A stretch of 64,000 bases of DNA from an uncultured Pseudomonadota bacterium (GTDB lineage: Bacteria; Pseudomonadota; Alphaproteobacteria; Rs-D84). Below, piece by piece: positions 1 through 64,000 of the stretch (positions within the stretch are counted from its first letter, which is position 1; every line of letters begins with the position of its first letter). The translations under genes were made by a program, and so were the position numbers. The notes under the pieces are model-generated. The model did no database searches. It had not been told where the DNA came from and saw nothing but the letters and a program-made list of their open reading frames with translations. The DNA is taken from assembly GCA_946613885.1 (NCBI GenBank), contig CAMOGA010000003.1:11764-75763 (forward strand), read 5' to 3'.

Positions 1-2
1 AA

Positions 3-236
3 ATTGCCCAATTCAAGGCAAAAGCGGAACGTTGTGCGCCCGGAAAAATTGAGGCGGCAAGACGTGAATTGTATGGAAATTTCGTTACCCAGACATTGGG
101 TAATTTGGGCAGTGGCTCCGGCGCGGCAGGTACAGCATCTGTGCTGGAAGCTGTATCGTCAATGGGTGGTTCTGGCAATATACAATCAATGTTGCCTTCG
201 TTGGGAACAATGGCTACCCAAATGTTGGATAAATAA
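3..236 (+). CDS. C-terminal fragment of a gene that starts upstream of the window; product unknown
   Basis: Frame 3 is open from the window edge to TAA 234-236 and reads ...GNLGSGSGAAGTASVLEAVSSMGGSGNIQSMLPSLGTMATQMLDK*. Track ORF 4..267 (frame 1) looks less protein-like. Confidence 0.3.
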   Translation: MAQFKAKAERCAPGKIEAARRELYGNFVTQTLGNLGSGSGAAGTASVLEAVSSMGGSGNIQSMLPSLGTMATQMLDK

Positions 237-322
237 TTTATACAAAATGTATTTTATGCTTTACTAAATTTTGTAAAATCTGTATAATAACAATATCATA
301 TAAATAAGGAAAGGAATCAAAC

Positions 323-1864
323 ATGAAAAATAGATGTTCTTGGTCGGTGCTGACATTGGTCGCATCTGTCGTTTTGGCTGGGTGCGCGGGAACTGAAAAT
401 ACGGAAGAATACACGGTATATGAAACACCAACCGTTGATTATGTCGCGGGGTTAAATGTAAAAGATGCGCCACACGCAGATTCCTTTTTGAATCAATTGG
501 CAATGAATTATCGTTCGTATGCTGTTTATAATGCGAAAACCAGTGGATATCCTGATATTGCTGAATTATTTGCACAAAAGGCCGTCACTGCGTTTTCTGG
601 TGAAACACCATTTCCTGAAAGTTTAAATTCTTGGCAGATTGCAGACGAAGCAGACAGATTTGAAATTTATACTGCATACAATGATTTAATAAATGAATTA
701 CAAAATGATGCGCAAATTGAACAACCACAATTGGCGGCTGAGGCTCAGGCAAAATTTGATTGTTGGATTTCTGCGGCATCTAGTGGGCAAAATTCCACGG
801 CAAATGAATGTAAAAAACGTTTCAAAACAACATTGGAAACTTTGCAGAATTGTTCAAATGGCAAAGTTGTTGCACCGACATATGTAAAATCTGAAAATGT
901 TGCGCCGGCACAACCCACAGAAGAAAAATATTATCCTGAAACCCGTCGTTTGAATTCAATGTCTGGAACATCCAGAACACGTGACGGTGTTGTTATTGTG
1001 AATAATGTTAATGTTGCACCAACTTTGGTACAACCGGTACCTGTGCCATCAAAACAAAAGGCGCAACCACCGATGGTGTTTAATCAAAATATTTATGGCG
1101 GTGATGAAACTGCAACTGATGGGGATGAAGTGTTCAGTGGGTCTGATAATTTTGATACTTCTGAACATTGGTCTAATACCAGAACAAATTCCACATCTGA
1201 TGCGTTCAATAATTCGAACACGACAACGAATACAGATTCTTTTAATGAAACAATATCCGAACCAGATGGCGACTATGTTTCACGCGATGAATTTATTGAA
1301 TTAATGGTGGCTATGCGCGAAGAATTGGCGGCGATAAATGACCGTTTGGACAATTTGAATAAACCAATGCCGGCACCAAACAATGAAAAAACGGTTATCA
1401 AAGTTCAACAAATTCCATTGGAACCACAACAACGCATAATGGAAGAAATCTTTGAAATTCGTTTTGATTTTGACAAGGCGATAATTAAACCAGAATACGA
1501 AGATGTTATAAGAAAATTGGCCGCCACAACCCAGGCAAATAAAAATGTCAAGGTTTCTGTGGTTGGACATACTGATACGGTTGGTTCCGATTCGTATAAT
1601 TATGCTTTGGGTGGCCGCAGGGCAGAGGCAGTTCAAAAAATGTTAATAGAATACGGAATCCCATCTGCACAAATTGTTGCTGTTTCTGCGGGTAAAGAAG
1701 ATTTAAAGGTTTGGACCCCAGATAACACACCAAATGCAGAAAATCGTCGTGTTCGTGTTGTCAAAGAAACACAATACACAGAACAACCACAACCAACACC
1801 ACTCGTTGTCGAAGAATATAGCGAAACAGACGGGTGTGAAGAATGTGATGGTGAAGAAATTTAA
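323..1864 (+). CDS. OmpA-family peptidoglycan-binding lipoprotein
   Basis: Signal peptide with lipobox LAGC. C-terminal block VVGHTDTVGSDSYNYALGGRRAEAV...NRRVRV is the OmpA/Pal-type PG-binding motif. Long low-complexity linker. Confidence 0.85.
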   Translation: MKNRCSWSVLTLVASVVLAGCAGTENTEEYTVYETPTVDYVAGLNVKDAPHADSFLNQLAMNYRSYAVYNAKTSGYPDIAELFAQKAVTAFSGETPFPESLNSWQIADEADRFEIYTAYNDLINELQNDAQIEQPQLAAEAQAKFDCWISAASSGQNSTANECKKRFKTTLETLQNCSNGKVVAPTYVKSENVAPAQPTEEKYYPETRRLNSMSGTSRTRDGVVIVNNVNVAPTLVQPVPVPSKQKAQPPMVFNQNIYGGDETATDGDEVFSGSDNFDTSEHWSNTRTNSTSDAFNNSNTTTNTDSFNETISEPDGDYVSRDEFIELMVAMREELAAINDRLDNLNKPMPAPNNEKTVIKVQQIPLEPQQRIMEEIFEIRFDFDKAIIKPEYEDVIRKLAATTQANKNVKVSVVGHTDTVGSDSYNYALGGRRAEAVQKMLIEYGIPSAQIVAVSAGKEDLKVWTPDNTPNAENRRVRVVKETQYTEQPQPTPLVVEEYSETDGCEECDGEEI

Positions 1865-1883
1865 AAAAAAATTGACAAAACAC

Positions 1884-1912
1884 TTGACAAAAAACATCTC
1901 TTGATGTATTAT
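1884..1912 (+). promoter_or_regulatory. sigma70-type promoter for the small ORF at 1954
   Basis: TTGACA (1884-1889), 17-nt spacer, TATTAT (1907-1912). Confidence 0.5.
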
Positions 1913-1953
1913 GCAAAAGATTTCAAGAGAGAAAAACATAAAAGGTAACAAAT

Positions 1954-2106
1954 ATGGATAAACGTGAATCTTTTGAAAATGCAATAAAAAATGCTAAATC
2001 TGCTGGGTTCAGGGGTGCAGCACAGAATGTGAAAGCGATAAACCTGGCGGCAGAATTTGCAAAACGTGGTATTAACACGGGAAATTTTGATAATTATAAT
2101 AATTAA
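1954..2106 (+). CDS. small hypothetical protein (50 aa), too short for the supplied track
   Basis: ATG 1954 preceded by AAAAGG, TAA 2104-2106. Reads MDKRESFENAIKNAKSAGFRGAAQNVKAINLAAEFAKRGINTGNFDNYNN. Has its own promoter and terminator. Confidence 0.4.
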   Translation: MDKRESFENAIKNAKSAGFRGAAQNVKAINLAAEFAKRGINTGNFDNYNN

Positions 2107-2137
2107 AAAAAACGATCCGTTTGGGTCGTTTTTTTTA
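2105..2137. terminator. bidirectional rho-independent terminator
   Basis: A-run, stem ACGATCC / loop GTTT / GGGTCGT, T-run, between convergent genes. Confidence 0.7.
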
Positions 2138-2920
2138 TCAGTAAGAAATTCCAAATAAATTTTTTATACAATTCGGACAATTACCGGCACCGTCACCTAT
2201 GGCCGCATGAGTAAGCATCCATGCACAATAACATGCACATTGCTGGTTGCAGTAACCAATGCTTCCTGCACTTGCATAAAGTACCCACGGAACAGGATTA
2301 GATGGCGCATATTTTATATTGGAATTTGTTGGTATATATCCGGTCGCTTTACACCAACAGTATGTCCCAGATGATTGTTCATAATTGTCAACTGTTTTTG
2401 CAGTAGCGTCGCTTGGAGTACATTTTCCCATACCGTATATTGCCCCATAATTAAACATGATTTTCCATTCGAATCTGTTTAACTCTTTGAAATTTTGATT
2501 GTTACAGGTTGTATAATTTATTGTTTCGTCATACTGTCTGCAACTATCGTTTCCATTATAAACACTTTTACAGAATCCCGCATTGCCTGTTATTGTGGCA
2601 TCCAATGTTGAAAAATCGTATTCTGGACGCACATTCCAACCCTTAAACTTATACCCAGGTTTTGTTGGATTGGCTGGTAAATTTATCGATGTATCATAAG
2701 TGCATGTATTTGAATTTGTTGATGTCACATTTAACAATGTATTATTGTTATACCATCTTAAATCTATTGTTTCGGGTTCAAATTCTGCACGCAAATTAAC
2801 GGGACCGATGTCTGTATTCAAAACATCTGTATCACATGTTTCGCCGCCAGAAATATCTGTTGCAAACGACGGCAATGACATAATCGTAATAATAAAAAAC
2901 GCCTGTGTATGTTTTAACAT
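2138..2920 (-). CDS. secreted Cys-rich protein with Listeria/Bacteroides-type repeat (family D)
   Basis: Start at ATG 2920 (MLKHTQAFFIITIMSLPSFA, GGGAGA RBS) gives a signal peptide. PTKPGYKFKGWNV fits the Flg_new-type repeat signature. 14 Cys. N-terminus aligns with ORFs 19146 and 61305; the C-terminus (FNYGAIYGMGKC...YCWCKATGY) aligns with the C-terminus of ORF 23085. Confidence 0.75.
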   Translation of the reverse strand: MLKHTQAFFIITIMSLPSFATDISGGETCDTDVLNTDIGPVNLRAEFEPETIDLRWYNNNTLLNVTSTNSNTCTYDTSINLPANPTKPGYKFKGWNVRPEYDFSTLDATITGNAGFCKSVYNGNDSCRQYDETINYTTCNNQNFKELNRFEWKIMFNYGAIYGMGKCTPSDATAKTVDNYEQSSGTYCWCKATGYIPTNSNIKYAPSNPVPWVLYASAGSIGYCNQQCACYCAWMLTHAAIGDGAGNCPNCIKNLFGISY

Positions 2921-3028
2921 CCCTTGTCTCCCGTGCTTTTTATACACAAAAACCACCAGAATTTAGGTGGTTGGAGGTTAACGACAATTCAAATAGGAAA
3001 TTGTGTGCTTATTCGATATATTCGCACC

Positions 3029-3054
3029 CTCCAACCGTTGGTTGGAGATTTTTT
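3029..3054 (+). terminator. terminator-like hairpin plus T-run upstream of the rho promoter
   Basis: CTCCAACC / GTT / GGTTGGAG followed by ATTTTTT. The 5' arm can alternatively pair with 2969-2977 (see finding). Confidence 0.45.
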
Positions 3055-3174
3055 ACCTGTTTTATTCAAACAGATACCTATTTGTAAAGGGTCGTTAAAC
3101 CCCATCAGAAAACCATCTCTGACGAACATATTTTATCATAAACAATGAACAAAAAGAAAGCGTTTTTTAATATC

Positions 3175-3203
3175 TTGACTTTTTTGCGTTTTTTTACTAT
3201 AAT
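3175..3203 (+). promoter_or_regulatory. sigma70-type promoter of rho
   Basis: TTGACT (3175-3180), 17-nt spacer, TATAAT (3198-3203). About 55-nt leader before ATG 3263. Confidence 0.55.
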
Positions 3204-3262
3204 AATGACATCAAAGCGGCGGAATTCTCCGTCTGCATTCTCCAAAACAGAAAGGTTTTTTT

Positions 3263-4531
3263 ATGCATGTAAATGAATTAAAGACAAAGTCACCTCAACA
3301 ATTGTTGAAGATGGCTGAAGATATGGGAATTGAAAATCCATCCCAATTAAACGTTCAACAATTGCGTTTTGCGGTTATGCGTATGTACGCAGCGGATGAA
3401 TCAATCGTATTGATTGGTGATGGGGTTTTGGAACGTCATCCTGATGGATTCGGATTTTTGCGCGCCCCAGAAAGTAATTATCTGGCGGGGCCGGATGATT
3501 TATACGTATCGCCAAATTTAATCAAAAAATATGGATTAAAAACTGGTGATTATGTCGAAGGTCAAATTCAGGCACCACAAAACGAATCCGAACGTTATTT
3601 TGCATTGGAAACAATTGAACGCGTAAATGGTGATAATCCAGAAAAATTACGCCATCGTGTATCGTTTGATGATATGACACCACTTTATCCAGATGAACGC
3701 TTAAAGATGGAGGTTGAAAATGATACCGACAAAGGACGTAATTTATCTGCACGTGTTATTGATTTAATTTCTCCGACCGGCAAAGGTCAACGTTCTTTGA
3801 TTGTTGCACCACCAAGAACTGGTAAAACGGTCATGTTACAAAATATTGCGCACTCGATTGCGACAAATTACCCAGATGTTAAATTGATTGTATTGTTGAT
3901 TGATGAACGTCCAGAAGAAGTGACTGATATGCAACGCAGTGTTCGGGGCGAGGTTATATCTTCAACATTTGATGAACCAGCCACGCGCCATATACAGGTT
4001 GCAGAAATGGTTATAGAAAAGGCAAAACGTTTGGTCGAAGCAGGCCAAGATGTTGTAATTTTATTGGATTCTATAACACGTTTGGGACGCGCGTATAATA
4101 CCGTTGTTCCATCCAGTGGCAAGGTTTTAACTGGTGGTGTTGACGCATATGCACTGCAACGACCAAAGCGTTTCTTTGGTGCGGCGCGTAATATCGAAGG
4201 TGGTGGTTCTTTGACGATTATTGCCACTGCGTTAATTGATACCGGTTCCAAAATGGATGAAGTTGTTTTTGAAGAATTCAAAGGAACAGGTAACAGTGAA
4301 ATCATACTGGACAGAAAATTATCAGATAAACGTGTATATCCGGCAATTGATATCACTAAATCTGGTACCCGCAAAGAAGATTTATTGGTGTCCAAAGATA
4401 TTTTATCCAAAATGTATGTTTTACGTCGTATAATTAATCCAATGGGAACATTAGAGGCAATGGAATTTTTGTTGGATAAATTACGATTAACAAAAACAAA
4501 CAATGATTTCTTTAATGCAATGAATCAATAA
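3263..4531 (+). CDS. rho: transcription termination factor Rho
   Basis: 422 aa. N-terminal Rho RNA-binding region, Walker A APPRTGKT, and full-length resemblance to bacterial Rho ([21 protein letters not shown]...). Confidence 0.97.
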
Positions 4532-4533
4532 AG

Positions 4534-4562
4534 AAAAATCCGCCATTTGGCGGATTTTTTTT
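4534..4562 (+). terminator. rho-independent terminator after rho
   Basis: AAAAATCCGCC-ATTT-GGCGGATTTTTTTTT. Confidence 0.8.
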
Positions 4563-4574
4563 GGGGGAATTTTT

Positions 4575-4802
4575 ATGAATAAATTTTATATATTAATGGT
4601 ATTTTGCGCACTGATTTTCGGTGCGTTTTTTTATGGCGTAAATATTACAAATGCAAAATGCCGTATGCATACGGCAATTGAACAAAATCAAAACCAAATC
4701 CGCACAATTCAAACCAAAGGAATAATTCATGACATTGTTTATAAAACTTCTGTTGGTGATATTCGTCGCATCTTGTTCGATAAATACACAATCAAAGAAT
4801 AG
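4575..4802 (+). CDS. small hypothetical membrane protein
   Basis: 75 aa with an N-terminal hydrophobic helix. GGGGGA RBS-like run upstream. Overlaps the next ORF by 74 nt, so one of the two may be spurious. Confidence 0.4.
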   Translation: MNKFYILMVFCALIFGAFFYGVNITNAKCRMHTAIEQNQNQIRTIQTKGIIHDIVYKTSVGDIRRILFDKYTIKE

Positions 4803-4914
4803 GGCGTGTAATTGCGATATAATATACGGACATGCATCAGATTGGGAACAAATCAGTGATGATTTAGCGCGTAATATATATGAACATAATTTAAATTGTG
4901 AAAAAAATTTTTAA
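4729..4914 (+). CDS. small putative lipoprotein
   Basis: 61 aa with a lipobox-like LLLVIFVASC. Overlaps ORF 4575..4802. Confidence 0.35.
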   Translation: MTLFIKLLLVIFVASCSINTQSKNRACNCDIIYGHASDWEQISDDLARNIYEHNLNCEKNF

Positions 4915-5864
4915 TGTTTTAACGATTCGATGACACTTTCCGCGGCATCTTGTATTCTTTGTAAACCGTGTTCATATGTTTCACAATCACGGGCAATCTC
5001 TGATTTATATGCATCGCGTAAATTTGTTGACATATACGAACACGCACGCAAATTATTCACGCAATATTCATGACCTGTATTAAATGCATTTTGACCACGG
5101 ATACGACTTTGTGTGTCAGACCAATCAATATTCAATGCGTTTTCAATATTAACCCACGGATTTGTTCCTGTATATGTTCCGATGGTGTTGTCCCAATATT
5201 CCTTGATTTCGTCACTGGTTGCATCAGTATTATATTGCAGACGAATAATTTCTTGGATTAACGAATCGATTTTGTTTTGATATTTAGAATCAATCTGTGC
5301 CAATTTTGCACTGCAATAGCAACGGTTATACGGTGTATCTTCACGTTGGCAATACATTTCCATACATTCTTTGTAATCGGAAAAACAACGTTGTGCAGAA
5401 ACACGTGTTGTCGCCGAACGATTCGTCACATTTGAACGTGCGTTTGTTGTTCGTGTCTGTACGGGTGCCGCAGAACGTGTCACCATATTTGAAGAGCCAC
5501 GACCACCAACACTACGAACCGCAGGTGCGGTTTGTGCCGCGCGGACGGTTGTTGTATTATTCCGTGAAACAACACGTCGTTCAGAATTGTTCACAGGCAT
5601 TGAATTGTTTGTTGCCGCCGCACGCGCACGTGTTGTTCGTTTCGTAACACCGCGTTTTCCAATCGGCGCGACTGAATTTGAATTAATTGTATTTGTAGAT
5701 GTTGTTTTTTTATCAGATTTTATCTGTGCATTATTTAACCGATAAGGATAAACATCATCGTGTGATGTGACGGTATTAAATCGTTGTTTTGGCATAAACC
5801 CTACTGCGCCTGATACGTCAGTAGTAAACACAAACAACAAAGCAAGAAATAATCCTTTCCACAT
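4911..5864 (-). CDS. secreted protein with an R/T/N/S-rich region plus a Cys-rich domain (Cys-rich family 1)
   Basis: Signal peptide, ~130-aa low-complexity basic T/N/S/R region, then CFSDYKECMEMYCQREDTPYNRCYCSAKLAQID. That block aligns with DYSKCKTVYYECMDEFCANKDSNLRRCACSARIHEFD in ORF 42576. Confidence 0.75.
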   Translation of the reverse strand: MWKGLFLALLFVFTTDVSGAVGFMPKQRFNTVTSHDDVYPYRLNNAQIKSDKKTTSTNTINSNSVAPIGKRGVTKRTTRARAAATNNSMPVNNSERRVVSRNNTTTVRAAQTAPAVRSVGGRGSSNMVTRSAAPVQTRTTNARSNVTNRSATTRVSAQRCFSDYKECMEMYCQREDTPYNRCYCSAKLAQIDSKYQNKIDSLIQEIIRLQYNTDATSDEIKEYWDNTIGTYTGTNPWVNIENALNIDWSDTQSRIRGQNAFNTGHEYCVNNLRACSYMSTNLRDAYKSEIARDCETYEHGLQRIQDAAESVIESLKH

Positions 5865-5932
5865 ATTTACATTTTAATTTTTTTTACAAAAATATACAAG
5901 CATATTTTTATTGGCAATAGGGTCTGTATCAT

Positions 5933-7000
5933 TTAGTTTATTTTTCGTTGAATTGGTTGCGGTGGTCTGTGAAGTGGATATGTTGGACAAATATGACAAC
6001 CGTTTTCCCGTTGCAGTTTGATAGAATAAGCATAATTTATTTTTGAACCTTTTTCTGCATACGCTTGTTCGATTTTATGTAAAAAAGGTTCTCTAACTTT
6101 GTCTATCCAATCTTTAGCAATATTACCGTTGTAATTTCTTGCGGCACCAACCATTTCATCGTCTATTTGATAGGCTCTGTTATAGTTTTTTACGTTCAAG
6201 AATTTACGAAACTGATTGTATGCAATACTTGGACCACTGCCCATTGCAGCCAGCAAATAATAACCACTTATAGTATCCGGTAATTTATATATTTTGTATT
6301 TCAGCCAAAAATAATTATAATAATAATCTTCTGCTTGTGCGTATGTTATTTTTGACAAGGCTTCCTTGGTAGGAAATTTATCTTTGTTATAATTCCAAGC
6401 AATACCAAGGCATGTGTATCCGCCAGAATCAGCCTTAATTGTACCACAACCGCCTTCCTTGCGTAATATTGTTATCATGGCTTTTTCAAAAGCTGGTGAT
6501 ATTGTTTCGTATCTGCCAGACGTAAGGATTCTGTTTTCACGTCCTTTGCCAGCATGATTTGGCGGATAACACGCGCCGCCAGTAACTGTAGGACCTGGAA
6601 TCACGGGTTTCCTACCAATCGTCCAATCTGTAATACAATGGTCGGTGTTTGTGTATGAATATTGTGCATTTGTTGTGCTGTTTTGCGGACACCGTTGTTC
6701 ATCATATGGATATTTTTCACAATATTCACCAATGTTCATAGATTTCGCATCCTGTTCTTGTTGTTTTGCTTCGGCTTCTGCCTCCAAAATCATATGATCG
6801 ATAAAAATTTCCTCACCAGGAACAATTTCTAATTCTTGATATGCCTTTTTATCCAATAATGGTTTATACCCATCGTATGCAATTTCCATACGACTTTTAA
6901 AAGACATATCATCAATAGTTCCTGGAAATTTTGCACCAGATAATTCGGCGTATGCCGACATTACAACAAACACACAGAAAAAAACGAAATATTTTTTCAT
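5933..7000 (-). CDS. secreted GH108-like peptidoglycan hydrolase candidate
   Basis: Signal peptide. LRKEGGCGTIKADSGGYTCLGIAWNY resembles the GH108 N-terminal E-G-G...GG.T..GI motif. Assigned from memory of the family, not searched. Confidence 0.55.
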   Translation of the reverse strand: MKKYFVFFCVFVVMSAYAELSGAKFPGTIDDMSFKSRMEIAYDGYKPLLDKKAYQELEIVPGEEIFIDHMILEAEAEAKQQEQDAKSMNIGEYCEKYPYDEQRCPQNSTTNAQYSYTNTDHCITDWTIGRKPVIPGPTVTGGACYPPNHAGKGRENRILTSGRYETISPAFEKAMITILRKEGGCGTIKADSGGYTCLGIAWNYNKDKFPTKEALSKITYAQAEDYYYNYFWLKYKIYKLPDTISGYYLLAAMGSGPSIAYNQFRKFLNVKNYNRAYQIDDEMVGAARNYNGNIAKDWIDKVREPFLHKIEQAYAEKGSKINYAYSIKLQRENGCHICPTYPLHRPPQPIQRKIN

Positions 7001-7118
7001 TGATATTTATTTTATCATACCAAAAGGTTTTTTCATAATATTTTTATGTTATTATATCGTTGACAATTAATTGTTTTTATGTCAGTAATATTACAATAAA
7101 AAACAGGAGAAATCTCTT

Positions 7119-7694
7119 ATGGCATTTAATTTTATCAAAACACAGATAGAAGGTGTTTACATAATTGAACCAAAAATTTTTAAAGATTCACGTGGATATT
7201 TTTTTGAAAGTTATAACGAGGAAGATTTTCATAAAAATGGCATCAAGAATCGGTTTGTCCAAGACAATCAATCCAAATCGTCTTATGGTGTTGTGCGTGG
7301 GTTGCATTGCCAGTTGGGTCAGCACAGCCAGGCAAAATTGGTTCGTGTATTAAGTGGTAAAGTATTGGATGTTGCTGTTGATATTCGTTTTGGTTCACCA
7401 ACATTTGGAAAACATGTTGCTGTGGTATTGTCTGATGAAAATCAACGTCAATTATTTATACCGCGTGATTTTTTGCATGGTTTTTCTGTGTTAAGTGACA
7501 CAGCGATTTTTGCATACAAAGTGGACAATTTATATAACAAAGAATCTGAATTTGGTATCCGTTATGACGATCCAACGATAGGTGTTGATTGGAAAGTGCC
7601 GACGGATAAAATTTTAACTTCTGCAAAAGACAGATTAGCAAATAAACTGCAAGATATTTATTATGGGAACACAAATTATGGGAAAATAAAATGA
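7119..7694 (+). CDS. rfbC: dTDP-4-dehydrorhamnose 3,5-epimerase
   Basis: 191 aa. GVYIIEPKIFKDSRGYFFESYN...VQDNQSKSSYGVVRGLHCQ is typical RmlC cupin sequence. Confidence 0.92.
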   Translation: MAFNFIKTQIEGVYIIEPKIFKDSRGYFFESYNEEDFHKNGIKNRFVQDNQSKSSYGVVRGLHCQLGQHSQAKLVRVLSGKVLDVAVDIRFGSPTFGKHVAVVLSDENQRQLFIPRDFLHGFSVLSDTAIFAYKVDNLYNKESEFGIRYDDPTIGVDWKVPTDKILTSAKDRLANKLQDIYYGNTNYGKIK

Positions 7695-8515
7695 AAAACG
7701 TTTTAATTACTGGGGCAAATGGTCAGTTGGGTCGAGAATTGTCATACATGGTGCCTGGCGCGATTTTAACAGACAAAGATGATATGGATATAACAAATGA
7801 AAATGTTGTTAAATATTGGGTTGACAAGAACCATATAGATACAATTATAAATTGTGCGGCGTATACCGCGGTTGATAAAGCCGAAGAAGATGTAAAATTA
7901 GCCACCAAAATTAATGTTGATGGTCCGCGTAATTTGGCAAAATCCGGTGCAAAAATAATCCATATCTCGACAGATTATGTTTTTGATGGAAATGGTCATA
8001 AACCATATCAGGTACACGATAAAACAAATCCGTTATCTGTTTATGGAAAAACAAAATTAGCCGGCGAAAACGAAGTATTAAAATATGCAGATAACGCGAT
8101 AATTATTCGTACAGCATGGCTTTATTCTCCGTATGGTAATAATTTTGTAAAAACTATGCGCCGTTTGGGAACTGAAAAAACAGTATCTGTTGTTTCTGAT
8201 CAAATCGGAACACCAACATATGCGTATGATTTGGCTGAAGCGATAGTGCAGATTTTGCCACAAATGACTATGCAGAATCGTGGTATTTATCATTTTACAA
8301 ATGAAGGTGTATGTTCTTGGTATGATTTTGCACATGAAATAATGAAAATATCAGGTTTAAAATGCGATGTAATACCAATACCTTCATCTGCATATCCGAC
8401 CAGGGCAAAACGTCCGTATTACAGTGTATTGGATAAAAGCAAAATAAAAGATACATTTGGTATAAAAATAAATCATTGGACAACCGCATTACAAAATTGT
8501 TTACAAAGATTTTGA
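7691..8515 (+). CDS. rfbD: dTDP-4-dehydrorhamnose reductase
   Basis: 274 aa. ILITGANGQLG Rossmann motif, INCAAYTAVDKAE, GTPTYAYDLA. ATGA overlap with rfbC. Confidence 0.9.
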   Translation: MKNVLITGANGQLGRELSYMVPGAILTDKDDMDITNENVVKYWVDKNHIDTIINCAAYTAVDKAEEDVKLATKINVDGPRNLAKSGAKIIHISTDYVFDGNGHKPYQVHDKTNPLSVYGKTKLAGENEVLKYADNAIIIRTAWLYSPYGNNFVKTMRRLGTEKTVSVVSDQIGTPTYAYDLAEAIVQILPQMTMQNRGIYHFTNEGVCSWYDFAHEIMKISGLKCDVIPIPSSAYPTRAKRPYYSVLDKSKIKDTFGIKINHWTTALQNCLQRF

Positions 8516-8520
8516 TAAAA

Positions 8521-8546
8521 AAAGACCGAAATTCGGTCTTTTTTTA
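8521..8546 (+). terminator. rho-independent terminator after rfbD
   Basis: AAAGACCGAAATTCGGTCTTTTTTT. Confidence 0.8.
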
Positions 8547-8653
8547 TAACCTTTATATTAACGTGTTCTTGGCTTTGATGATACCATATTTTGCATAATG
8601 TATCAAATTATTATTTTTTAATTTGTTTTTTTGTGGTATAATTAGAAACGAAT

Positions 8654-9505
8654 ATGAAAAGAATTTTAATAATTTTCATTGCTACATTTTTCACATCGTT
8701 TAATGCGATTGCATCTGATTTAGATATCGCATTGCAACAAACATATATGTCGTGTATGGGAATTGATGACATGTTATCAGATATGAAAAAGATTGCCGGA
8801 ATTAATACGGTTGTGACTGGTGTTGGTACTGTCGCAGGTGGTGGGGCATTGGTTGCAGGTATCAAGAAACATAATCTGTTGGAGAAACATAATCTGTTGG
8901 AAAAATTAAGAGAATTGGAAGAATCCGAAGATTTTAATCCAGAAGATACAGAAATACACATCACGTATAATCCTAATTTTAAACCAACAACACAATCTCA
9001 GGTAAAAAAACTGGGAAATTGGCGAACGGGTTTATTGGCTGTGAACACCGCAACAAATGTGGCAGGTGCGATAATGGCATCTAAAAATGAACATGATGGA
9101 ATATTACAGGAAAAAATACAATCTTGTATCAATACAGTTGATAAATTACATCCGATATTGATGCAGGCAAAAATGAATCAAGAAGATGTGACCGAGGCCG
9201 AATCAATCTATACCACGTGTTCTGGTTATAAATATATTGATTTATCTGTATTATCAAAACGCGCCAAAGGTGCCAAAATAGCATCTGTTGTTGGCGGTGG
9301 AACTGGTGCTGTGGGTGTTATTGTCAGTCAGGTTGCAAATAAGTCCAGTGGTGATAAAGAGAAAAAATTAGATACTGCATCAAACGTATTGGCGGGCGGT
9401 GCAACGGCATTATCTGGAACCGCAACAGTATTTAATGCGTTGCAAATATCGGCAATAAAAAAAATATCTGACGTTGCACAACAATGCGAGAATTTATTGA
9501 AATGA
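8654..9505 (+). CDS. secreted hypothetical protein with glycine-zipper-like hydrophobic segments
   Basis: Signal peptide. Segments VVTGVGTVAGGGALVAG and VVGGGTGAVGVIV. In-frame 18-nt tandem duplication (KHNLLEKHNLLEK). Confidence 0.7.
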   Translation: MKRILIIFIATFFTSFNAIASDLDIALQQTYMSCMGIDDMLSDMKKIAGINTVVTGVGTVAGGGALVAGIKKHNLLEKHNLLEKLRELEESEDFNPEDTEIHITYNPNFKPTTQSQVKKLGNWRTGLLAVNTATNVAGAIMASKNEHDGILQEKIQSCINTVDKLHPILMQAKMNQEDVTEAESIYTTCSGYKYIDLSVLSKRAKGAKIASVVGGGTGAVGVIVSQVANKSSGDKEKKLDTASNVLAGGATALSGTATVFNALQISAIKKISDVAQQCENLLK

Positions 9506-10533
9506 AAAAAATATTTTTGATTTTTTTAACGGTTTGTTTTGCCAATATGCACGCAGGCAAGTGTGAATATTTTTATTCGTCTTCATTAGAAAGGACGATA
9601 ACAAATGAATTTGCAGAAAAAGCGTCTGCTGTTATGGATGCGTATATAACGAATATGGATCCTGATACTGGTGAAATAGATGAAAACGGTTTTTATAATG
9701 TCTGTTATGCCGGTGGTTATGATGTCGCCACAGAAAAAGGTGCAGAACAATGTGCAAATTTTTTGGAAAAATTACAAGATGACAAACCAAAATATTCAGC
9801 CCCAAAATATTCAGCTGCACAATGTCCTAAAAGTGGTGTGCCCGCACTTACCAAGGGTTGTAAATATATATCAACGAATAATCTTAAGGTATATAACAAT
9901 CCTGCAACAGATGCAGAAAAATTACAAAGATGTATTTTAATCAAGACGGTTGATTGGGCAATAGATAATTACGAAGGTGGTTATCAACATACCACTAATG
10001 ACAGGGGCAGCACTATTTGTAAGGGTGGAAAACCTGTATATACGGATGGTACTGTTGGGGATTGGAAAAGTCTGAACCCGAATAAAACAATTGAATTGGG
10101 TGCAACTAAATTTGGAATCACCACATGTTATAATGAATTTAGTATTGATTGTGTCTGTGGAATGGGCAAATTACAGGCAAAACATTATTATTGGGATGTT
10201 GCACGTAATCATGGATATTTTAAATTTCCAATTGAAGTAATAGCACCAATAATTCAATTTTCTATTTCTGGTGTAGGAAGAATAAAAACAGATTTAAATA
10301 AAATATTAGGTACGAAATGTTCTGGCACAGTTATGGGTGATTGTCAATTAAATGCATTTAATAATAAATATTATACCAACGATGGTAAATTAAGGGTGCA
10401 AGATTTTTATAATGATATTTGCAATGCGCATGCACCAAAATCGACAAAAAGTAAAAATTACAGGCGCGCGATGGAAACCAAAGGTTTAATCAGATTTTAT
10501 GATGAATGTAAAAAAGAATTAGGAATCAACTAA
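9502..10533 (+). CDS. secreted GH108-like protein (paralog-like of 5933..7000)
   Basis: Start at MKKIFLIFL (ATGA overlap with the previous stop). NYEGGYQHTTNDRGSTICKGG...GATKFGITT resembles the GH108 motif. 15-nt in-frame duplication (PKYSAPKYSA). Confidence 0.55.
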   Translation: MKKIFLIFLTVCFANMHAGKCEYFYSSSLERTITNEFAEKASAVMDAYITNMDPDTGEIDENGFYNVCYAGGYDVATEKGAEQCANFLEKLQDDKPKYSAPKYSAAQCPKSGVPALTKGCKYISTNNLKVYNNPATDAEKLQRCILIKTVDWAIDNYEGGYQHTTNDRGSTICKGGKPVYTDGTVGDWKSLNPNKTIELGATKFGITTCYNEFSIDCVCGMGKLQAKHYYWDVARNHGYFKFPIEVIAPIIQFSISGVGRIKTDLNKILGTKCSGTVMGDCQLNAFNNKYYTNDGKLRVQDFYNDICNAHAPKSTKSKNYRRAMETKGLIRFYDECKKELGIN

Positions 10534-10749
10534 TAATATTATCCAATCTGTTTTGGGGATGATTCTGACATTGGTACAAAATTAAAACCACCACAAAAGT
10601 GGTGGTTTGAATTTTCTGGTCGTGCTTAATTAGCAATTCTCGAACCGATATTGTTAAGATTGGGCGGGATATTGAAGGTGTAAAACGAATATTAAATGTT
10701 GAAAAATAGGATCTGTTGGAATATAATCATAATGTACAAAAGATATTAA

Positions 10750-11115
10750 ATGAAAAAAATAATTGCTTTATTTACTGTTTTATTATTGGCTTCCTGTGGG
10801 GTTGTTGGTGTTGGAAAAAATCATCAAACTATTATATATAATAATTCCTCTGATACTATAACTGCTTCTGCTACCAGTGGGGTTTATAAAATAAAACCAG
10901 AAACAAGTTTAACAGTATATTCTACGGATGGAATAGATATTAAAAGCAAAAATGCTAAATGCCAAGAACCAAAGATTACTAGTAATCCAAATGGCGCAGC
11001 CATATTTTTAGATATAATCCCTGGTTTTATGTTTGGTATAATCCCAATATTTGTTGATGCTGTGACGAACAATTTATATCACATGCCAGAATCGTATTAT
11101 TACACTTGTGATTAG
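10750..11115 (+). CDS. small lipoprotein, function unknown
   Basis: 121 aa with lipobox LLASCG. Confidence 0.6.
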   Translation: MKKIIALFTVLLLASCGVVGVGKNHQTIIYNNSSDTITASATSGVYKIKPETSLTVYSTDGIDIKSKNAKCQEPKITSNPNGAAIFLDIIPGFMFGIIPIFVDAVTNNLYHMPESYYYTCD

Positions 11116-11166
11116 TTAAATAATACTGAACGGATTCGAACTTTGTGAAGATATTGGAAAACAAAT

Positions 11167-11196
11167 AAAAAACCGTCTGTTCAGACGGTCTTTGTT
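11167..11196. terminator. bidirectional terminator hairpin
   Basis: AAAAAACCGTCTGTTCAGACGGTCTTTGTT between convergent genes. Confidence 0.6.
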
Positions 11197-11202
11197 AAAA
11201 TA

Positions 11203-11574
11203 TTATCGACTATTAACATATTCTGATTGTAATCTTTCCATTGTTATGTTTTTTGATATATTACCTTGATTGTCGATAACAATCGTGTCGCCACGTTCAG
11301 TGAAAAGTGCAACAAGATTATTGTTATCAATATCATATAATTCTTGTGATAAAAAATATTTTTTTCCTTGCTTGTTAACGGTGTGAATAAATTTTGTTTT
11401 ACAGTGTCCATATGAACTAGGCTGGTTGAATACGCCTATAACACGAACGGTGTCATAAACGGTTGTTTTTGGTTTTTGTGGTGCTGTTGGTTTAACTTCT
11501 TCAACAATGGTATTGTCACACGCACTCATAATTACAGCAGAAGACAAAACAAACAACATTTTCTTTGTTTTCAT
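11203..11574 (-). CDS. small lipoprotein, function unknown
   Basis: 123 aa with lipobox VIMSAC. Confidence 0.6.
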   Translation of the reverse strand: MKTKKMLFVLSSAVIMSACDNTIVEEVKPTAPQKPKTTVYDTVRVIGVFNQPSSYGHCKTKFIHTVNKQGKKYFLSQELYDIDNNNLVALFTERGDTIVIDNQGNISKNITMERLQSEYVNSR

Positions 11575-11706
11575 TTTACATCCTTTTGATTATCTGGTAT
11601 TAATATAAGACAAAATATATTATTTGTCAAGCGTTTGTTAAAAAACTTATTTTATGATTTTGTGTGATAAAATCACATCGCTCCGCCCGATTGTACCAAT
11701 CGCGAC

Positions 11707-11807
11707 GGGGCGAAAGGATTGGCTCGGCATAAATGCCTGCGCCGCATTCGTTAGCACTCAAACTTCGCCAGGGCTCGTTTTCGCTTACTCATAGTCGAAC
11801 CTTGACA
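11707..11807 (-). pseudogene. tRNA-Pro 3'-half fragment split by a 75-nt insert
   Basis: GGGGCGAAAGGATT (11707-11720) and CGAACCTTGACA (11796-11807) match the contiguous tRNA-Pro sequence GGGGCGAAAGGATTCGAACCTTCGACA at 12272-12298. They are separated by a 75-nt insert. Confidence 0.5.
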
Positions 11808-11850
11808 TTGTTTCACAATGCGATGTATCAAATCCAAATTTCGCACCAAA

Positions 11851-12266
11851 CACAAAATTAAAACCACCACAAAAAGTGGTGGTTTGAATTTTCTGGTCGG
11901 GGCGATTCCTCCTCGATACGCAATAATAAAAATCTATAAAAACTCGTATTTACAAACTCCGTTTTTATGATTTTTCTAATTGTGTATTCTCGTATTGGCC
12001 ATGCGCTTCGCTCTGGCCGATCCTTTCGTCCCGCCTTAGGCACAAAATTAAAACCACCATAAAGGTGGTTTGAATTTTGTGGTCGGGGCGATTCCTGCCT
12101 CGATACGCAATAATAAAAATCTATAAAAACTCGTATTTACAAACTCCGTTTTTATGATTTTTCTAATTGTGTATTCTCGTATTGGCCATGCGCTTCGCTC
12201 TGGCCGATCCTTTCGTCCCGCCTTAGGCACAAAATTAAAACCACCATAAAGGTGGTTTGAATTTTG
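11851..12266. repeat. tandem direct repeats (about 190 + 187 bp, third unit runs into tRNA-Pro)
   Basis: Units start at 11851, 12041 and 12228 with CACAAAATTAAAACCACC. Each contains the hairpin AAACCACC..GGTGGTTT and the 12-nt tRNA 3' end TGGTCGGGGCGA (11894, 12080, 12267). Confidence 0.9.
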
Positions 12267-12343
12267 TGGTCGGGGCGAAAGGATTCGAACCTTCGACACC
12301 TTGGTCCCAAACCAAGTACTCTACCAGACTGAGCTACGCCCCG
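12267..12343 (-). tRNA. tRNA-Pro (anticodon UGG), CCA encoded
   Basis: Hand-folded cloverleaf: CGGGGCG acceptor, anticodon loop TTTGGGA, T-arm GAAGG-TTCGAAT-CCTTT, ACCA end. Confidence 0.9.
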
Positions 12344-12452
12344 AAGGTGATGTTTATTATAACCATATTTTTACAAAATGCAAATTATATTTTATTTATT
12401 TGTTTTTATTTTTTCGTTTGTTAATATTACCCATCTGTAAAGACGGTTAAAA

Positions 12453-13277
12453 ATGAAATATACACTACATATGCACACAATTGGTTTTGATGGGCGTAAT
12501 TCTGTTGCTGAAATGGTGAATCGGGCGCGCGAATTGGGGTTTGACACAATCGGTATATCCAACCATTTTATTGTTAATCCAGATATTAAAAATACCAAAA
12601 TGTATTCATATTCTGTGCGGGGTGGGTATAGTAATATTTATTCTGAGAATTTTGATGAAGTTCTGATGCGTTTTGTCCCACTTTATTACGAGATTGAACA
12701 TATTGCAGAACAAAATCCAGATATAAAAATTCTGCGCGGGATGGAGGTAGATTTTTTTAATAATACTAAATGGCTGCATGGTTTTGAACGTGTCATGCAA
12801 ATATTGAACCCGGACTATATAATAGGGGCGGCGCATTTGGTTGAATATAACGGCATGCTAACAAATACGCACGATTGGAAAAAAGCGGATAAGCAAACTC
12901 AAGATATTTTTTTAAAAAATTATTGGAACAAAGTAAAAAACGCGGCAGAATCTGGATTGTTTACATTTATGGCGCATCTGGATTTGCCTAAAAAGGTTAA
13001 TTTGGGACGTGATGAAAAATGGATGGATTATGAAAACAGGGCGGTTGAATCTGTGGCACATACGGGTGGTGCAATTGAAATAAATACTTCTTTTTACCGT
13101 TCGTATTTGTATGAACCATATCCGTCAAATCGTATCTTAGAAATGATAAAGAACGCAAATGTTCCGGTTTTAATCAGTGATGATGCTCATGAAGTAAAAA
13201 ATATCGGTCGCCATTTTGATATGGCACATCAATTAATAACGAATTTTCATTTACAAACATTAAATAAAATTAAATAA
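12453..13277 (+). CDS. PHP-family phosphoesterase (HisJ-type histidinol-phosphatase-like)
   Basis: N-terminal HMHT...DG motif and overall PHP-domain pattern (HLD, DDAH near the C-terminus). Confidence 0.7.
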   Translation: MKYTLHMHTIGFDGRNSVAEMVNRARELGFDTIGISNHFIVNPDIKNTKMYSYSVRGGYSNIYSENFDEVLMRFVPLYYEIEHIAEQNPDIKILRGMEVDFFNNTKWLHGFERVMQILNPDYIIGAAHLVEYNGMLTNTHDWKKADKQTQDIFLKNYWNKVKNAAESGLFTFMAHLDLPKKVNLGRDEKWMDYENRAVESVAHTGGAIEINTSFYRSYLYEPYPSNRILEMIKNANVPVLISDDAHEVKNIGRHFDMAHQLITNFHLQTLNKIK

Positions 13278-13332
13278 ATATTTTTAATCGGCATGTTTTT
13301 ATGATATAATATTTCAAAAAGAGGGGGTCTTT

Positions 13333-13698
13333 ATGAAATATTATTCATTTACATTTTTTATGGTGTGTGCCTTGTTTGCAGCTGGTGCGAATGCGGCGAT
13401 TAATGTTGTTAATAACAACAATGCGACAGCCGATTGGCGTAACGATACATCGTATCAAGAGGCGCAAGAGATTGCAATCTTAGAAAACGATATTCGTTTG
13501 TTGGACCAAGAAATTGAAAAATGCAAAAAGAAGAAAAAGGCATGGACGGCGGCGACCATTGTCGGTGGTGTCGGTGTTGTTGGAACTGGTGTTGCTGCGA
13601 TTGTTCAGGCGAACAAGATAAAAGATAAAAAAGCAGATTTGGCGGACAAACAATCAGAATTAAAAAATCTGAAAAGCGAAGAATCGGCATTAAAGTAA
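13333..13698 (+). CDS. secreted coiled-coil / glycine-zipper protein
   Basis: Signal peptide, EKCKKKKKAW, then TIVGGVGVVGTGVAAIV and a K/E-rich tail. Same layout as the N-terminus of the next gene. Confidence 0.65.
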   Translation: MKYYSFTFFMVCALFAAGANAAINVVNNNNATADWRNDTSYQEAQEIAILENDIRLLDQEIEKCKKKKKAWTAATIVGGVGVVGTGVAAIVQANKIKDKKADLADKQSELKNLKSEESALK

Positions 13699-13708
13699 GG
13701 ATTCCCAA

Positions 13709-15268
13709 ATGAAGAAATGCATATTAATTTCATTAATGATGGCAATCATCCCAACATACGTATTTGGGGCCAGTGCGCGTTATAATCAATTGGTTGCGGA
13801 AAAACAACAAAAGATGGCTGAATTGGAAAAATGCAGTGGTAATATAAATGGATGGAAAATTGCTGGTATATCAACATTGGGATTAACTGCGGTCGGTGTT
13901 GCCGGTAATATTGCATTGTCAAACACGCAAAAAGATTATGATAAAAAGATAGAAAAAACAGACAAACAAATATCAGATACCCAAGAAAATATAAAAAAAT
14001 TAGAAGAACAAAAACGTCTGGCTGCGGCGGAACAAATACTACGTGAACAATGTGAACGGGCAGGTGGAACATATAATAATAGCACTTGCACATGTAATGA
14101 AACAGGCAAAGTGTATCAAAATGGGGCGTGTGTTGTAATAACTGTGACGACTGTGACACAACCGCAGCGACCAACGACTGTTCAACCCACAGATACAACA
14201 GATTGCACAGCTGAAGCAAGGGCGAAAGATGAAAAAGTCATCAAGGCGACCAAGAACGGGGACAAATGTGAAGTTGTTGCCTGTGTTGATACGCATATTG
14301 TTAAAGCGGACAAAACAGGATGTGAATTGAAATCAGAAAATACATCAAAAACACCAACTGTTGCCGATGGAACAGATTGCACAGCTGAAATGTTAAAGAA
14401 AGATAAAAATGTAGCCGAAGCAAAAATCAAAAACGGCAAATGTGAAGTTGTTGCCTGTGTTGATACGCATACGGTTAAAGCGGACAAAACAGGGTGTGAA
14501 TTGAAATCAGAAAATATATCAAAAACACCAACTGTTGCCGATGGAACAGATTGCACAGCAGATGCGCAGAAAACGGATAAAAATGTTACCAAAGCGCACA
14601 TGCAAGATGGTAAATGCGTGGTAGTTGCCTGTGTTGATACGCATACGGTTAAAGCGGACAAAACAGGATGTGAATTGAAATCAGAAAATACATCAAAAAC
14701 ACCAACTGTTGCCGATGGAACAGATTGCACAGCTGAAATGTTAAAGAAAGATAAAAATGTAGCCGAAGCAAAAATCAAAAACGGCAAATGTGAAGTAATC
14801 AGTTGTATCAGCACACATGATGTAAACAATGATAAAACTGGATGCGTAAAAAAGACATCAAAAAATACAAAAGTAAACGATACGCAGAAAACTAAAAAAA
14901 CATCTAAAGGGGATTCTGGATACGACTTTTTTACAAAGTGTAGAGAAAACGGGGGAAGCTATTCTCAGGATATAAAGAATATTAATTACGAACCATTTGC
15001 TGGAGAATGGTGTGAGGTTACGGATCCTGCCATTTGTTCTTCTTTAGGCGCAGGTGTTGAGGTAAAAACATATAACGGAAAGCATATGTGTTTTTTACAA
15101 GGAAAAAAATATTGTAAAATATCTCAAGGCAGTGGCAATCGAACACAAAATTATATGCATGGTACAGTTAAAAAAAATCAACCGTGTACTCTCGGCGATT
15201 TTAATGCAACCGGCGACACATGTGACTGTATATGTAATGATGGAAAATGGAATTGTTATACAAAATAA
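13709..15268 (+). CDS. secreted Cys-rich protein with four 60-aa tandem modules
   Basis: Signal peptide, glycine-zipper segment, 4 x (DCTAE..K..NGKCEVVACVDTH.VKADKTGCELKSEN.SK), Cys-rich C-terminus. Confidence 0.85.
   Translation: MKKCILISLMMAIIPTYVFGASARYNQLVAEKQQKMAELEKCSGNINGWKIAGISTLGLTAVGVAGNIALSNTQKDYDKKIEKTDKQISDTQENIKKLEEQKRLAAAEQILREQCERAGGTYNNSTCTCNETGKVYQNGACVVITVTTVTQPQRPTTVQPTDTTDCTAEARAKDEKVIKATKNGDKCEVVACVDTHIVKADKTGCELKSENTSKTPTVADGTDCTAEMLKKDKNVAEAKIKNGKCEVVACVDTHTVKADKTGCELKSENISKTPTVADGTDCTADAQKTDKNVTKAHMQDGKCVVVACVDTHTVKADKTGCELKSENTSKTPTVADGTDCTAEMLKKDKNVAEAKIKNGKCEVISCISTHDVNNDKTGCVKKTSKNTKVNDTQKTKKTSKGDSGYDFFTKCRENGGSYSQDIKNINYEPFAGEWCEVTDPAICSSLGAGVEVKTYNGKHMCFLQGKKYCKISQGSGNRTQNYMHGTVKKNQPCTLGDFNATGDTCDCICNDGKWNCYTK
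14171..14890 (+). repeat. 4 x 180-bp in-frame tandem repeat inside CDS 13709..15268
   Basis: Units 2 and 4 are nearly identical at the nucleotide level (ACACCAACTGTTGCCGATGGAACAGATTGCACAGCTGAAATGTTAAAG...). Confidence 0.9.
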
Positions 15269-15336
15269 ATAACAAACCACAGGCTTGCATGTTGAATGGT
15301 CAAACTTTTGTAATCAGCTGATTGGTGTATATTAAA

Positions 15337-15364
15337 TTTTTACCCCGCCTGTGGCGGGGTAAAA
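15337..15364. terminator. bidirectional terminator
   Basis: TTTTACCCCGCC-TGT-GGCGGGGTAAAA between convergent genes. Confidence 0.75.
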
Positions 15365-15370
15365 TATTAT

Positions 15371-16465
15371 TTACTTATTCGTCAATTGTAATTCGATACG
15401 ACGGTTGCGCTGTAAACTTTTGGCATCGCCACCCAAATCAACCGGTGATAAAGAACCAAATCCAGACGGCACCAGACGGCGTTTTGATACACCATTTTTT
15501 ATCAATTCATGGGCAACCGCTGTCGCGCGCAATAATGACAATTCCATATTGTTTTTATAACCAACTGTTCCTGGACGAACGGCCTTGTTATCTGTATGAC
15601 CATCAACACGAATTATCCAATCAATATCGGTCGGAATCTTGGTTTCAAAATCTTTGATAACACCGGCCAATAATTTTAATTGTTTTTTACCATCTGGTGA
15701 TATTTTATAAGAACCACTGGGGAACAAAATATCAGATGACACAATAAATCTATCCCCATCAGGACGCACAGTTGTTCTGTCGCCCAATGCGATTTTAACC
15801 TGTTTGTAAAATTCTGATTGGTATTGATTTAACGAATTTAATTCTGCCACTTTTTCTGCCAATGCCTTATTCAAACGTTCAGACATTGCAGCATATTCAA
15901 TTTCTTTTTGTTTTGCAGATTCTTCGGCCGCAGATAAAGCGGATTCTAATTCGTTTATACGCGATGTTAATTCATCAATTTCAATGTTCGCCTGATCCAA
16001 AATATCTTGGCGGTCTTCGGCACCTTGTTCAGATATTTCTTGTTTTTCTGCAACAGCCAATTGTAATTGTTCTGTCAATGAAGCAATCTGTTGTGCCAAT
16101 TGTGCCTGTTGAGCAGTTAATTGCGCAATTTGTGTTTCGTACGCATTTGCCAAATTTTCCGTCTGGGTTTGCTGTTTTTCAATTTTATTTTCTTGTTCAA
16201 TTAACGCATCACGTGCGGCAATTAATAATTGTTCAGCCTCTTGCTTATCAGCGGTCATTTGTTCAATTTGTTCGGCCTGTTCCTGGGTCGCCTGAGTCAA
16301 TTCAGCAACCTTTTTTGCCCCAGTATTTTTATTAAACACACTGGTTGTTGTCCACAAAAACACAAACACGATTAACAAGAATATCAATATGATAACCAGG
16401 TTAGAAAATAAATCTACAAATCCTGGCCATGCATTTGTTTTTTCGCGAAAACGTATATTTAACAT
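15371..16465 (-). CDS. MotB/OmpA-like stator B subunit with long coiled coil
   Basis: N-terminal WPGFVDLFSNLVIILIF (MotB-type TM helix with Asp), ~200-aa Q/E/A-rich coiled coil, C-terminal OmpA-like domain (RVDGHTDN...LSLLRATAV...NRRIELQL). Confidence 0.8.
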   Translation of the reverse strand: MLNIRFREKTNAWPGFVDLFSNLVIILIFLLIVFVFLWTTTSVFNKNTGAKKVAELTQATQEQAEQIEQMTADKQEAEQLLIAARDALIEQENKIEKQQTQTENLANAYETQIAQLTAQQAQLAQQIASLTEQLQLAVAEKQEISEQGAEDRQDILDQANIEIDELTSRINELESALSAAEESAKQKEIEYAAMSERLNKALAEKVAELNSLNQYQSEFYKQVKIALGDRTTVRPDGDRFIVSSDILFPSGSYKISPDGKKQLKLLAGVIKDFETKIPTDIDWIIRVDGHTDNKAVRPGTVGYKNNMELSLLRATAVAHELIKNGVSKRRLVPSGFGSLSPVDLGGDAKSLQRNRRIELQLTNK

Positions 16466-16485
16466 TTTTCCCCCCTGTAATTTAT

Positions 16486-17631
16486 TTACTTATTCGTCTT
16501 GAACAGATATTCTGTCGCGGCACTAACATATTCTGTATATGCATTGAAATCTTCAATTTCTACACTATTTGTTGGACGAATATTTTTGTGATTTGTAATG
16601 TATTTTCTTAACTCAGCAATGGAAGAAAATCCGATAATACCATCGCCAGATAAAACTGGATTTTCAGATACAGACATAACACATACATTGATATCTACGC
16701 CCTCCAAAGTGTCGGCAAAGCACAATTCATAACGTTTTAACACATTTTGCAAGATGTCAATATCATTAACCAATGTTGCGACAAATAATTGTTCGCCTGT
16801 CCCAACCGCTACAATCGCAGGATATTTTCCATCGATTCGAATTAAATCAATAATTTCATATCCATTATCAGTGAACACATCATACATATTTGAAATACGG
16901 GTATATGTATCTTCGTTAACAGGTGCACGTTCTGATAATTCAAACGTTTTTTCATTTCCTGGTTTCTGTAATACATATTTTGACATGAAATCGCTTAAAT
17001 CTCCGAACAATGTATTTTGGGCAAACTGTAATTGCAACCCCAAAAATCCGACAGCCAAACTGCCACCCAATCCCAACAGTGAACTGGTAAACGCCGTTGC
17101 CATCCCAGATAACGGACCGGCCAACCCCATCTGCATTTCTTGCAAGACAAATTCGTTGTTAAAATCAATATTCATCAACAATTCTGCAAATCCAGCAACC
17201 GTGACAATTAATCCCCAAAATGTTCCCAACAAACCCAAAAATATCAAAGTATTTGTGATATAACGAACGGAATCGCGATCTTCTTCGATTCGAATTGCCA
17301 CCAATTCCAACAATTCGTTTAAATCGGATGTTTTTATTTGGACGTGTCTATTATGTAAAACCAATGAAACAGGGCGCAACAAACGCGGCGAATATCCATT
17401 TCCAACATGCCCGTCAAAATAAGCATGCATCCATTTATATTCTGGCAATAATTTGAAAATATTTACAAAACACAATCCGATTCCAAAAATTGCAGTGCCA
17501 ATAATAATGCCGTTCAAAAATATATTAGTCACAGCAATATTCAAAAATGTCTTCCAAAAAATTAACACAGCCACCAATAAAATCGCCACAAACAATGACA
17601 TTATGTTAAGATTGCGATGAAATCGTTTCAT
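16486..17631 (-). CDS. MotA/ExbB/TolQ-family proton-channel A subunit with an extra C-terminal soluble domain
   Basis: Start at MKRFHRN (GGAGAAG RBS). Four predicted TM helices. LGLLGTFWGL and AFTSSLLGLGGSL match MotA_ExbB signature helices. About 170 aa of unassigned C-terminal sequence. Confidence 0.75.
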   Translation of the reverse strand: MKRFHRNLNIMSLFVAILLVAVLIFWKTFLNIAVTNIFLNGIIIGTAIFGIGLCFVNIFKLLPEYKWMHAYFDGHVGNGYSPRLLRPVSLVLHNRHVQIKTSDLNELLELVAIRIEEDRDSVRYITNTLIFLGLLGTFWGLIVTVAGFAELLMNIDFNNEFVLQEMQMGLAGPLSGMATAFTSSLLGLGGSLAVGFLGLQLQFAQNTLFGDLSDFMSKYVLQKPGNEKTFELSERAPVNEDTYTRISNMYDVFTDNGYEIIDLIRIDGKYPAIVAVGTGEQLFVATLVNDIDILQNVLKRYELCFADTLEGVDINVCVMSVSENPVLSGDGIIGFSSIAELRKYITNHKNIRPTNSVEIEDFNAYTEYVSAATEYLFKTNK

Positions 17632-17800
17632 ACTTCTTCTCCTGTCCATGAAATCATAGTAAATTTTTTTATTCTGTGTCAACATACTTTTTGCATGGGT
17701 ATAATAAAAACACTTGATTTTTTGTAAAAAATCTTCATAATGTTGGATGTTCCTGCTGACGACATGGGGTTGTCGGCTGATATAAACCAAAGGAAATAAA

Positions 17801-18142
17801 ATGGCTTATTATGAAAGTGTCTTGGTTTTTCGCCAAGATTTGACTGAACCGCAGGTCAAAGAAAAAGCGGACAAATTTACACAAATTATCAAAGAATTGG
17901 GTGGTAATGTAAAATCTACCGAATTTTGGGGTTTGCGCAATTTAGCATACGTAATTCGTAAAAATCGCAAAGCACACTATGTTTTGTTGAACATTGAATT
18001 AGACGGTGCACAAATCGCAGAATTAGAACGTCGTTCACGTATTGACGAAGATGTTATTCGTTTCTTGAACGTTCGTGTGGAAAAATTATCTGAAACACCA
18101 TCCGTAATGATGAAGAAAAATACAGAAGAAGAGGTGGCATAA
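17801..18142 (+). CDS. rpsF: 30S ribosomal protein S6
   Basis: [19 protein letters not shown]... typical S6. Followed by rpsR and rplI. Confidence 0.95.
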
Positions 18143-18369
18143 TGGCAGTCCGTGCAGCAATTTATCGTAAAAAATCTAATCCATTAAAAGATAAAGTGAT
18201 TGATTACAAAGATGTAAAATTGTTATCACATTACATCACTGAACGTGGCAAAATTGTTCCATCACGTATTTCTGGGGTATCACAAAAAGATCAACGTGCA
18301 TTGGCTGTGGCTATTAAACGTGCGCGTCATTTGGGATTAATGCCTTTTGTTAGAAACAATTTGGGTTAA
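18142..18369 (+). CDS. rpsR: 30S ribosomal protein S18
   Basis: [55 protein letters not shown] overlap with rpsF. Confidence 0.95.
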
Positions 18370-18401
18370 TCTCTAACTTTACAAAATAAAGGACAGATAA
18401 A

Positions 18402-19001
18402 ATGAAAGTTATTTTAACAGAAAAAATTACTAAATTAGGCAATATCGGCGATGCAGTCGAAGTGAAAACCGGCTATGCACGTAATTATTTGTTGCCAAAT
18501 AACAAAGCAATGCGTTATACACGTGAAAACGTTGCGTTGTTCGAAGCGAAAAAGGCAGAAATCATCGCACGTCATGAAAATGCTAAGAAAAAAGCAGAAT
18601 CTATGGTTGATGCGGTTAAAAATGCTAAATTACACATGATTCGTCAGGCGGGTGATACAGGTCAATTGTACGGTTCTGTGTCTTCTCGTGATATTGCGCG
18701 TATGTTGAAAGAAATTGCAAATGTATCAATCGAATCGGCTCAGGTATTATTGGGTGCACCAATTAAATCTGTCGGTGCGTTCGATACAAAAATCGCTTTA
18801 CATCCAGATGTTGTTGTTGATGTAAAGGTTTATGTTGCACAATCTCAAGACGAAATTGATGCGTTGGTTGCGGGTAAAACTTTGACTTTTGGAACAAAGA
18901 AAGTTGAAGAAGAACCATCGGAAACATCCGAAGAATCTGCGGAAAAACCGGCAGAAGACAAATCGGAAACAACCGAAGAAAACGCGAAAGACGCTAAATA
19001 A
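18402..19001 (+). CDS. rplI: 50S ribosomal protein L9 with acidic C-terminal extension
   Basis: MKVILTEKITKLGNIGDAVEVKTGYARNYLLPNNKA is typical L9. An extra ~45-aa E/S/K-rich tail follows. Confidence 0.93.
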   Translation: MKVILTEKITKLGNIGDAVEVKTGYARNYLLPNNKAMRYTRENVALFEAKKAEIIARHENAKKKAESMVDAVKNAKLHMIRQAGDTGQLYGSVSSRDIARMLKEIANVSIESAQVLLGAPIKSVGAFDTKIALHPDVVVDVKVYVAQSQDEIDALVAGKTLTFGTKKVEEEPSETSEESAEKPAEDKSETTEENAKDAK

Positions 19002-19145
19002 TTTTTATCTTTCATTTATGTTAATTCGTCCCTGTATAGGGACGAATTTTTTTGTAAAAAAATCTGCATCTGCGATTTGGAGAAGGGGTAAAAGCATGAT
19101 ATAATATACAATGTAGAGAGAGAAATATTGTAGGGGGGCGACCTT

Positions 19146-19505
19146 ATGAAAAAAGTATATATGACTTCTGTGCTGGCATTATGCTTGGTGTGTCCTGCGT
19201 TCGCAACAGATCCAACAGGAATCCCGGCTGATAATAACGGACATGCATATAATGATCCGACAAATAACTGTATCGTAGATGTGTTGGGTGTGGATTCTGG
19301 TTCTGCATCATTACAGGCCGATTGGGATCCCAATGAAATTACAATCACGTGGAACGGTAATAACGGAACCGCGGCCGGTGGGGGGACTTATGCACCCGCG
19401 AATACAACGTGTTCGTATGATGGGGATGTGACATTACCAACGCCACCAACCAGATTAGGGTACACATTTGCTGGATGGGAAGTTGATAATTCAACAAACA
19501 GTTAA
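19146..19505 (+). CDS. short secreted family-D protein (Listeria/Bacteroides-type repeat only)
   Basis: Signal peptide. ITITWNGNNG...CSYDGDVTLPTPPTRLGYTFAGWEV. Ends right after the repeat and lacks the Cys-rich C-terminal parts of paralogs 2138 and 61305. Confidence 0.65.
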   Translation: MKKVYMTSVLALCLVCPAFATDPTGIPADNNGHAYNDPTNNCIVDVLGVDSGSASLQADWDPNEITITWNGNNGTAAGGGTYAPANTTCSYDGDVTLPTPPTRLGYTFAGWEVDNSTNS

Positions 19506-19523
19506 TATATATTTATATAAAAA

Positions 19524-19552
19524 TAAAAAAACCGCAATTTGCGGTTTTTTTT
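19524..19552. terminator. bidirectional terminator
   Basis: AAAAAAACCGCAATTTGCGGTTTTTTTT between ORF 19146 and secG. Confidence 0.8.
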
Positions 19553-19553
19553 G

Positions 19554-19919
19554 TTATTGTTCGCCACCGGTTTTTAATTTTTCCAATTCGGCTGCAACGT
19601 CAATATTTTCAGCCGGTTCATCTTCGATTTCTTCCGGTTGTGGTGCCAATTCATTATGCAATGCCGATTGATGTGTTCCGCCAACATCTGTTTTTGCAAC
19701 AACCAAAGACAATGCGGCACACAACAAAAAGAATATTGTTGCCAATATCGCGGTCAATCTGGTCAAGAAATTTCCCGCGGCTGAACCTGTTAATACGCCA
19801 CCAAACATTGATGCCGCAGACGAGCCAGACATCCCAGACCCCTCAGATTTTTGCAACAAAATCAAACATGTCATTAACACAGCGACAATGATTAATAAAA
19901 CCAATAATATAGAAAACAT
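19554..19919 (-). CDS. secG: preprotein translocase subunit SecG
   Basis: MFSILLVLLIIVAVLMTCLILLQKSEGSG... two-TM SecG pattern with an acidic C-terminal extension. Confidence 0.85.
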   Translation of the reverse strand: MFSILLVLLIIVAVLMTCLILLQKSEGSGMSGSSAASMFGGVLTGSAAGNFLTRLTAILATIFFLLCAALSLVVAKTDVGGTHQSALHNELAPQPEEIEDEPAENIDVAAELEKLKTGGEQ

Positions 19920-19960
19920 TTTTTTATCCCTTAATTTTTAGTATTATGATTGTAGTGAAT

Positions 19961-20596
19961 TTAACCCTGGATTGCAAGGATTTTTAATAAATTTTCTGCT
20001 GCTGTTAAACTGGCTGCCTTTTTAGACGATCCGACACCGGTTGCAGATTTTCCCAATGCAGACACAACAACCGTAAATTCTGGGTTATGAGATGCCCCAG
20101 TTGGTTCCATATATTCATACACAGGTAATGCACCATTGCCATCTTTTTGAACAAATTCTTGTAATGCTGTTTTTGCGTCTTTGGGTGCAACGATTTCAGA
20201 TTTTGCCATTGGTGTCCATAAATCATAAATAATCGCACGTGCGCTATCAAATCCAGAATCCAGGAAGATTGCGCCTAATATAGCCTCCATCCCATTGGCT
20301 AATACATGATTTATTTTGCCACCTGTCATATGACCATGTCTTAAATCATGTTCCAAATCTAAATCTTTGGCAACGTGCGCTAATGTTTCAGTGGATACCA
20401 AAAATGCATGACGACGTGCCAGATTTCCTTCTGCATCATCAGGATACATTTCATACAACAATTCCGCCACAGATAACCCCAACACACGGTCGCCAATAAA
20501 TTCTAACCTTTCATTATTATGTTTGGCATCAATACCACTTTGTGTTAATGCCAGATTCAATAATTCACGATTTTTAAATTTATATTGTAATTTCAT
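19961..20596 (-). CDS. rnc: ribonuclease III
   Basis: Start at MKLQYKFKN (TAATG overlap with lepB). ERLEFIGDRVLG signature. C-terminal dsRBD. Confidence 0.93.
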   Translation of the reverse strand: MKLQYKFKNRELLNLALTQSGIDAKHNNERLEFIGDRVLGLSVAELLYEMYPDDAEGNLARRHAFLVSTETLAHVAKDLDLEHDLRHGHMTGGKINHVLANGMEAILGAIFLDSGFDSARAIIYDLWTPMAKSEIVAPKDAKTALQEFVQKDGNGALPVYEYMEPTGASHNPEFTVVVSALGKSATGVGSSKKAASLTAAENLLKILAIQG

Positions 20597-21480
20597 TATT
20601 GTTTTTTCCCCATTCCAAATCTGTCCCAACGCATTTTTTTATTCCAATTCCATATTGCCCACATAGGTGCGTAATAATTATGAGAATACCAGATAAACCA
20701 AACGCGTCCCAACACATTATCGCGATTTACATAAGATACCATATCGGTACGGCTGTCTGCACTGTTATCGCGATTGTCGCCCATGAAAAAGAAATGATTT
20801 TCCGGCACAGTGAACAATTCTGTATTATCCAAAGGTGCATTATCAGCCATTTCTATAATATTGTGTTCAACACCATTTGGCAAAATTTCTGTATATTCTG
20901 TTGCGTTAAACACACCGCATTCATATGGAGACATTTTGCATTGGGCATCTGGTTTATATTCGATTGTATAATTAAATGGTGCAGGTTTTCCATCGACCAA
21001 AATCTTGTTTCCGCGAATTGACATATTTTCATGATAATATCCGACCGAGCGTGCAGATTTAGGCAAATTTGCAACAATATATGGACGCGCATCGCGGCGT
21101 TCGACCATTTTACCATTGATATATAAACGGCCAGATTTCATCTGAATTGTATCACCAGGTTGACCGATTAAACGTTTGACATATTCAACCATCCCGCCAG
21201 GTTTGCGAAACACGATTATATCACCAACCTGGGGTTCGTGTGCCGCAAAAAATCGACCGTTCCACAAATTCCATGAACCAAACGGAAAAGAAAAACGGGA
21301 ATAACCGTATGTCCATTTTTGGATAAATATATGATCGCCAACCTGCAACGAAGGTATCATTGAACCAGATGGAATATTATAAGGTTCCATTAACAAACTG
21401 CGAAAAATGATTGCGATTAAGCCACCATAGAATATCGTATCAAACCATTCACGTGCAACACTGCGTTTTTTATCTGGCAT
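20596..21480 (-). CDS. lepB: signal peptidase I
   Basis: SGSMIPSL Ser box, GDNRDNSADSR box. lepB-rnc order. Confidence 0.93.
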   Translation of the reverse strand: MPDKKRSVAREWFDTIFYGGLIAIIFRSLLMEPYNIPSGSMIPSLQVGDHIFIQKWTYGYSRFSFPFGSWNLWNGRFFAAHEPQVGDIIVFRKPGGMVEYVKRLIGQPGDTIQMKSGRLYINGKMVERRDARPYIVANLPKSARSVGYYHENMSIRGNKILVDGKPAPFNYTIEYKPDAQCKMSPYECGVFNATEYTEILPNGVEHNIIEMADNAPLDNTELFTVPENHFFFMGDNRDNSADSRTDMVSYVNRDNVLGRVWFIWYSHNYYAPMWAIWNWNKKMRWDRFGMGKKQ

Positions 21481-21551
21481 AAATAATTCCTTTTGTTACG
21501 AGAAACATTTTATACCTTGAAAAGATTTCTTGCAAGTTTTAATATGTTAAT

Positions 21552-23075
21552 ATGATAAATTTGAATTCGATTATTTTTAATGGGATGGACATTACAAAGA
21601 TTGATGTCCAGGTGCAATTGTCTGCGGGATTTGCAAAGCCAGAATTTAATATCATTGGTTTGGCAGACAGGGCGGTCAAAGAATCTGCAGAACGTATTCG
21701 TAATGCATTATCGGCATTGAATTTATCTTTGCCGTCAAAGAAATTGACTGTTAATTTATCGCCGGCAGATATTGAAAAGACAGGTTCGCATTTTGATTTG
21801 CCAATTTTGTGCGGGATATTATGCGCGATGGAAATTTTACCTGCGGATGAATTATCAAAGTATATAATTGTTGGTGAAATTGGTTTGGATGGCGCGATTG
21901 TAAATACTGGTGGTGTCTTACCAGCCAGTGTTTGGGCGAATAAAAATGGTTTTGGTATAATTTGTCCTGGGGTTCAGGGGGCTGAGGCACGATGGGCTGG
22001 TCACACAAATATTTTGGCACCAAACCATGTATTGGAATTGATAAATCATTTTCGTGGAACCCAGATTTTACCATTACCACAAATGGCACAGATTACAGAA
22101 CAACATGAAAAAATTGGTGATTTAGCCGAAGTTCATGGTCAGGCTGCTGCAAAACGTGCATTGGAAATTGCGGCGGCGGGTGGACATGCAATGTTAATGG
22201 TTGGACCGCCAGGGGCTGGTAAAACTATGTTGGCATCACGTTTACCAACGATTATGCCAGAAATGACACCGAACGAAATTCTGGAAACATCGATAATTTA
22301 TTCAATTGCCGGAAAGTTAGGTGACAAATCTTTGATTTCAAATCGTCCGTTTCGTGCGATTCATCATACAGCCAGCGCGGTATCACTGGCTGGGGGTGGG
22401 GCGGATGCACGTCCTGGGGAAATATCATTGGCACACAATGGGGTTTTATTTTTGGATGAATTACCAGAATTTAATCGTGCGACATTGGAAATATTAAGAC
22501 AGCCGATGGAATCTGGCAAAATTATCATATCGCGCGCAAAGAGAAATGCGACATATCCGGCACATTTTCAGTTAATTGCTGCGATGAATCCGTGTCCATG
22601 TGGTCATTTAGGAAACGCGGCATTATCTTGTTCGCGCGCACCACGTTGTGCCGAAGCGTATCAGAATAAAATATCTGGTCCTTTGTTGGACAGAATAGAT
22701 TTGCATGTGGATGTAGATGCGGTAAATCCATGGGATATGAATAAAAAATCAGATACCCCAACGGAAACCAGTGCGCAAATTCGTGAACGCGTAATTCTTG
22801 CGCGTGAACGTCAAATATCGCGTCAGGGCTACGTTAACGCATTATTAGACGGTGGCGATTTGGATAAATATGTTGTGTTAAATGATGAATTAACAAATTT
22901 TTTGAATACTGCGGCACAAAATATGGGATTATCTGCGCGTGGATATAATCGTATTAAACGCATTGCACGCACAATTGCGGATTTGGCAAACAGGGATGAA
23001 ATCATAATGTCTGATTTGGCAGAGGCACTATCATACCGCCCAATTAATCGGGGCAAATATGGCGTGAGGGGATAA
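21552..23075 (+). CDS. comM: YifB/ComM-family Mg-chelatase-like AAA+ ATPase
   Basis: 507 aa. GPPGAGKTMLA Walker A, LFLDELPEF Walker B, C-terminal ChlI-like region. Confidence 0.9.
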   Translation: MINLNSIIFNGMDITKIDVQVQLSAGFAKPEFNIIGLADRAVKESAERIRNALSALNLSLPSKKLTVNLSPADIEKTGSHFDLPILCGILCAMEILPADELSKYIIVGEIGLDGAIVNTGGVLPASVWANKNGFGIICPGVQGAEARWAGHTNILAPNHVLELINHFRGTQILPLPQMAQITEQHEKIGDLAEVHGQAAAKRALEIAAAGGHAMLMVGPPGAGKTMLASRLPTIMPEMTPNEILETSIIYSIAGKLGDKSLISNRPFRAIHHTASAVSLAGGGADARPGEISLAHNGVLFLDELPEFNRATLEILRQPMESGKIIISRAKRNATYPAHFQLIAAMNPCPCGHLGNAALSCSRAPRCAEAYQNKISGPLLDRIDLHVDVDAVNPWDMNKKSDTPTETSAQIRERVILARERQISRQGYVNALLDGGDLDKYVVLNDELTNFLNTAAQNMGLSARGYNRIKRIARTIADLANRDEIIMSDLAEALSYRPINRGKYGVRG

Positions 23076-23084
23076 TAACAACTA

Positions 23085-25673
23085 TTATTCAGTCATAATA
23101 TCATGGAATACTTTTTTTCTAAATTCCCCATCCGTTCCCATTTTTATCGCACAATCTTGTGCACACACATCTTCACAATTGGCTATTGTCATATCGTCCA
23201 AAAGATTCTGGGAGACACCGTTGCGGGACTGATACAATTCTGAACCACGGCTGTTTTGGAATGCTGTTGCTGTGCAATAACATTTTTTGTCATGACATTG
23301 TGCCAGCCCATATACATAACCATAGTCAAATATTAATGAATATTCATTTTTGTTCAGTTTTACTCCAAATATAGAACACGATTGATAGCGTTTACTTTTT
23401 ACGTTTATGCAACGTGTATCTTCTGGTTTTGATCCATCTATGGGTCTGTATGCCACAGCATAAGAATAATTTTGTGATGTATCAATATCTTTCGGATTGC
23501 TGACATCACCATTTTCATTATCTTTGTTGGTATTTGTCTTTTTTTCTGGTTCTTTTTTAGTAGTATTCGTATTTGTGTTTTCGTTATAATTTGCGTTAAT
23601 TATGTCCGTTTGTGCACAGAAACTACGTCCAGTGTTATCTGTAGATATTTTACGTTCACTGGATGGTGTGCATGATGTATGCGTTGCGATAAAACTATTG
23701 ATTCTATCTAAAAATTCGCATGCATCTTGTTCGTATTCCTGAATGCCATCGCTTAAATTGTGTATATGTCCGTTTTCTTTGCAGGTGTCATAATATCCAC
23801 CCCAGGTATCGCCTGCATCAATATCATTTAATTCTGCATCATCCAACACGTAATAAAAACCACTTGTTTTAACAGCAACCAAACAATCATTAAATAGGCG
23901 GTTGGTATTTTTATCAATGACGATGATTTTCTCTTGTATACCGCTAATGCATTGTTTAATTTTATCGAATTGTTCTTCGTTTTGTGTACCTGTTGCCTCT
24001 GATGGTGCGGGTTGCTCATTACCAGACGATGCAGCGTTATTGGAATCACCATCTTTGGCGGTGGATGCAGAATTTGCACCAGAACCCGATTCACTATCTT
24101 CTTCCGCTTCGGACCCTTCAGGTATATCGGCACGTATTTGTAAACATTTTGTTTTATCGGCACTAGACGTGTATCCATCGATGCAACTAATAATTTCACA
24201 TTTTCCGTTTGAAAAAACAGCTTTTTTAATCAGATTTGCATGTTCGTCTTCGGTTGTATTTTTTGCGTCCTCTGTACAATCGTCACCATCCTTGTAGGAT
24301 TCCTCAGAACTATCCTTGTCCACGCATTTACCATCTTTCAATTCTTTACCTTCTGCGCATTTTTGTTGATTTTTTGATTCCTTGTCTTCTTTTTCTTTTT
24401 TATTCGCATCGGTGTCATTACTGCATTTGCCATCTGTCCATGTGCCACCGTTCTTTTCACAATCTTGCTTTTTCTCTTCTTCTTTTAATGCCTTTTTCGC
24501 CTTTTGTGTTTCCAACGCACGTCCCATTGCACCAGATGCCACCAAACCAACAGCCGTTCCAACCCCAGAACCCAACATTGCCGAAGATGCCGCCGTTTGT
24601 GCACGTGTTTCACGATATGCATTTTCTTTATATGTTGTTGCGTTGATACCAAACCATTCCTGCATACAAACAAAAGTATCACCGGCATAACGTTTACGTG
24701 ATGCGGTCGGTGTTGTTTGATTTTCGCCCGCATAAAAATTCACAGTATAAACACAATCAAATGTGCGTTCATCAAACATCGCCCCCATGGATGTGCATGC
24801 CTTGGCCATCAAATCACGCAATTCATATAAACGTTGTTCATCTTTTTTGATGTCTATTTCGGCACTTTCGCGTAATTTACCAATCACGTTTCCAAAACGT
24901 GATGCCAATCCAGAATCTGATTGTGTGCATTCGCGTGCAATCACAGAACATTTTTGAATTGCCGCGTTTTCTGCCGCACGTCCCAAACATTTTGAATAAG
25001 TTATCCCACATTCGTTAACAATACATGCATTATATTGATTCCCACAATTTATCACATCATTATATGATGCCAATTTTACGTTCATATCACGATCGGCCTT
25101 GATTTCTGTGGTTAATAAACGAAATTCTTCGCCACTGCATTCTGTATCACGACGGCATTTGTTTAATTTATCGCCAAACACAGTATCACCATCCAATGCA
25201 CATTTTGTAAAATCATTACCGCACGTTTTCATCATACATTGGCGCAACATCGCATCACATGAATTTTTTCCAGATTTTAATGAATTTCGTGTGTTCATAG
25301 ATGCCTCAGACGCTTCTAGTGCAGCACGTTGTTTACGTATCATTTCTGCAAAAGAATTATCTGATGTCGCATTTTCCATAACAGATGAAACAACATCGTC
25401 AAACTGACTGGATTTATTTTCAATAATCAATTCTGGTTCGTCTGTTATCTCTGGTTCATTATCAACCACAGTTTCTGTGTTTTGTTGAGAATTTGTCTGT
25501 GTCGTATTTGTGGTTGTATTGGTTGACTGGGTCGTTGTAGATTTGCGTGATGCCGGTGCAGAACGAACCGCCGCACGTGGTGCAGCATCCACATAATCAC
25601 AAATTAAAAACAAAGAACACACCGCCATAATTATAGGCATCGCGATTATAAAAAATTTGTTCTGTTTTTTCAT
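23085..25673 (-). CDS. large secreted mosaic Cys-rich protein
   Basis: Signal peptide, T/N/Q-rich region, Cys-rich coiled-coil region, glycine-zipper segment, one DCT..NGKCEIISCIDGY..ADKTKC module (as in ORF 13709), and C-terminal FDYGYVYGLAQC..KCYCTATAF module (as in ORF 2138). Confidence 0.85.
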   Translation of the reverse strand: MKKQNKFFIIAMPIIMAVCSLFLICDYVDAAPRAAVRSAPASRKSTTTQSTNTTTNTTQTNSQQNTETVVDNEPEITDEPELIIENKSSQFDDVVSSVMENATSDNSFAEMIRKQRAALEASEASMNTRNSLKSGKNSCDAMLRQCMMKTCGNDFTKCALDGDTVFGDKLNKCRRDTECSGEEFRLLTTEIKADRDMNVKLASYNDVINCGNQYNACIVNECGITYSKCLGRAAENAAIQKCSVIARECTQSDSGLASRFGNVIGKLRESAEIDIKKDEQRLYELRDLMAKACTSMGAMFDERTFDCVYTVNFYAGENQTTPTASRKRYAGDTFVCMQEWFGINATTYKENAYRETRAQTAASSAMLGSGVGTAVGLVASGAMGRALETQKAKKALKEEEKKQDCEKNGGTWTDGKCSNDTDANKKEKEDKESKNQQKCAEGKELKDGKCVDKDSSEESYKDGDDCTEDAKNTTEDEHANLIKKAVFSNGKCEIISCIDGYTSSADKTKCLQIRADIPEGSEAEEDSESGSGANSASTAKDGDSNNAASSGNEQPAPSEATGTQNEEQFDKIKQCISGIQEKIIVIDKNTNRLFNDCLVAVKTSGFYYVLDDAELNDIDAGDTWGGYYDTCKENGHIHNLSDGIQEYEQDACEFLDRINSFIATHTSCTPSSERKISTDNTGRSFCAQTDIINANYNENTNTNTTKKEPEKKTNTNKDNENGDVSNPKDIDTSQNYSYAVAYRPIDGSKPEDTRCINVKSKRYQSCSIFGVKLNKNEYSLIFDYGYVYGLAQCHDKKCYCTATAFQNSRGSELYQSRNGVSQNLLDDMTIANCEDVCAQDCAIKMGTDGEFRKKVFHDIMTE

Positions 25674-25688
25674 TTGCTTTCTTGTCCG

Positions 25689-26552
25689 TTATTTTAATCG
25701 TGCGCATGCGGTATCATAAAATAAACACAAATTTTCCGCCATAGATTTTTCAACTTCATGACCCGATGCACATTTATTTTTCATATTATTTGCACATACA
25801 CGTTTTACACAATCATTTTTCGCAGCATTATTTTTACAAGAATTTTGTGCCGCAGCCAATTTTTGTTCACGTGCCTTTTGATATGCCGCAACAATTGATT
25901 GTAATAATTTATTTGCATTGGCAAACATTGAATCACGCGTTGATATTAATGATTTACGAATATCTGATAAAAAAGTTTCACACCCCTGAGATTCAATAGA
26001 GCACTGTGAAAAATATTTATCGAAATCAGAATCCGATTCGCATTTTTTATAATCACTGTTGCAATGTTTGTCATTAACAATACATGCGTTTATTTCTTCG
26101 GAACAAGAACTTTGTGATTTTGTTTTTGTTAACTTTTTCGACAAATTAGCAAACTCAGCAGAAATTCCAGCCGCCTTGCATGATTGTTCAATTAACGAAT
26201 CGTAATTATCTGTGACATCATCTGTTGTACAATCTTTTAATTTTTCCAAACATAATCTGGTTGCCCAAACGTATCTTTCGCCAGGATCTTTTGGGGCCTT
26301 TTTTAATTCCTTGTCTGAAATGTTATATTTCGCAGACGCACCCGCCGATACAGATTTCATTGCCGTCGATTTTGCCGGTTCACCCGCAGACGATGAACCA
26401 CAATATTGACAACGTGCCGCCGGATTTGAACCAATATTTATCGCACACGCAGAATCCAAACAACGTGTTAAATTTTGCTTTGAACACGCACCATACACAA
26501 ATGTTGGCGCAAATAACATAAACACGGAAAAAATCAATATATGATGTTTCAT
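25689..26552 (-). CDS. secreted Cys-rich protein (related to the N-terminal Cys-rich region of 23085)
   Basis: Signal peptide. About 30 Cys in CxxxC/CxxxxxC spacing with coiled-coil stretches. Confidence 0.8.
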   Translation of the reverse strand: MKHHILIFSVFMLFAPTFVYGACSKQNLTRCLDSACAINIGSNPAARCQYCGSSSAGEPAKSTAMKSVSAGASAKYNISDKELKKAPKDPGERYVWATRLCLEKLKDCTTDDVTDNYDSLIEQSCKAAGISAEFANLSKKLTKTKSQSSCSEEINACIVNDKHCNSDYKKCESDSDFDKYFSQCSIESQGCETFLSDIRKSLISTRDSMFANANKLLQSIVAAYQKAREQKLAAAQNSCKNNAAKNDCVKRVCANNMKNKCASGHEVEKSMAENLCLFYDTACARLK

Positions 26553-26687
26553 TTCCCTCTTGCGAAAAATATTATATCAAAAATAGTATATTAAATCAAA
26601 GAAAAAAATACCTAGAACAATATAGTAAAAATTCTGGACATGGTATCTTTTTTTGTGTTAAACTTTAATCACAGAGAGAATATTCTA

Positions 26688-29600
26688 ATGAAATTTATAC
26701 GGATTTTTGGTGTGTTGATGCTTATGATGCCATGCGTGTCATGGGCGGCGGGTACGTCTGAATTTCAAAATGCATCACAATTATTAACTGCGGCACGTCG
26801 TGGCGATATTCAAACTGTTCAGGTTTTAATTAATAATGGTACAGATGTTAATTATGTGGATTCTACCGGTTTATCAGTGGTATGTACGGCGGTTATGAAT
26901 AATGACAAGCGCGCAATTCAGATTTTACAAATGTATGGCGCAGACGCATCAAATTGTGATCGTCAAATAAAACAATATAAACAAAAAACACGTGTCGCGG
27001 CACGTGGGGAAGAGGGCGGATTTTTCAGTGGCCTGTCTTCTACACATGTGTTGGCGTTATCTGCGGTTGGTGCGGCGGCGGTAATTGGTGGTGTCGCATT
27101 GTTAACCAATGTTTTGGATGATAATGATGGTGGTGGGGCCAGTGGTGGTTCAAATGGCGACCGACCAAATAATAATAATTCAGATTCATCTACATCGACA
27201 ACAACAACACAATTGTTTGCGCAAAATTTGCCTTATGGTCCGGGATGTACAGGTGATGATTGTTCCGAAGATTATGCGATATGGGAACAGAAAACCCCAA
27301 AAGATTTTGATTTTATGTCCACTGGGAATAATTTCAATTATTTAATGGTGGCGCATGCATACGATGCGTTTGTTCGTGGGTATTTGGGGATGACAACGGT
27401 TAGAAATGATTCAACACGTGAAATATTTAATTTATCGGATCCAAAATATCCTTTTGACCAAACATTGGGCGGGGGTAAACCAATTAATGTAGCAACTATT
27501 ACTGCGTCTGGCGTTAACGCAACGGGCAGTGCAGTTGATGGTTTGATTTATTGGTTTGATGCAAATAAAAGAAACAGTTTGGTTTCGTTGTGTACGAATT
27601 CTGATGGGACATTTTCACAGGCATGTATAGATGCTGTAAATTCATCGGTAAAGATGTCACATAAATATTTTAATTTAACTGGTGCCACGGTTGATAACGC
27701 AACAGAAACAACATCTTTTGATTTGTCTGGTTCGGGCAGTGTTTTTGGTATGGCAACAGATTCTGATACAAAATTGGCGAAAATAATTGCAGGATGGGAA
27801 GGTGATGAACGTGCCAATCCGGATTTTTATGGTTTTATTCCAAATGGACAATTAACTGTGTATAAGACAGGCGGTGGAAATATGTGGGTTGACACAACAT
27901 CGTCATCTGTGACAGCTGCGTATTTAATTGCTGGTGATGAATTGGCGGTGAACGATAAATTTACACTGTCAGATAATACGGTGTTGACTGTGACAAGTGT
28001 TTCGGAAAATTCTTTTCATGCAACAGATTCATCTGATAATGAATACAGCGGATATTTAATTGGCAATAATTTATTTATCGATTCAAATGCAGATGGAAAT
28101 ATTAATCAAATGTATGTATTAGGGGATGAAAATGCTCTGACTTTGACCAAAGAATTAGTCGTGGCAGATTACAAAAATTATTCTGCGATTTATAGGGCAT
28201 TATCATTAAAAGATTCTGGTAAATACGTTGCAAATGTTGTGGCGAATTTATCGCAACCAGCGGGGGCATCTGAATTAGGATATGCAGATGTTAGTGATGC
28301 GTTGGTTTTATATAATAATTCAACAACAGATGCCTTGAAAAACAGTACATTTTTAGGATTAATTGATAATTACTATAATTTGAATACGACCGATGATTCA
28401 ACTGTAAATAAACCATCAATTGATGCAGATAATGCATTTACATATTTAAAAAATAACCAGGAACAAATTTTGGTAAATCCTGCAGGGCACAGTTTATTTG
28501 GATTGGGAACGGGTCAATCTTTAAGTCCACAATTGGCGACATTTGAAAATTTTGCACCGGTTATATATCCTGGTTTGCAAAATCTGTTTATGACGGTTGT
28601 TGCGGTTAAACCGGCAGACGGAACGGATGGCGATACGATTACAGGATATACTGCATCTGGTGCGGGTACACTGGAATTATCTGAATGGAAAGATGCTGAT
28701 AATAATAATAATATATCGCGCATGTGCGGATTAAGCGGAACAGGTAATGGAGGTGCATTAAACCCGTGGTGTTTTGCAGCACCTGGTAATACAGATTTAG
28801 AAGCAACAGCGGCGATGGCTGGGGCAATTGCATTGGTTAACAGTGCATTTGATTACATGAAACCACAAGAGATATTCTTGTTATTGGCTTTGACTGCCGA
28901 TGGACCTTATTTGGGAAAATATGCATGGTCTGAAACTCATGATTCTTTGTTGGAATATTTGCAAGATATGTACACTTTACCGGGCAGTATTAATACATCT
29001 GATGCACAATACATGGATGATTTTAAAAAAGTATTCGGATATGGTATGATAAATCTGGAACGTGCGACACGTCCAGGAACAAATGTTTATTTTTATGATT
29101 CTGATACAAACAGTATCGTTTCCAGTTCTGGTAAAGATGCGTTTTGGGGCAAGGTTTCATCCACAACAAATTCATCGCGTGCATCAACAGTGTTGTCTTT
29201 GTCAGGGCGGGGTGCGATAACAACATCTTTCTATGATGTTATACAAAGTGCGGACGGAACAATTTCTTTGCCACGTGTATGGAACGCAACATTGAACACA
29301 GATAATTATTCTAGACATGCTTTGTACATGGGGGATGTGTTGGGTGAATTTAATGTTGATTCGACAAACAGGCAATCTAATCAAATTGGTGATTTTACTT
29401 TCAATATGTCAACCAGTCAACGTGCATATAATGATAATATGAACGGACTGGATAATCTAAGCGTTTCATTTAAAAATGAAAAATATGATATTGATGCAAA
29501 TTATCAGCGTTTCTTGACCGATGGTTTGTCACGATTTGATGGGCGTGCAAATGGTGTATTGTCGTTGGTTTCAAATTCTGTTGGTGGGGGTGCAAAATAT

Positions 29601-30323
29601 AAATACGGTAATTTTGCATTTGGAACACGTGCATTTTCAGGAATAATATCTGATGAAAATTTATTACAAAATGACCCTGTCGTTTCGTCCCAATTTGAAC
29701 CGGCACGTTTAGGGCTTGCAAATGGCATATCTGTTGATGGTGAATACAAAAATGACAGTTTTGCGTTTAATGTTGCAATTGGTAATTTACACGAAAATAA
29801 TACGGTTTTGGGTGCGTATAGTGATGGTTTGTTAACAATGCGTGGTGGTGATACAAAATATATTGATGCGGTTATGACTTATAATCCAATTGAAAAATTA
29901 AAATTATTTGCGCGCGCAACATTTGCTGATACAGACGTTAATACAACAGGTGGCATAATCAGTAATATTTCCAACATTAAATCAAATGCGTTTGCGCTGG
30001 GGACAAATATTGGTGGTTTTGAATTTACTGTGGCAATGCCGTTGGCGGTGGTGGATGGTAAATTAGGTTATGATTATGCAGATTTTGATGTTGTTGAAAA
30101 CGGTGGAAAATACGAAATTGCGATGAATAATCCACATATTGAATATGTTGATTTATCCGCGCAAAAACGTGAAATGCGTTTTTCAACATCATATAAAAAA
30201 TCAGTTGGTAAATTTACCGATGCAGGTATTGGTTTGATATATCGTATTAATCCAAATCACTCAGACACGTTTGGTAATGAATCAATGCTGATGTTTAAGA
30301 TTCATCATCGTTTGGGAATATAA
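26688..30323 (+). CDS. ankyrin-repeat / subtilase-like (apparently inactive) autotransporter
   Basis: Start at MKFIRIFGVL (signal peptide). ANK-like repeats (AARRGDIQTVQVLINNGTDVNYVD...). The passenger aligns with ORF 48590 around CFAAPGNTD--LEATAAMAGAIALV but lacks the GTS catalytic-Ser motif. C-terminal beta-barrel-like region. Confidence 0.75.
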   Translation: MKFIRIFGVLMLMMPCVSWAAGTSEFQNASQLLTAARRGDIQTVQVLINNGTDVNYVDSTGLSVVCTAVMNNDKRAIQILQMYGADASNCDRQIKQYKQKTRVAARGEEGGFFSGLSSTHVLALSAVGAAAVIGGVALLTNVLDDNDGGGASGGSNGDRPNNNNSDSSTSTTTTQLFAQNLPYGPGCTGDDCSEDYAIWEQKTPKDFDFMSTGNNFNYLMVAHAYDAFVRGYLGMTTVRNDSTREIFNLSDPKYPFDQTLGGGKPINVATITASGVNATGSAVDGLIYWFDANKRNSLVSLCTNSDGTFSQACIDAVNSSVKMSHKYFNLTGATVDNATETTSFDLSGSGSVFGMATDSDTKLAKIIAGWEGDERANPDFYGFIPNGQLTVYKTGGGNMWVDTTSSSVTAAYLIAGDELAVNDKFTLSDNTVLTVTSVSENSFHATDSSDNEYSGYLIGNNLFIDSNADGNINQMYVLGDENALTLTKELVVADYKNYSAIYRALSLKDSGKYVANVVANLSQPAGASELGYADVSDALVLYNNSTTDALKNSTFLGLIDNYYNLNTTDDSTVNKPSIDADNAFTYLKNNQEQILVNPAGHSLFGLGTGQSLSPQLATFENFAPVIYPGLQNLFMTVVAVKPADGTDGDTITGYTASGAGTLELSEWKDADNNNNISRMCGLSGTGNGGALNPWCFAAPGNTDLEATAAMAGAIALVNSAFDYMKPQEIFLLLALTADGPYLGKYAWSETHDSLLEYLQDMYTLPGSINTSDAQYMDDFKKVFGYGMINLERATRPGTNVYFYDSDTNSIVSSSGKDAFWGKVSSTTNSSRASTVLSLSGRGAITTSFYDVIQSADGTISLPRVWNATLNTDNYSRHALYMGDVLGEFNVDSTNRQSNQIGDFTFNMSTSQRAYNDNMNGLDNLSVSFKNEKYDIDANYQRFLTDGLSRFDGRANGVLSLVSNSVGGGAKYKYGNFAFGTRAFSGIISDENLLQNDPVVSSQFEPARLGLANGISVDGEYKNDSFAFNVAIGNLHENNTVLGAYSDGLLTMRGGDTKYIDAVMTYNPIEKLKLFARATFADTDVNTTGGIISNISNIKSNAFALGTNIGGFEFTVAMPLAVVDGKLGYDYADFDVVENGGKYEIAMNNPHIEYVDLSAQKREMRFSTSYKKSVGKFTDAGIGLIYRINPNHSDTFGNESMLMFKIHHRLGI

Positions 30324-30392
30324 AATTATTATTATCTGATTTTTGAATACGTTCCTGTTGTTTTAGCGTGTTGTTCATGTTAAAATAATGGC

Positions 30393-31469
30393 ATGAAAAA
30401 GTTAAATTTTATTTTATTAGGTATAATCGCGATTGTTGGGATTCGTTTTGATGCGATTGCGTGCACTGGGATAACATTAAAATCCCAAGATGGCACAAAC
30501 GTTGTTGCACGAACTGTGGAATGGGCGGCTGGTGAATCGCCCAGCGATTATTTAATCGTTCCGCAGGGTTTTGAACAACAATCTATGTTGCCAGATGGTA
30601 CACGTTCAGGTATAAAATATATCACATTTTATGGATATGTTGGATTGGCATCCGAAGATTATGTTATCGAAGGATTAAACGAAGCAGGATTATCGGCCGG
30701 ATTATTTTATTTCCCAAAATATGGTTCATATCCAAAATATGACCCATCACAAAAAGATATTACAATTTCAGATACTGAATTTGTCGCGTGGATTTTAGGA
30801 AATTTTGAAACAGTTGATGATGTGATTGCTGCATTAAGTAATATTCGCGTTGTTGCCACAGATGCGCGCGCAGAAAATCTGCATTGGCGCGTGGCAGATA
30901 AATACGGTCGTCAAATTGTAATTGAATATATTGACGGCATCGCCACAGTAAATGAAAATAAATTAGGTGTATTAACAAATGCACCAGAATACACGTGGCA
31001 TATGAACAATTTGAATAATTATATAAATTTGAAACCAGGCGCAACAGAACCCCATAAATTTGGTAGTATAACATTAAAATCTTTGGGACATGGTTCAAAC
31101 ATGTTGGGATTACCAGGCGATACAACTTCGCCATCACGGTTTGTACGTGCTGCATTTTATCAAACGTCTGCGCCCATCTTAGAAACCGCAGAACAAACCG
31201 TTAACCAGGCATTTGTTATTTTAAACGCCATGACAATCCCAATCGGAATACAATATTCTGACAAAACAAAAATCCCGAATATTCCGACTGCGACACAATG
31301 GACATCAGTCACAGATATGACAAACAATCGTATTTATTATACGACCATGTATAATCCAATAATTCGTAAATTTGATTTAAACGAAATAGATTTTTCAACC
31401 GTCAAATATCAACAACATCCATTGGATTTAATCAAATCTCGCCCAATGCTGGATGCGGCGATAGATTGA
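30393..31469 (+). CDS. choloylglycine hydrolase family (Ntn linear-amide C-N hydrolase)
   Basis: Signal peptide ending AIA followed by Cys (CTGITLKSQDG), the N-terminal nucleophile arrangement of this family. Length 358 aa. Confidence 0.75.
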   Translation: MKKLNFILLGIIAIVGIRFDAIACTGITLKSQDGTNVVARTVEWAAGESPSDYLIVPQGFEQQSMLPDGTRSGIKYITFYGYVGLASEDYVIEGLNEAGLSAGLFYFPKYGSYPKYDPSQKDITISDTEFVAWILGNFETVDDVIAALSNIRVVATDARAENLHWRVADKYGRQIVIEYIDGIATVNENKLGVLTNAPEYTWHMNNLNNYINLKPGATEPHKFGSITLKSLGHGSNMLGLPGDTTSPSRFVRAAFYQTSAPILETAEQTVNQAFVILNAMTIPIGIQYSDKTKIPNIPTATQWTSVTDMTNNRIYYTTMYNPIIRKFDLNEIDFSTVKYQQHPLDLIKSRPMLDAAID

Positions 31470-31541
31470 TTTTTTTGAAAAAATATTTGAATTTTTTTGC
31501 AAAACAATATATAAATATTCCGCAAAACAAAAGGAATATAT

Positions 31542-32117
31542 ATGAAAAAATTAGTATTAATGGCCGGCGGTCAGGGGTCAGGCAAAGGAACAATGGCTCA
31601 AAAAATATTGAAAGATAACCCAAATTTTAAATATGTTGAAACAGGTGCGATGTTGCGTGCATTGCCTGACAATTCACCATTAAAACAAATTATGGCACGT
31701 GGCGAATTTGTGCCAGATGCAGATTTATGCAATTTATTAACGGAAAAAATTGTTCCGCAACATGATACGATTTTAGACGGTTTTCCACGTCAATTGTCCC
31801 AGGCACAATGGTTATTAATGAAATTTGCAAATCGTTTTGATATGGTTGCGGTATATTTGAATATTTCACGTGAATTAATGGAAAAGCGCATTAAACAACG
31901 TATCAGTGAAGGTGTTGGTCGTGCCGATGATGCGGATAAAACAGTGGTACAACGCCGCCTGGACAGTTTTTTCAACAAAACAGTTCCTGCATTAGATTGG
32001 ATGAAAAATTCAAAACAAATTAAATTTCTAGATATTCCAATTCGTGATGTATCTATTGATGAAAACTATGCGACATTGACACAAATTTTGTGCAAAAATA
32101 ATGTGATAACACGCTAG
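31542..32117 (+). CDS. adk: adenylate kinase-like nucleoside monophosphate kinase
   Basis: P-loop GGQGSGKGT, ...ETGAMLRA..., DGFPR motif. Short (lid-less) form. Confidence 0.7.
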   Translation: MKKLVLMAGGQGSGKGTMAQKILKDNPNFKYVETGAMLRALPDNSPLKQIMARGEFVPDADLCNLLTEKIVPQHDTILDGFPRQLSQAQWLLMKFANRFDMVAVYLNISRELMEKRIKQRISEGVGRADDADKTVVQRRLDSFFNKTVPALDWMKNSKQIKFLDIPIRDVSIDENYATLTQILCKNNVITR

Positions 32118-32251
32118 GATATTTTTGTCTTGATTTATTATGCATAATTCCACGTGAAATAATGTCACGTGGTTTTTTGTAAAAAACATTTGTTTTACAA
32201 TGTAAAATATGGTAAAATACACTGTGAAATAAAAAATCTAAAGGAGAAAAT

Positions 32252-33553
32252 ATGCCAAACGATGCAACAAAACAAGATATAATTGATGTCATAGATTTTA
32301 GCAAAACTTCGCTTGCGAAACCTGAATATCTGAGAGATATAATCAAAAATTTTTCGACCAGACATCCGTATGGTGACTTTTTCAATATCGCTAACCATTT
32401 GATATTGACATATTTTTGCAAACATCACATTAAAACACCAGCTGATATTGGAATATTAGTGGTGCCTTTATTGGAAAGACGCGATGGTGGTTTTGAGCCT
32501 TTTCAGAATTATATGTCAGACGATGAAAAACGAATTGTGTTCAAATCATTCAATGTTAACAATTTGGTTGATATGATGAATATGATTGAAACAAATCCAG
32601 ATGTTTTGAATGCTGTTGTAGGTGATAGAAGAGCAGCAGAAAGATTCCAAAGAGTATTCGAACGTTTTTCTCAACATGATTTGGATTTGTTTTTATCAGA
32701 AACCGGTGCAGATAAATTTGTTAATTTTATAAAAATACGACAGGCCAAAAGGCGTGAAGAATTAGAAAAGGAAAAAAAGGAAGAGGCTGAAAGGGAAAAA
32801 CGTCAAAGAGAAATAGAGGCCGAAAGGGAAAAACGTCAAAGAGAAAAAGAAGAACAAGAAGCAGAACGTGAAAAAAAATTCAATGCAGTGGTCAGTAAAA
32901 GATTACAGAAATTGGCTGCCAATCTTGACAAGGGAGTTTTTAAATATACAATGCGTACGCCGTTTAATGGGGAAATAACCAGTGCGCATATATCACGTTT
33001 GCCGCATGATGACCCAGGGGTACTTGCAATGTTTAATGCGTTGGTGAAAGCGCAAACAAAAATCACCACACCGGAAGAATTAAAAGGATTTAATGATTTG
33101 TTGCAGTATATGTCTGGACAATTTAAACCAAAAACATGTTTATATCATACATCTGTGGTGGATATGATGGCTGCTGCTGGGGTTAAAAATTTTAACGACA
33201 AAGATAAAAAACCATTCAAGACACAAGAAGCCATCGCTCGTTACAGACATATTTTGTGGGTTTTACGTCGTTATCCAACAGTTTTTGGTGTTGATGGATT
33301 TGATGTAGCGAAAGATTTTACTGACAATCCGCATAGTAAATCTGTTAATATATTTGACTATGATAACGATAAAGAATTACAAAAGTTAGAAGCCAAGGCA
33401 CAGTTTGACAAAGAAAAAGGCTATATTATGTACGAATCGGACCACACCAAAAAAAGAGAGATATTTAAACGTGTTGGCTTGGCTATCAGGACCGTTAAAA
33501 ACAAAAAAAATTACAAAAATACATTAAAAGAAATAAACGACAGAAGTAAATAA
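32252..33553 (+). CDS. hypothetical soluble protein with central K/E/R-rich repeat
   Basis: 433 aa, no signal peptide. 33-nt tandem duplication EAEREKRQREI/EAEREKRQREK. No domain recognised. Confidence 0.7.
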   Translation: MPNDATKQDIIDVIDFSKTSLAKPEYLRDIIKNFSTRHPYGDFFNIANHLILTYFCKHHIKTPADIGILVVPLLERRDGGFEPFQNYMSDDEKRIVFKSFNVNNLVDMMNMIETNPDVLNAVVGDRRAAERFQRVFERFSQHDLDLFLSETGADKFVNFIKIRQAKRREELEKEKKEEAEREKRQREIEAEREKRQREKEEQEAEREKKFNAVVSKRLQKLAANLDKGVFKYTMRTPFNGEITSAHISRLPHDDPGVLAMFNALVKAQTKITTPEELKGFNDLLQYMSGQFKPKTCLYHTSVVDMMAAAGVKNFNDKDKKPFKTQEAIARYRHILWVLRRYPTVFGVDGFDVAKDFTDNPHSKSVNIFDYDNDKELQKLEAKAQFDKEKGYIMYESDHTKKREIFKRVGLAIRTVKNKKNYKNTLKEINDRSK

Positions 33554-33570
33554 TAATTATAATATATAAA

Positions 33571-33603
33571 CACCGCTGATTTATTTTCAGCGGTGCTTTT
33601 TTT
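33571..33603. terminator. terminator hairpin between convergent genes
   Basis: CACCGCTGA-TTTATTTT-CAGCGGTG followed by CTTTTTTT. Confidence 0.7.
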
Positions 33604-33616
33604 AATATTAAATTTT

Positions 33617-34147
33617 TTATTTTGACACAACAACCATTGCAGTTCGCAGAACCGTATCACCAAACAAATATCCAGTTTGTAATTCATCAACAATAGTGTT
33701 TGTTGCGGTTTTTTCATCTGGTTTATCAATCATTTGAATTGCATTATGAAATTTTGGGTTTAATGGTTGACCAATTGATTCAATTTTTACAATCCCAATT
33801 TGTGAAAACGCGTTTTGTAATGCACGTTCCATGGATTGTATGCCTGCATCATCAGGATTGTGTTTCAACGCGGATTGTACTGCATCCATCACTGGCAATA
33901 TTTTTTCTGCAACACTCATCGCACGGTTGCGTGATACAGATTCCACATCCAGTGCAGAACGACGACGTGTGTTTTCTAATTCTGCCGCGATACGCAAATA
34001 TTTATCGTTCAATTCAGCAATTTTGTTATTTAATTTTTCAATTATTTCGGTTTGCTTATCTGATTCAATTGATGAATTTTCATTTATTGATACAGATTCT
34101 ACTTTTACTTCTTTCTGATTTTCCGAATTTTCAGTTTGTTCGTTCAT
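33617..34147 (-). CDS. grpE: nucleotide exchange factor GrpE
   Basis: ELNDKYLRIAAELENTRRR and the C-terminal GrpE beta-domain pattern. Confidence 0.92.
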   Translation of the reverse strand: MNEQTENSENQKEVKVESVSINENSSIESDKQTEIIEKLNNKIAELNDKYLRIAAELENTRRRSALDVESVSRNRAMSVAEKILPVMDAVQSALKHNPDDAGIQSMERALQNAFSQIGIVKIESIGQPLNPKFHNAIQMIDKPDEKTATNTIVDELQTGYLFGDTVLRTAMVVVSK

Positions 34148-34176
34148 GATATACCTGCCTGATTTTTATTATAAGA

Positions 34177-34863
34177 TTAATCAACTGAGTTTATTATAGG
34201 TATAAATGTTTCGCTTTTCAAGGATGCACCACCAATTAATAAACCGTCAATATATGGTATTGATGCAATATCATGTGCGTTTGATTGATTGATGCTGCCA
34301 CCATATAATATGGGCATCGGTTGGGGCAGGGTATCAAATATCGTTTTCACAGCCGTCACAATTTCATTATTTGTTGGTGTTAATCCAGAACCGATGGCCC
34401 AACGTGGCTCGTATGCAATTATGTATTCACCATTATCAGGAATACTTTCCATCAGCATTTGTTTGATAACAGATATTGTATGACCTGCGTTTTTTTCTTC
34501 CATTGTTTCGCCGATACAGATAATTGGTGTAATACCATGTTTGATGGCGATAGTTGCTTTTTCACGAACAATTTCATTTGTTTCATTATGATACAGGCGG
34601 CGTTCGCTGTGCCCAACAATAACATATTTAACACCTGCATCAACCAACATTTGTGCGGATACATCCCCAGTAAATGCACCATTTTCATGATTGCTGACAT
34701 CTTGTGCGCCGATATTGGTTCCAAATCCATCGCCATAAATTAGTGGAAAAGGCACGCATAATATAACCTTGTGATTTGTTTTTATTGATTGCAGGGCACT
34801 TAACATAGATTCTTTTTCGCCCAAATTTCCGTTCATTTTCCAGTTTCCAACAATAATTTTCAT
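34177..34863 (-). CDS. tpiA: triosephosphate isomerase
   Basis: IVGNWKMNG, VIVGHSERR, YEPRWAIGSG motifs. Confidence 0.95.
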   Translation of the reverse strand: MKIIVGNWKMNGNLGEKESMLSALQSIKTNHKVILCVPFPLIYGDGFGTNIGAQDVSNHENGAFTGDVSAQMLVDAGVKYVIVGHSERRLYHNETNEIVREKATIAIKHGITPIICIGETMEEKNAGHTISVIKQMLMESIPDNGEYIIAYEPRWAIGSGLTPTNNEIVTAVKTIFDTLPQPMPILYGGSINQSNAHDIASIPYIDGLLIGGASLKSETFIPIINSVD

Positions 34864-34927
34864 TTTTATTCCTTTTTGGTTGATTTTTTATAATCTTTTC
34901 TGCTATGTTATCGCAAAAGGTGAAAAA

Positions 34928-36340
34928 ATGCTAGAATATTTACGTAATGCTGCTGACAAACCGTTGGCAAAGGTTTTAATGTTTATTTTGATTTTCAGTT
35001 TTGTTGGTTGGGGTGCCGCTGAATGGATATTTGGTGGTGCAACACGTGACACAACACTTATCAATGTGGGGGATGCAGATATTTCTGTACAACAGTTTAA
35101 CAATGAACGTTCAAATCAATTGTCCGCAATGACCAAAGAAGAACAACGTGCGGCATATACCGATCCTGCCAAGGCCAAGGCATTAACTGATTCTGTAATG
35201 GGCAAGATAACTGTTAATCAATTGGAATTGAATCGTGTCAAAGATTTGGGGTTGGTTGTTTCTGAAAAACGAATCGTTGATGAAATTAAATCAGATAAAC
35301 AGTTCCAATTAAACGGTGATTTTTCACCATGGTTATTCCAAATGTTTGTTGAAGGTTCTGGTGCCAGTGAACAAGATATTGCAAACGCTATACGTATAGA
35401 TTTGTCACGTAAAATGATTGTGAATATAACAGATACACAACTGTCAGTGCCACAATTTGCAATTGATGCGGCATACAATGCACGTTATGCCAAACGTGGT
35501 GTTAATTATGCAACTGTTAAATTTGCTGATTACAAGATTGCCGAACCAAATGATGAACAATTGCGTGCATATTATGAACAAAATCCACACATTGTTCCTG
35601 AAACTCGTTCTGTGTCGTATGTCTTTGTTGCGGCAGATATGAATAAACCGGATGTTTACGATGAAAAATTCAAAACTGCACAACAAATCGAAGATATGAT
35701 AATATCTGGTGATTCAATGAAAAGTGCAGCGGATAAATACAATGCAAAATATGTGACAATCAAAGATATAGAACGTGGTGACAAATTGTCTGACAAAATT
35801 TTATCAGATGATTTGGTTGCGAAATTGTTTTCTATGGAATCTGGTACGGAAAGTGAATTGTTGGAATTGCGCGATGGTTTTGTAATTTTACGTGTTGATG
35901 ACGTTGTTGCGCAACACAACGCAGAATTTGATGATGTTAAAAAATCTTTGGTTGCTGGTTGGAAAAAATCTGAACAGCGCAAACAGGCGTACATAGATGC
36001 AAATGAACAGTTAATTGCTGTTAAACGTGGTGAACAGATTAAAAATTCAAAATCTGTCGAAATCACCAGAACAGAGGGCGCACCATTATCTGTGTTAACT
36101 GCGGCATTCGCAGGACACGATGGTGATAATGTTTTAACCGAAGACAGTGATGCTTTTTACATTGTCAGTATCGGTAAAAACACAATGCCAGCGGCAGACA
36201 AAAACAAAAAAGAATCTTTGCGTAAAGAATTGGAAACATTATCTAAACGTTTTGTGGTGGATGATTATACACAGTTTTTAAAACGTGAATATCCAGTACG
36301 TGTTAATCAAAAAACATTTGACAGGTTTATTGCTAAATAA
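34928..36340 (+). CDS. ppiD: PpiD-like periplasmic chaperone (SurA N-terminal domain family)
   Basis: Start at MLEYLRNAADKPLAKVLMFILIFSFVGWG (N-terminal anchor typical of PpiD). Divergent from tpiA, as in many alphaproteobacteria. Confidence 0.75.
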   Translation: MLEYLRNAADKPLAKVLMFILIFSFVGWGAAEWIFGGATRDTTLINVGDADISVQQFNNERSNQLSAMTKEEQRAAYTDPAKAKALTDSVMGKITVNQLELNRVKDLGLVVSEKRIVDEIKSDKQFQLNGDFSPWLFQMFVEGSGASEQDIANAIRIDLSRKMIVNITDTQLSVPQFAIDAAYNARYAKRGVNYATVKFADYKIAEPNDEQLRAYYEQNPHIVPETRSVSYVFVAADMNKPDVYDEKFKTAQQIEDMIISGDSMKSAADKYNAKYVTIKDIERGDKLSDKILSDDLVAKLFSMESGTESELLELRDGFVILRVDDVVAQHNAEFDDVKKSLVAGWKKSEQRKQAYIDANEQLIAVKRGEQIKNSKSVEITRTEGAPLSVLTAAFAGHDGDNVLTEDSDAFYIVSIGKNTMPAADKNKKESLRKELETLSKRFVVDDYTQFLKREYPVRVNQKTFDRFIAK

Positions 36341-36350
36341 GGGGTGTAAG

Positions 36351-36536
36351 ATGGCTTTTCCAAAACATACAAAACCGATGTTTATTCCACATGGTGGCCC
36401 AGATAAAGATGGTGCATGGACAATCGTTTTTTTGATGGAAAATAATGGAAAAAAATATTATCAAAGAATATGGTCTGAAACAAAAAATTCTTTGCAGCGT
36501 GTGTTGTCCGAAATGCAAAGATGTTATACAGATTAA
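36351..36536 (+). CDS. small hypothetical protein (61 aa)
   Basis: ATG 36351 preceded by AAGGGG. Followed directly by a terminator. Confidence 0.45.
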   Translation: MAFPKHTKPMFIPHGGPDKDGAWTIVFLMENNGKKYYQRIWSETKNSLQRVLSEMQRCYTD

Positions 36537-36540
36537 ATGT

Positions 36541-36567
36541 AAAAATCGCCATAACTGGCGATTTTTG
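36541..36567 (+). terminator. rho-independent terminator
   Basis: AAAAATCGCC-ATAACT-GGCGATTTTTG. Confidence 0.75.
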
Positions 36568-36602
36568 TTTTATAAATATTTTTCATAAGATATAATAAGA
36601 TT

Positions 36603-37250
36603 ATGCAGATTGAAAGCAATGGTATTTTGATAAACATAAAACCGTTTTCTGAACGTGATGCGATTGCGCACATATTTACTAAAAATAGCGGTGTGTTGAC
36701 TGGAATGTTGCGCGGTGCGGTTGTTGCACGCAAAAATAAACCACTAATCGGTCAGATTGGACATGTTATATGGAATGCACGTTTGGATTCTCAGTTGGGC
36801 GTATTTCATTTTGAAAATGAAAAAAATTTATCTGCACCATTAATATTAAATAATGATTTGTTGAAAATTATGAACGCAACATTTTCATTGATTTATGCAT
36901 TAATTCCAGAACGCGAATCATACGAACAATTATATCTACGAACGATTGATTTGTTATCAAATTTACCGGACACAAATAATCCATATGATTTATATTTACA
37001 ATGGGAAATTGACTTGTTAAAAGATTTGGGATATGCGCTGGATTTAACAAAATGTTCTGGATGTGGGCGAACCGATAATTTGTGTTATTTATCACCCAAG
37101 ACAGGTCGGGCTGTGTGTGAAAATTGTGGTGTGCCATATGTTGATAAATTATATAAATTGCCAATAAATTTAAATGTGACAAAGCGTTTTATTAACAACA
37201 TTTGCGCCATCCAGGGAATTGACGTTCCATCCGCCAGAAAAATGTTTTAA
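36603..37250 (+). CDS. recO: DNA repair protein RecO
   Basis: N-terminal OB-fold pattern (GILINIKPFSERDAIAHIFTKNSG) and Zn motif CSGCG...CENCG. Confidence 0.88.
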   Translation: MQIESNGILINIKPFSERDAIAHIFTKNSGVLTGMLRGAVVARKNKPLIGQIGHVIWNARLDSQLGVFHFENEKNLSAPLILNNDLLKIMNATFSLIYALIPERESYEQLYLRTIDLLSNLPDTNNPYDLYLQWEIDLLKDLGYALDLTKCSGCGRTDNLCYLSPKTGRAVCENCGVPYVDKLYKLPINLNVTKRFINNICAIQGIDVPSARKMF

Positions 37251-37325
37251 ATTTTTGTTTTTTTACTTGCAAGTGTTGGTTTTTTTTTCTAACATCCAAT
37301 TGTTCAAAAACAAAAGGAGAAAACT

Positions 37326-38147
37326 ATGATTTGGACAATCTTAATCCTGTTGATTGCAATCGCGTTATATGTGTTTGGCGGCATGCTGTTCAGACAAGAT
37401 AACAAGAAACCATCAATATTAGATATTGTATTGCACAAATGCGTATCTGTAATCGCAATTATGTTGATTGCTGGTTGTGTATGCCGTTTGTGGACACCAA
37501 TGTATTTGGTAAATACAAATCCTGCAATTTTGCAAGAAATGGTTCAAAATATGCAGGCACAACAAGAAGCCAACAAGAATAAAATCGTTCGTCAATATGT
37601 TGCAAAACATGCAGATGAAATGATTGGTCATGCACCAATTGCTGGTAATGTAGATGCCAAGAACACAATCTTCTTATGGTCTGATTATTCTTGCCCATAT
37701 TGCCGTCGTGTTCATGGTGAATTATCACGTGTTTTGTCAGAACGTGATGACGTTCGTATCGTGTTGAAGAACTTTTCTATCCATGGGGCTTTGTCTGATG
37801 CACCAGCCAAGGCAGTTATTGCTGCAAAAATCCAAGACAATGCAAAGGCAGCAGCGTTGGATAAATTGTTGATGGATCGTGAATATTACACCCAGGATGA
37901 TTTGAAAGATCAAGAAAAATTGCCTGCAAAAATCCAAGCAAACGTCATGAAATTGGCGCAAGAAGTTGGTTTGGATACAAAGCAATTGGAAACAGATATG
38001 GAAGGCGACACAGTCAAAGCCGAATTGCAAAATGTTCGTGAATTGGCACAACGTTTTGAAATCAGCGGAACACCTTATTTGATTATCAATGATAAAGCGT
38101 TCCCAGGTGCGATTCCATATGCTCAAATTGTTGATGCATTGAAATAA
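37326..38147 (+). CDS. membrane-anchored DsbA-family thiol:disulfide oxidoreductase
   Basis: N-terminal TM helices. Thioredoxin-fold active site SCPYCRR. Confidence 0.85.
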   Translation: MIWTILILLIAIALYVFGGMLFRQDNKKPSILDIVLHKCVSVIAIMLIAGCVCRLWTPMYLVNTNPAILQEMVQNMQAQQEANKNKIVRQYVAKHADEMIGHAPIAGNVDAKNTIFLWSDYSCPYCRRVHGELSRVLSERDDVRIVLKNFSIHGALSDAPAKAVIAAKIQDNAKAAALDKLLMDREYYTQDDLKDQEKLPAKIQANVMKLAQEVGLDTKQLETDMEGDTVKAELQNVRELAQRFEISGTPYLIINDKAFPGAIPYAQIVDALK

Positions 38148-38164
38148 TCAAATCAATATAAAAA

Positions 38165-38190
38165 ACACCCGCAATTGCGGGTGTTTTTTG
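38165..38190 (+). terminator. rho-independent terminator
   Basis: ACACCCGCAATTGCGGGTGTTTTTTG. Confidence 0.8.
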
Positions 38191-38210
38191 TTTTTAATGA
38201 TGATATATTC

Positions 38211-38238
38211 TTTACTTTCATGAAAAATCGGTTATAAT
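38211..38238 (+). promoter_or_regulatory. candidate promoter of the structured RNA
   Basis: TTTACT (38211-38216), 16-nt spacer, TATAAT (38233-38238). Confidence 0.45.
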
Positions 38239-38245
38239 CACGATA

Positions 38246-38445
38246 GAATCCAAAGAATTGGGTTCGGGGTTGTAGAAAGCCCAGCAAAGTCGGTGCGAAG
38301 GCATCGTTAAAAAATGTTTCGGTGTTTTTGCACCGTAATTACCCCTGACATATGGTTGGGGAGCCGTTCACCGTAAGGCACGGAATCACACTTTGCTGAT
38401 TTTCTAACTCCCCGACCGCTAATTTTTAGCGGTTAATTTTTATTT
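38246..38445 (+). ncRNA. structured small RNA, 6S RNA-like rod (candidate ssrS)
   Basis: The 5' segment GGTTCGGGGTTGTAGAAAGCCCAGCAAAGT pairs with the 3' segment ACACTTTGCTGATTTTCTAACTCCCCGACC as a long interrupted closing helix. Internal hairpins (CGGTGC...GCACCG, CCCC...GGGG). Own terminator CCGCTAATTTTTAGCGG plus T-run. No ORF. Confidence 0.45.
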
Positions 38446-38461
38446 ACTACAGGGACCGAAC

Positions 38462-38656
38462 ATGTCACAACGCACAGTATCAGCAGATAATCAAATTACA
38501 CAATTAACTGAGGCAATCGACAAATTGTCTTTCATAATCGAAAACGCCCAAAAACACATAGATTACACGGAAATTCTTATTAGTATTTTAATGGTATTAC
38601 ATGAAATAAGGAATAAATTACCAGAAAAATCATCAAATAACAGAATAGTATTTTGA
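38462..38656 (+). CDS. small hypothetical protein (64 aa)
   Basis: ORF with a GGGA-containing RBS-like sequence upstream. No homology recognised. Confidence 0.4.
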   Translation: MSQRTVSADNQITQLTEAIDKLSFIIENAQKHIDYTEILISILMVLHEIRNKLPEKSSNNRIVF

Positions 38657-38667
38657 TTAATGGTTTT

Positions 38668-41436
38668 TTATTTATCCCAAATTGGGGAAATTATGGATTC
38701 TGCGATTAATGGGATGGATAATTTTGTGACATTTTCCATTTCGAATTTTATACGGTCTGAAAAATCGTTTGCGACATTTTCATCACATTCAAAAATGATT
38801 TCATCATGAACCTGTAAAATCATTTTTATTTTATCTGAATTTGGTACGACAATTTTATTATAAATGTTTACCATGGCACGACGGACTATATCTGCCTCAA
38901 ATCCCTGAATAGGCGCATTTATTGCCGCACGAATTGCATATCCACGCATACGCGAATTTGTTGATTCTGGGATTTCAATACGCCGACCCCATGGGGTATA
39001 AACACAATGATTGTCCAAAACAAATTGTGTTATATAATCGATATAATTTTTGATTTCAGGCAACCCAGCCATATAAGAATCAATAATTTGTTTTGCGTGT
39101 TCACGCGAAACGTTTAATTGGTTCGCCAATCCAAATGCAGATATACCATATATTATTGAAAAGTTAATAGTTTTTGCCGCACGACGCAAATCTTTGGGAA
39201 CAATGGTATTATCAGGAATATTAAATACATGGCGTGCAGTTTGTTCATGAATATCTAAACCTGCATTAAATGTGTCTTTAAACATTTGAACATTGGCAAT
39301 ATCTGCTAATAATCTTAATTGAACCTGGGAATAATCAACAGCAATCAGTGTTTTTCCGGGTTCAGCAACAAAACATTTCCGAATTTCTTCACCCAGTTCG
39401 GTTTTGATAGGAATATTTTGCAGATTTGGATTGCGGCTGGACAGGCGACCAGTGTTCGTACTGGTCTGTAAAAACGTTGTGTGTATGCGTCCATCGTTCG
39501 CAATTTGATGGGGCAGGGCATCTGCATACGTTCCCGCCAATTTCGCCACAGAACGCCAACTTAATATCTTTTCAACAATCGGATGATTATCAACCAAATC
39601 GTTCAGTATATTCGCATCTGTAGAACCACGTTTGCGGTTTGGCAATTGTAATTCATCGTATAAAACAACAGATAATTGTTTTGGGCTGGCAACGTTAAAT
39701 TCATGTCCCGCCAAATCATAAATTTCAGATTCTAAATTTTCCAATTGTTTATGGAATACCCCAGACAACTGATTTAAACGTTCGCGATTAACGCAAACAC
39801 CATATTTTTCCATCAGACACAAAACCAGACACAAAGGCAAATCGCACGTTTCGTATAATTCACGTAATTTTTGGTTTGCATCCAATTGTGGGCGCATTAA
39901 ATTATATAACGCCATTGTGACAACAGAATCTTCGCCCGAATATTTTGACGCAATTTCAAACGACAATGTTTCAAAATGTCTATCGGAATCTTTGGTTTTA
40001 GCATCAAATAAATCAGAAAATTTTATGTTTTGGTGGTTTAAATATTTTTCAGCCAATTCATCCAATCCATGTCCATGCAACGTACCATGCAACGCATAAG
40101 ACAGCAACATAGTATCATCAACAGGTGTTATTTTTGTTATATCCCAACCCATGTTATCTAAGATATGTAAATCATACTTTAAATTATGGGCAATTTTTAC
40201 TATGTCAGGATTTGTAAATATTGGCCACAGTTTTTTATACACTGTATCAATTGATAATTGATTTTCCGCCACAGAATCAACACCAAATAAATCTGAGGAT
40301 TTGGTAATGTGTCGAATTGGAATATACGCACCATGAACATCGTCATACGCCAACGATAAACCAACGATTTTATCAGTGATTTGATTTAGTCCGGTTGTTT
40401 CGGTATCAAAAGCAATCTTGTCTTTCACGTGCGATAAAAAATCATCCAATTGCTGTTCAGTGGTTATCGTTTGAATATCCATTTCGCCCAGCGATGATGT
40501 TTGTTTGTTTGTTTCGGGAATATCAACCACTGGACATACAGATTGTGCATATTCTGCAATTTGCACAGTGCAATTTTGTGTGCCTGGAAATAATTTTTCA
40601 ATCTTTGCAACTAATGTTTTGCTTTCTACTTTGTCACGAATAAATCTTAATGCTGCTTCTTTATTAAAACAAAATGGGGTTATTTGCAATCCGTCCAGAT
40701 TAACATCACGTTTTAACGTGACCAATTGACGGGAAATATAAGCACTGTCACGATATTCAATTAATAAATTACGAATCCGTTCATTTTTAACCAGATTGAC
40801 ATTTGCATACAAATTATCCAAAGAATTAAATTCATTGATTAATTCCGCCGCCCGCTTTGGACCAATGCCAGGAACACCCGGAACATTATCGGTAGAATCA
40901 CCCATTAATGATTGAACATCAATGACCTGAGATGGTTTTACATTAAATTTTTCCAGAACCTGGGGTTCGCGTATTTCGCGTTCCTTCATGCCGTCATACA
41001 AAAACACGCAATCAGACACCAATTGCATTAAATCTTTATCGCTGGTAATGATGCGAGTGCTGTCCATATTTGTACAAAATTGGGTTGCCAGTGTTGCAAT
41101 TACATCATCTGCCTCAACCCCCTTGATACATAACATAGGCACACCCATTTCATGCATGCCGATACGGATTAATTCACTTTGTGTTATTAAATCGGCCGGT
41201 GTTTCAGAACGATTTGCCTTGTATTGTGGATAAATATCCTGACGAAAACTGATACGTGACGCATCAAATACACAAATAAACGAATCGTTTGGTTTTGTAT
41301 TTGCCAATAACGGCAATACCATATTAAAAAAACCATACACTGCACCAACGGGCATACCGTCAGAACGTGTTAAATTACTGTGCACGCCATAGTATGCCCG
41401 AAAAACCAAAGAATTTCCGTCAATTAAAGTTAACAT
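38668..41436 (-). CDS. polA: DNA polymerase I
   Basis: 922 aa. 5'-3' exonuclease N-terminus, 3'-5' exo region, polymerase motifs DYSQVQLRLLA and QVHDEIIFE. Confidence 0.97.
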   Translation of the reverse strand: MLTLIDGNSLVFRAYYGVHSNLTRSDGMPVGAVYGFFNMVLPLLANTKPNDSFICVFDASRISFRQDIYPQYKANRSETPADLITQSELIRIGMHEMGVPMLCIKGVEADDVIATLATQFCTNMDSTRIITSDKDLMQLVSDCVFLYDGMKEREIREPQVLEKFNVKPSQVIDVQSLMGDSTDNVPGVPGIGPKRAAELINEFNSLDNLYANVNLVKNERIRNLLIEYRDSAYISRQLVTLKRDVNLDGLQITPFCFNKEAALRFIRDKVESKTLVAKIEKLFPGTQNCTVQIAEYAQSVCPVVDIPETNKQTSSLGEMDIQTITTEQQLDDFLSHVKDKIAFDTETTGLNQITDKIVGLSLAYDDVHGAYIPIRHITKSSDLFGVDSVAENQLSIDTVYKKLWPIFTNPDIVKIAHNLKYDLHILDNMGWDITKITPVDDTMLLSYALHGTLHGHGLDELAEKYLNHQNIKFSDLFDAKTKDSDRHFETLSFEIASKYSGEDSVVTMALYNLMRPQLDANQKLRELYETCDLPLCLVLCLMEKYGVCVNRERLNQLSGVFHKQLENLESEIYDLAGHEFNVASPKQLSVVLYDELQLPNRKRGSTDANILNDLVDNHPIVEKILSWRSVAKLAGTYADALPHQIANDGRIHTTFLQTSTNTGRLSSRNPNLQNIPIKTELGEEIRKCFVAEPGKTLIAVDYSQVQLRLLADIANVQMFKDTFNAGLDIHEQTARHVFNIPDNTIVPKDLRRAAKTINFSIIYGISAFGLANQLNVSREHAKQIIDSYMAGLPEIKNYIDYITQFVLDNHCVYTPWGRRIEIPESTNSRMRGYAIRAAINAPIQGFEADIVRRAMVNIYNKIVVPNSDKIKMILQVHDEIIFECDENVANDFSDRIKFEMENVTKLSIPLIAESIISPIWDK

Positions 41437-41444
41437 TTATATCC

Positions 41445-42005
41445 TTAGAACATAAAACGCGCCTTAACACGTACCTGATATTGCAACATATCTGGTGTGG
41501 TATCTGCGACCTTGTAAACATCAGGTGCATATAATGCGCGACCTTCGATATCAAATTTCAAAGGAACCGCCAAAATTGCCAATGTCGCACCCAACATTGC
41601 CTGATACGCGGCATTTGTTTTTACATGATATTCTGTTTCAACGCCTGCGTTTTCAACCGTATAATCGCCACCAAACACGACACCCATACCGGCACCAATA
41701 TATGGCATAATAATTGTTGAAGGCATTTTTGCATAAACGTTTAACATACCTGCATTAGTATTCAAATTTGTGGATGTGAAATAATCATATTCACCTTCGA
41801 TTCTAAAAAATGGGATATCCATACCGGCAATTGCACCAAAGACAGCCGATGAATCAGTAGTATTTTTGTGGTCTGCAAACATCGTTTGTCCGCCAGCCCC
41901 AGCCATACCACCAACATAAAAATCAGCAATCACACCAGCGTTTGCAGATGATACACATGCGATGGTTGATAAAACAGAAATGATAGATATTGAATTTATT
42001 TTCAT
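41445..42005 (-). CDS. small outer-membrane beta-barrel protein (Omp25/OmpW-like size class)
   Basis: Start at MKINSISIISVLSTIACVSSANA (AAGGAGA RBS). Alternating beta-strand pattern. C-terminal ...RFMF. Confidence 0.75.
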   Translation of the reverse strand: MKINSISIISVLSTIACVSSANAGVIADFYVGGMAGAGGQTMFADHKNTTDSSAVFGAIAGMDIPFFRIEGEYDYFTSTNLNTNAGMLNVYAKMPSTIIMPYIGAGMGVVFGGDYTVENAGVETEYHVKTNAAYQAMLGATLAILAVPLKFDIEGRALYAPDVYKVADTTPDMLQYQVRVKARFMF

Positions 42006-42051
42006 TTTTTTCTCCTTGTATGATATTATAGTATAAACAAAAGGTGACAAC

Positions 42052-42570
42052 ATGCAAGAAAATAAACCAATTTTAATTATCGGTTTGGGTAATCCTGGAA
42101 ACGAATACGCGAAAACACGTCATAATGTCGGTTTTATGGCGATAGATTTTTTTGCACCAAATGATGCAACATGGAAAAAAGAAAAAAATGCATTAACAAC
42201 TCGCGTTGAAATTGATGGAAAAAATATCATATTGGTAAAACCCCAAACGTATATGAATAACAGTGGCGATGCAGTGGGGCCTTTGATGGCGTTCTATAAA
42301 ATCCCATTAGAAAATATTATTGTAATTCATGATGATATGGATTTGAAATTGGGAACCATGCGTGAAAAGGTTGGTGGTTCCAGCGCAGGTCACAACGGCA
42401 TAAAATCCATAGATAATGCAATTGGTAATGAATATAAACGTATCAGAATCGGTATCGGTCATCCTAAGGATTTTGACAGCCCATTAAATCCAGTCGATTG
42501 GGTGTTGGGTAAATTCAACGATGAACAGTTAAAACAAATTGAATCAGTTATTGAATCAATAAAGTTTTAA
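42052..42570 (+). CDS. pth: peptidyl-tRNA hydrolase
   Basis: LIIGLGNPGNEYAKTRHNVGF and HNGIKSI motifs. Confidence 0.95.
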   Translation: MQENKPILIIGLGNPGNEYAKTRHNVGFMAIDFFAPNDATWKKEKNALTTRVEIDGKNIILVKPQTYMNNSGDAVGPLMAFYKIPLENIIVIHDDMDLKLGTMREKVGGSSAGHNGIKSIDNAIGNEYKRIRIGIGHPKDFDSPLNPVDWVLGKFNDEQLKQIESVIESIKF

Positions 42571-42575
42571 TTATA

Positions 42576-45353
42576 TTACCATTTAATCATAAATTCATTA
42601 TCTGTCGGGACAGGGGTCGATATATCATTGCACGAACCAAATGCCCAGCCATTATTGTATCCATATTTACACGACAAATTATTTGCATCTGGTTGTGTTG
42701 CACATGTACCATTTTTACGATATCCCATTTCTGGCGCACCAGATTGACCCTGAAAATCGAAATAATTACCATACTGATCAATTAATATCCAATACCCATC
42801 TGTACATTCGTATTGAGATGTATTCACATTGAATGATATCGAATCGTTTGTTGTTATACAATATACATATATTTGACGGTTTGAGTTCTGGGGACAATAA
42901 TAATAACCACTATCATTACTATTACACGTTGTTGTCACCAAACGCCACGCATGATAATTGTTATCTGGAACGCAAATACCATTGTGCTTATAACCATTGG
43001 TGCAACAATTATTATACACATCACGCACACCACTGGCACAGTAATTGGTCAAAGAATTCAAAATAACATTTAATATTTCTTGTTTGGTTTCTGCATTTCC
43101 ACAATCATCTGTTTGTGTTTGTGAATACAATTGACACATACCATTTATCATTTTATATCCCACAGGGCAACCATATGTGCTGCAACTGGTATTATTTGTA
43201 TTTGTTGCGAACCATGATAACAATGTTGAATCAGTGCTAGGAATCAAAACATTTGGTTGTGTTTCTGTGGTTAATGCCACGTTTGTGGCGGTTTCTTTAT
43301 CACAATTACCCCAAATTTGTTCGGTAATCAAACATGCTATATCATTACCAGAACAAAAAGACGGGACATCGGAATATGTTATTCCAGGATACAGAGAATT
43401 ATAATAATTTTGCCTGTTTGTCACAATTGGCAAATTAGACATGTTGTTTAAATTATCTGCGCCGGCAACGCAATTTTTAACCTCGTTCCAGCATGCATCG
43501 CGTTTCAAGACAGCCATACGATTATCAGATGTTATATTTGCACACAACGCAAAATTACCAGATGTTCCATTACATTTTTGAATTATACAATCACGACCAA
43601 CCTGGCTGCATGTATCAAATATTGCATCATACGTCACATTTGTGGCAATACCTGTTATACCAATTCCCCAATTATTGTTTGCATCCGATGCCTGCATCAA
43701 AGCAACGCAAGAATTTTCAACATCGCGACACATTTCGTTTGCAGTTTTATCTGCAACCAGATTAAATACAGATAACGCGCGTGTATCAAACCCAGATAAA
43801 TCATCCAGTGAGCTGGTTTTGCATTCTGCAACCAATGTTGTACAACTGCGTTTGATTTCTTCCAGTTTTGCATTTTGTGCCAATTTTATCTGTGCCAACG
43901 CATCATCCAGAAATTCAGTCCAAATTGTATCTGCGATATCCCGACATTGTTCTATGGCAGGTTCTAAAAATTTTCGTTTAGATTTAAGAAAATTAACAAA
44001 TGGTTCGTTTTGGGTTATCTTTGACCACTTTTCATCGCCAGTTGGCTCTGTAATCAAATTTGATAAATTATATAAATTTTCAGATAAAAATGCCGAACCA
44101 TTTGATGGGTCGATATATTCACCGGTCGTATCCAGACATTTATATAAATTTGCCCCACACACAGAAGTATCAGACAATTGTTCTAATATTTTCTTTTTGC
44201 AAGTTAATGTATCATCGGAATTTCTTTGTTGATGTATATTTAATCGTGACATATCCAATAACGCACCACTTTCATGGATTTTGTTCATTGCATTGTTATA
44301 TTGTGTGTCATAAGATTTTGCGACAGTATTACAATCTTGCTGTATTGTTAATTTATAACCATCCTGGACAATAACAAATTCTTCATCAGAACAAACCTCG
44401 CGTGCCATTTCCAGACATACTGGATTTGCGGCATTATATAAATCTAGACCGCTTTTAGAAGTCGTCGACACCCCAGACAAAGAATCAATATTGTCCCATG
44501 CAGAATCCACATCCAAAGACAACGATATTGCAGACAAATCATTATTTATCTTTGAATCCCCAGAATTATTTAATGTTTTGGTGATTTTCTGTAATAACTT
44601 TTCAGATTCAGAAGTATCTTTCTTATCAAACGCCAATTCACCGGCCGTTGCAACATTGACTGCTGCTGCGGCATCTTTATCCAAACCAACCAACAATAAA
44701 CGTTGATTAAAATCTAACATTTTGTCTTCTGCCGCGCTTAATTGTTTTTTGATATTATCAAATTCATGAATCCGTGCAGAACATGCGCATCGCCGTAAAT
44801 TAGAATCTTTGTTTGCACAAAATTCATCCATACATTCATAATACACTGTCTTGCATTTTGAATAATCTGCAGATTTTATTGATTCTATTTTTTCTGTGTT
44901 TAATTGTGTGGCACGGGATTTATTCTTGCGAATTTGATTTGTTGCAGAACGTGTCGCAGACGGCGTATTTGCCTTACGCGAATTAACAACACGATTTGTC
45001 ACCGGTGTTCGGGATAACGAAGCATTATTTCGCATCACCACATTTTTTATTGTTGGCGACAGCGTTGTCGTTGTTGTTCGTGATTTAACATTTTGATTTG
45101 TTTGTGTTCGATTAACGACCCGTTGTTGTTTAGGCGCAACCGCAGTGCGTGAATTTTTCGTCTGGGTATTTTCACCACGTTTTACATCAGATGCCACAGA
45201 ACGTACGTTTGCAGAATTTGAATTTGTTGAAATCGTTGTCGCGGATGTTTGACGTTTATTTGCCGCACGTGCCGTTTCTGCATTATCAGCAAATGTCGTC
45301 TGCGATACAGACAAACCAAGGCATACAGTCAAAAACAGTATTATCCTTTTCAT
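42576..45353 (-). CDS. large secreted protein with an R/T/N/S-rich region plus an extensive Cys-rich domain (Cys-rich family 1)
   Basis: Signal peptide, ~150-aa basic T/N/S/R low-complexity region, conserved DYSKCKTVYYECMDEFCANKDSNLRRCACSARI block shared with ORF 4911, then ~700 aa with many Cys. Confidence 0.85.
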   Translation of the reverse strand: MKRIILFLTVCLGLSVSQTTFADNAETARAANKRQTSATTISTNSNSANVRSVASDVKRGENTQTKNSRTAVAPKQQRVVNRTQTNQNVKSRTTTTTLSPTIKNVVMRNNASLSRTPVTNRVVNSRKANTPSATRSATNQIRKNKSRATQLNTEKIESIKSADYSKCKTVYYECMDEFCANKDSNLRRCACSARIHEFDNIKKQLSAAEDKMLDFNQRLLLVGLDKDAAAAVNVATAGELAFDKKDTSESEKLLQKITKTLNNSGDSKINNDLSAISLSLDVDSAWDNIDSLSGVSTTSKSGLDLYNAANPVCLEMAREVCSDEEFVIVQDGYKLTIQQDCNTVAKSYDTQYNNAMNKIHESGALLDMSRLNIHQQRNSDDTLTCKKKILEQLSDTSVCGANLYKCLDTTGEYIDPSNGSAFLSENLYNLSNLITEPTGDEKWSKITQNEPFVNFLKSKRKFLEPAIEQCRDIADTIWTEFLDDALAQIKLAQNAKLEEIKRSCTTLVAECKTSSLDDLSGFDTRALSVFNLVADKTANEMCRDVENSCVALMQASDANNNWGIGITGIATNVTYDAIFDTCSQVGRDCIIQKCNGTSGNFALCANITSDNRMAVLKRDACWNEVKNCVAGADNLNNMSNLPIVTNRQNYYNSLYPGITYSDVPSFCSGNDIACLITEQIWGNCDKETATNVALTTETQPNVLIPSTDSTLLSWFATNTNNTSCSTYGCPVGYKMINGMCQLYSQTQTDDCGNAETKQEILNVILNSLTNYCASGVRDVYNNCCTNGYKHNGICVPDNNYHAWRLVTTTCNSNDSGYYYCPQNSNRQIYVYCITTNDSISFNVNTSQYECTDGYWILIDQYGNYFDFQGQSGAPEMGYRKNGTCATQPDANNLSCKYGYNNGWAFGSCNDISTPVPTDNEFMIKW

Positions 45354-45441
45354 TCCTTAATCCAATGTTAGCAAATTTATATTTTTTTGGGCAAGTGGAA
45401 AATAAAGTTTTGTTTATAAACAAGATATTTATGTATTTTTT

Positions 45442-45526
45442 TGGTGCGGCCGGGGGGAATCGAACCCCCAAGGTTTTATCCACAGCATCCTTAGTGCTGC
45501 GCGTCTACCAATTTCGCCACGGCCGC
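45442..45526 (-). tRNA. tRNA-Leu with anticodon AAG (class II, long variable arm), CCA encoded
   Basis: Hand fold aligned to the E. coli tRNA-Leu layout: GCGGCCG acceptor, anticodon stem CAGCA/TGCTG, loop CTAAGGA (A34 A35 G36), T-arm GGGGG-TTCGATT-CCCCC. Confidence 0.85.
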
Positions 45527-45610
45527 GTTCAGACCAAAAACATATTATAAAACAGTTTTTTTTTCAACAAATTTATGTTATAATAACTCAGATTAAGGAA
45601 AGGATAAATC

Positions 45611-47083
45611 ATGAAAAATTTTAGTCGTATTCTGTCGTGTGTCAGTGTTTTCGCCATGATTCCGGTGTTTGCTAATGCTGCGGGAACTTATTATAATGGC
45701 AATATGTATCAAAATCCGCAGATGCGTTATGGTGCAAATGGTGGCGGTTTTTACAACAGTTACGGCGCAAATAATTATAATGCGAATCGTGGATATGCCC
45801 AGAGTATGCAAACAATGGGTATTCGTAAAAATACGACAACAATAACTAAAAAGAAAACACAAAAAACACAAACAAATGCCACAAAACAGGGATTTGCTTT
45901 GGATGTTGGTGTGTCACACGAATTTGCCAATTGGGACGTTGAAATGAAAAATGCAGGTTCCAGATTGAAATATGACGGTCTGCGTTGGAATACGGTTGAT
46001 GGTCATGCGGCATATTATTTTGGTGGCTCAACACCGATGCAGGTTGTTGTTGGTGCAAAATATGGTGTGCAATTTGATGAAATTTCCATGGTTGATGACG
46101 ATATAACAACCGAAAAAATGTGGGAAACATTAACGTTAAGTGTTGATGGAAATACAGAATATGCCATCACAGGCAGCCCGGCATTGTCGGTTGGAACAGG
46201 CAGTGGTGGAACACAGTTTGGTTTTAATGCTGCATTTGGTTTAACTGATTTGTTCAAAATTGGTAATATGAAAATAACACCATCAATTGGGTATCGTTAT
46301 CTTAAATATGAATTAGAAACGAAAAATAACTATGGTTTGGTTGTTGATGTATTAAATTCTGATTCTTTTGTTAATTGTATAGAGGTTTCAGGTGGCGAAA
46401 TTCAATGCAGTCCGTATGTCGGATTTGTCGACAATACTGGTAAAGTATTCAGTTATGCCGGCATCACATCTGTGACGGATGCAGATGGTAATGTAAAAAA
46501 CGTTATTTTGAATAACACCTCTGCATCACAATTGGATTTGGGAAATACGTATTATTATGAACAAGATGGTGTATCGCACAGTTATGAAACAACCTGGGCG
46601 GGTCCATATATCGCATTGGATATGGTATACGATATTAATGAAACAAATCTGGTAAATATGGGTGTTGAATTTGGTTTGCCAATGTATGATTCTAAGGGCG
46701 ATCAACCATATCGTATTGATTGGGCGCATCCAACCAGTGTTGAAGACAAGGGTGATTTTGGTGATGCGTATCACATTGGTTTAAATGGTAATTGGTTAAC
46801 ACGTGTTTCTGATAATATGTCTTTGTCGTTTGGGTTTACGTATGATTATTATCATGTCAGCGGTGCAACGGCAAATACGTATTTGAATACTGCATATTAC
46901 CAAGATTTATTGGATCAATATTTGGCATATTATGACCAAGACAGATTGACCGAGGCTGGTTTGGCATATCTGGAAGAATTGCAGGATTTAAAATCTGATG
47001 GTTGGAAAATGGAATCAAAAAGCGAGATTGAATCCATTTATAAATCATTGGGAATTCGTGTCGGGTTAAATATTAAATTCTAA
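45611..47083 (+). CDS. outer-membrane beta-barrel protein (porin-like), family unknown
   Basis: Signal peptide ...VFANA, G/N/Y-rich N-terminus, alternating strands, C-terminal ...GLNIKF. Confidence 0.75.
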   Translation: MKNFSRILSCVSVFAMIPVFANAAGTYYNGNMYQNPQMRYGANGGGFYNSYGANNYNANRGYAQSMQTMGIRKNTTTITKKKTQKTQTNATKQGFALDVGVSHEFANWDVEMKNAGSRLKYDGLRWNTVDGHAAYYFGGSTPMQVVVGAKYGVQFDEISMVDDDITTEKMWETLTLSVDGNTEYAITGSPALSVGTGSGGTQFGFNAAFGLTDLFKIGNMKITPSIGYRYLKYELETKNNYGLVVDVLNSDSFVNCIEVSGGEIQCSPYVGFVDNTGKVFSYAGITSVTDADGNVKNVILNNTSASQLDLGNTYYYEQDGVSHSYETTWAGPYIALDMVYDINETNLVNMGVEFGLPMYDSKGDQPYRIDWAHPTSVEDKGDFGDAYHIGLNGNWLTRVSDNMSLSFGFTYDYYHVSGATANTYLNTAYYQDLLDQYLAYYDQDRLTEAGLAYLEELQDLKSDGWKMESKSEIESIYKSLGIRVGLNIKF

Positions 47084-47094
47084 GGATTTTTGTC

Positions 47095-47715
47095 GTGAAA
47101 ACATTTCAAAAAAATTTAGGTGTATTATTAGTATCTTTTTTATGTATGATGCCGTCTGCGTTTGGGGTTGATTTATCTGGAACGGTATCGGTAAACCAGG
47201 TCAGTAATACCGCCACAGATGCAAAAACAAACGCGATGAATCGTGCGCGCCGTCAGATTTTGTATGATGTTTTATCGCAATATTCCCAACGCGAATATTT
47301 GAACGATGTTCTGCAAAAATCATCCAACGATGAATTAATGGATTTGATTATATCGACCAGTGTTTCAAATGAACAAATTTCGTCAAATGCATATTCTGCA
47401 AACGTGACAATGAATCTGGATAACGAGGCGGTTAAAAAATGGTTAAATAACCATGGTGTACAAAATTGGGTTCCATCTGCATATTCTGACGAAAAGTTTT
47501 CTGTATTCGTTGTTGTTCAAAACGGTATTGCAGATTGGTCAGAATTAAAACGTATTGCACGTAATGATAATATTGAAATAGAAACTCAACATATTGCGGG
47601 CAATCAAATATTGGCAAAAATGCCATTAAATTACAGATCTAAATTTACTGCAAATATTCGTGGGGCAGGGTGGAAATACACTGACAACAACGGAATATTA
47701 CAAATTTGGAAATAA
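47095..47715 (+). CDS. secreted hypothetical protein
   Basis: GTG start, signal peptide ...PSAFG, 206 aa. Confidence 0.6.
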   Translation: MKTFQKNLGVLLVSFLCMMPSAFGVDLSGTVSVNQVSNTATDAKTNAMNRARRQILYDVLSQYSQREYLNDVLQKSSNDELMDLIISTSVSNEQISSNAYSANVTMNLDNEAVKKWLNNHGVQNWVPSAYSDEKFSVFVVVQNGIADWSELKRIARNDNIEIETQHIAGNQILAKMPLNYRSKFTANIRGAGWKYTDNNGILQIWK

Positions 47716-47740
47716 AAAAACAAAGCGAAAAGGAAACAAA

Positions 47741-48589
47741 ATGAAAAAATCATTAATAGCATTGGCGTTAATCGCGCCATTGGTTGCGGTGGCTGACGAA
47801 GCGCCAAAGGAAGACAAATTCAATTTAAATGTTCGTCGTATCGGTTTAGATTGGATGAAAACAGATATAAAAAATCCACACGAATATCAAAATTCAACAG
47901 TATCAGCATTAACTGCATCAGATCAAGAAAGTATCAAAGGTGTTTTTGATGTCGCACTAGAATACGGTTTCAATCGTTTTAAATGGGATAATTCGTTGTT
48001 TATGGAATATGGTAAACAATCAATTCAACCATACGGTGATGTAAAAACAACAGATGAAAGTGCTGATAAAATTTTATTGTCTTCGGATTTGGCATATGCA
48101 ATATGGGATTTTGATTCTTTTAAATTGGGACCAATTGCACGTATGCAATATGATACAGAATTTAAAGGCAATCCGCGCAGAAATATAATTCGTCCAAATG
48201 CAGGTTTTGCATTATTTGATCACGATATTTTCAAAAGTTTATATGTTGTGGGTGTATACGAATATGATTTTACGTATTCTGATGAAAAAGTCAGCAAATC
48301 TGCGGTTGAAGCCGGTTGGCGTTTGGAATATCAAATTCGCGAAGGCGTAAAATTCTCGTCTGATGGATATTACAGAAAATATTTGTCTTATTCCCAGTAT
48401 GTTGGCGAAGATTTAAAAGACGATTTTTCCGCGGTTGCACGTCTGGATACAAATGTTTGGGGTGATTTGACAATGGGACCTTATATTAAATATCGTCGTG
48501 CACATTCACGTCAGGCCGAACATTATGGCGCAAACACATCTGTTGGTGTGTCGTTCAGTTATATCCATAATTTCGATTTAAGGAAATAA
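47741..48589 (+). CDS. secreted protein, probable outer-membrane beta-barrel
   Basis: Start at MKKSLIALALIAPLVAVADEA (AAAGGAAA RBS). Alternating hydrophobic pattern throughout. Confidence 0.65.
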   Translation: MKKSLIALALIAPLVAVADEAPKEDKFNLNVRRIGLDWMKTDIKNPHEYQNSTVSALTASDQESIKGVFDVALEYGFNRFKWDNSLFMEYGKQSIQPYGDVKTTDESADKILLSSDLAYAIWDFDSFKLGPIARMQYDTEFKGNPRRNIIRPNAGFALFDHDIFKSLYVVGVYEYDFTYSDEKVSKSAVEAGWRLEYQIREGVKFSSDGYYRKYLSYSQYVGEDLKDDFSAVARLDTNVWGDLTMGPYIKYRRAHSRQAEHYGANTSVGVSFSYIHNFDLRK

Positions 48590-50557
48590 TTAAAAAGCCA
48601 ATGTTGTTTTTGCCATAATGAAAAATTCATTTTCATACGATGGATTAACAACATAGGTTGCAGATAAATGTTTATATTTCATGGTGTATTCAACAGACGG
48701 GCGGGTTGATAAATCCAAACCGATATTTGAATACACCATTTGTCCATTATTTGCACGCGCAACCGGAATGTTCATATACATATCGCCGGAAATAATTACA
48801 TCTGGGATTGCGATTTCCAGTGTCCAATCATTATATTGTGTCCCGATTTTTGCAGATGCAGTATAGATGTTTGAAAACCCAGATATAATTGAATTATCTG
48901 TATCTGCGGATGGATTTGTGATACCAAATCGCGCATTTTGATAAAAACGAACATTATCAATATTAAATTCATTTTTATATCCGATAAAATTGGTTAATTT
49001 GTTTGATTTACTGGACATCAATCCGTATGATTCTAATAAATTATTTCCATGAAATCCGAATTCAAACGTATCGAATAAAACCACGGAATCATTATCGTTT
49101 TCACGCAGTTTATCAAAACCACGCCCACGTGGAATAACATTTATGTTGTCTGATAAATTTGTTTTGAACGCGCGTCCGAAATCATCAACAAAGGCAATTT
49201 TGACATTTGAATTTTTGATTGCACCGGCAATCGGACCTGAAACATTAATATTATTCAATGGGACAATATTATCATTTGATAAAACAATACGTGGATTTCC
49301 AACTGGCTGGGTTGCGCGATCCATATTTAATAATCCCCATCCATATACAGAATCAACACCACTTTCGCCCAAATCTGTGGCAGTTGTAAACAATAATTGT
49401 GTAATTTCATTTGCAGACATATACGGAAACGCTTCACGAATTATTGCGATTGCCCCAGAAACCACAGGCGCAGCAAAACTGGTACCAGATGCAAAATCTT
49501 TGACATCTGTGTTCCACCCAGAACCTGGTGCCGCAATACAATAATTTTGTGTGACACCGCATTGGTTGCTGAACCACGCGATTTGACCATAGTTATCAAT
49601 TGCAACCACATTTACAAAATGTCCATTTAATTCTGGAAATGCTAATGGCATCGCAGATAATGCACCGCTTTCGTTTTGGCTGTCGTTGCCGGCTGCCCAA
49701 ACAAATATCGCATCATTATCAATGGCACTGTTGCGAATTTGATTAACAAAATTTTCACTGGTTAAATTATACATATAAGATTGGGCATCAGCATATGTTT
49801 TCGCAGAATTTCCATTATATATCGCGGTTGCCGCATTGTTGTCCGGTGTTGATACCATTTGCCAACTGGCATTATAAACGTTTGCAGATGTGTTTGTCGC
49901 AACAACGTTTGCGATATAATCAAATGAAGCAAATTTATTTTCAGACGTTGTTAACCCCGTATCTGTTATATTTGCACCATTGGCGATATTTTGTGCAATT
50001 TCATGTACTGTGTCGCCATGATTTGCGTGAAAATCATCTAAGATTACAATATTTGTGTTTTTGCCGGAAAAACCACGTGCGTTCGCATATGCAAAATTGA
50101 TAGCATCATATTGCTTATGATTTCTGTTATATTCGGCAGTATTTTTTATCGCATTTATGGTTGAATCTGCAATGTCAGAACCGTTTGTTGTTTGGCTTTG
50201 ATAAGATACTGTGGCGATTCTGCGGTTGTTCACAATATCTGATTGGGCATAGTTCGCGTCTATGTTTGATGACAAAGCAATTCGTTGAAATGAATTTTGA
50301 TTTGTGATTGCACTGGACGAGCCATGATCCCCAGATGTTTGTGATGCTAGTGCAACCCCAACGCCAACCAATGCCGCGCCACCAGCCAATGTTAACAGGG
50401 TGCGATTACCAATCGTTGATTGCGAATTGCATTTTGTCGGGTGTGTATAACGATATTCAATATTATCGCAATTATATCCTGCAAACGCGCCAGTTGTTGC
50501 GAACGCAACCGTTAAAAATACAGAAAAGATGCTTTTTGTTAAATTCATCCCCATCAC
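48590..50557 (-). CDS. S8 subtilisin-family serine protease autotransporter
   Basis: Signal peptide. Asp (IVILDDF), His (HGDTVH), Asn (AAGND) and Ser (SGTSFAAPVVSGAIA) motifs. C-terminal beta-barrel ending ...TTLAF. Confidence 0.85.
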   Translation of the reverse strand: MMGMNLTKSIFSVFLTVAFATTGAFAGYNCDNIEYRYTHPTKCNSQSTIGNRTLLTLAGGAALVGVGVALASQTSGDHGSSSAITNQNSFQRIALSSNIDANYAQSDIVNNRRIATVSYQSQTTNGSDIADSTINAIKNTAEYNRNHKQYDAINFAYANARGFSGKNTNIVILDDFHANHGDTVHEIAQNIANGANITDTGLTTSENKFASFDYIANVVATNTSANVYNASWQMVSTPDNNAATAIYNGNSAKTYADAQSYMYNLTSENFVNQIRNSAIDNDAIFVWAAGNDSQNESGALSAMPLAFPELNGHFVNVVAIDNYGQIAWFSNQCGVTQNYCIAAPGSGWNTDVKDFASGTSFAAPVVSGAIAIIREAFPYMSANEITQLLFTTATDLGESGVDSVYGWGLLNMDRATQPVGNPRIVLSNDNIVPLNNINVSGPIAGAIKNSNVKIAFVDDFGRAFKTNLSDNINVIPRGRGFDKLRENDNDSVVLFDTFEFGFHGNNLLESYGLMSSKSNKLTNFIGYKNEFNIDNVRFYQNARFGITNPSADTDNSIISGFSNIYTASAKIGTQYNDWTLEIAIPDVIISGDMYMNIPVARANNGQMVYSNIGLDLSTRPSVEYTMKYKHLSATYVVNPSYENEFFIMAKTTLAF

Positions 50558-50718
50558 CTATATAAAATATAGTATAAATATTATTTTTGTCAATATATTT
50601 TGTCAATTTTGTATTTTTTTTGTCAAAAATGACTTGACGTTGTTCTATATTGTGGTAGTTTGTGCGTATCGCGGAGCAGAGAGTGTCTATGGGTAATATA
50701 CATGTTAAGGACATTGAA

Positions 50719-51234
50719 ATGACATATATAAGAAACACAAAATACATAACAATTAATAAAGACGGTGTTTTTGTTGGTGGAAAACCTGCAACACATTATC
50801 GCGGGGTAAAAATAGCGTCTGATTCTTGGGAGCATGAAAGCTTTTGTGCTATTCAGGCACGTTATCCGAAAGTTATGGAAATACATGTGTTATCATCTAA
50901 AACCTGTGGTGTGTATGCAAAGGCAGGAAATCCGTCTGCGGAAACTGGGCCAAATGTATGGTGTCGTGTAAAATTTACCAATGGACATATTGGTTCGTGG
51001 GTGCTTCGTAATAAATTTGAATCAGGTAAAGACTTTTGTGCGGAAAACTGTCTTTATGTTTGCATGGCAGAGCTTTGCTTAGAGGAAGATTTTCGCAATG
51101 CAGTATTTGGTGCCAAATTGTTTGATGCTTTAAAAACCTCAGATTTATCTGTTTTTGTTAATAATCCTTTACAAATAAACGGATATGAAATCGTTGTAAA
51201 GAAAATTGCTGAAACACACCAAAACAAAAGATAA
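50719..51234 (+). CDS. array cassette A1 (family A, AT-rich type)
   Basis: Start at MTYIRNTKYITINKDGVFVGGKPATHYRG (AAGGA RBS). Family blocks GNPS..GPNVWCRVKF, CAENC. Tail LQINGYEIVVKKIAETHQNKR*. Confidence 0.8.
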   Translation: MTYIRNTKYITINKDGVFVGGKPATHYRGVKIASDSWEHESFCAIQARYPKVMEIHVLSSKTCGVYAKAGNPSAETGPNVWCRVKFTNGHIGSWVLRNKFESGKDFCAENCLYVCMAELCLEEDFRNAVFGAKLFDALKTSDLSVFVNNPLQINGYEIVVKKIAETHQNKR

Positions 51235-51246
51235 AAGGAAAATAAG

Positions 51247-51687
51247 ATGTCAGAAAAAAACGAAAATCAAACAAACAAAAAAACCAAAGATTTGTCATCA
51301 TCTTTTCCGCTTTACATGATGTGTGTTCTGGTCGCGGGAATGATTGCTGCCGAGATATATCTGACGTTTTGTGGAAAATCAGAATACAAAAATGTCGTTG
51401 TTAAAAACAACAAAGATAAAATATTAGTTCGTGATATTTGTACCGACAAACAAGAAAGAATTTTAACTGGTATTGGTATGCATGATGCTGGTAGCGACTA
51501 TAAATATTTGGTTCCTGGGGATACAATCATCGTCAAAGCAGACAAGGGTGTTTATAAAAACAATAAAGTGCTTTATTATCCAACCATACAATACAATCGT
51601 GATATCACTTTGGCCAGACAGCAACGCGCTAAATTTAATCAAATCAAAGATTCAGTGTTTGCCGAAACACAACAAATCAAAAGATAA
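51247..51687 (+). CDS. array cassette B1 (family B, N-terminal TM anchor)
   Basis: 146 aa. TM helix FPLYMMCVLVAGMIAAEIYLTF. About 90 percent identical to ORF 57502. Tail SVFAETQQIKR*. Confidence 0.85.
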   Translation: MSEKNENQTNKKTKDLSSSFPLYMMCVLVAGMIAAEIYLTFCGKSEYKNVVVKNNKDKILVRDICTDKQERILTGIGMHDAGSDYKYLVPGDTIIVKADKGVYKNNKVLYYPTIQYNRDITLARQQRAKFNQIKDSVFAETQQIKR

Positions 51688-51700
51688 AAGGTTCGTAATC

Positions 51701-52015
51701 ATGGCAAAATCATTGTATGTAAAGGATATTGTAAGTGCACCATATATATGTACTGTGCCGAGCGGCGGTGTAAATGCGATTAAATGTTATCCAGATGCAA
51801 AAACATACCATATTGGTGGTGTAAAGATAGGTTATTCTGCAAAAGAACAAACATTGATTGTTTTATTGCGTTATTCAAGAGAACAAAATGACAAAGCCAT
51901 AAGAACGTTTAAAGAACTGTTTTGTCCTGGACAGGTTGCTTGGGAAAAACAGAAGGGTACTGAAACAATTTTGGAAGAACATTTACGAGAAAGAACACAA
52001 CAAATCAAAAGATAA
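51701..52015 (+). CDS. array cassette C1 (family C)
   Basis: Start MAKSLYVKDIVSAPYICTVPSGGVNAIKCYPDA at ATG 51701 behind the conserved junction. The track ORF 51473 is an upstream extension through the junction. Tail ERTQQIKR*. Confidence 0.75.
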   Translation: MAKSLYVKDIVSAPYICTVPSGGVNAIKCYPDAKTYHIGGVKIGYSAKEQTLIVLLRYSREQNDKAIRTFKELFCPGQVAWEKQKGTETILEEHLRERTQQIKR

Positions 52016-52028
52016 AAGGTTCGTAACC

Positions 52029-52571
52029 ATGGCAAAATCTGATAAACGGGATTTTTATATTGATTTGGCAACGAATACTGTTGAAAGTTTTCGGGATTCT
52101 GCCGATGCCAATTATACGATGACATATAATTTTGGTGATTGGCAGGTGTCCATCAGTTTTTATCGGAATAATATCAAAGGCGGGGCGATATATAAACGCG
52201 ACAATCTGTGTGAGCCGGTTGCCAAATGGTCGCGTTATATGGAAAGCGATAAATCTGTGTTTGATATGTTAATTGCGGTGCAAAGCAAAAGTTTAGGTCG
52301 TCCATATGTAAACCCGTTTGACAAAAAAGCAAATGTGATAGAACGTGTTGTCGGGGCACCTTATATATGCACTATACCCGCTGGTGGTTTGCGTGCGATT
52401 AAATGTTATCCTGATGCCATAACTTGTTTTATTCGCGGTATAAAAATAGGATATTCTGAGCGCGAAAAAACTATGATTGTCCCACTAAAGACGCCTGTGT
52501 CTGAAATAGAAAAGTGTAAAACAATTTTGGAAGAACATTTACAAGAACGAACACAACAAATCAAAAGATAA
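52029..52571 (+). CDS. array cassette C2 (family C with ~100-aa N-terminal extension)
   Basis: Start MAKSDKRDFY at ATG 52029 behind the junction. C-terminal half GAPYICTIPAGGLRAIKCYPDA...TILEEHLQERTQQIKR* aligns with C1. Confidence 0.75.
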   Translation: MAKSDKRDFYIDLATNTVESFRDSADANYTMTYNFGDWQVSISFYRNNIKGGAIYKRDNLCEPVAKWSRYMESDKSVFDMLIAVQSKSLGRPYVNPFDKKANVIERVVGAPYICTIPAGGLRAIKCYPDAITCFIRGIKIGYSEREKTMIVPLKTPVSEIEKCKTILEEHLQERTQQIKR

Positions 52572-52584
52572 AAAGGTAAATAAA

Positions 52585-53070
52585 ATGACAGATATACCAA
52601 ATACAGAATATATTACGGTTAATAAAGATGGGTGTTTTGTTGGGGGAAAACCTGCGACAACATATCGAGGTGAGGAAATATATGGTATAGATTATGTAAA
52701 AAAAGCATTTGAATTGACGCAGAGACAAAATCCAGATGTGGAAGAATTTCATGTCGGTGCGTTTAAAACACCTGGTAAATATGCCAAGGCTGGCAATCCA
52801 TCCGGTGAATGTGGCCCGAACGCATGGTGTCGTATAAAGTTGCGTGGCATGGATGTACCCTCGGCTTTGTGGGTCTTTGACTGTTCATACCCTTCGGTGA
52901 CCGATTGTGCGTATTTCTGTGCGAACTATTGCATGTCCTTTGTTCGCGCCCGCGTGGGTTTCCGCACCGCAGTTTTGGAAGCGGCAGAATCGCAGGTGCG
53001 TCCACGAATAACACCAAATCAAATTATGATTGAAAAAATCCAACAAGATACAAAAGTAAAAGGTATATAA
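52585..53070 (+). CDS. array cassette A2 (family A, GC-rich patch, truncated tail)
   Basis: MTDIPNTEYITVNKDGCFVGGKPATTYRG..., NAWCRIKL, GC-rich segment 52838-53005, tail ...IMIEKIQQDTKVKGI*. Confidence 0.85.
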   Translation: MTDIPNTEYITVNKDGCFVGGKPATTYRGEEIYGIDYVKKAFELTQRQNPDVEEFHVGAFKTPGKYAKAGNPSGECGPNAWCRIKLRGMDVPSALWVFDCSYPSVTDCAYFCANYCMSFVRARVGFRTAVLEAAESQVRPRITPNQIMIEKIQQDTKVKGI

Positions 53071-53071
53071 A

Positions 53072-53764
53072 ATGACAGAATTGGAAAATGTAAGACAGGT
53101 GACTCGGGACCTAAATGAATGGTTAGGCGAAATGCCTTATTTTCCGAACACAGAATATATCACTGTAAATGCGGACGAAATTTTCGTTGGTGGAAAACCT
53201 GCAACGCATTATCTGGGATACGAAATAATTTCACCAGAGTATATTAAAAAGACTTTTAAAGAAATACAAAATAAATTTTCAAATCTGCAAGAAATCCATA
53301 TATTATCATCGTCAACCGATGGTTATGTGGCACCAATACGAAAAGAACGTATAGCGACTGGAGGGTATGCAGCCAGTGAATTACGGCCAAGCCTGCAACA
53401 CGGCAACGCGGCATGGTGTCGTATAAAATTAAATGATGGAACAGAGGGAATTTGGACGTATGAATGCTACTATGGTACTTTTTCAGATTGTGCTGAAAGA
53501 TGTGCACAGGATACTATGAGGGATTTGACTAATGAAAAGATTCCTGCTACTCGATTTATTTTAGCAATTGCAACGAAATCCAAAACGAAATGCACAGCAG
53601 CAAAAAAACAAAATACAAAACCAGTACCACAGCCGGAAACAGAACTTAAACAAACATTAAGAAATACAGATTTATCCAAACTTGCTGGGAAAACTGTTGA
53701 ATTAAATGGATACAAAATCATGATTGAAAAAACCAAACAAGATATAATAACCAAAGGAAAATAA
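53072..53764 (+). CDS. array cassette A3 (family A with N-terminal extension, AT-rich type)
   Basis: ..PNTEYITVNADEIFVGGKPATHY.., AAWCRIKL, DCAERCAQD, tail LNGYKIMIEKTKQDIITKGK*. 1-nt spacer from A2. Confidence 0.85.
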   Translation: MTELENVRQVTRDLNEWLGEMPYFPNTEYITVNADEIFVGGKPATHYLGYEIISPEYIKKTFKEIQNKFSNLQEIHILSSSTDGYVAPIRKERIATGGYAASELRPSLQHGNAAWCRIKLNDGTEGIWTYECYYGTFSDCAERCAQDTMRDLTNEKIPATRFILAIATKSKTKCTAAKKQNTKPVPQPETELKQTLRNTDLSKLAGKTVELNGYKIMIEKTKQDIITKGK

Positions 53765-53765
53765 C

Positions 53766-54053
53766 ATGGCAGAAAAAGCGGAATCAATAATTTTATCAAC
53801 CGGCAAAGATGAAGACGGTGTTTTTGTACGGGCATATAATACGCATTGGAATACGTTCATTGTAAGTCAAAAGAATTATTATGCTAATTATTATCCTGAG
53901 CGCAGTAGAAATATAGATTTATCAGAATTACAACGTGGTGACCGGGTAATATTTGTTCGTCTTCAGTATAAATATTTTATTGAAAATCATTTAACAATGG
54001 AACAAATAAGAAATTCCTTTATCCAAGAGCGAACAAAACAAGACGGCAGATAA
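53766..54053 (+). CDS. array cassette S1 (singleton, 95 aa)
   Basis: 1-nt spacer from A3. Tail ..FIQERTKQDGR* resembles the common tail. Confidence 0.65.
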   Translation: MAEKAESIILSTGKDEDGVFVRAYNTHWNTFIVSQKNYYANYYPERSRNIDLSELQRGDRVIFVRLQYKYFIENHLTMEQIRNSFIQERTKQDGR

Positions 54054-54139
54054 AAATGCTTGCCCTGTAATTTTTTTGACTTAATACGCATGGCGCTATA
54101 TTTATGCGTAAATATAATGGATTTTTTTTAATAAAATAC

Positions 54140-54168
54140 TTGATTTTTTTATAATATTTGGCTATTAT
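54140..54168 (+). promoter_or_regulatory. candidate rpsB promoter
   Basis: TTGATT (54140-54145), 17-nt spacer, TATTAT (54163-54168). A ~115-nt structured leader lies before ATG 54284. Confidence 0.4.
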
Positions 54169-54283
54169 GGTGGCACGCATTTAATGCGAATAACACAGGC
54201 AACAGACATAATTTCTGTCCAAACACGTTTGGTTTTTTACGTCTGCTGACCGAGGATAACAACAGAAAACAAAGGATTTAGAT

Positions 54284-55138
54284 ATGGCATTGCCAACTTT
54301 TACAATGAAACAATTAATGGAAGCGGGCGTTCATTTTGGACATCATACACGTCGTTGGAACCCGTTAATGACACCTTATGTTTATGGGGTCAAAGATAAA
54401 ATTCATATTATCAATTTGAACAAAACTGCACCGTTGTTGCACCGTTCTTTGGTTGCTTTGGAAGCAATCGCAGCGGCTGGTGGAAAAATCTTGTTTGTTG
54501 CAACAAAACATCAGGCAAAAGATATTGTCAAAGATGCGGCAGAACGTTGTGGTCAATATTATGTAAATAACCGTTGGTTGGGTGGTATGTTGACTAACTG
54601 GACAACTGTTTCACAAAGTATTCGTCGTTTGAAAAAAATGGAAAACGATATTGCTAATGCAGACAAATTGGGATTAACCAAAAAAGAAGTCGGTGTTATG
54701 ACCAAAGAAGTTGCTAAATTGCGTGATATTTTCGGTGGTATTTTGGAAATGCACGGTATTCCTCAGGCGATGATTGTTATTGATGTGCCACGTGAAATGA
54801 ACGCTGTTCATGAAGCAAAAGTTTTGGACATTCCAACAATTGCTATCTGTGATACTAATGCAAACCCAGAATTGGTTGATTACCCAGTTCCAGGTAACGA
54901 TGATGCATCACGTGCAACACAATTGTATTGCGATTTATTCGTAGATGCAATTTTGTCTGGTATTGAAAAAAGATTGGGCGGCGCAGCTGGCAAAAAGGCA
55001 GACGTTGATAACGCAGAGGCCGCTGCAGAAGAATACGAACATGATTTAAAGGTCAAAGAAGCAAAACAAAAATCAAAAACTTCCGAAGCCCGCGAAGTTC
55101 GTCGCAGCAAATTGGCAGACAAAGCCGACAAACAATAA
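54284..55138 (+). CDS. rpsB: 30S ribosomal protein S2
   Basis: MKQLMEAGVHFGHHTRRWNP... typical S2. K/E/A-rich C-terminal extension. Confidence 0.97.
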   Translation: MALPTFTMKQLMEAGVHFGHHTRRWNPLMTPYVYGVKDKIHIINLNKTAPLLHRSLVALEAIAAAGGKILFVATKHQAKDIVKDAAERCGQYYVNNRWLGGMLTNWTTVSQSIRRLKKMENDIANADKLGLTKKEVGVMTKEVAKLRDIFGGILEMHGIPQAMIVIDVPREMNAVHEAKVLDIPTIAICDTNANPELVDYPVPGNDDASRATQLYCDLFVDAILSGIEKRLGGAAGKKADVDNAEAAAEEYEHDLKVKEAKQKSKTSEAREVRRSKLADKADKQ

Positions 55139-55160
55139 CTTATAAAGAAAGGAAATAAAA

Positions 55161-56030
55161 ATGGCAGAAGTGACAGCTAAACTGGTTCAAGAATTGCGTG
55201 AAAAAACATCCGCAGGTATGATGGATTGTAAAAAAGCATTGGTTGAAAACAATGGCGATATCGAGGCCGCTGCTGATTGGTTGCGCCAAAAAGGTATCGT
55301 AAAGGCTGCATCTAAGGCGGGCCGTGTTGCGGCATCTGGTTTGGTGACGGTTGTTAAATGCGATAATATGGGTTGTGTTGTTGAATTAAACGCAGAAACA
55401 GATTTCGTTGCTAAAAATGATAAATTCCAATCTTTGGTTGCAAACGTTGCAAACAAAGCACTGGAATTGTCTGGTGATTTCGATGCAACATTAAAGGCAG
55501 TCCAAGATGATATCGCTGCAACAATTTCCACAATTGGTGAAAATATGTCTTTGCGCCGTATTGCCAAGGTTAATGGTGACCATATTTATTCTTATGTTCA
55601 CAATGCTTTGGTTCCAGGTATGGGACAAATTGGTGTTGTTGTTGCAATCAATGGCGATGATGCACGTATTGACGAAATTGGTGGCAAAATCGCAATGCAT
55701 ATTGCTGCGAACAAACCTGAATTTATGACTATTGCTGACGTTGATCCAAAGGCGGTTGAACGCGAAAAGAAAGTATTCATTGAATCTGGGGCAACAGCGG
55801 GTAAACCTGAAAACATTGTTGAAAAAATGGTCGAAGGTCGTATCCAAAAATGGTATGCGGAATCAGTATTAGAAGAACAACCATTTGTTATGGACCCTTC
55901 TAAGAAAGTTAAAGATGTTGTCGCAGAACACGGCGGTAAATTGGCCGGGTTCGCATACTATGTCTTGGGCGAAGGTATCCAAAAACGCGAAGACAATTTG
56001 GCTGATGAAGTTGCAAAAATGTTGAAATAA
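55161..56030 (+). CDS. tsf: elongation factor Ts
   Basis: VTAKLVQELREKTSAGMMDCKKALVENNGDIEAAADWLRQKG... typical EF-Ts. Confidence 0.97.
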   Translation: MAEVTAKLVQELREKTSAGMMDCKKALVENNGDIEAAADWLRQKGIVKAASKAGRVAASGLVTVVKCDNMGCVVELNAETDFVAKNDKFQSLVANVANKALELSGDFDATLKAVQDDIAATISTIGENMSLRRIAKVNGDHIYSYVHNALVPGMGQIGVVVAINGDDARIDEIGGKIAMHIAANKPEFMTIADVDPKAVEREKKVFIESGATAGKPENIVEKMVEGRIQKWYAESVLEEQPFVMDPSKKVKDVVAEHGGKLAGFAYYVLGEGIQKREDNLADEVAKMLK

Positions 56031-56059
56031 TTTCGCATAAATCAAAAAAAACGGAGAGA

Positions 56060-56089
56060 GTCGCACAGGTTTTATTTGTGCGACTTTTT
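56060..56089 (+). terminator. rho-independent terminator after tsf
   Basis: GTCGCACA-GGTTTTATT-TGTGCGAC followed by TTTTT. Confidence 0.75.
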
Positions 56090-56109
56090 CAGCAAAAAAG
56101 GGATGAAAT

Positions 56110-56628
56110 ATGGCGAACATTCCAAATACAGAATATATCACAATTAATAAAGATGATGTTTTTGTTGGTGGAAAACCGGCGATAAAATATCGTGGGGTAG
56201 AAATAGCGTGGATTGAATATTTATGGGAACATTTTGAAGCGATACAAAAAATACATCCAGATATTATGGAAATGCACGCCCTGTCATCAGAAACACGTGG
56301 TGAATATGGCGTGATTGGTAACCCATCGGCAAAACACGGTTACAACGCATGGTGTCGTGCAAAATTTAATAATGGACGTGTTTTCCCATGGGTGTTTGTT
56401 AGAGAGTATGATTTTATGGATGAATGCGCAAGTCGTTGTGCATATCAAACTCTGGATGACTTTCGTCTTTCTGCACAAATGCGTTCTGCCGCTTTGGGGA
56501 CACCAGATCATTTGATAAAGGCATTAAAAGACGTGGATTTATCTAACTGTGTTGGCAAACCTGTGCAATTAAACGGATATGAAATCGTTGTAAGAAAACT
56601 TGCTGAAACTAAACAAAATAAAAGATAA
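56110..56628 (+). CDS. array cassette A4 (family A, AT-rich type)
   Basis: MANIPNTEYITINKDDVFVGGKPAIKYRG.., NAWCRAKF, ECASRCAYQ, tail VQLNGYEIVVRKLAETKQNKR*. Confidence 0.85.
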   Translation: MANIPNTEYITINKDDVFVGGKPAIKYRGVEIAWIEYLWEHFEAIQKIHPDIMEMHALSSETRGEYGVIGNPSAKHGYNAWCRAKFNNGRVFPWVFVREYDFMDECASRCAYQTLDDFRLSAQMRSAALGTPDHLIKALKDVDLSNCVGKPVQLNGYEIVVRKLAETKQNKR

Positions 56629-56640
56629 AAGGAGTAAATA
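56572..56640 (+). repeat. 69-nt direct repeat, copy 1 (3' tail of A4 plus junction); copy 2 at 56988-57056
   Basis: AACGGATATGAAAT[C/T]GTTGTAAGAAAACTTGCTGAAAC[T/C]AAACAAA[A/T][T/C]AAAAGATAAAA... is repeated on both sides of cassette 56641..56979. Confidence 0.85.
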
Positions 56641-56979
56641 ATGTCTAAAATTTTAAAAGAAAAATGGAAAAATGTTCGTGCTGCAAAAAAAGCAAAAAAG
56701 ATCGCAGAATCTGAAATAGTCGAAACAAGCACTGAAAGGCCAGATAATGTTTGCATATTTAATGAGATTCAACGGATTCCAGATAGGTTGAAAGATAAAG
56801 AATTTCCTGCACCAATGATAATTGTTCGTCATTGTGAACATTTTTCAGAAGGTCAAATCTGTGATAACGCAGATTGTCCTATGCATGATAAAAATGTGCA
56901 ATATATATCTGCATTAAAAAAACACAAACAAGAACGTCGTGAATTTTTCCACATGTTATTTCATGGTCGTAAAAGATAA
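56641..56979 (+). CDS. array cassette S2 (singleton, basic N-terminus, Cys/His cluster)
   Basis: 112 aa. HCEHFSEGQICDNADCPMHD looks like a small metal-binding motif. Tail ..HGRKR*. Bracketed by the 69-nt direct repeats. Confidence 0.65.
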   Translation: MSKILKEKWKNVRAAKKAKKIAESEIVETSTERPDNVCIFNEIQRIPDRLKDKEFPAPMIIVRHCEHFSEGQICDNADCPMHDKNVQYISALKKHKQERREFFHMLFHGRKR

Positions 56980-56987
56980 AATAAAAA

Positions 56988-57043
56988 ACGGATATGAAAT
57001 TGTTGTAAGAAAACTTGCTGAAACCAAACAAATCAAAAGATAA
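56988..57043 (+). pseudogene. orphan 3' tail fragment of a family-A cassette
   Basis: Encodes only NGYEIVVRKLAETKQIKR* with no upstream body. Near-identical to the end of A4. Confidence 0.8.
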
Positions 57044-57056
57044 AAAGGTAAATAAA

Positions 57057-57488
57057 ATGGCGAATCCATACAGTGTGTTTGACGAAAATGGACACTATAA
57101 ACCCGGAACATATAATAACGGGTATGGTTCCAAAACAGGAATGCCGATTAAAAAAAATCCAGAATGGCATGAAAGTGATTTTCATGGCACGTCCGCTGTT
57201 TATCCAACGTATGTTTATAATGTGTATCCTTATCGTACAATGGGTGGTTTATTTGGTAGTAAACCTGTCACATACTATAATGTTCGTGTGCGGTTTAATT
57301 CTGAATCCAAAGGTATGGAGCCACCACGCGCATTGGATTGTGCAGAAATTTATGTGGATAACAGCCCTTATCAATCATATTGGGAAGCGGTATATGAATT
57401 TCATGATGGTTTGTTTAAATCTGCACAACAAAAGGCAAATGATTTTTATAGCGAAATTGTAAATCAAATACGTTCGAATAAAAGATAA
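57057..57488 (+). CDS. array cassette S3 (singleton, 143 aa)
   Basis: Start MANPYSVFDENGHYKPG at ATG 57057 behind the junction. The track ORF 57015 is an upstream extension. Tail ..IVNQIRSNKR*. Confidence 0.7.
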   Translation: MANPYSVFDENGHYKPGTYNNGYGSKTGMPIKKNPEWHESDFHGTSAVYPTYVYNVYPYRTMGGLFGSKPVTYYNVRVRFNSESKGMEPPRALDCAEIYVDNSPYQSYWEAVYEFHDGLFKSAQQKANDFYSEIVNQIRSNKR

Positions 57489-57501
57489 AAGGTTCGCAAT
57501 C

Positions 57502-57942
57502 ATGACAGAAAAAAACGAAAATCAAACAAATAAAAAAACCAAAGATGTATCTTCATCTTTTCCACTTTATATGATGTGTGTTCTGGTCGCGGGAATGATT
57601 GGTGCCGAGATATATCTGACATTTGGTAGAAAATCAGAATACAAAAATGTCGTTGTTAAAAACAACAAAGATAAAATATTAGTTCGTGATATTTGTACCG
57701 ACAAACAAGAAAGAATTTTAACTGGTATTGGTATGCATGATGCTAGCAGCGACTATAAATATTTGGTTCCTGGGGATACAATCATCGTCAAATTCGACAA
57801 AGATGAGTATAAAAGCAATAAAGTGCTTTATTATCCATTTATACAATACAATCGTGACAGTACCTGGGCCAGACAGCAACGCGCTAAATTTAACCAAATC
57901 AAAGATTCTGTGTTTGCCGAAACGCAACAAAATAAAAGATAA
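57502..57942 (+). CDS. array cassette B2 (family B, N-terminal TM anchor)
   Basis: 146 aa. 14 differences from B1 by hand alignment. Tail SVFAETQQNKR*. Confidence 0.85.
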   Translation: MTEKNENQTNKKTKDVSSSFPLYMMCVLVAGMIGAEIYLTFGRKSEYKNVVVKNNKDKILVRDICTDKQERILTGIGMHDASSDYKYLVPGDTIIVKFDKDEYKSNKVLYYPFIQYNRDSTWARQQRAKFNQIKDSVFAETQQNKR

Positions 57943-57956
57943 AAAGGTTCGCAATC

Positions 57957-58514
57957 ATGACAGATACTAAAAATACAGAATATATCACTGTAAATGCCAA
58001 TGGGATTTTTGTTGGGGGAAAAACCACAACAACATATCGTGGTGAAGATATATGCGGTATGCAAGATGTCAAAAATATGTTTGCATGGATGCAGGAACAA
58101 AATCCAGAAATAGAGGAATTTCATATTGGTGCATTTGAAACGCGTGGCGAACATGCAAAACCGGGCAATCCGAATGGTGTGTTTGGTCCAAATGCATGGT
58201 GTCGTGTGAAATATAAAAATGGTAACTTGGGTGCTTGGGTCTTCAACTACACGAGCAATTCGGCCGCCGGTTGTGCGAACTACTGTGCGGGCAACTGCGC
58301 GTACTACGTCCGCGGCGACTCCGCCTTTCGCGCGGCGGTGTTTGGTGCGACAATTAAAAAACAAAATGTCAAACCTGTGACACAGCCAGAAGCAGAACTT
58401 AAACGAAAATTACAAGGAACAGATTTATCAAAATTGGTTGGCAAACCTGTGCAATTAAACGGTTATAAAATCATTGTTGAAAAAATTGCCGAAACGCAAC
58501 AAAATAAAAGATAA
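57957..58514 (+). CDS. array cassette A5 (family A, GC-rich patch)
   Basis: MTDTKNTEYITVNANGIFVGGKTTTTYRG.., NAWCRVKY, GC-rich patch 58236-58349, tail VQLNGYKIIVEKIAETQQNKR*. Confidence 0.88.
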   Translation: MTDTKNTEYITVNANGIFVGGKTTTTYRGEDICGMQDVKNMFAWMQEQNPEIEEFHIGAFETRGEHAKPGNPNGVFGPNAWCRVKYKNGNLGAWVFNYTSNSAAGCANYCAGNCAYYVRGDSAFRAAVFGATIKKQNVKPVTQPEAELKRKLQGTDLSKLVGKPVQLNGYKIIVEKIAETQQNKR

Positions 58515-58527
58515 AAGGTTCGCAATC

Positions 58528-59088
58528 ATGACAGATATACCAAATACAGAATATATTACAGTTAACAAAGACGGAATTTTTGTTGGGGGAAAACCTGCGA
58601 CAACATATCGTGGTGAAGAAATACGTTATTCAAACGTTGTGCGGAAATCTTTTGCCGACATCCAAAGATTAAATAAAAATGTTGCGGAATTGCATGTGTC
58701 GTCATCGGAAACATTTGGCGAATATGCAGAACCGGGTAATCCATCAGGAATCCATGGTCGAAACGCATGGTGTCGGGTGAAATTTAATGATGGATATGTT
58801 GCATCGTGGGTCTTCCGCTACACGTACAGTTCGGTCGCCCGTTGTGCGCTCAACTGTGCGTACGACTGCGCGCACGACATCCGTGAGCTCGCGCCGTTTC
58901 GTTTGGCGGTGTTGAGTGCGAATGATAAACAAAATTCACAGCCAAAACAAATTCAAAATCCAATCGTGTTATGTGATAAAAATGGAATTTATCATGTCAA
59001 AATTGGACATGAAGAATTTTCCGGCACACGCACAGAGGTTTTGAAACAAATGACATTGCGTATAAAAAGTTTTTTAAAGGTTCGGTAA
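58528..59088 (+). CDS. array cassette A6 (family A, GC-rich patch, divergent C-terminus)
   Basis: Start MTDIPNTEYITVNKDGIFVGGKPATTYRG at ATG 58528 behind the junction. GC-rich patch 58807-58920. Unrelated tail ..RIKSFLKVR*. Confidence 0.88.
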   Translation: MTDIPNTEYITVNKDGIFVGGKPATTYRGEEIRYSNVVRKSFADIQRLNKNVAELHVSSSETFGEYAEPGNPSGIHGRNAWCRVKFNDGYVASWVFRYTYSSVARCALNCAYDCAHDIRELAPFRLAVLSANDKQNSQPKQIQNPIVLCDKNGIYHVKIGHEEFSGTRTEVLKQMTLRIKSFLKVR

Positions 59089-59093
59089 AATCT

Positions 59094-59120
59094 AAAACCG
59101 TCCGGATGGGCGGTTTTTTG
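59094..59120 (+). terminator. rho-independent terminator closing the array
   Basis: AAAACCGTCCGGATGGGCGGTTTTTTG. Confidence 0.8.
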
Positions 59121-59187
59121 TTGATATCATTTGTTGCAAAGCAAGATTTTTCATGCTATTATTTCTCGTGATACAGAAAAAGGTTTT

Positions 59188-60405
59188 ATGATGAAAAATA
59201 CTCTGATGTTTGAATTAGAACAACGCGGATTTATTAATCAATGTTCAAATATTAATGCCGTTGCAGATTTATTGGATAACGGGCAAATCGCGGTTTATCT
59301 GGGTTCTGATCCAACTGCGGATTCTTTGCATGTGGGACATTTGGTGCCAATTATGATGATGCGTTGGTTGCAAAAATATGGTCATAAACCAATTATGTTG
59401 GTTGGTGGTGCAACCGGTCGAATTGGTGACCCGTCTGGCCGTGATACAGGTCGCCCAATGATGACTGAGGAAGTTTTACAAAAAAATGTTGCCGGGTTGA
59501 AAAAATCTTATTCTAAGTTTTTGAATTTTGGCGATGGGGAATCTGATGCGATTATCGTTGATAATTATGATTGGATGAAAAAATATTCGCATTTGGATTT
59601 TTTGGCGCAATATGGTTTGGATTTTACAATTCCACGTATGTTATCAATGGAAAGTGTAAAGAAACGTCTGGAAAACGGTATGACGTTTTTGGAATTTAAT
59701 TATATGACTTTTCAGGCGGTTGATTTCTTGACTCTTTATAAAGAACACAATTGTGTAATGCAACTGTGCGGTGCAGACCAATGGGGTAATGCAATTATGG
59801 GGGTGGAATTAATTCGCAAAAAAATGGGTAAAGAAGCATTTGTTTTGTCAACTGCACTGATTACAGATTCAAATGGAAACAAAATCGGAAAATCTGCCGG
59901 AAACGCAGTATGGGTTAATGAAGATAAAACAACCCCATATGAATATTATCAATATTTCCGCAATACACCGGACGAATTGGTTGAAAAGTTTTTAAAGATA
60001 TTCACAGAAATTCCATTGGAAGAAATTGCTGAATTGTCTAAAAAACAGGGCGCAGAATTAAATGATGTAAAAAAACGTCTGGCATTCGCAGCAACCGAAA
60101 TTGCGCATGGAACAGACGCGGCAAAATCCGCAGAAGATGCAGCAGCGGCATTATTCGGCGGTGGTGCAAACAATGCAAATGTGCCGTCAATTGATATTGA
60201 CATGCCAGAATCAATGGGGATAGTTGATTTCTTGGTTGCGGTAAAATTATTTGATTCTAAATCAGAAGCCCGCAGAACCATAGAACAGGGTGGTATCCAG
60301 ATTGATGGTGAAAAAATTACCGATAAAAATTACGTTGTTGAACCGCGCGAATCCATAATGGTCCAGCGTGGCAAGAAAGTATTTTTGCGTGTTAATGTAA
60401 AATAA
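59188..60405 (+). CDS. tyrS: tyrosine--tRNA ligase
   Basis: Start at MMKNTLMFELEQRGF (AAAAGG RBS). HVGH (HIGH) and KIGKS (KMSKS) motifs. C-terminal S4-like domain. Confidence 0.95.
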   Translation: MMKNTLMFELEQRGFINQCSNINAVADLLDNGQIAVYLGSDPTADSLHVGHLVPIMMMRWLQKYGHKPIMLVGGATGRIGDPSGRDTGRPMMTEEVLQKNVAGLKKSYSKFLNFGDGESDAIIVDNYDWMKKYSHLDFLAQYGLDFTIPRMLSMESVKKRLENGMTFLEFNYMTFQAVDFLTLYKEHNCVMQLCGADQWGNAIMGVELIRKKMGKEAFVLSTALITDSNGNKIGKSAGNAVWVNEDKTTPYEYYQYFRNTPDELVEKFLKIFTEIPLEEIAELSKKQGAELNDVKKRLAFAATEIAHGTDAAKSAEDAAAALFGGGANNANVPSIDIDMPESMGIVDFLVAVKLFDSKSEARRTIEQGGIQIDGEKITDKNYVVEPRESIMVQRGKKVFLRVNVK

Positions 60406-60449
60406 AAATTTGCAATTGGTGTATTTTTAATATAAAATTCACCACATAT

Positions 60450-60526
60450 GCGCCCATGGCTCAATTGGATAGAGCAACAGATTTCTAATCTGTGGGTTGC
60501 AGGTTCGAGTCCTGCTGGGCGCGCCA
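60450..60526 (+). tRNA. tRNA-Arg (anticodon UCU), CCA encoded
   Basis: Hand fold: GCGCCCA acceptor, anticodon stem ACAGA/TCTGT, loop TTTCTAA, T-arm GCAGG-TTCGAGT-CCTGC. Confidence 0.9.
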
Positions 60527-60964
60527 AAAATTAAATCGGGCAATGTCCCGATTTTATTTTGTCCCAGCAGGACGAGAACCTGGTTCGACAAGCAGTAGAT
60601 TTGGTAAGTGAAACGCGACCAAATCGTCACGATTGCCGCGCAGGCATTTATGCCGAGCGAGTACGCAGATAAACAATTAAGAAAATTTTAAAAAATCGCA
60701 GTTAACAAGATTTTTTTAATTTTATTTTATGTTTATCAAGGAAAACTGCTGGGCGCGCCAAAAATTAAATCGGGCAATGTCCCGATTTTATTTTTGTCCC
60801 AGCGGGACGAGAACCTGGTTCGACAAGCAGTAGATTTGGTAAGTGAAACGCGACCAAATCGTCACGATTGCCGCGCAGGCATTTATGCCGAGCGAGTACG
60901 CAGATAAACAATTAAGAAAATTTTAAAAAATCGCAGTTAACAAGATTTTTTTAATTTTATTTTA
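60512..60964 (+). repeat. tandem direct repeat (2 x ~220-234 bp) starting with the last 15 nt of tRNA-Arg
   Basis: CTGCTGGGCGCGCCAAAAATTAAATCGGGCAATGTCCCGATTTTATTTT... occurs at 60512 and again at 60746. Homology runs to about 60964. Confidence 0.9.
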
Positions 60965-61304
60965 CCGTTGTATAAAAAAAGATGTTTTTATTCCTTTTTT
61001 TAGGAATTTTTTGCGTTGTATATACACAAAGTATAGACATAAAAATACTTGATTAGTATTTATTTTTTTATATTGATAATATTCATTTTGTTCGGTTTTT
61101 TAGGGGGTATAGCAAAATAGTAAACCCTTTTGTTTATTGATATTTTTTTTGCCTTGTATAGACACAAAACGGCTTGACCCTGTTAAGCAATTTTTTCTAA
61201 TATAAACGTGTACAAAAAGGTATTTTTTCTGGTTGTCGGTTTGAAAGGAGGGCAGAAATCAAAAAATATCCGGTTGTACAAGAAAGGAAAGAGGAATAAC
61301 CTGC

Positions 61305-62510
61305 ATGTTTAAACGCATGATTTTTGGCGGATTGTTTACAGCAATGCTCGTATTGCCTGCTTTCTCTTTACCCCCATATTCTTTAGATCCTGAACTAGGA
61401 ACAGGTTTTAATTCTGATGCAAATGGCGAAATTTCTGGGGCCTGTGTTGTTGATTATTTGGGCGTGACCAGTGGCAACACAACATTAGAGGCAATTTGGG
61501 TTCCACGTATTTCTGGTGCAATAACATTAGATAGCAAGATATATACCAGTGAATCTGATACAACTGGTATTGTGCCAAATTCTGGTGCAACACCGACACC
61601 TGTATACAGTGAATATGGTACAGGTATTTATTCCGATTCGGCTGCACAAAATCCAGTGACACAATTGGCAACCGTACCGGCAAATGCGGGATATGAATTT
61701 TTAGGATTTTATACAGAAAAGTTTTCTGGGGGAAAACAGGTCATAGATGCCGGTGGTAATATTATCACAGATGCGGCATCTACGTTTGTTTCGGAAAGGG
61801 GACAACCTGCAACGTTCTATGCCAGATGGAAGGCAACAAAACATATGTGCCCAGACGGTTATATGGGCGAAGACACCGAATCGGATGCAGATTGTTATAA
61901 AGAAGTATCTGTTGCGTGTTCAACCATCAATCCATACGAACACGGTACTGCTACATACAGAAACACATCAGCGACATGCAGACAATATTATGGAAACGAA
62001 TCGGTTAATAATTGCGAATCGGTTCCAGACAGTACATGTGCTGTGACTGGTTTGACATGTAATGATGGTTATACATTGATATCTGAAAATGGCAGATTGA
62101 GTTGTACACAGGCGTTTGTTGAATGCGAAGCCGGAACATATTTGCCTGCAAATGCTAACGAATGCGTGGTTTGCACAGAAGATAATTACTGTCTGGGCGG
62201 TTTGTATACACCATATCAATCAAATGCTCAGGGTATTACACCATGCGAATCTGGTCTGAAATCACCAGCAGGTTCACAAAAGGCGGCAGATTGTGGTTAT
62301 ATCTTGCATGTCGGTGATGATAAGTTGTACCTGCACGCCGACAAGAATACCAGCCCGTCATTGGTGGTCGAAGTGGATGGTCAAAAATGGTACGGAGATG
62401 CAACACCTGTTGCAAATGGCAAGAAGACGATATCTGATGACACTAACAAGACGATGCACATGGAATACAAGGGTACAGAATACACAGTGCACGGCAGGTA
62501 TGTCGAATAG
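61305..62510 (+). CDS. secreted family-D protein with Listeria/Bacteroides-type repeat and furin/ephrin-receptor-like Cys repeats
   Basis: Signal peptide. ANAGYEFLGFYTE repeat signature. C-terminal CEAGTYLPANANECVVCTEDNYCLGG pattern. Confidence 0.8.
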   Translation: MFKRMIFGGLFTAMLVLPAFSLPPYSLDPELGTGFNSDANGEISGACVVDYLGVTSGNTTLEAIWVPRISGAITLDSKIYTSESDTTGIVPNSGATPTPVYSEYGTGIYSDSAAQNPVTQLATVPANAGYEFLGFYTEKFSGGKQVIDAGGNIITDAASTFVSERGQPATFYARWKATKHMCPDGYMGEDTESDADCYKEVSVACSTINPYEHGTATYRNTSATCRQYYGNESVNNCESVPDSTCAVTGLTCNDGYTLISENGRLSCTQAFVECEAGTYLPANANECVVCTEDNYCLGGLYTPYQSNAQGITPCESGLKSPAGSQKAADCGYILHVGDDKLYLHADKNTSPSLVVEVDGQKWYGDATPVANGKKTISDDTNKTMHMEYKGTEYTVHGRYVE

Positions 62511-62546
62511 TTAAGTGCAATATGCACAAAAAGTTTCCGCCCGGGA

Positions 62547-62565
62547 AAGGAAGGAAGGAAGGAAG
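62547..62565 (+). repeat. (AAGG/GGAA)n microsatellite
   Basis: AAGGAAGGAAGGAAGGAAG, with a second shorter run at 62580-62592. Confidence 0.85.
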
Positions 62566-62593
62566 CCAGAGTTTCCCGCAAGGAAGGAAGGGA

Positions 62594-62625
62594 GCCCCCG
62601 CCAAGAAATTGGCGGGAGTTTTTTT
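62594..62625 (+). terminator. rho-independent terminator
   Basis: CCCCCGCC-AAGAAATT-GGCGGGAG followed by TTTTTTT. Confidence 0.8.
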
Positions 62626-62702
62626 GTCAAAAAACGTTTGACAAATTATAATAATTGTCTATAATATCGACAAGGTTTTATAAATAACAAAAGGATTTTG
62701 AT

Positions 62703-63428
62703 ATGAATAAATCACAAAAAATAAGAAATGCGACTCGTAGAACTAGCAATACTAATATCAAAAAACGAATCGTTAAAATTATCACTTGGCCATGGCGTGC
62801 GTGTTGTGCAGTATGGAATTGGTTAAAATCTATCGATGTTGTTGGTATGATAAATTTAACATTGTTAGTTGTGATAATTGTTTTGTTTTCTGCGCTAATT
62901 ATGAATTTTGTATCGCGCAATAATTGCAAAATTGTAAAAAATACGAATCGATTGAATAATACTGAAATGGTTGCCCGTAAACAATCTGGGGCATCTGGTA
63001 ATGATACAATGCGCGTTGGTAAGCGTGTGTTTAAAACTACTTTGCCGATTCGTGCAGACAAACAAACAAATATAAAACCAAAAATCAAAACTGTTGGTGT
63101 TGCAAAGCCACAAATCATAGCCGAAGCATCTTTGCCAGCCAACGAATTGCCACAGCAGGTTATGTCTGGGGATGTCATTGTTGATAATAACCCATCCAGT
63201 CCAATTTTGTCCAACGGTGTAAAGATAAACGGTAATTTAATTATTCAAAATATGCGCAAATATACTATACCGTGTGATGCCAAAATAAACGGACATTTGT
63301 TTGTTCGTAATGCGCGTATAAACTTTTGTGGAAAATTTACAGTTAATGGGAATATTTATGTAAATCGTGGCTCTGCCTTTGGTTCTTTGCCATCAGATGC
63401 CAAAATAAATGGTCAAATTGTTCTGTAA
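62703..63428 (+). CDS. membrane-anchored protein with C-terminal beta-helix-like repeats
   Basis: Basic N-terminus, TM helix MINLTLLVVIIVLFSALIMNFV, repeated (A)KINGxLxVxN-type segments near the C-terminus. Confidence 0.65.
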   Translation: MNKSQKIRNATRRTSNTNIKKRIVKIITWPWRACCAVWNWLKSIDVVGMINLTLLVVIIVLFSALIMNFVSRNNCKIVKNTNRLNNTEMVARKQSGASGNDTMRVGKRVFKTTLPIRADKQTNIKPKIKTVGVAKPQIIAEASLPANELPQQVMSGDVIVDNNPSSPILSNGVKINGNLIIQNMRKYTIPCDAKINGHLFVRNARINFCGKFTVNGNIYVNRGSAFGSLPSDAKINGQIVL

Positions 63429-63456
63429 ATCAGCATGTTTTTTTGATTATTTAATA

Positions 63457-63486
63457 AAAAGTGTCTTTTTTTGACACTTTTTATTT
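63457..63486 (+). terminator. rho-independent terminator
   Basis: AAAAGTGTC-TTTTTTT-GACACTTTT followed by a T-rich run. Confidence 0.7.
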
Positions 63487-63504
63487 GGTTTTATGTTTTT
63501 TTTG

Positions 63505-63513
63505 TGATATAAT
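63505..63513 (+). promoter_or_regulatory. extended -10 element (TGnTATAAT)
   Basis: TGATATAAT at 63505-63513. This places the real start of the next gene at ATG 63544 rather than 63514. Confidence 0.45.
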
Positions 63514-63543
63514 ATGTTCGAAACAAATCAGGAGATACAAGAA

Positions 63544-63771
63544 ATGACATTTTTTGAAAAGTTGGGTAAGGTATTAAGTGCGAACATTGCGTATACTGTG
63601 ATATTAGTTTTTGGATTGATTTTATTTTTATATTTCGCCGATGGCGATTTTATTGCTGGTATATTTACTGCGATATCTGCGTTGGTCATATATGTATGCA
63701 TCACGTTGTTGTATCAAGAATATAAAAAAATGCCTGAAAAGACATCTGGCAAGAAAGTTAAAAAACGTTAA
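63544..63771 (+). CDS. small two-TM membrane protein
   Basis: AGGAG RBS 8 nt upstream of ATG 63544. Two hydrophobic helices, basic tail. Confidence 0.6.
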   Translation: MTFFEKLGKVLSANIAYTVILVFGLILFLYFADGDFIAGIFTAISALVIYVCITLLYQEYKKMPEKTSGKKVKKR

Positions 63772-63800
63772 AATCGTTGTTTACAGAGATTTGGTCAGTT

Positions 63801-63816
63801 TTCCTTCCTTCCTTCC
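63801..63816 (+). repeat. (TTCC)4 microsatellite, inverted relative to 62547-62565
   Basis: TTCCTTCCTTCCTTCC inside a GGTC...GACC hairpin. Confidence 0.85.
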
Positions 63817-63825
63817 GACCAAAAT

Positions 63826-63852
63826 AAAATGTCCCCGTTTGGGGACATTTTT
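63826..63852. terminator. bidirectional terminator
   Basis: AAAATGTCCCC-GTTT-GGGGACATTTTTTTT. Confidence 0.8.
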
Positions 63853-63857
63853 TTTAT

Positions 63858-64000
63858 TTATTTTTTTGTATGCGTTGCGCATATGAAAATAATTGCGCCA
63901 GTGATAAACATTATTCCAGACAATGTTTGTCCCAATGTTAATCCCCACGATGTTAAAAAGCCTATTTGTGCATCGGGTTGACGGAATTGCTCGCAAAATA
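63858..64000 (-). CDS. 3' end of a minus-strand gene extending beyond the window (membrane-protein-like tail)
   Basis: The minus-strand frame reads ...FRQPDAQIGFLTSWGLTLGQTLSGIMFITGAIIFICATHTKK* with its stop at 63860-63858. Track ORF 63781..63996 is in a different, less protein-like frame. Confidence 0.35.
   Translation of the reverse strand, partial: FCEQFRQPDAQIGFLTSWGLTLGQTLSGIMFITGAIIFICATHTKK

Follow-up and report, generated by a model that had tools for sequence, protein, structure and literature searches.

The DGR of Bordetella phage BPP-1, made up of the mtd VR, TR, avd and brt, is described as the prototype of the diversity-generating retroelements (PMC5758913). The system reported here resembles it in that mismatches between variable region (VR) and template repeat (TR) lie at TR adenines, AAC codons turn into NNC, non-adenine positions are invariant, and the TR is adjoined by a reverse transcriptase (RT) akin to those of group II introns. 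It differs in that the window, which is the whole 64-kb stretch of DNA analysed, from an uncultured alphaproteobacterium of the Rs-D84 lineage, contains VRs only, whereas cassettes in relatives are arranged as target-TR-108-aa ORF-RT, with an Avd-type gene detected in a single lineage (L023). Furthermore, the VR is internal to its gene (amino acids 93-130 of 185 in A5, with the same layout in the orthologues of loci L006 and L003) and not at the 3' end, no GC-rich hairpin is visible 3' of the VR in the window sequence, and the predicted fold is not that of a C-type lectin.

Targets at a distance from the retroelement are known from the DGR of Treponema denticola, which has seven non-adjacent targets, and likewise from the Lineage-4 DGRs (Wu et al. 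2018, PMC5758913). The likeness to these systems is that one TR serves a cis-target and paralogous targets elsewhere on the chromosome, and that the element is not phage-associated, a scan of IMG/VR with the TR core giving 0 matches. In contrast to them, the targets described here are proteins of about 180 aa without a visible signal peptide, their genes arrayed in tandem next to rpsB-tsf and tyrS, and their VRs form a series from intact to decayed. The variable proteins of C-type lectin or FGE type (Mtd, TvpA, AvpA, TaqVP) share with family A a rigid scaffold of invariant codons and exposed residues set by NNC codons; the family-A model, however, has no C-type lectin match, and its variable residues are predicted at the end of a strand, in a loop and on one face of a helix. 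Annotated VR regions are reported to be systematically C-type lectins, and surveys centred on the cassette miss VRs that are remote from the retroelement, by their own statement (Roux et al. 2021, PMC8144416).

We propose that two GC-rich patches in the adjacent genes A5 and A6 are VRs written by a DGR, and put the probability of this reading at roughly 0.88. The features concerned are the following:

57957..58514, plus strand: family-A gene A5 (185 aa), of the DGR remote-target type; an ORF with no family match
58233..58345, plus strand: putative VR of A5, 113 nt, TR-homologous by comparison with the L030 TR; encodes aa 93-130
58528..59088, plus strand: family-A gene A6 (186 aa), whose C-terminal tail cassette is a different one, from the ORF and alignments
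58805..58914, plus strand: putative VR of A6, apparently a partly decayed former VR, by comparison with TRs (L011)
52585..53070, plus strand: family-A paralogue with a putative, strongly decayed VR at 52870-52983, by comparison with the L015 TR
50719..51234, plus strand: AT-type family-A paralogue; protein scaffold kept, DNA not template-like
53072..53764, plus strand: AT-type family-A paralogue
56110..56628, plus strand: AT-type family-A paralogue
2138..2956, minus strand: 272-aa protein with a C-terminal AT-type module CWCK...WVLY...C..CA..CA

The family-A proteins have no match in Pfam, NCBIfam or a PDB sequence profile, and the 168 homologues of A5 come from uncultured gut and rumen Alphaproteobacteria.

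Base composition alone sets the two patches apart. Each starts at Trp94 of its own ORF and lacks A at third codon positions, as the preliminary description had stated and as was confirmed on the ORFs, and a recount reproduced the coordinates and adenine counts given there: 15/114 in the A5 patch (58236-58349, 114 nt; A=15, G=38, C=35, T=26, GC 0.64) and 13/114 in the A6 patch (58807-58920, 114 nt; GC 0.62). Outside the patches the two genes have a GC content of 0.36, an adenine content of 0.37-0.40 and an A3 of 0.40-0.42. Compared with this background adenine is about threefold lower in the patches and thymine is unchanged, its count of 26-30 per 114 nt showing no depletion; the retention of T indicates that the compositional shift is adenine-specific. 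In a sliding-window check of the 64 kb at 114 nt, the A5 and A6 loci take the top two places for GC (73 and 71 G+C), ahead of a third-ranked locus with 66 G+C per 114 nt. The AT-type copies had been described as richer in adenine, and the equivalent segment in these paralogues does contain 24-33 A, and in the paralogue at 52585-53070 the stretch 52870-52983 is a patch of intermediate composition (GC 0.54, A=14). Between A5 and A6, 17 codons are identical and hold 2 A in 51 nt, again as originally counted, and 21 codons differ. The differences, described earlier as mostly lying at codon positions 1-2, all do so in the first 75 nt (16/16); in the last 39 nt 6/14 are at position 3.

The same signature extends across the family. 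An alignment of 120 family-A homologues contains 11 hypervariable columns with an entropy of at least 3 bits (97, 98, 105, 108, 109, 112, 113, 116, 117, 120, 121), in which K, E, Q, M and W, the residues outside NNC coding, make up at most 4%, as against 47-88% in variable flanking columns. The scaffold DNA, including TGT GCG / TGT GCG / TGC GCG, keeps its synonymous sites in genes that are 51-68% identical to A5 at the protein level. The patches combine AAC-derived NNC variable codons and A-free invariant scaffold codons, with no nonsense codons.

Template copies with A at the variable sites, as the preliminary description had predicted, exist in related genomes, and one of them matches A5. 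The genome scan for TRs used a guessed TR and gave 9 loci, and in relatives among the Alphaproteobacteria of gut and rumen (Rs-D84 / Ca. Enterousia) AAC-rich TRs adjoin RT genes. TR/VR pairs are present at 8/9 scan loci, with 114/115 mismatches at TR adenines, and an ORF of about 340 aa with a YCDD motif lies 0.6-1.4 kb downstream of the TR in 7/9. The two RTs tested, those of L007 and L010, score 45-46 bits against RVT_1 (cut-off 29.6), and a precomputed table assigns RVT_1 also to the RTs of L030 and L032-L041; in NCBIfam the relatives' RT resembled the RTs of group II introns, with scores below the threshold. From the RVT_1 score and the YCDD motif, the gene beside the TR in these loci appears to be a DGR-type RT. 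Between TR and RT, every cassette read that far has a conserved ORF of 105-118 aa (108 aa in most), two tested copies of which had no family match, and an Avd-like gene for a four-helix bundle (TIGR02436, 107 bits; PF05635) occurs in L023 only. The L030 TR is identical in L032-L035 and L037-L039, thus in 8 contigs from several metagenomes, and the cis-VR of this TR type varies between samples with identical RT protein. Family-A genes themselves are implicated in other species: the one in L006 (synteny rpsB-tsf-[famA]-tyrS) has 15 A-site and 0 non-A mismatches to the L011 TR, and the one in L003 has 17 A-site mismatches and 1 non-A mismatch to the L015 TR, a pattern which shows that these orthologues are non-adjacent DGR targets. 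With the translated template peptide as a protein query, one word-sharing candidate and no scored match were obtained, the query perhaps being of too low complexity.

The VR of A5 (58233-58345) aligns with 26 TR-adenine positions and 87 others, and has 13 mismatches to the L030-type TR, 12 of them at TR adenines (hypergeometric P = 2e-8, for a TR from other metagenome contigs) and one a G>A at 58258. The A-free 3' segment TTTCGCGCGGCGGTGTTTGG is common to the A5 VR and the TR, and the 3' end of their homology coincides with that of the remote targets L006 and L003. An orthologue in L042 (81-87% nucleotide identity to the window) matches the L030-type TR with another set of adenine substitutions. 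With 12/13 differences of A5 at adenines and AAC-rich TRs adjoining RVT_1 genes in relatives, the suggestion of a DGR target region made at the outset is supported. With a GC content of 0.43-0.47, versus 0.37 in the window, the contigs on which the cognate TR lies probably belong to another species.

The preliminary description had also asked whether population variation is confined to the variable positions; in A5 none was seen, its VR being invariant in four assemblies, in a comparison of assemblies only and of few samples (the window, L016, L001 and L002, with L001/L002 at 98.5% identity). Samples with this species are ERZ28612953 / SAMN02144231, ERZ12302853 and the source of AUXO015001014, and the relative with gene P0004 is from ERZ12302819. 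The 90%-identity cluster of A5 has a single member. In gene P0004 the VR is 97% identical to that of A5, variable codons included, versus flanks of only 80% and 57%, and an identical block is shared at 58027-58105. This contrast between VR and flanks points to stasis and recombination and not to ongoing hypermutation; by this alignment, the A5 patch has moved between genes by recombination.

The reading of both copies as DGR target regions, as first proposed, stands with a qualification for A6. Against its best TR (L011) the A6 VR has 14 A-site and 8 non-A mismatches, 5 of the latter GC>AT, and the strain variant in L001 has 13 A-site and 7 non-A mismatches, 6 of the latter C>T; among 13 distinct TRs none is cognate to A6, the best having 7-8 non-A mismatches. 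Three A6 haplotypes occur in the population and differ only in codons 25-30, and population variants of A6 include changes outside TR-adenine positions. At least 9 positions that differ between A5 and A6 are not sensibly template adenines, and on this comparison the two cannot be simultaneous current products of a single template. Where A5 and A6 have an adenine in common, it is a template adenine that has stayed unmutated; in one codon pair (TAC/TAC) the two copies share a substitution. Decay is further advanced at 52870-52983, with 20 A-site and 20 non-A mismatches to the L015 TR (15 of the non-A mismatches GC>AT), and in A6 as in this copy the non-A mismatches are mainly C>T and G>A. To judge from these substitutions, A6 looks like a drifting former DGR target.

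The mechanism we envisage is that an RNA copy of a TR of about 113-130 nt (TGG GTC TTC AAC AAC ACG AAC AGT ... (TGT GCG AAC AAC)x3 ... TTT CGC GCG GCG GTG TTT GG) would be reverse-transcribed by the DGR RT with misincorporation opposite template adenines, and that the cDNA would then take the place of the homologous segment in the target. Non-adenine bases would be copied faithfully, which would give the GC-rich, A-free scaffold with synonymous sites identical across species, and each AAC codon would become NNC, which would give the variable codons. We infer that a TR-accessory-RT cassette is, or until recently was, present in the source genome outside the window and that it wrote A5, which is still nearly pristine; A6 and 52870-52983 would be older products, no longer rewritten and drifting towards the AT-rich composition of the genome. 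In the source lineage the VRs now appear to be static.

A more dynamic view, in which the patches are live targets and a DGR elsewhere in the genome rewrites A5 and perhaps A6, only the dominant variant having been sampled, seems to us possible but rather doubtful. It accords with the single non-A mismatch of A5 to a TR that exists today and is active in nature, with the 0-1 non-A mismatches of the remote family-A targets of other species, and with an A5 3' homology boundary like that of proven remote targets, and the species is represented by only about 4 contigs. However, the A5 VR is the same in strains that are 1.5% different elsewhere and is common to a mosaic gene of another lineage (P0004), A6 has 7-8 non-A mismatches to every TR found and variants beyond A sites, and the 64-kb window lacks the DGR parts.

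Explanations without a retroelement fare worse. GC-biased gene conversion, or acquisition of the segment from a GC-richer homologue, would fit a family that is mosaic, as the P0004 patch (97% versus flanks of 57-80%) and the identical block at 58027-58105 attest, and recombination did move the A5 patch; as the primary explanation, raised as an alternative in the preliminary description, it is nevertheless very unlikely, leaving unexplained the depletion of adenine alone with T kept, the NNC variable codons without K/E/Q/M/W, and the 12/13 A5 differences that sit at adenines of an independent, RT-adjoining AAC-rich copy. A still poorer candidate is selection acting on the protein alone, in favour of a helix rich in Cys and Ala, together with codon usage that happens to be unusual at this place. 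The C-A-x-x period suits a buried helix face and the AT-type paralogues keep the Cys/Ala scaffold, but they do so in AT-rich codons (GCA, TGT); as such codons suffice for the protein, the GCG/NNC usage and the synonymous identity across species need a cause at the DNA level, and both the conservation of synonymous sites and the TR match contradict this proposal. The other early alternative, a DNA/RNA structural or regulatory element within the coding sequence, has in its favour a GC-rich island in AT-rich DNA and antisense ORFs across the patches, and we give it almost no weight: the patches fold no better than shuffled sequence (folding energy against dinucleotide shuffles, both strands, z = -0.1 to +1.1), there is no Rfam match over them, and the antisense ORFs are a trivial outcome, since a strand lacking A faces one that lacks T and therefore stop codons. 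DGR-written VRs remain our preferred reading of the patches.

The preliminary description had found no RT or template in the window, and three approaches agree with it. With blastn-short at word size 7, the only match in the 64 kb was that between A5 and A6; a YxDD regular expression hit one 1227-aa ankyrin-repeat protein without RVT_1; and tblastn with the relatives' RT, 108-aa ORF and Avd gave nothing below E 0.3 in the window. The scan of genome contigs found no cognate TR. When JGI metagenomes were scanned for a 3' pattern specific to A5/A6, the sole match was a 1.1-kb contig with the same sequence as the window, which is uninformative on the TR of the species.

Two further genes in the window drew attention. 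The 272-aa protein (2138..2956, minus strand) occupies a position that matches the place of the DGR cis-target in relative L018, a peripheral lead only, and the OmpA / small ORF / w272 synteny shared with L018 is a weak lead as well. An 862-aa protein beside comM was considered as a decayed cis-target from the synteny of L023 and was dropped, as it has no detectable similarity.

A confident AlphaFold2 model (pLDDT 87.4, pTM 0.83) has a strand at 94-99 and helices at 103-120 and 122-129. Foldseek of this model against PDB gave no E below 0.14 and no TM above 0.34, and there was no C-type lectin among the matches listed; an earlier model (pLDDT 71) likewise had no C-type lectin match in PDB and BFVD, and a profile search of PDB sequences found nothing at E up to 10. 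Judged by the model, the VR-bearing domain would have neither a C-type lectin nor an FGE fold. In this prediction the variable residues belong to a small alpha/beta domain, where they occupy the end of one strand, a loop and the outward side of a (Cys-Ala-x-x)3 helix that is amphipathic, and together they presumably form a ligand-binding surface.

Raw composition alone can reveal DGR VRs, even with the retroelement tens of kilobases or more distant. We would give even odds to a more general scenario, in which reduced-genome gut Alphaproteobacteria of the Rs-D84 / Ca. Enterousia type employ a DGR on the chromosome that has a hitherto undescribed accessory ORF of 108 aa and a non-C-type-lectin display of (Cys-Ala-x-x)3 helix, strand and loop, a single template writes a surface cis-target as well as leaderless remote arrays beside rpsB-tsf, and lapsed targets fossilise into a datable decay series. 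The helix-display scaffold, if confirmed, would be a second structural solution for massive DGR variation, in a field that at present takes VR regions to be C-type lectins throughout. The graded decay from A5 through A6 and 52870-52983 to the AT-type paralogues would record the fate of VRs after rewriting ends. The host lineage is thought to be obligately partner-dependent, with genomes below 1 Mb (PMC12306168). To this lineage, our study adds DGRs with several non-adjacent targets. DGRs are abundant in CPR and DPANN organisms, and the multi-target DGRs described here echo that.

Two adjacent genes of family A in the window, A5 and A6, each carry a 114-nt patch of GC-rich, adenine-poor sequence starting at Trp94 (58236-58349 and 58807-58920). 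Four further paralogues belong to the same array:

50719-51234: family-A paralogue, AT-type
52585-53070: family-A paralogue, intermediate patch (GC 0.54, 14 A)
53072-53764: family-A paralogue, AT-type
56110-56628: family-A paralogue, AT-type
57957-58514: A5, ORF of 185 aa, paralogue of neighbouring A6
58528-59088: A6, ORF of 186 aa, paralogue of neighbouring A5

With 15 A at GC 0.64 (A5) and 13 A at GC 0.62 (A6), the patches rank as the two GC-richest loci when the whole 64-kb sequence is scanned in 114-nt windows. Neither contains a codon with a third-position A (GC3 0.79-0.82), compared with GC 0.36, A 0.37-0.40 and A3 of about 0.40 in the remainder of both genes; T is unaltered (26-30 of 114), and the compositional shift is therefore adenine-specific. 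The codon counts of the preliminary description (17 identical codons with 2 A) are exact. Over the first 75 nt all 16 differences between the patches fall at codon positions 1-2, and in the last 39 nt 6 of 14 are at position 3.

The array (50500-59200) encloses the rpsB-tsf operon (54284-56030), and one common end/start junction, ...GAAAC(G/A)CAACAAAA(T)AAAAGATAAAAGGTTCGCAATCATGAC..., joins genes of different families within it. Six copies with 62-100% identity were seen (e.g., 51177-51236, 56571-56630, 56986-57045, 57477-57509, 57885-57964 and 58457-58535), the proteins ending in ...ETQQNKR or ...TQQIKR 10-15 nt before the next gene start, a picture suggestive of cassettes that were duplicated or shuffled with their joints conserved. 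In a 300-nt direct repeat (51247-51546 and 57502-57801, 94% identity), the 5' portion of a gene outside family A (146-aa ORF, 57502-57942) is duplicated 6.3 kb upstream. The stem-loop and T-run after A6 (59031-59122), over which sub-threshold Rfam matches lie (OmrA-B, 26 bits where the gathering score is 40; Phe leader), are most likely simply the intrinsic terminator of the array.

Neither Pfam nor NCBIfam matches the family-A proteins. A protein search returned 168 homologues, all named ones from uncultured gut or rumen Alphaproteobacteria, and alignments of 35 and later 120 sequences showed strong conservation throughout save in the patch, which follows the pattern W-V-F-x-x-T-x-x-S-A-A-x-C-A-x-x-C-A-x-x-C-A-x-x-V-R-x-x-A-S-F-R-S-A-V-F-G. 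Eleven of the x columns have an entropy of at least 3 bits; K, E, Q, M and W, the five residues out of reach of NNC codons, make up at most 4% of residues in each, as opposed to 47-88% in variable columns beyond the patch. The scaffold codons, including the choice of TGT GCG, TGT GCG and TGC GCG, are unchanged in genes of other species whose proteins are just 51-68% identical to A5. Such synonymous-site identity within a hypervariable segment requires a template at the DNA level.

To find the template repeat (TR) of a diversity-generating retroelement (DGR), a TR core was guessed with the variable codons set to AAC (GCGAACAACTGTGCGAACAACTGCGCG), and one genome per GTDB species was scanned for it. 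The core matched nine loci, each in Ca. Enterousia or in a MAG of an unnamed Alphaproteobacterium from rumen or gut, and gave 0 matches in IMG/VR. In eight of the nine a second copy lies 0.3-1.2 kb from the TR at the 3' end of a larger ORF, and 114 of 115 mismatches in these pairs of TR and variable region (VR) occur at template adenines. An ORF of ~340 aa with a YCDD motif follows the TR in seven of nine loci; both reverse transcriptase (RT) ORFs tested exceed the Pfam cut-off for RVT_1, and NCBIfam gives sub-threshold likeness to group II intron RTs only. Every cassette read that far upstream has a conserved ORF of 105-118 aa (mostly 108 aa) between TR and RT, which lacks Pfam matches in the two copies tested (L007, L010) and NCBIfam matches in one (L032), and whose product is possibly a DGR accessory protein not yet described; an Avd-type four-helix-bundle gene is present in one lineage only (L023). 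These TR-accessory ORF-RT loci, located among housekeeping genes, are canonical DGR cassettes. Positions on the contigs of relatives are:

L007, 6037-6381: accessory ORF between TR and RT
L010, 2100-2426: accessory ORF between TR and RT
L018, 3657-3983: accessory ORF between TR and RT
L030 (ENA ERZ28655167), TR cassette fitting A5: TR 539-651; 108-aa accessory ORF 1331-1657; RT 1668-2693
L032, 9664-9990: accessory ORF between TR and RT

The larger, signal-peptide-bearing targets adjoining the cassettes of L007, L018 and L032 end in the Cys-Ala variable module. The 687-aa target of the A5-type DGR in L032 (5964-8027, with signal peptide) bears the module twice, internally (about aa 145-213) and C-terminally, both ending SAFRAAVFGVGA, and thus has two VRs on one protein. 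Upstream of the L030 TR (1-540) are GC-rich, partly duplicated segments, with CACCTGCGGTGGTCCCCCCCTCCACAGGAGGGGAATT... present twice. The DGR of one sample seems to have gained a mobile element as its neighbour: the dprA-dnaA-gyrB block of L032, L033, L035 and L036 is replaced in L034 (4400-12818, beside the same RT) by a resolvase, two IS1595-type transposase genes and an FtsK-like ATPase. A 40-nt palindrome just past the L030 RT gene (2693-2732) has a counterpart in the window (38156-38195, downstream of gene 37326-38147; 87-94% identity, both orientations) and may be a shared terminator or REP-like element.

Family-A genes also match templates as remote targets in other species. The L006 gene, whose rpsB-tsf-[family A]-tyrS context is also that of the window, differs from the L011 TR at 15 positions of 110 nt, all 15 at TR adenines, and the L003 gene and the L015 TR disagree at 17 adenines and at a single position elsewhere. 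No RT lies within 10 kb of either gene, which makes both non-adjacent targets, an arrangement already known for DGRs (Wu et al., 2018, PMC5758913).

In the window (64 kb searched) we found no TR-like copy, RT, 108-aa ORF or Avd homologue, in line with the absence of RT and template reported in the preliminary description. None of the nine scan TRs is an exact template for A5 or A6 (8-9 non-A mismatches each, mostly in the 3' third). A search with the L010 RT as query led to contigs of its closest relatives, where the L030 TR, which seven other contigs of several metagenomes (L032-L035, L037-L039) carry unchanged, differs from 58233-58345 (A5) at 13 positions, 12 of them among the 26 TR adenines (hypergeometric P = 2e-8) and the sole exception being G>A at 58258. 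The preliminary description had raised, as a hypothesis only, that the patches are DGR targets, and had proposed a search for a template copy with A at the variable positions; the hypothesis is supported by this AAC-rich TR beside an RT in related genomes. For A6 the best TR is of L011 type (14 adenine and 8 other mismatches; 13 and 7 for A6 of L001, a 98.5%-identical strain), with C>T and G>A predominating among the non-adenine changes. Mismatches of the patch at 52870-52983 are split evenly, 20 at adenines and 20 elsewhere, and 15 of the non-adenine ones are GC>AT. Since at least nine positions differing between A5 and A6 would need third-position adenines in a common TR, the two cannot both be current copies of a single template. 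Read most simply, the family-A copies form a decay series, from an almost pristine A5 through a drifting A6 and a far-gone 52870-52983 to three paralogues without template-like DNA.

The A5-type DGR is active in nature, as its adjoining VR differs between samples L032 and L037 with identical RT proteins. Contigs carrying this TR have a GC content of 0.43-0.47 against 0.37 in the window, so they are probably from another species. In L042 the orthologous gene (81-87% nucleotide identity to the window) fits the L030 TR with another set of adenine substitutions plus five non-A changes, so at least one round of rewriting of the VR postdates the split of the two lineages. Variation within the population, a check suggested by the preliminary description, was not seen for A5: four assemblies share one and the same VR (the window, JGI contig L016 at 100% identity and two contigs from a strain at 98.5%), and the 90%-identity protein cluster of A5 has one member. 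The gene P0004 of a relative carries the A5 haplotype with three point changes between flanks 80% and 57% identical, and the haplotype is therefore old and was moved by recombination. A6 has three haplotypes differing in codons 25-30 only, with changes beyond adenine positions too. Continued rewriting of the patches in this lineage seems doubtful.

Could other processes have produced the patches? GC-biased conversion or foreign origin, both raised in the preliminary description, would by themselves leave the adenine specificity and the TR match unaccounted for, although recombination does shuffle these genes, as in P0004. Selection at the protein level alone is contradicted by the AT-type paralogues, which encode the same scaffold in AT-rich codons. 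A DNA or RNA structural element, also suggested at that stage, was rejected (folding z-scores of -0.1 to +1.1 on both strands, no Rfam match over the patches). We regard the A5 and A6 patches as of DGR origin, written VRs of non-adjacent target genes, with a probability of about 0.88.

A first AlphaFold2 model (35 sequences) was mediocre (pLDDT 71); a second (120 sequences, residues 1-140) reached pLDDT 87.4 and pTM 0.83, with a predicted beta-beta-alpha-beta-beta-beta-alpha-alpha topology. The VR would occupy a strand (94-99), a loop and two helices (103-120, 122-129), the Cys/Ala of the C-A-x-x repeats lying on one face of the predicted helix and the hypervariable pairs 108/109, 112/113 and 116/117 opposite. 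Foldseek of the second model against PDB gave nothing significant (best E 0.14, TM at most 0.34, no C-type lectin entries), the first was likewise negative against PDB and BFVD, and a profile search of PDB sequences had no match at E up to 10. Roux et al. (2021, PMC8144416) report a C-type lectin fold systematically for annotated VR regions, unlike the helical VR domain predicted here. Literature searches brought up neither a helical VR scaffold nor DGRs of Enterousia or Rs-D84, an absence that is no proof of novelty, and we give the modelled scaffold an even chance of being new and other than C-type lectin.

An AT-type Cys-Ala module is also C-terminal in two other window proteins (2138-2956 and 23085-25673, both on the minus strand), with the motifs CWCK...WVLY...C..CA..CA and CEDVCAQDCA...FRKKVF. 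The L018 gene order is OmpA, small ORF, P-type ATPase, RT, accessory ORF, TR and target; in the window OmpA (323-1864) and a small ORF (1954-2106) are followed by the 272-aa gene at 2138-2956 (minus strand) in the position and orientation of the L018 target, with no cassette intervening.

The DGR mechanism itself is already known. The new variations are the target family, a predicted scaffold that is likely not a C-type lectin, the host lineage, an order (Rs-D84) of reduced genomes (PMC12306168), and the series of target genes decaying in place.
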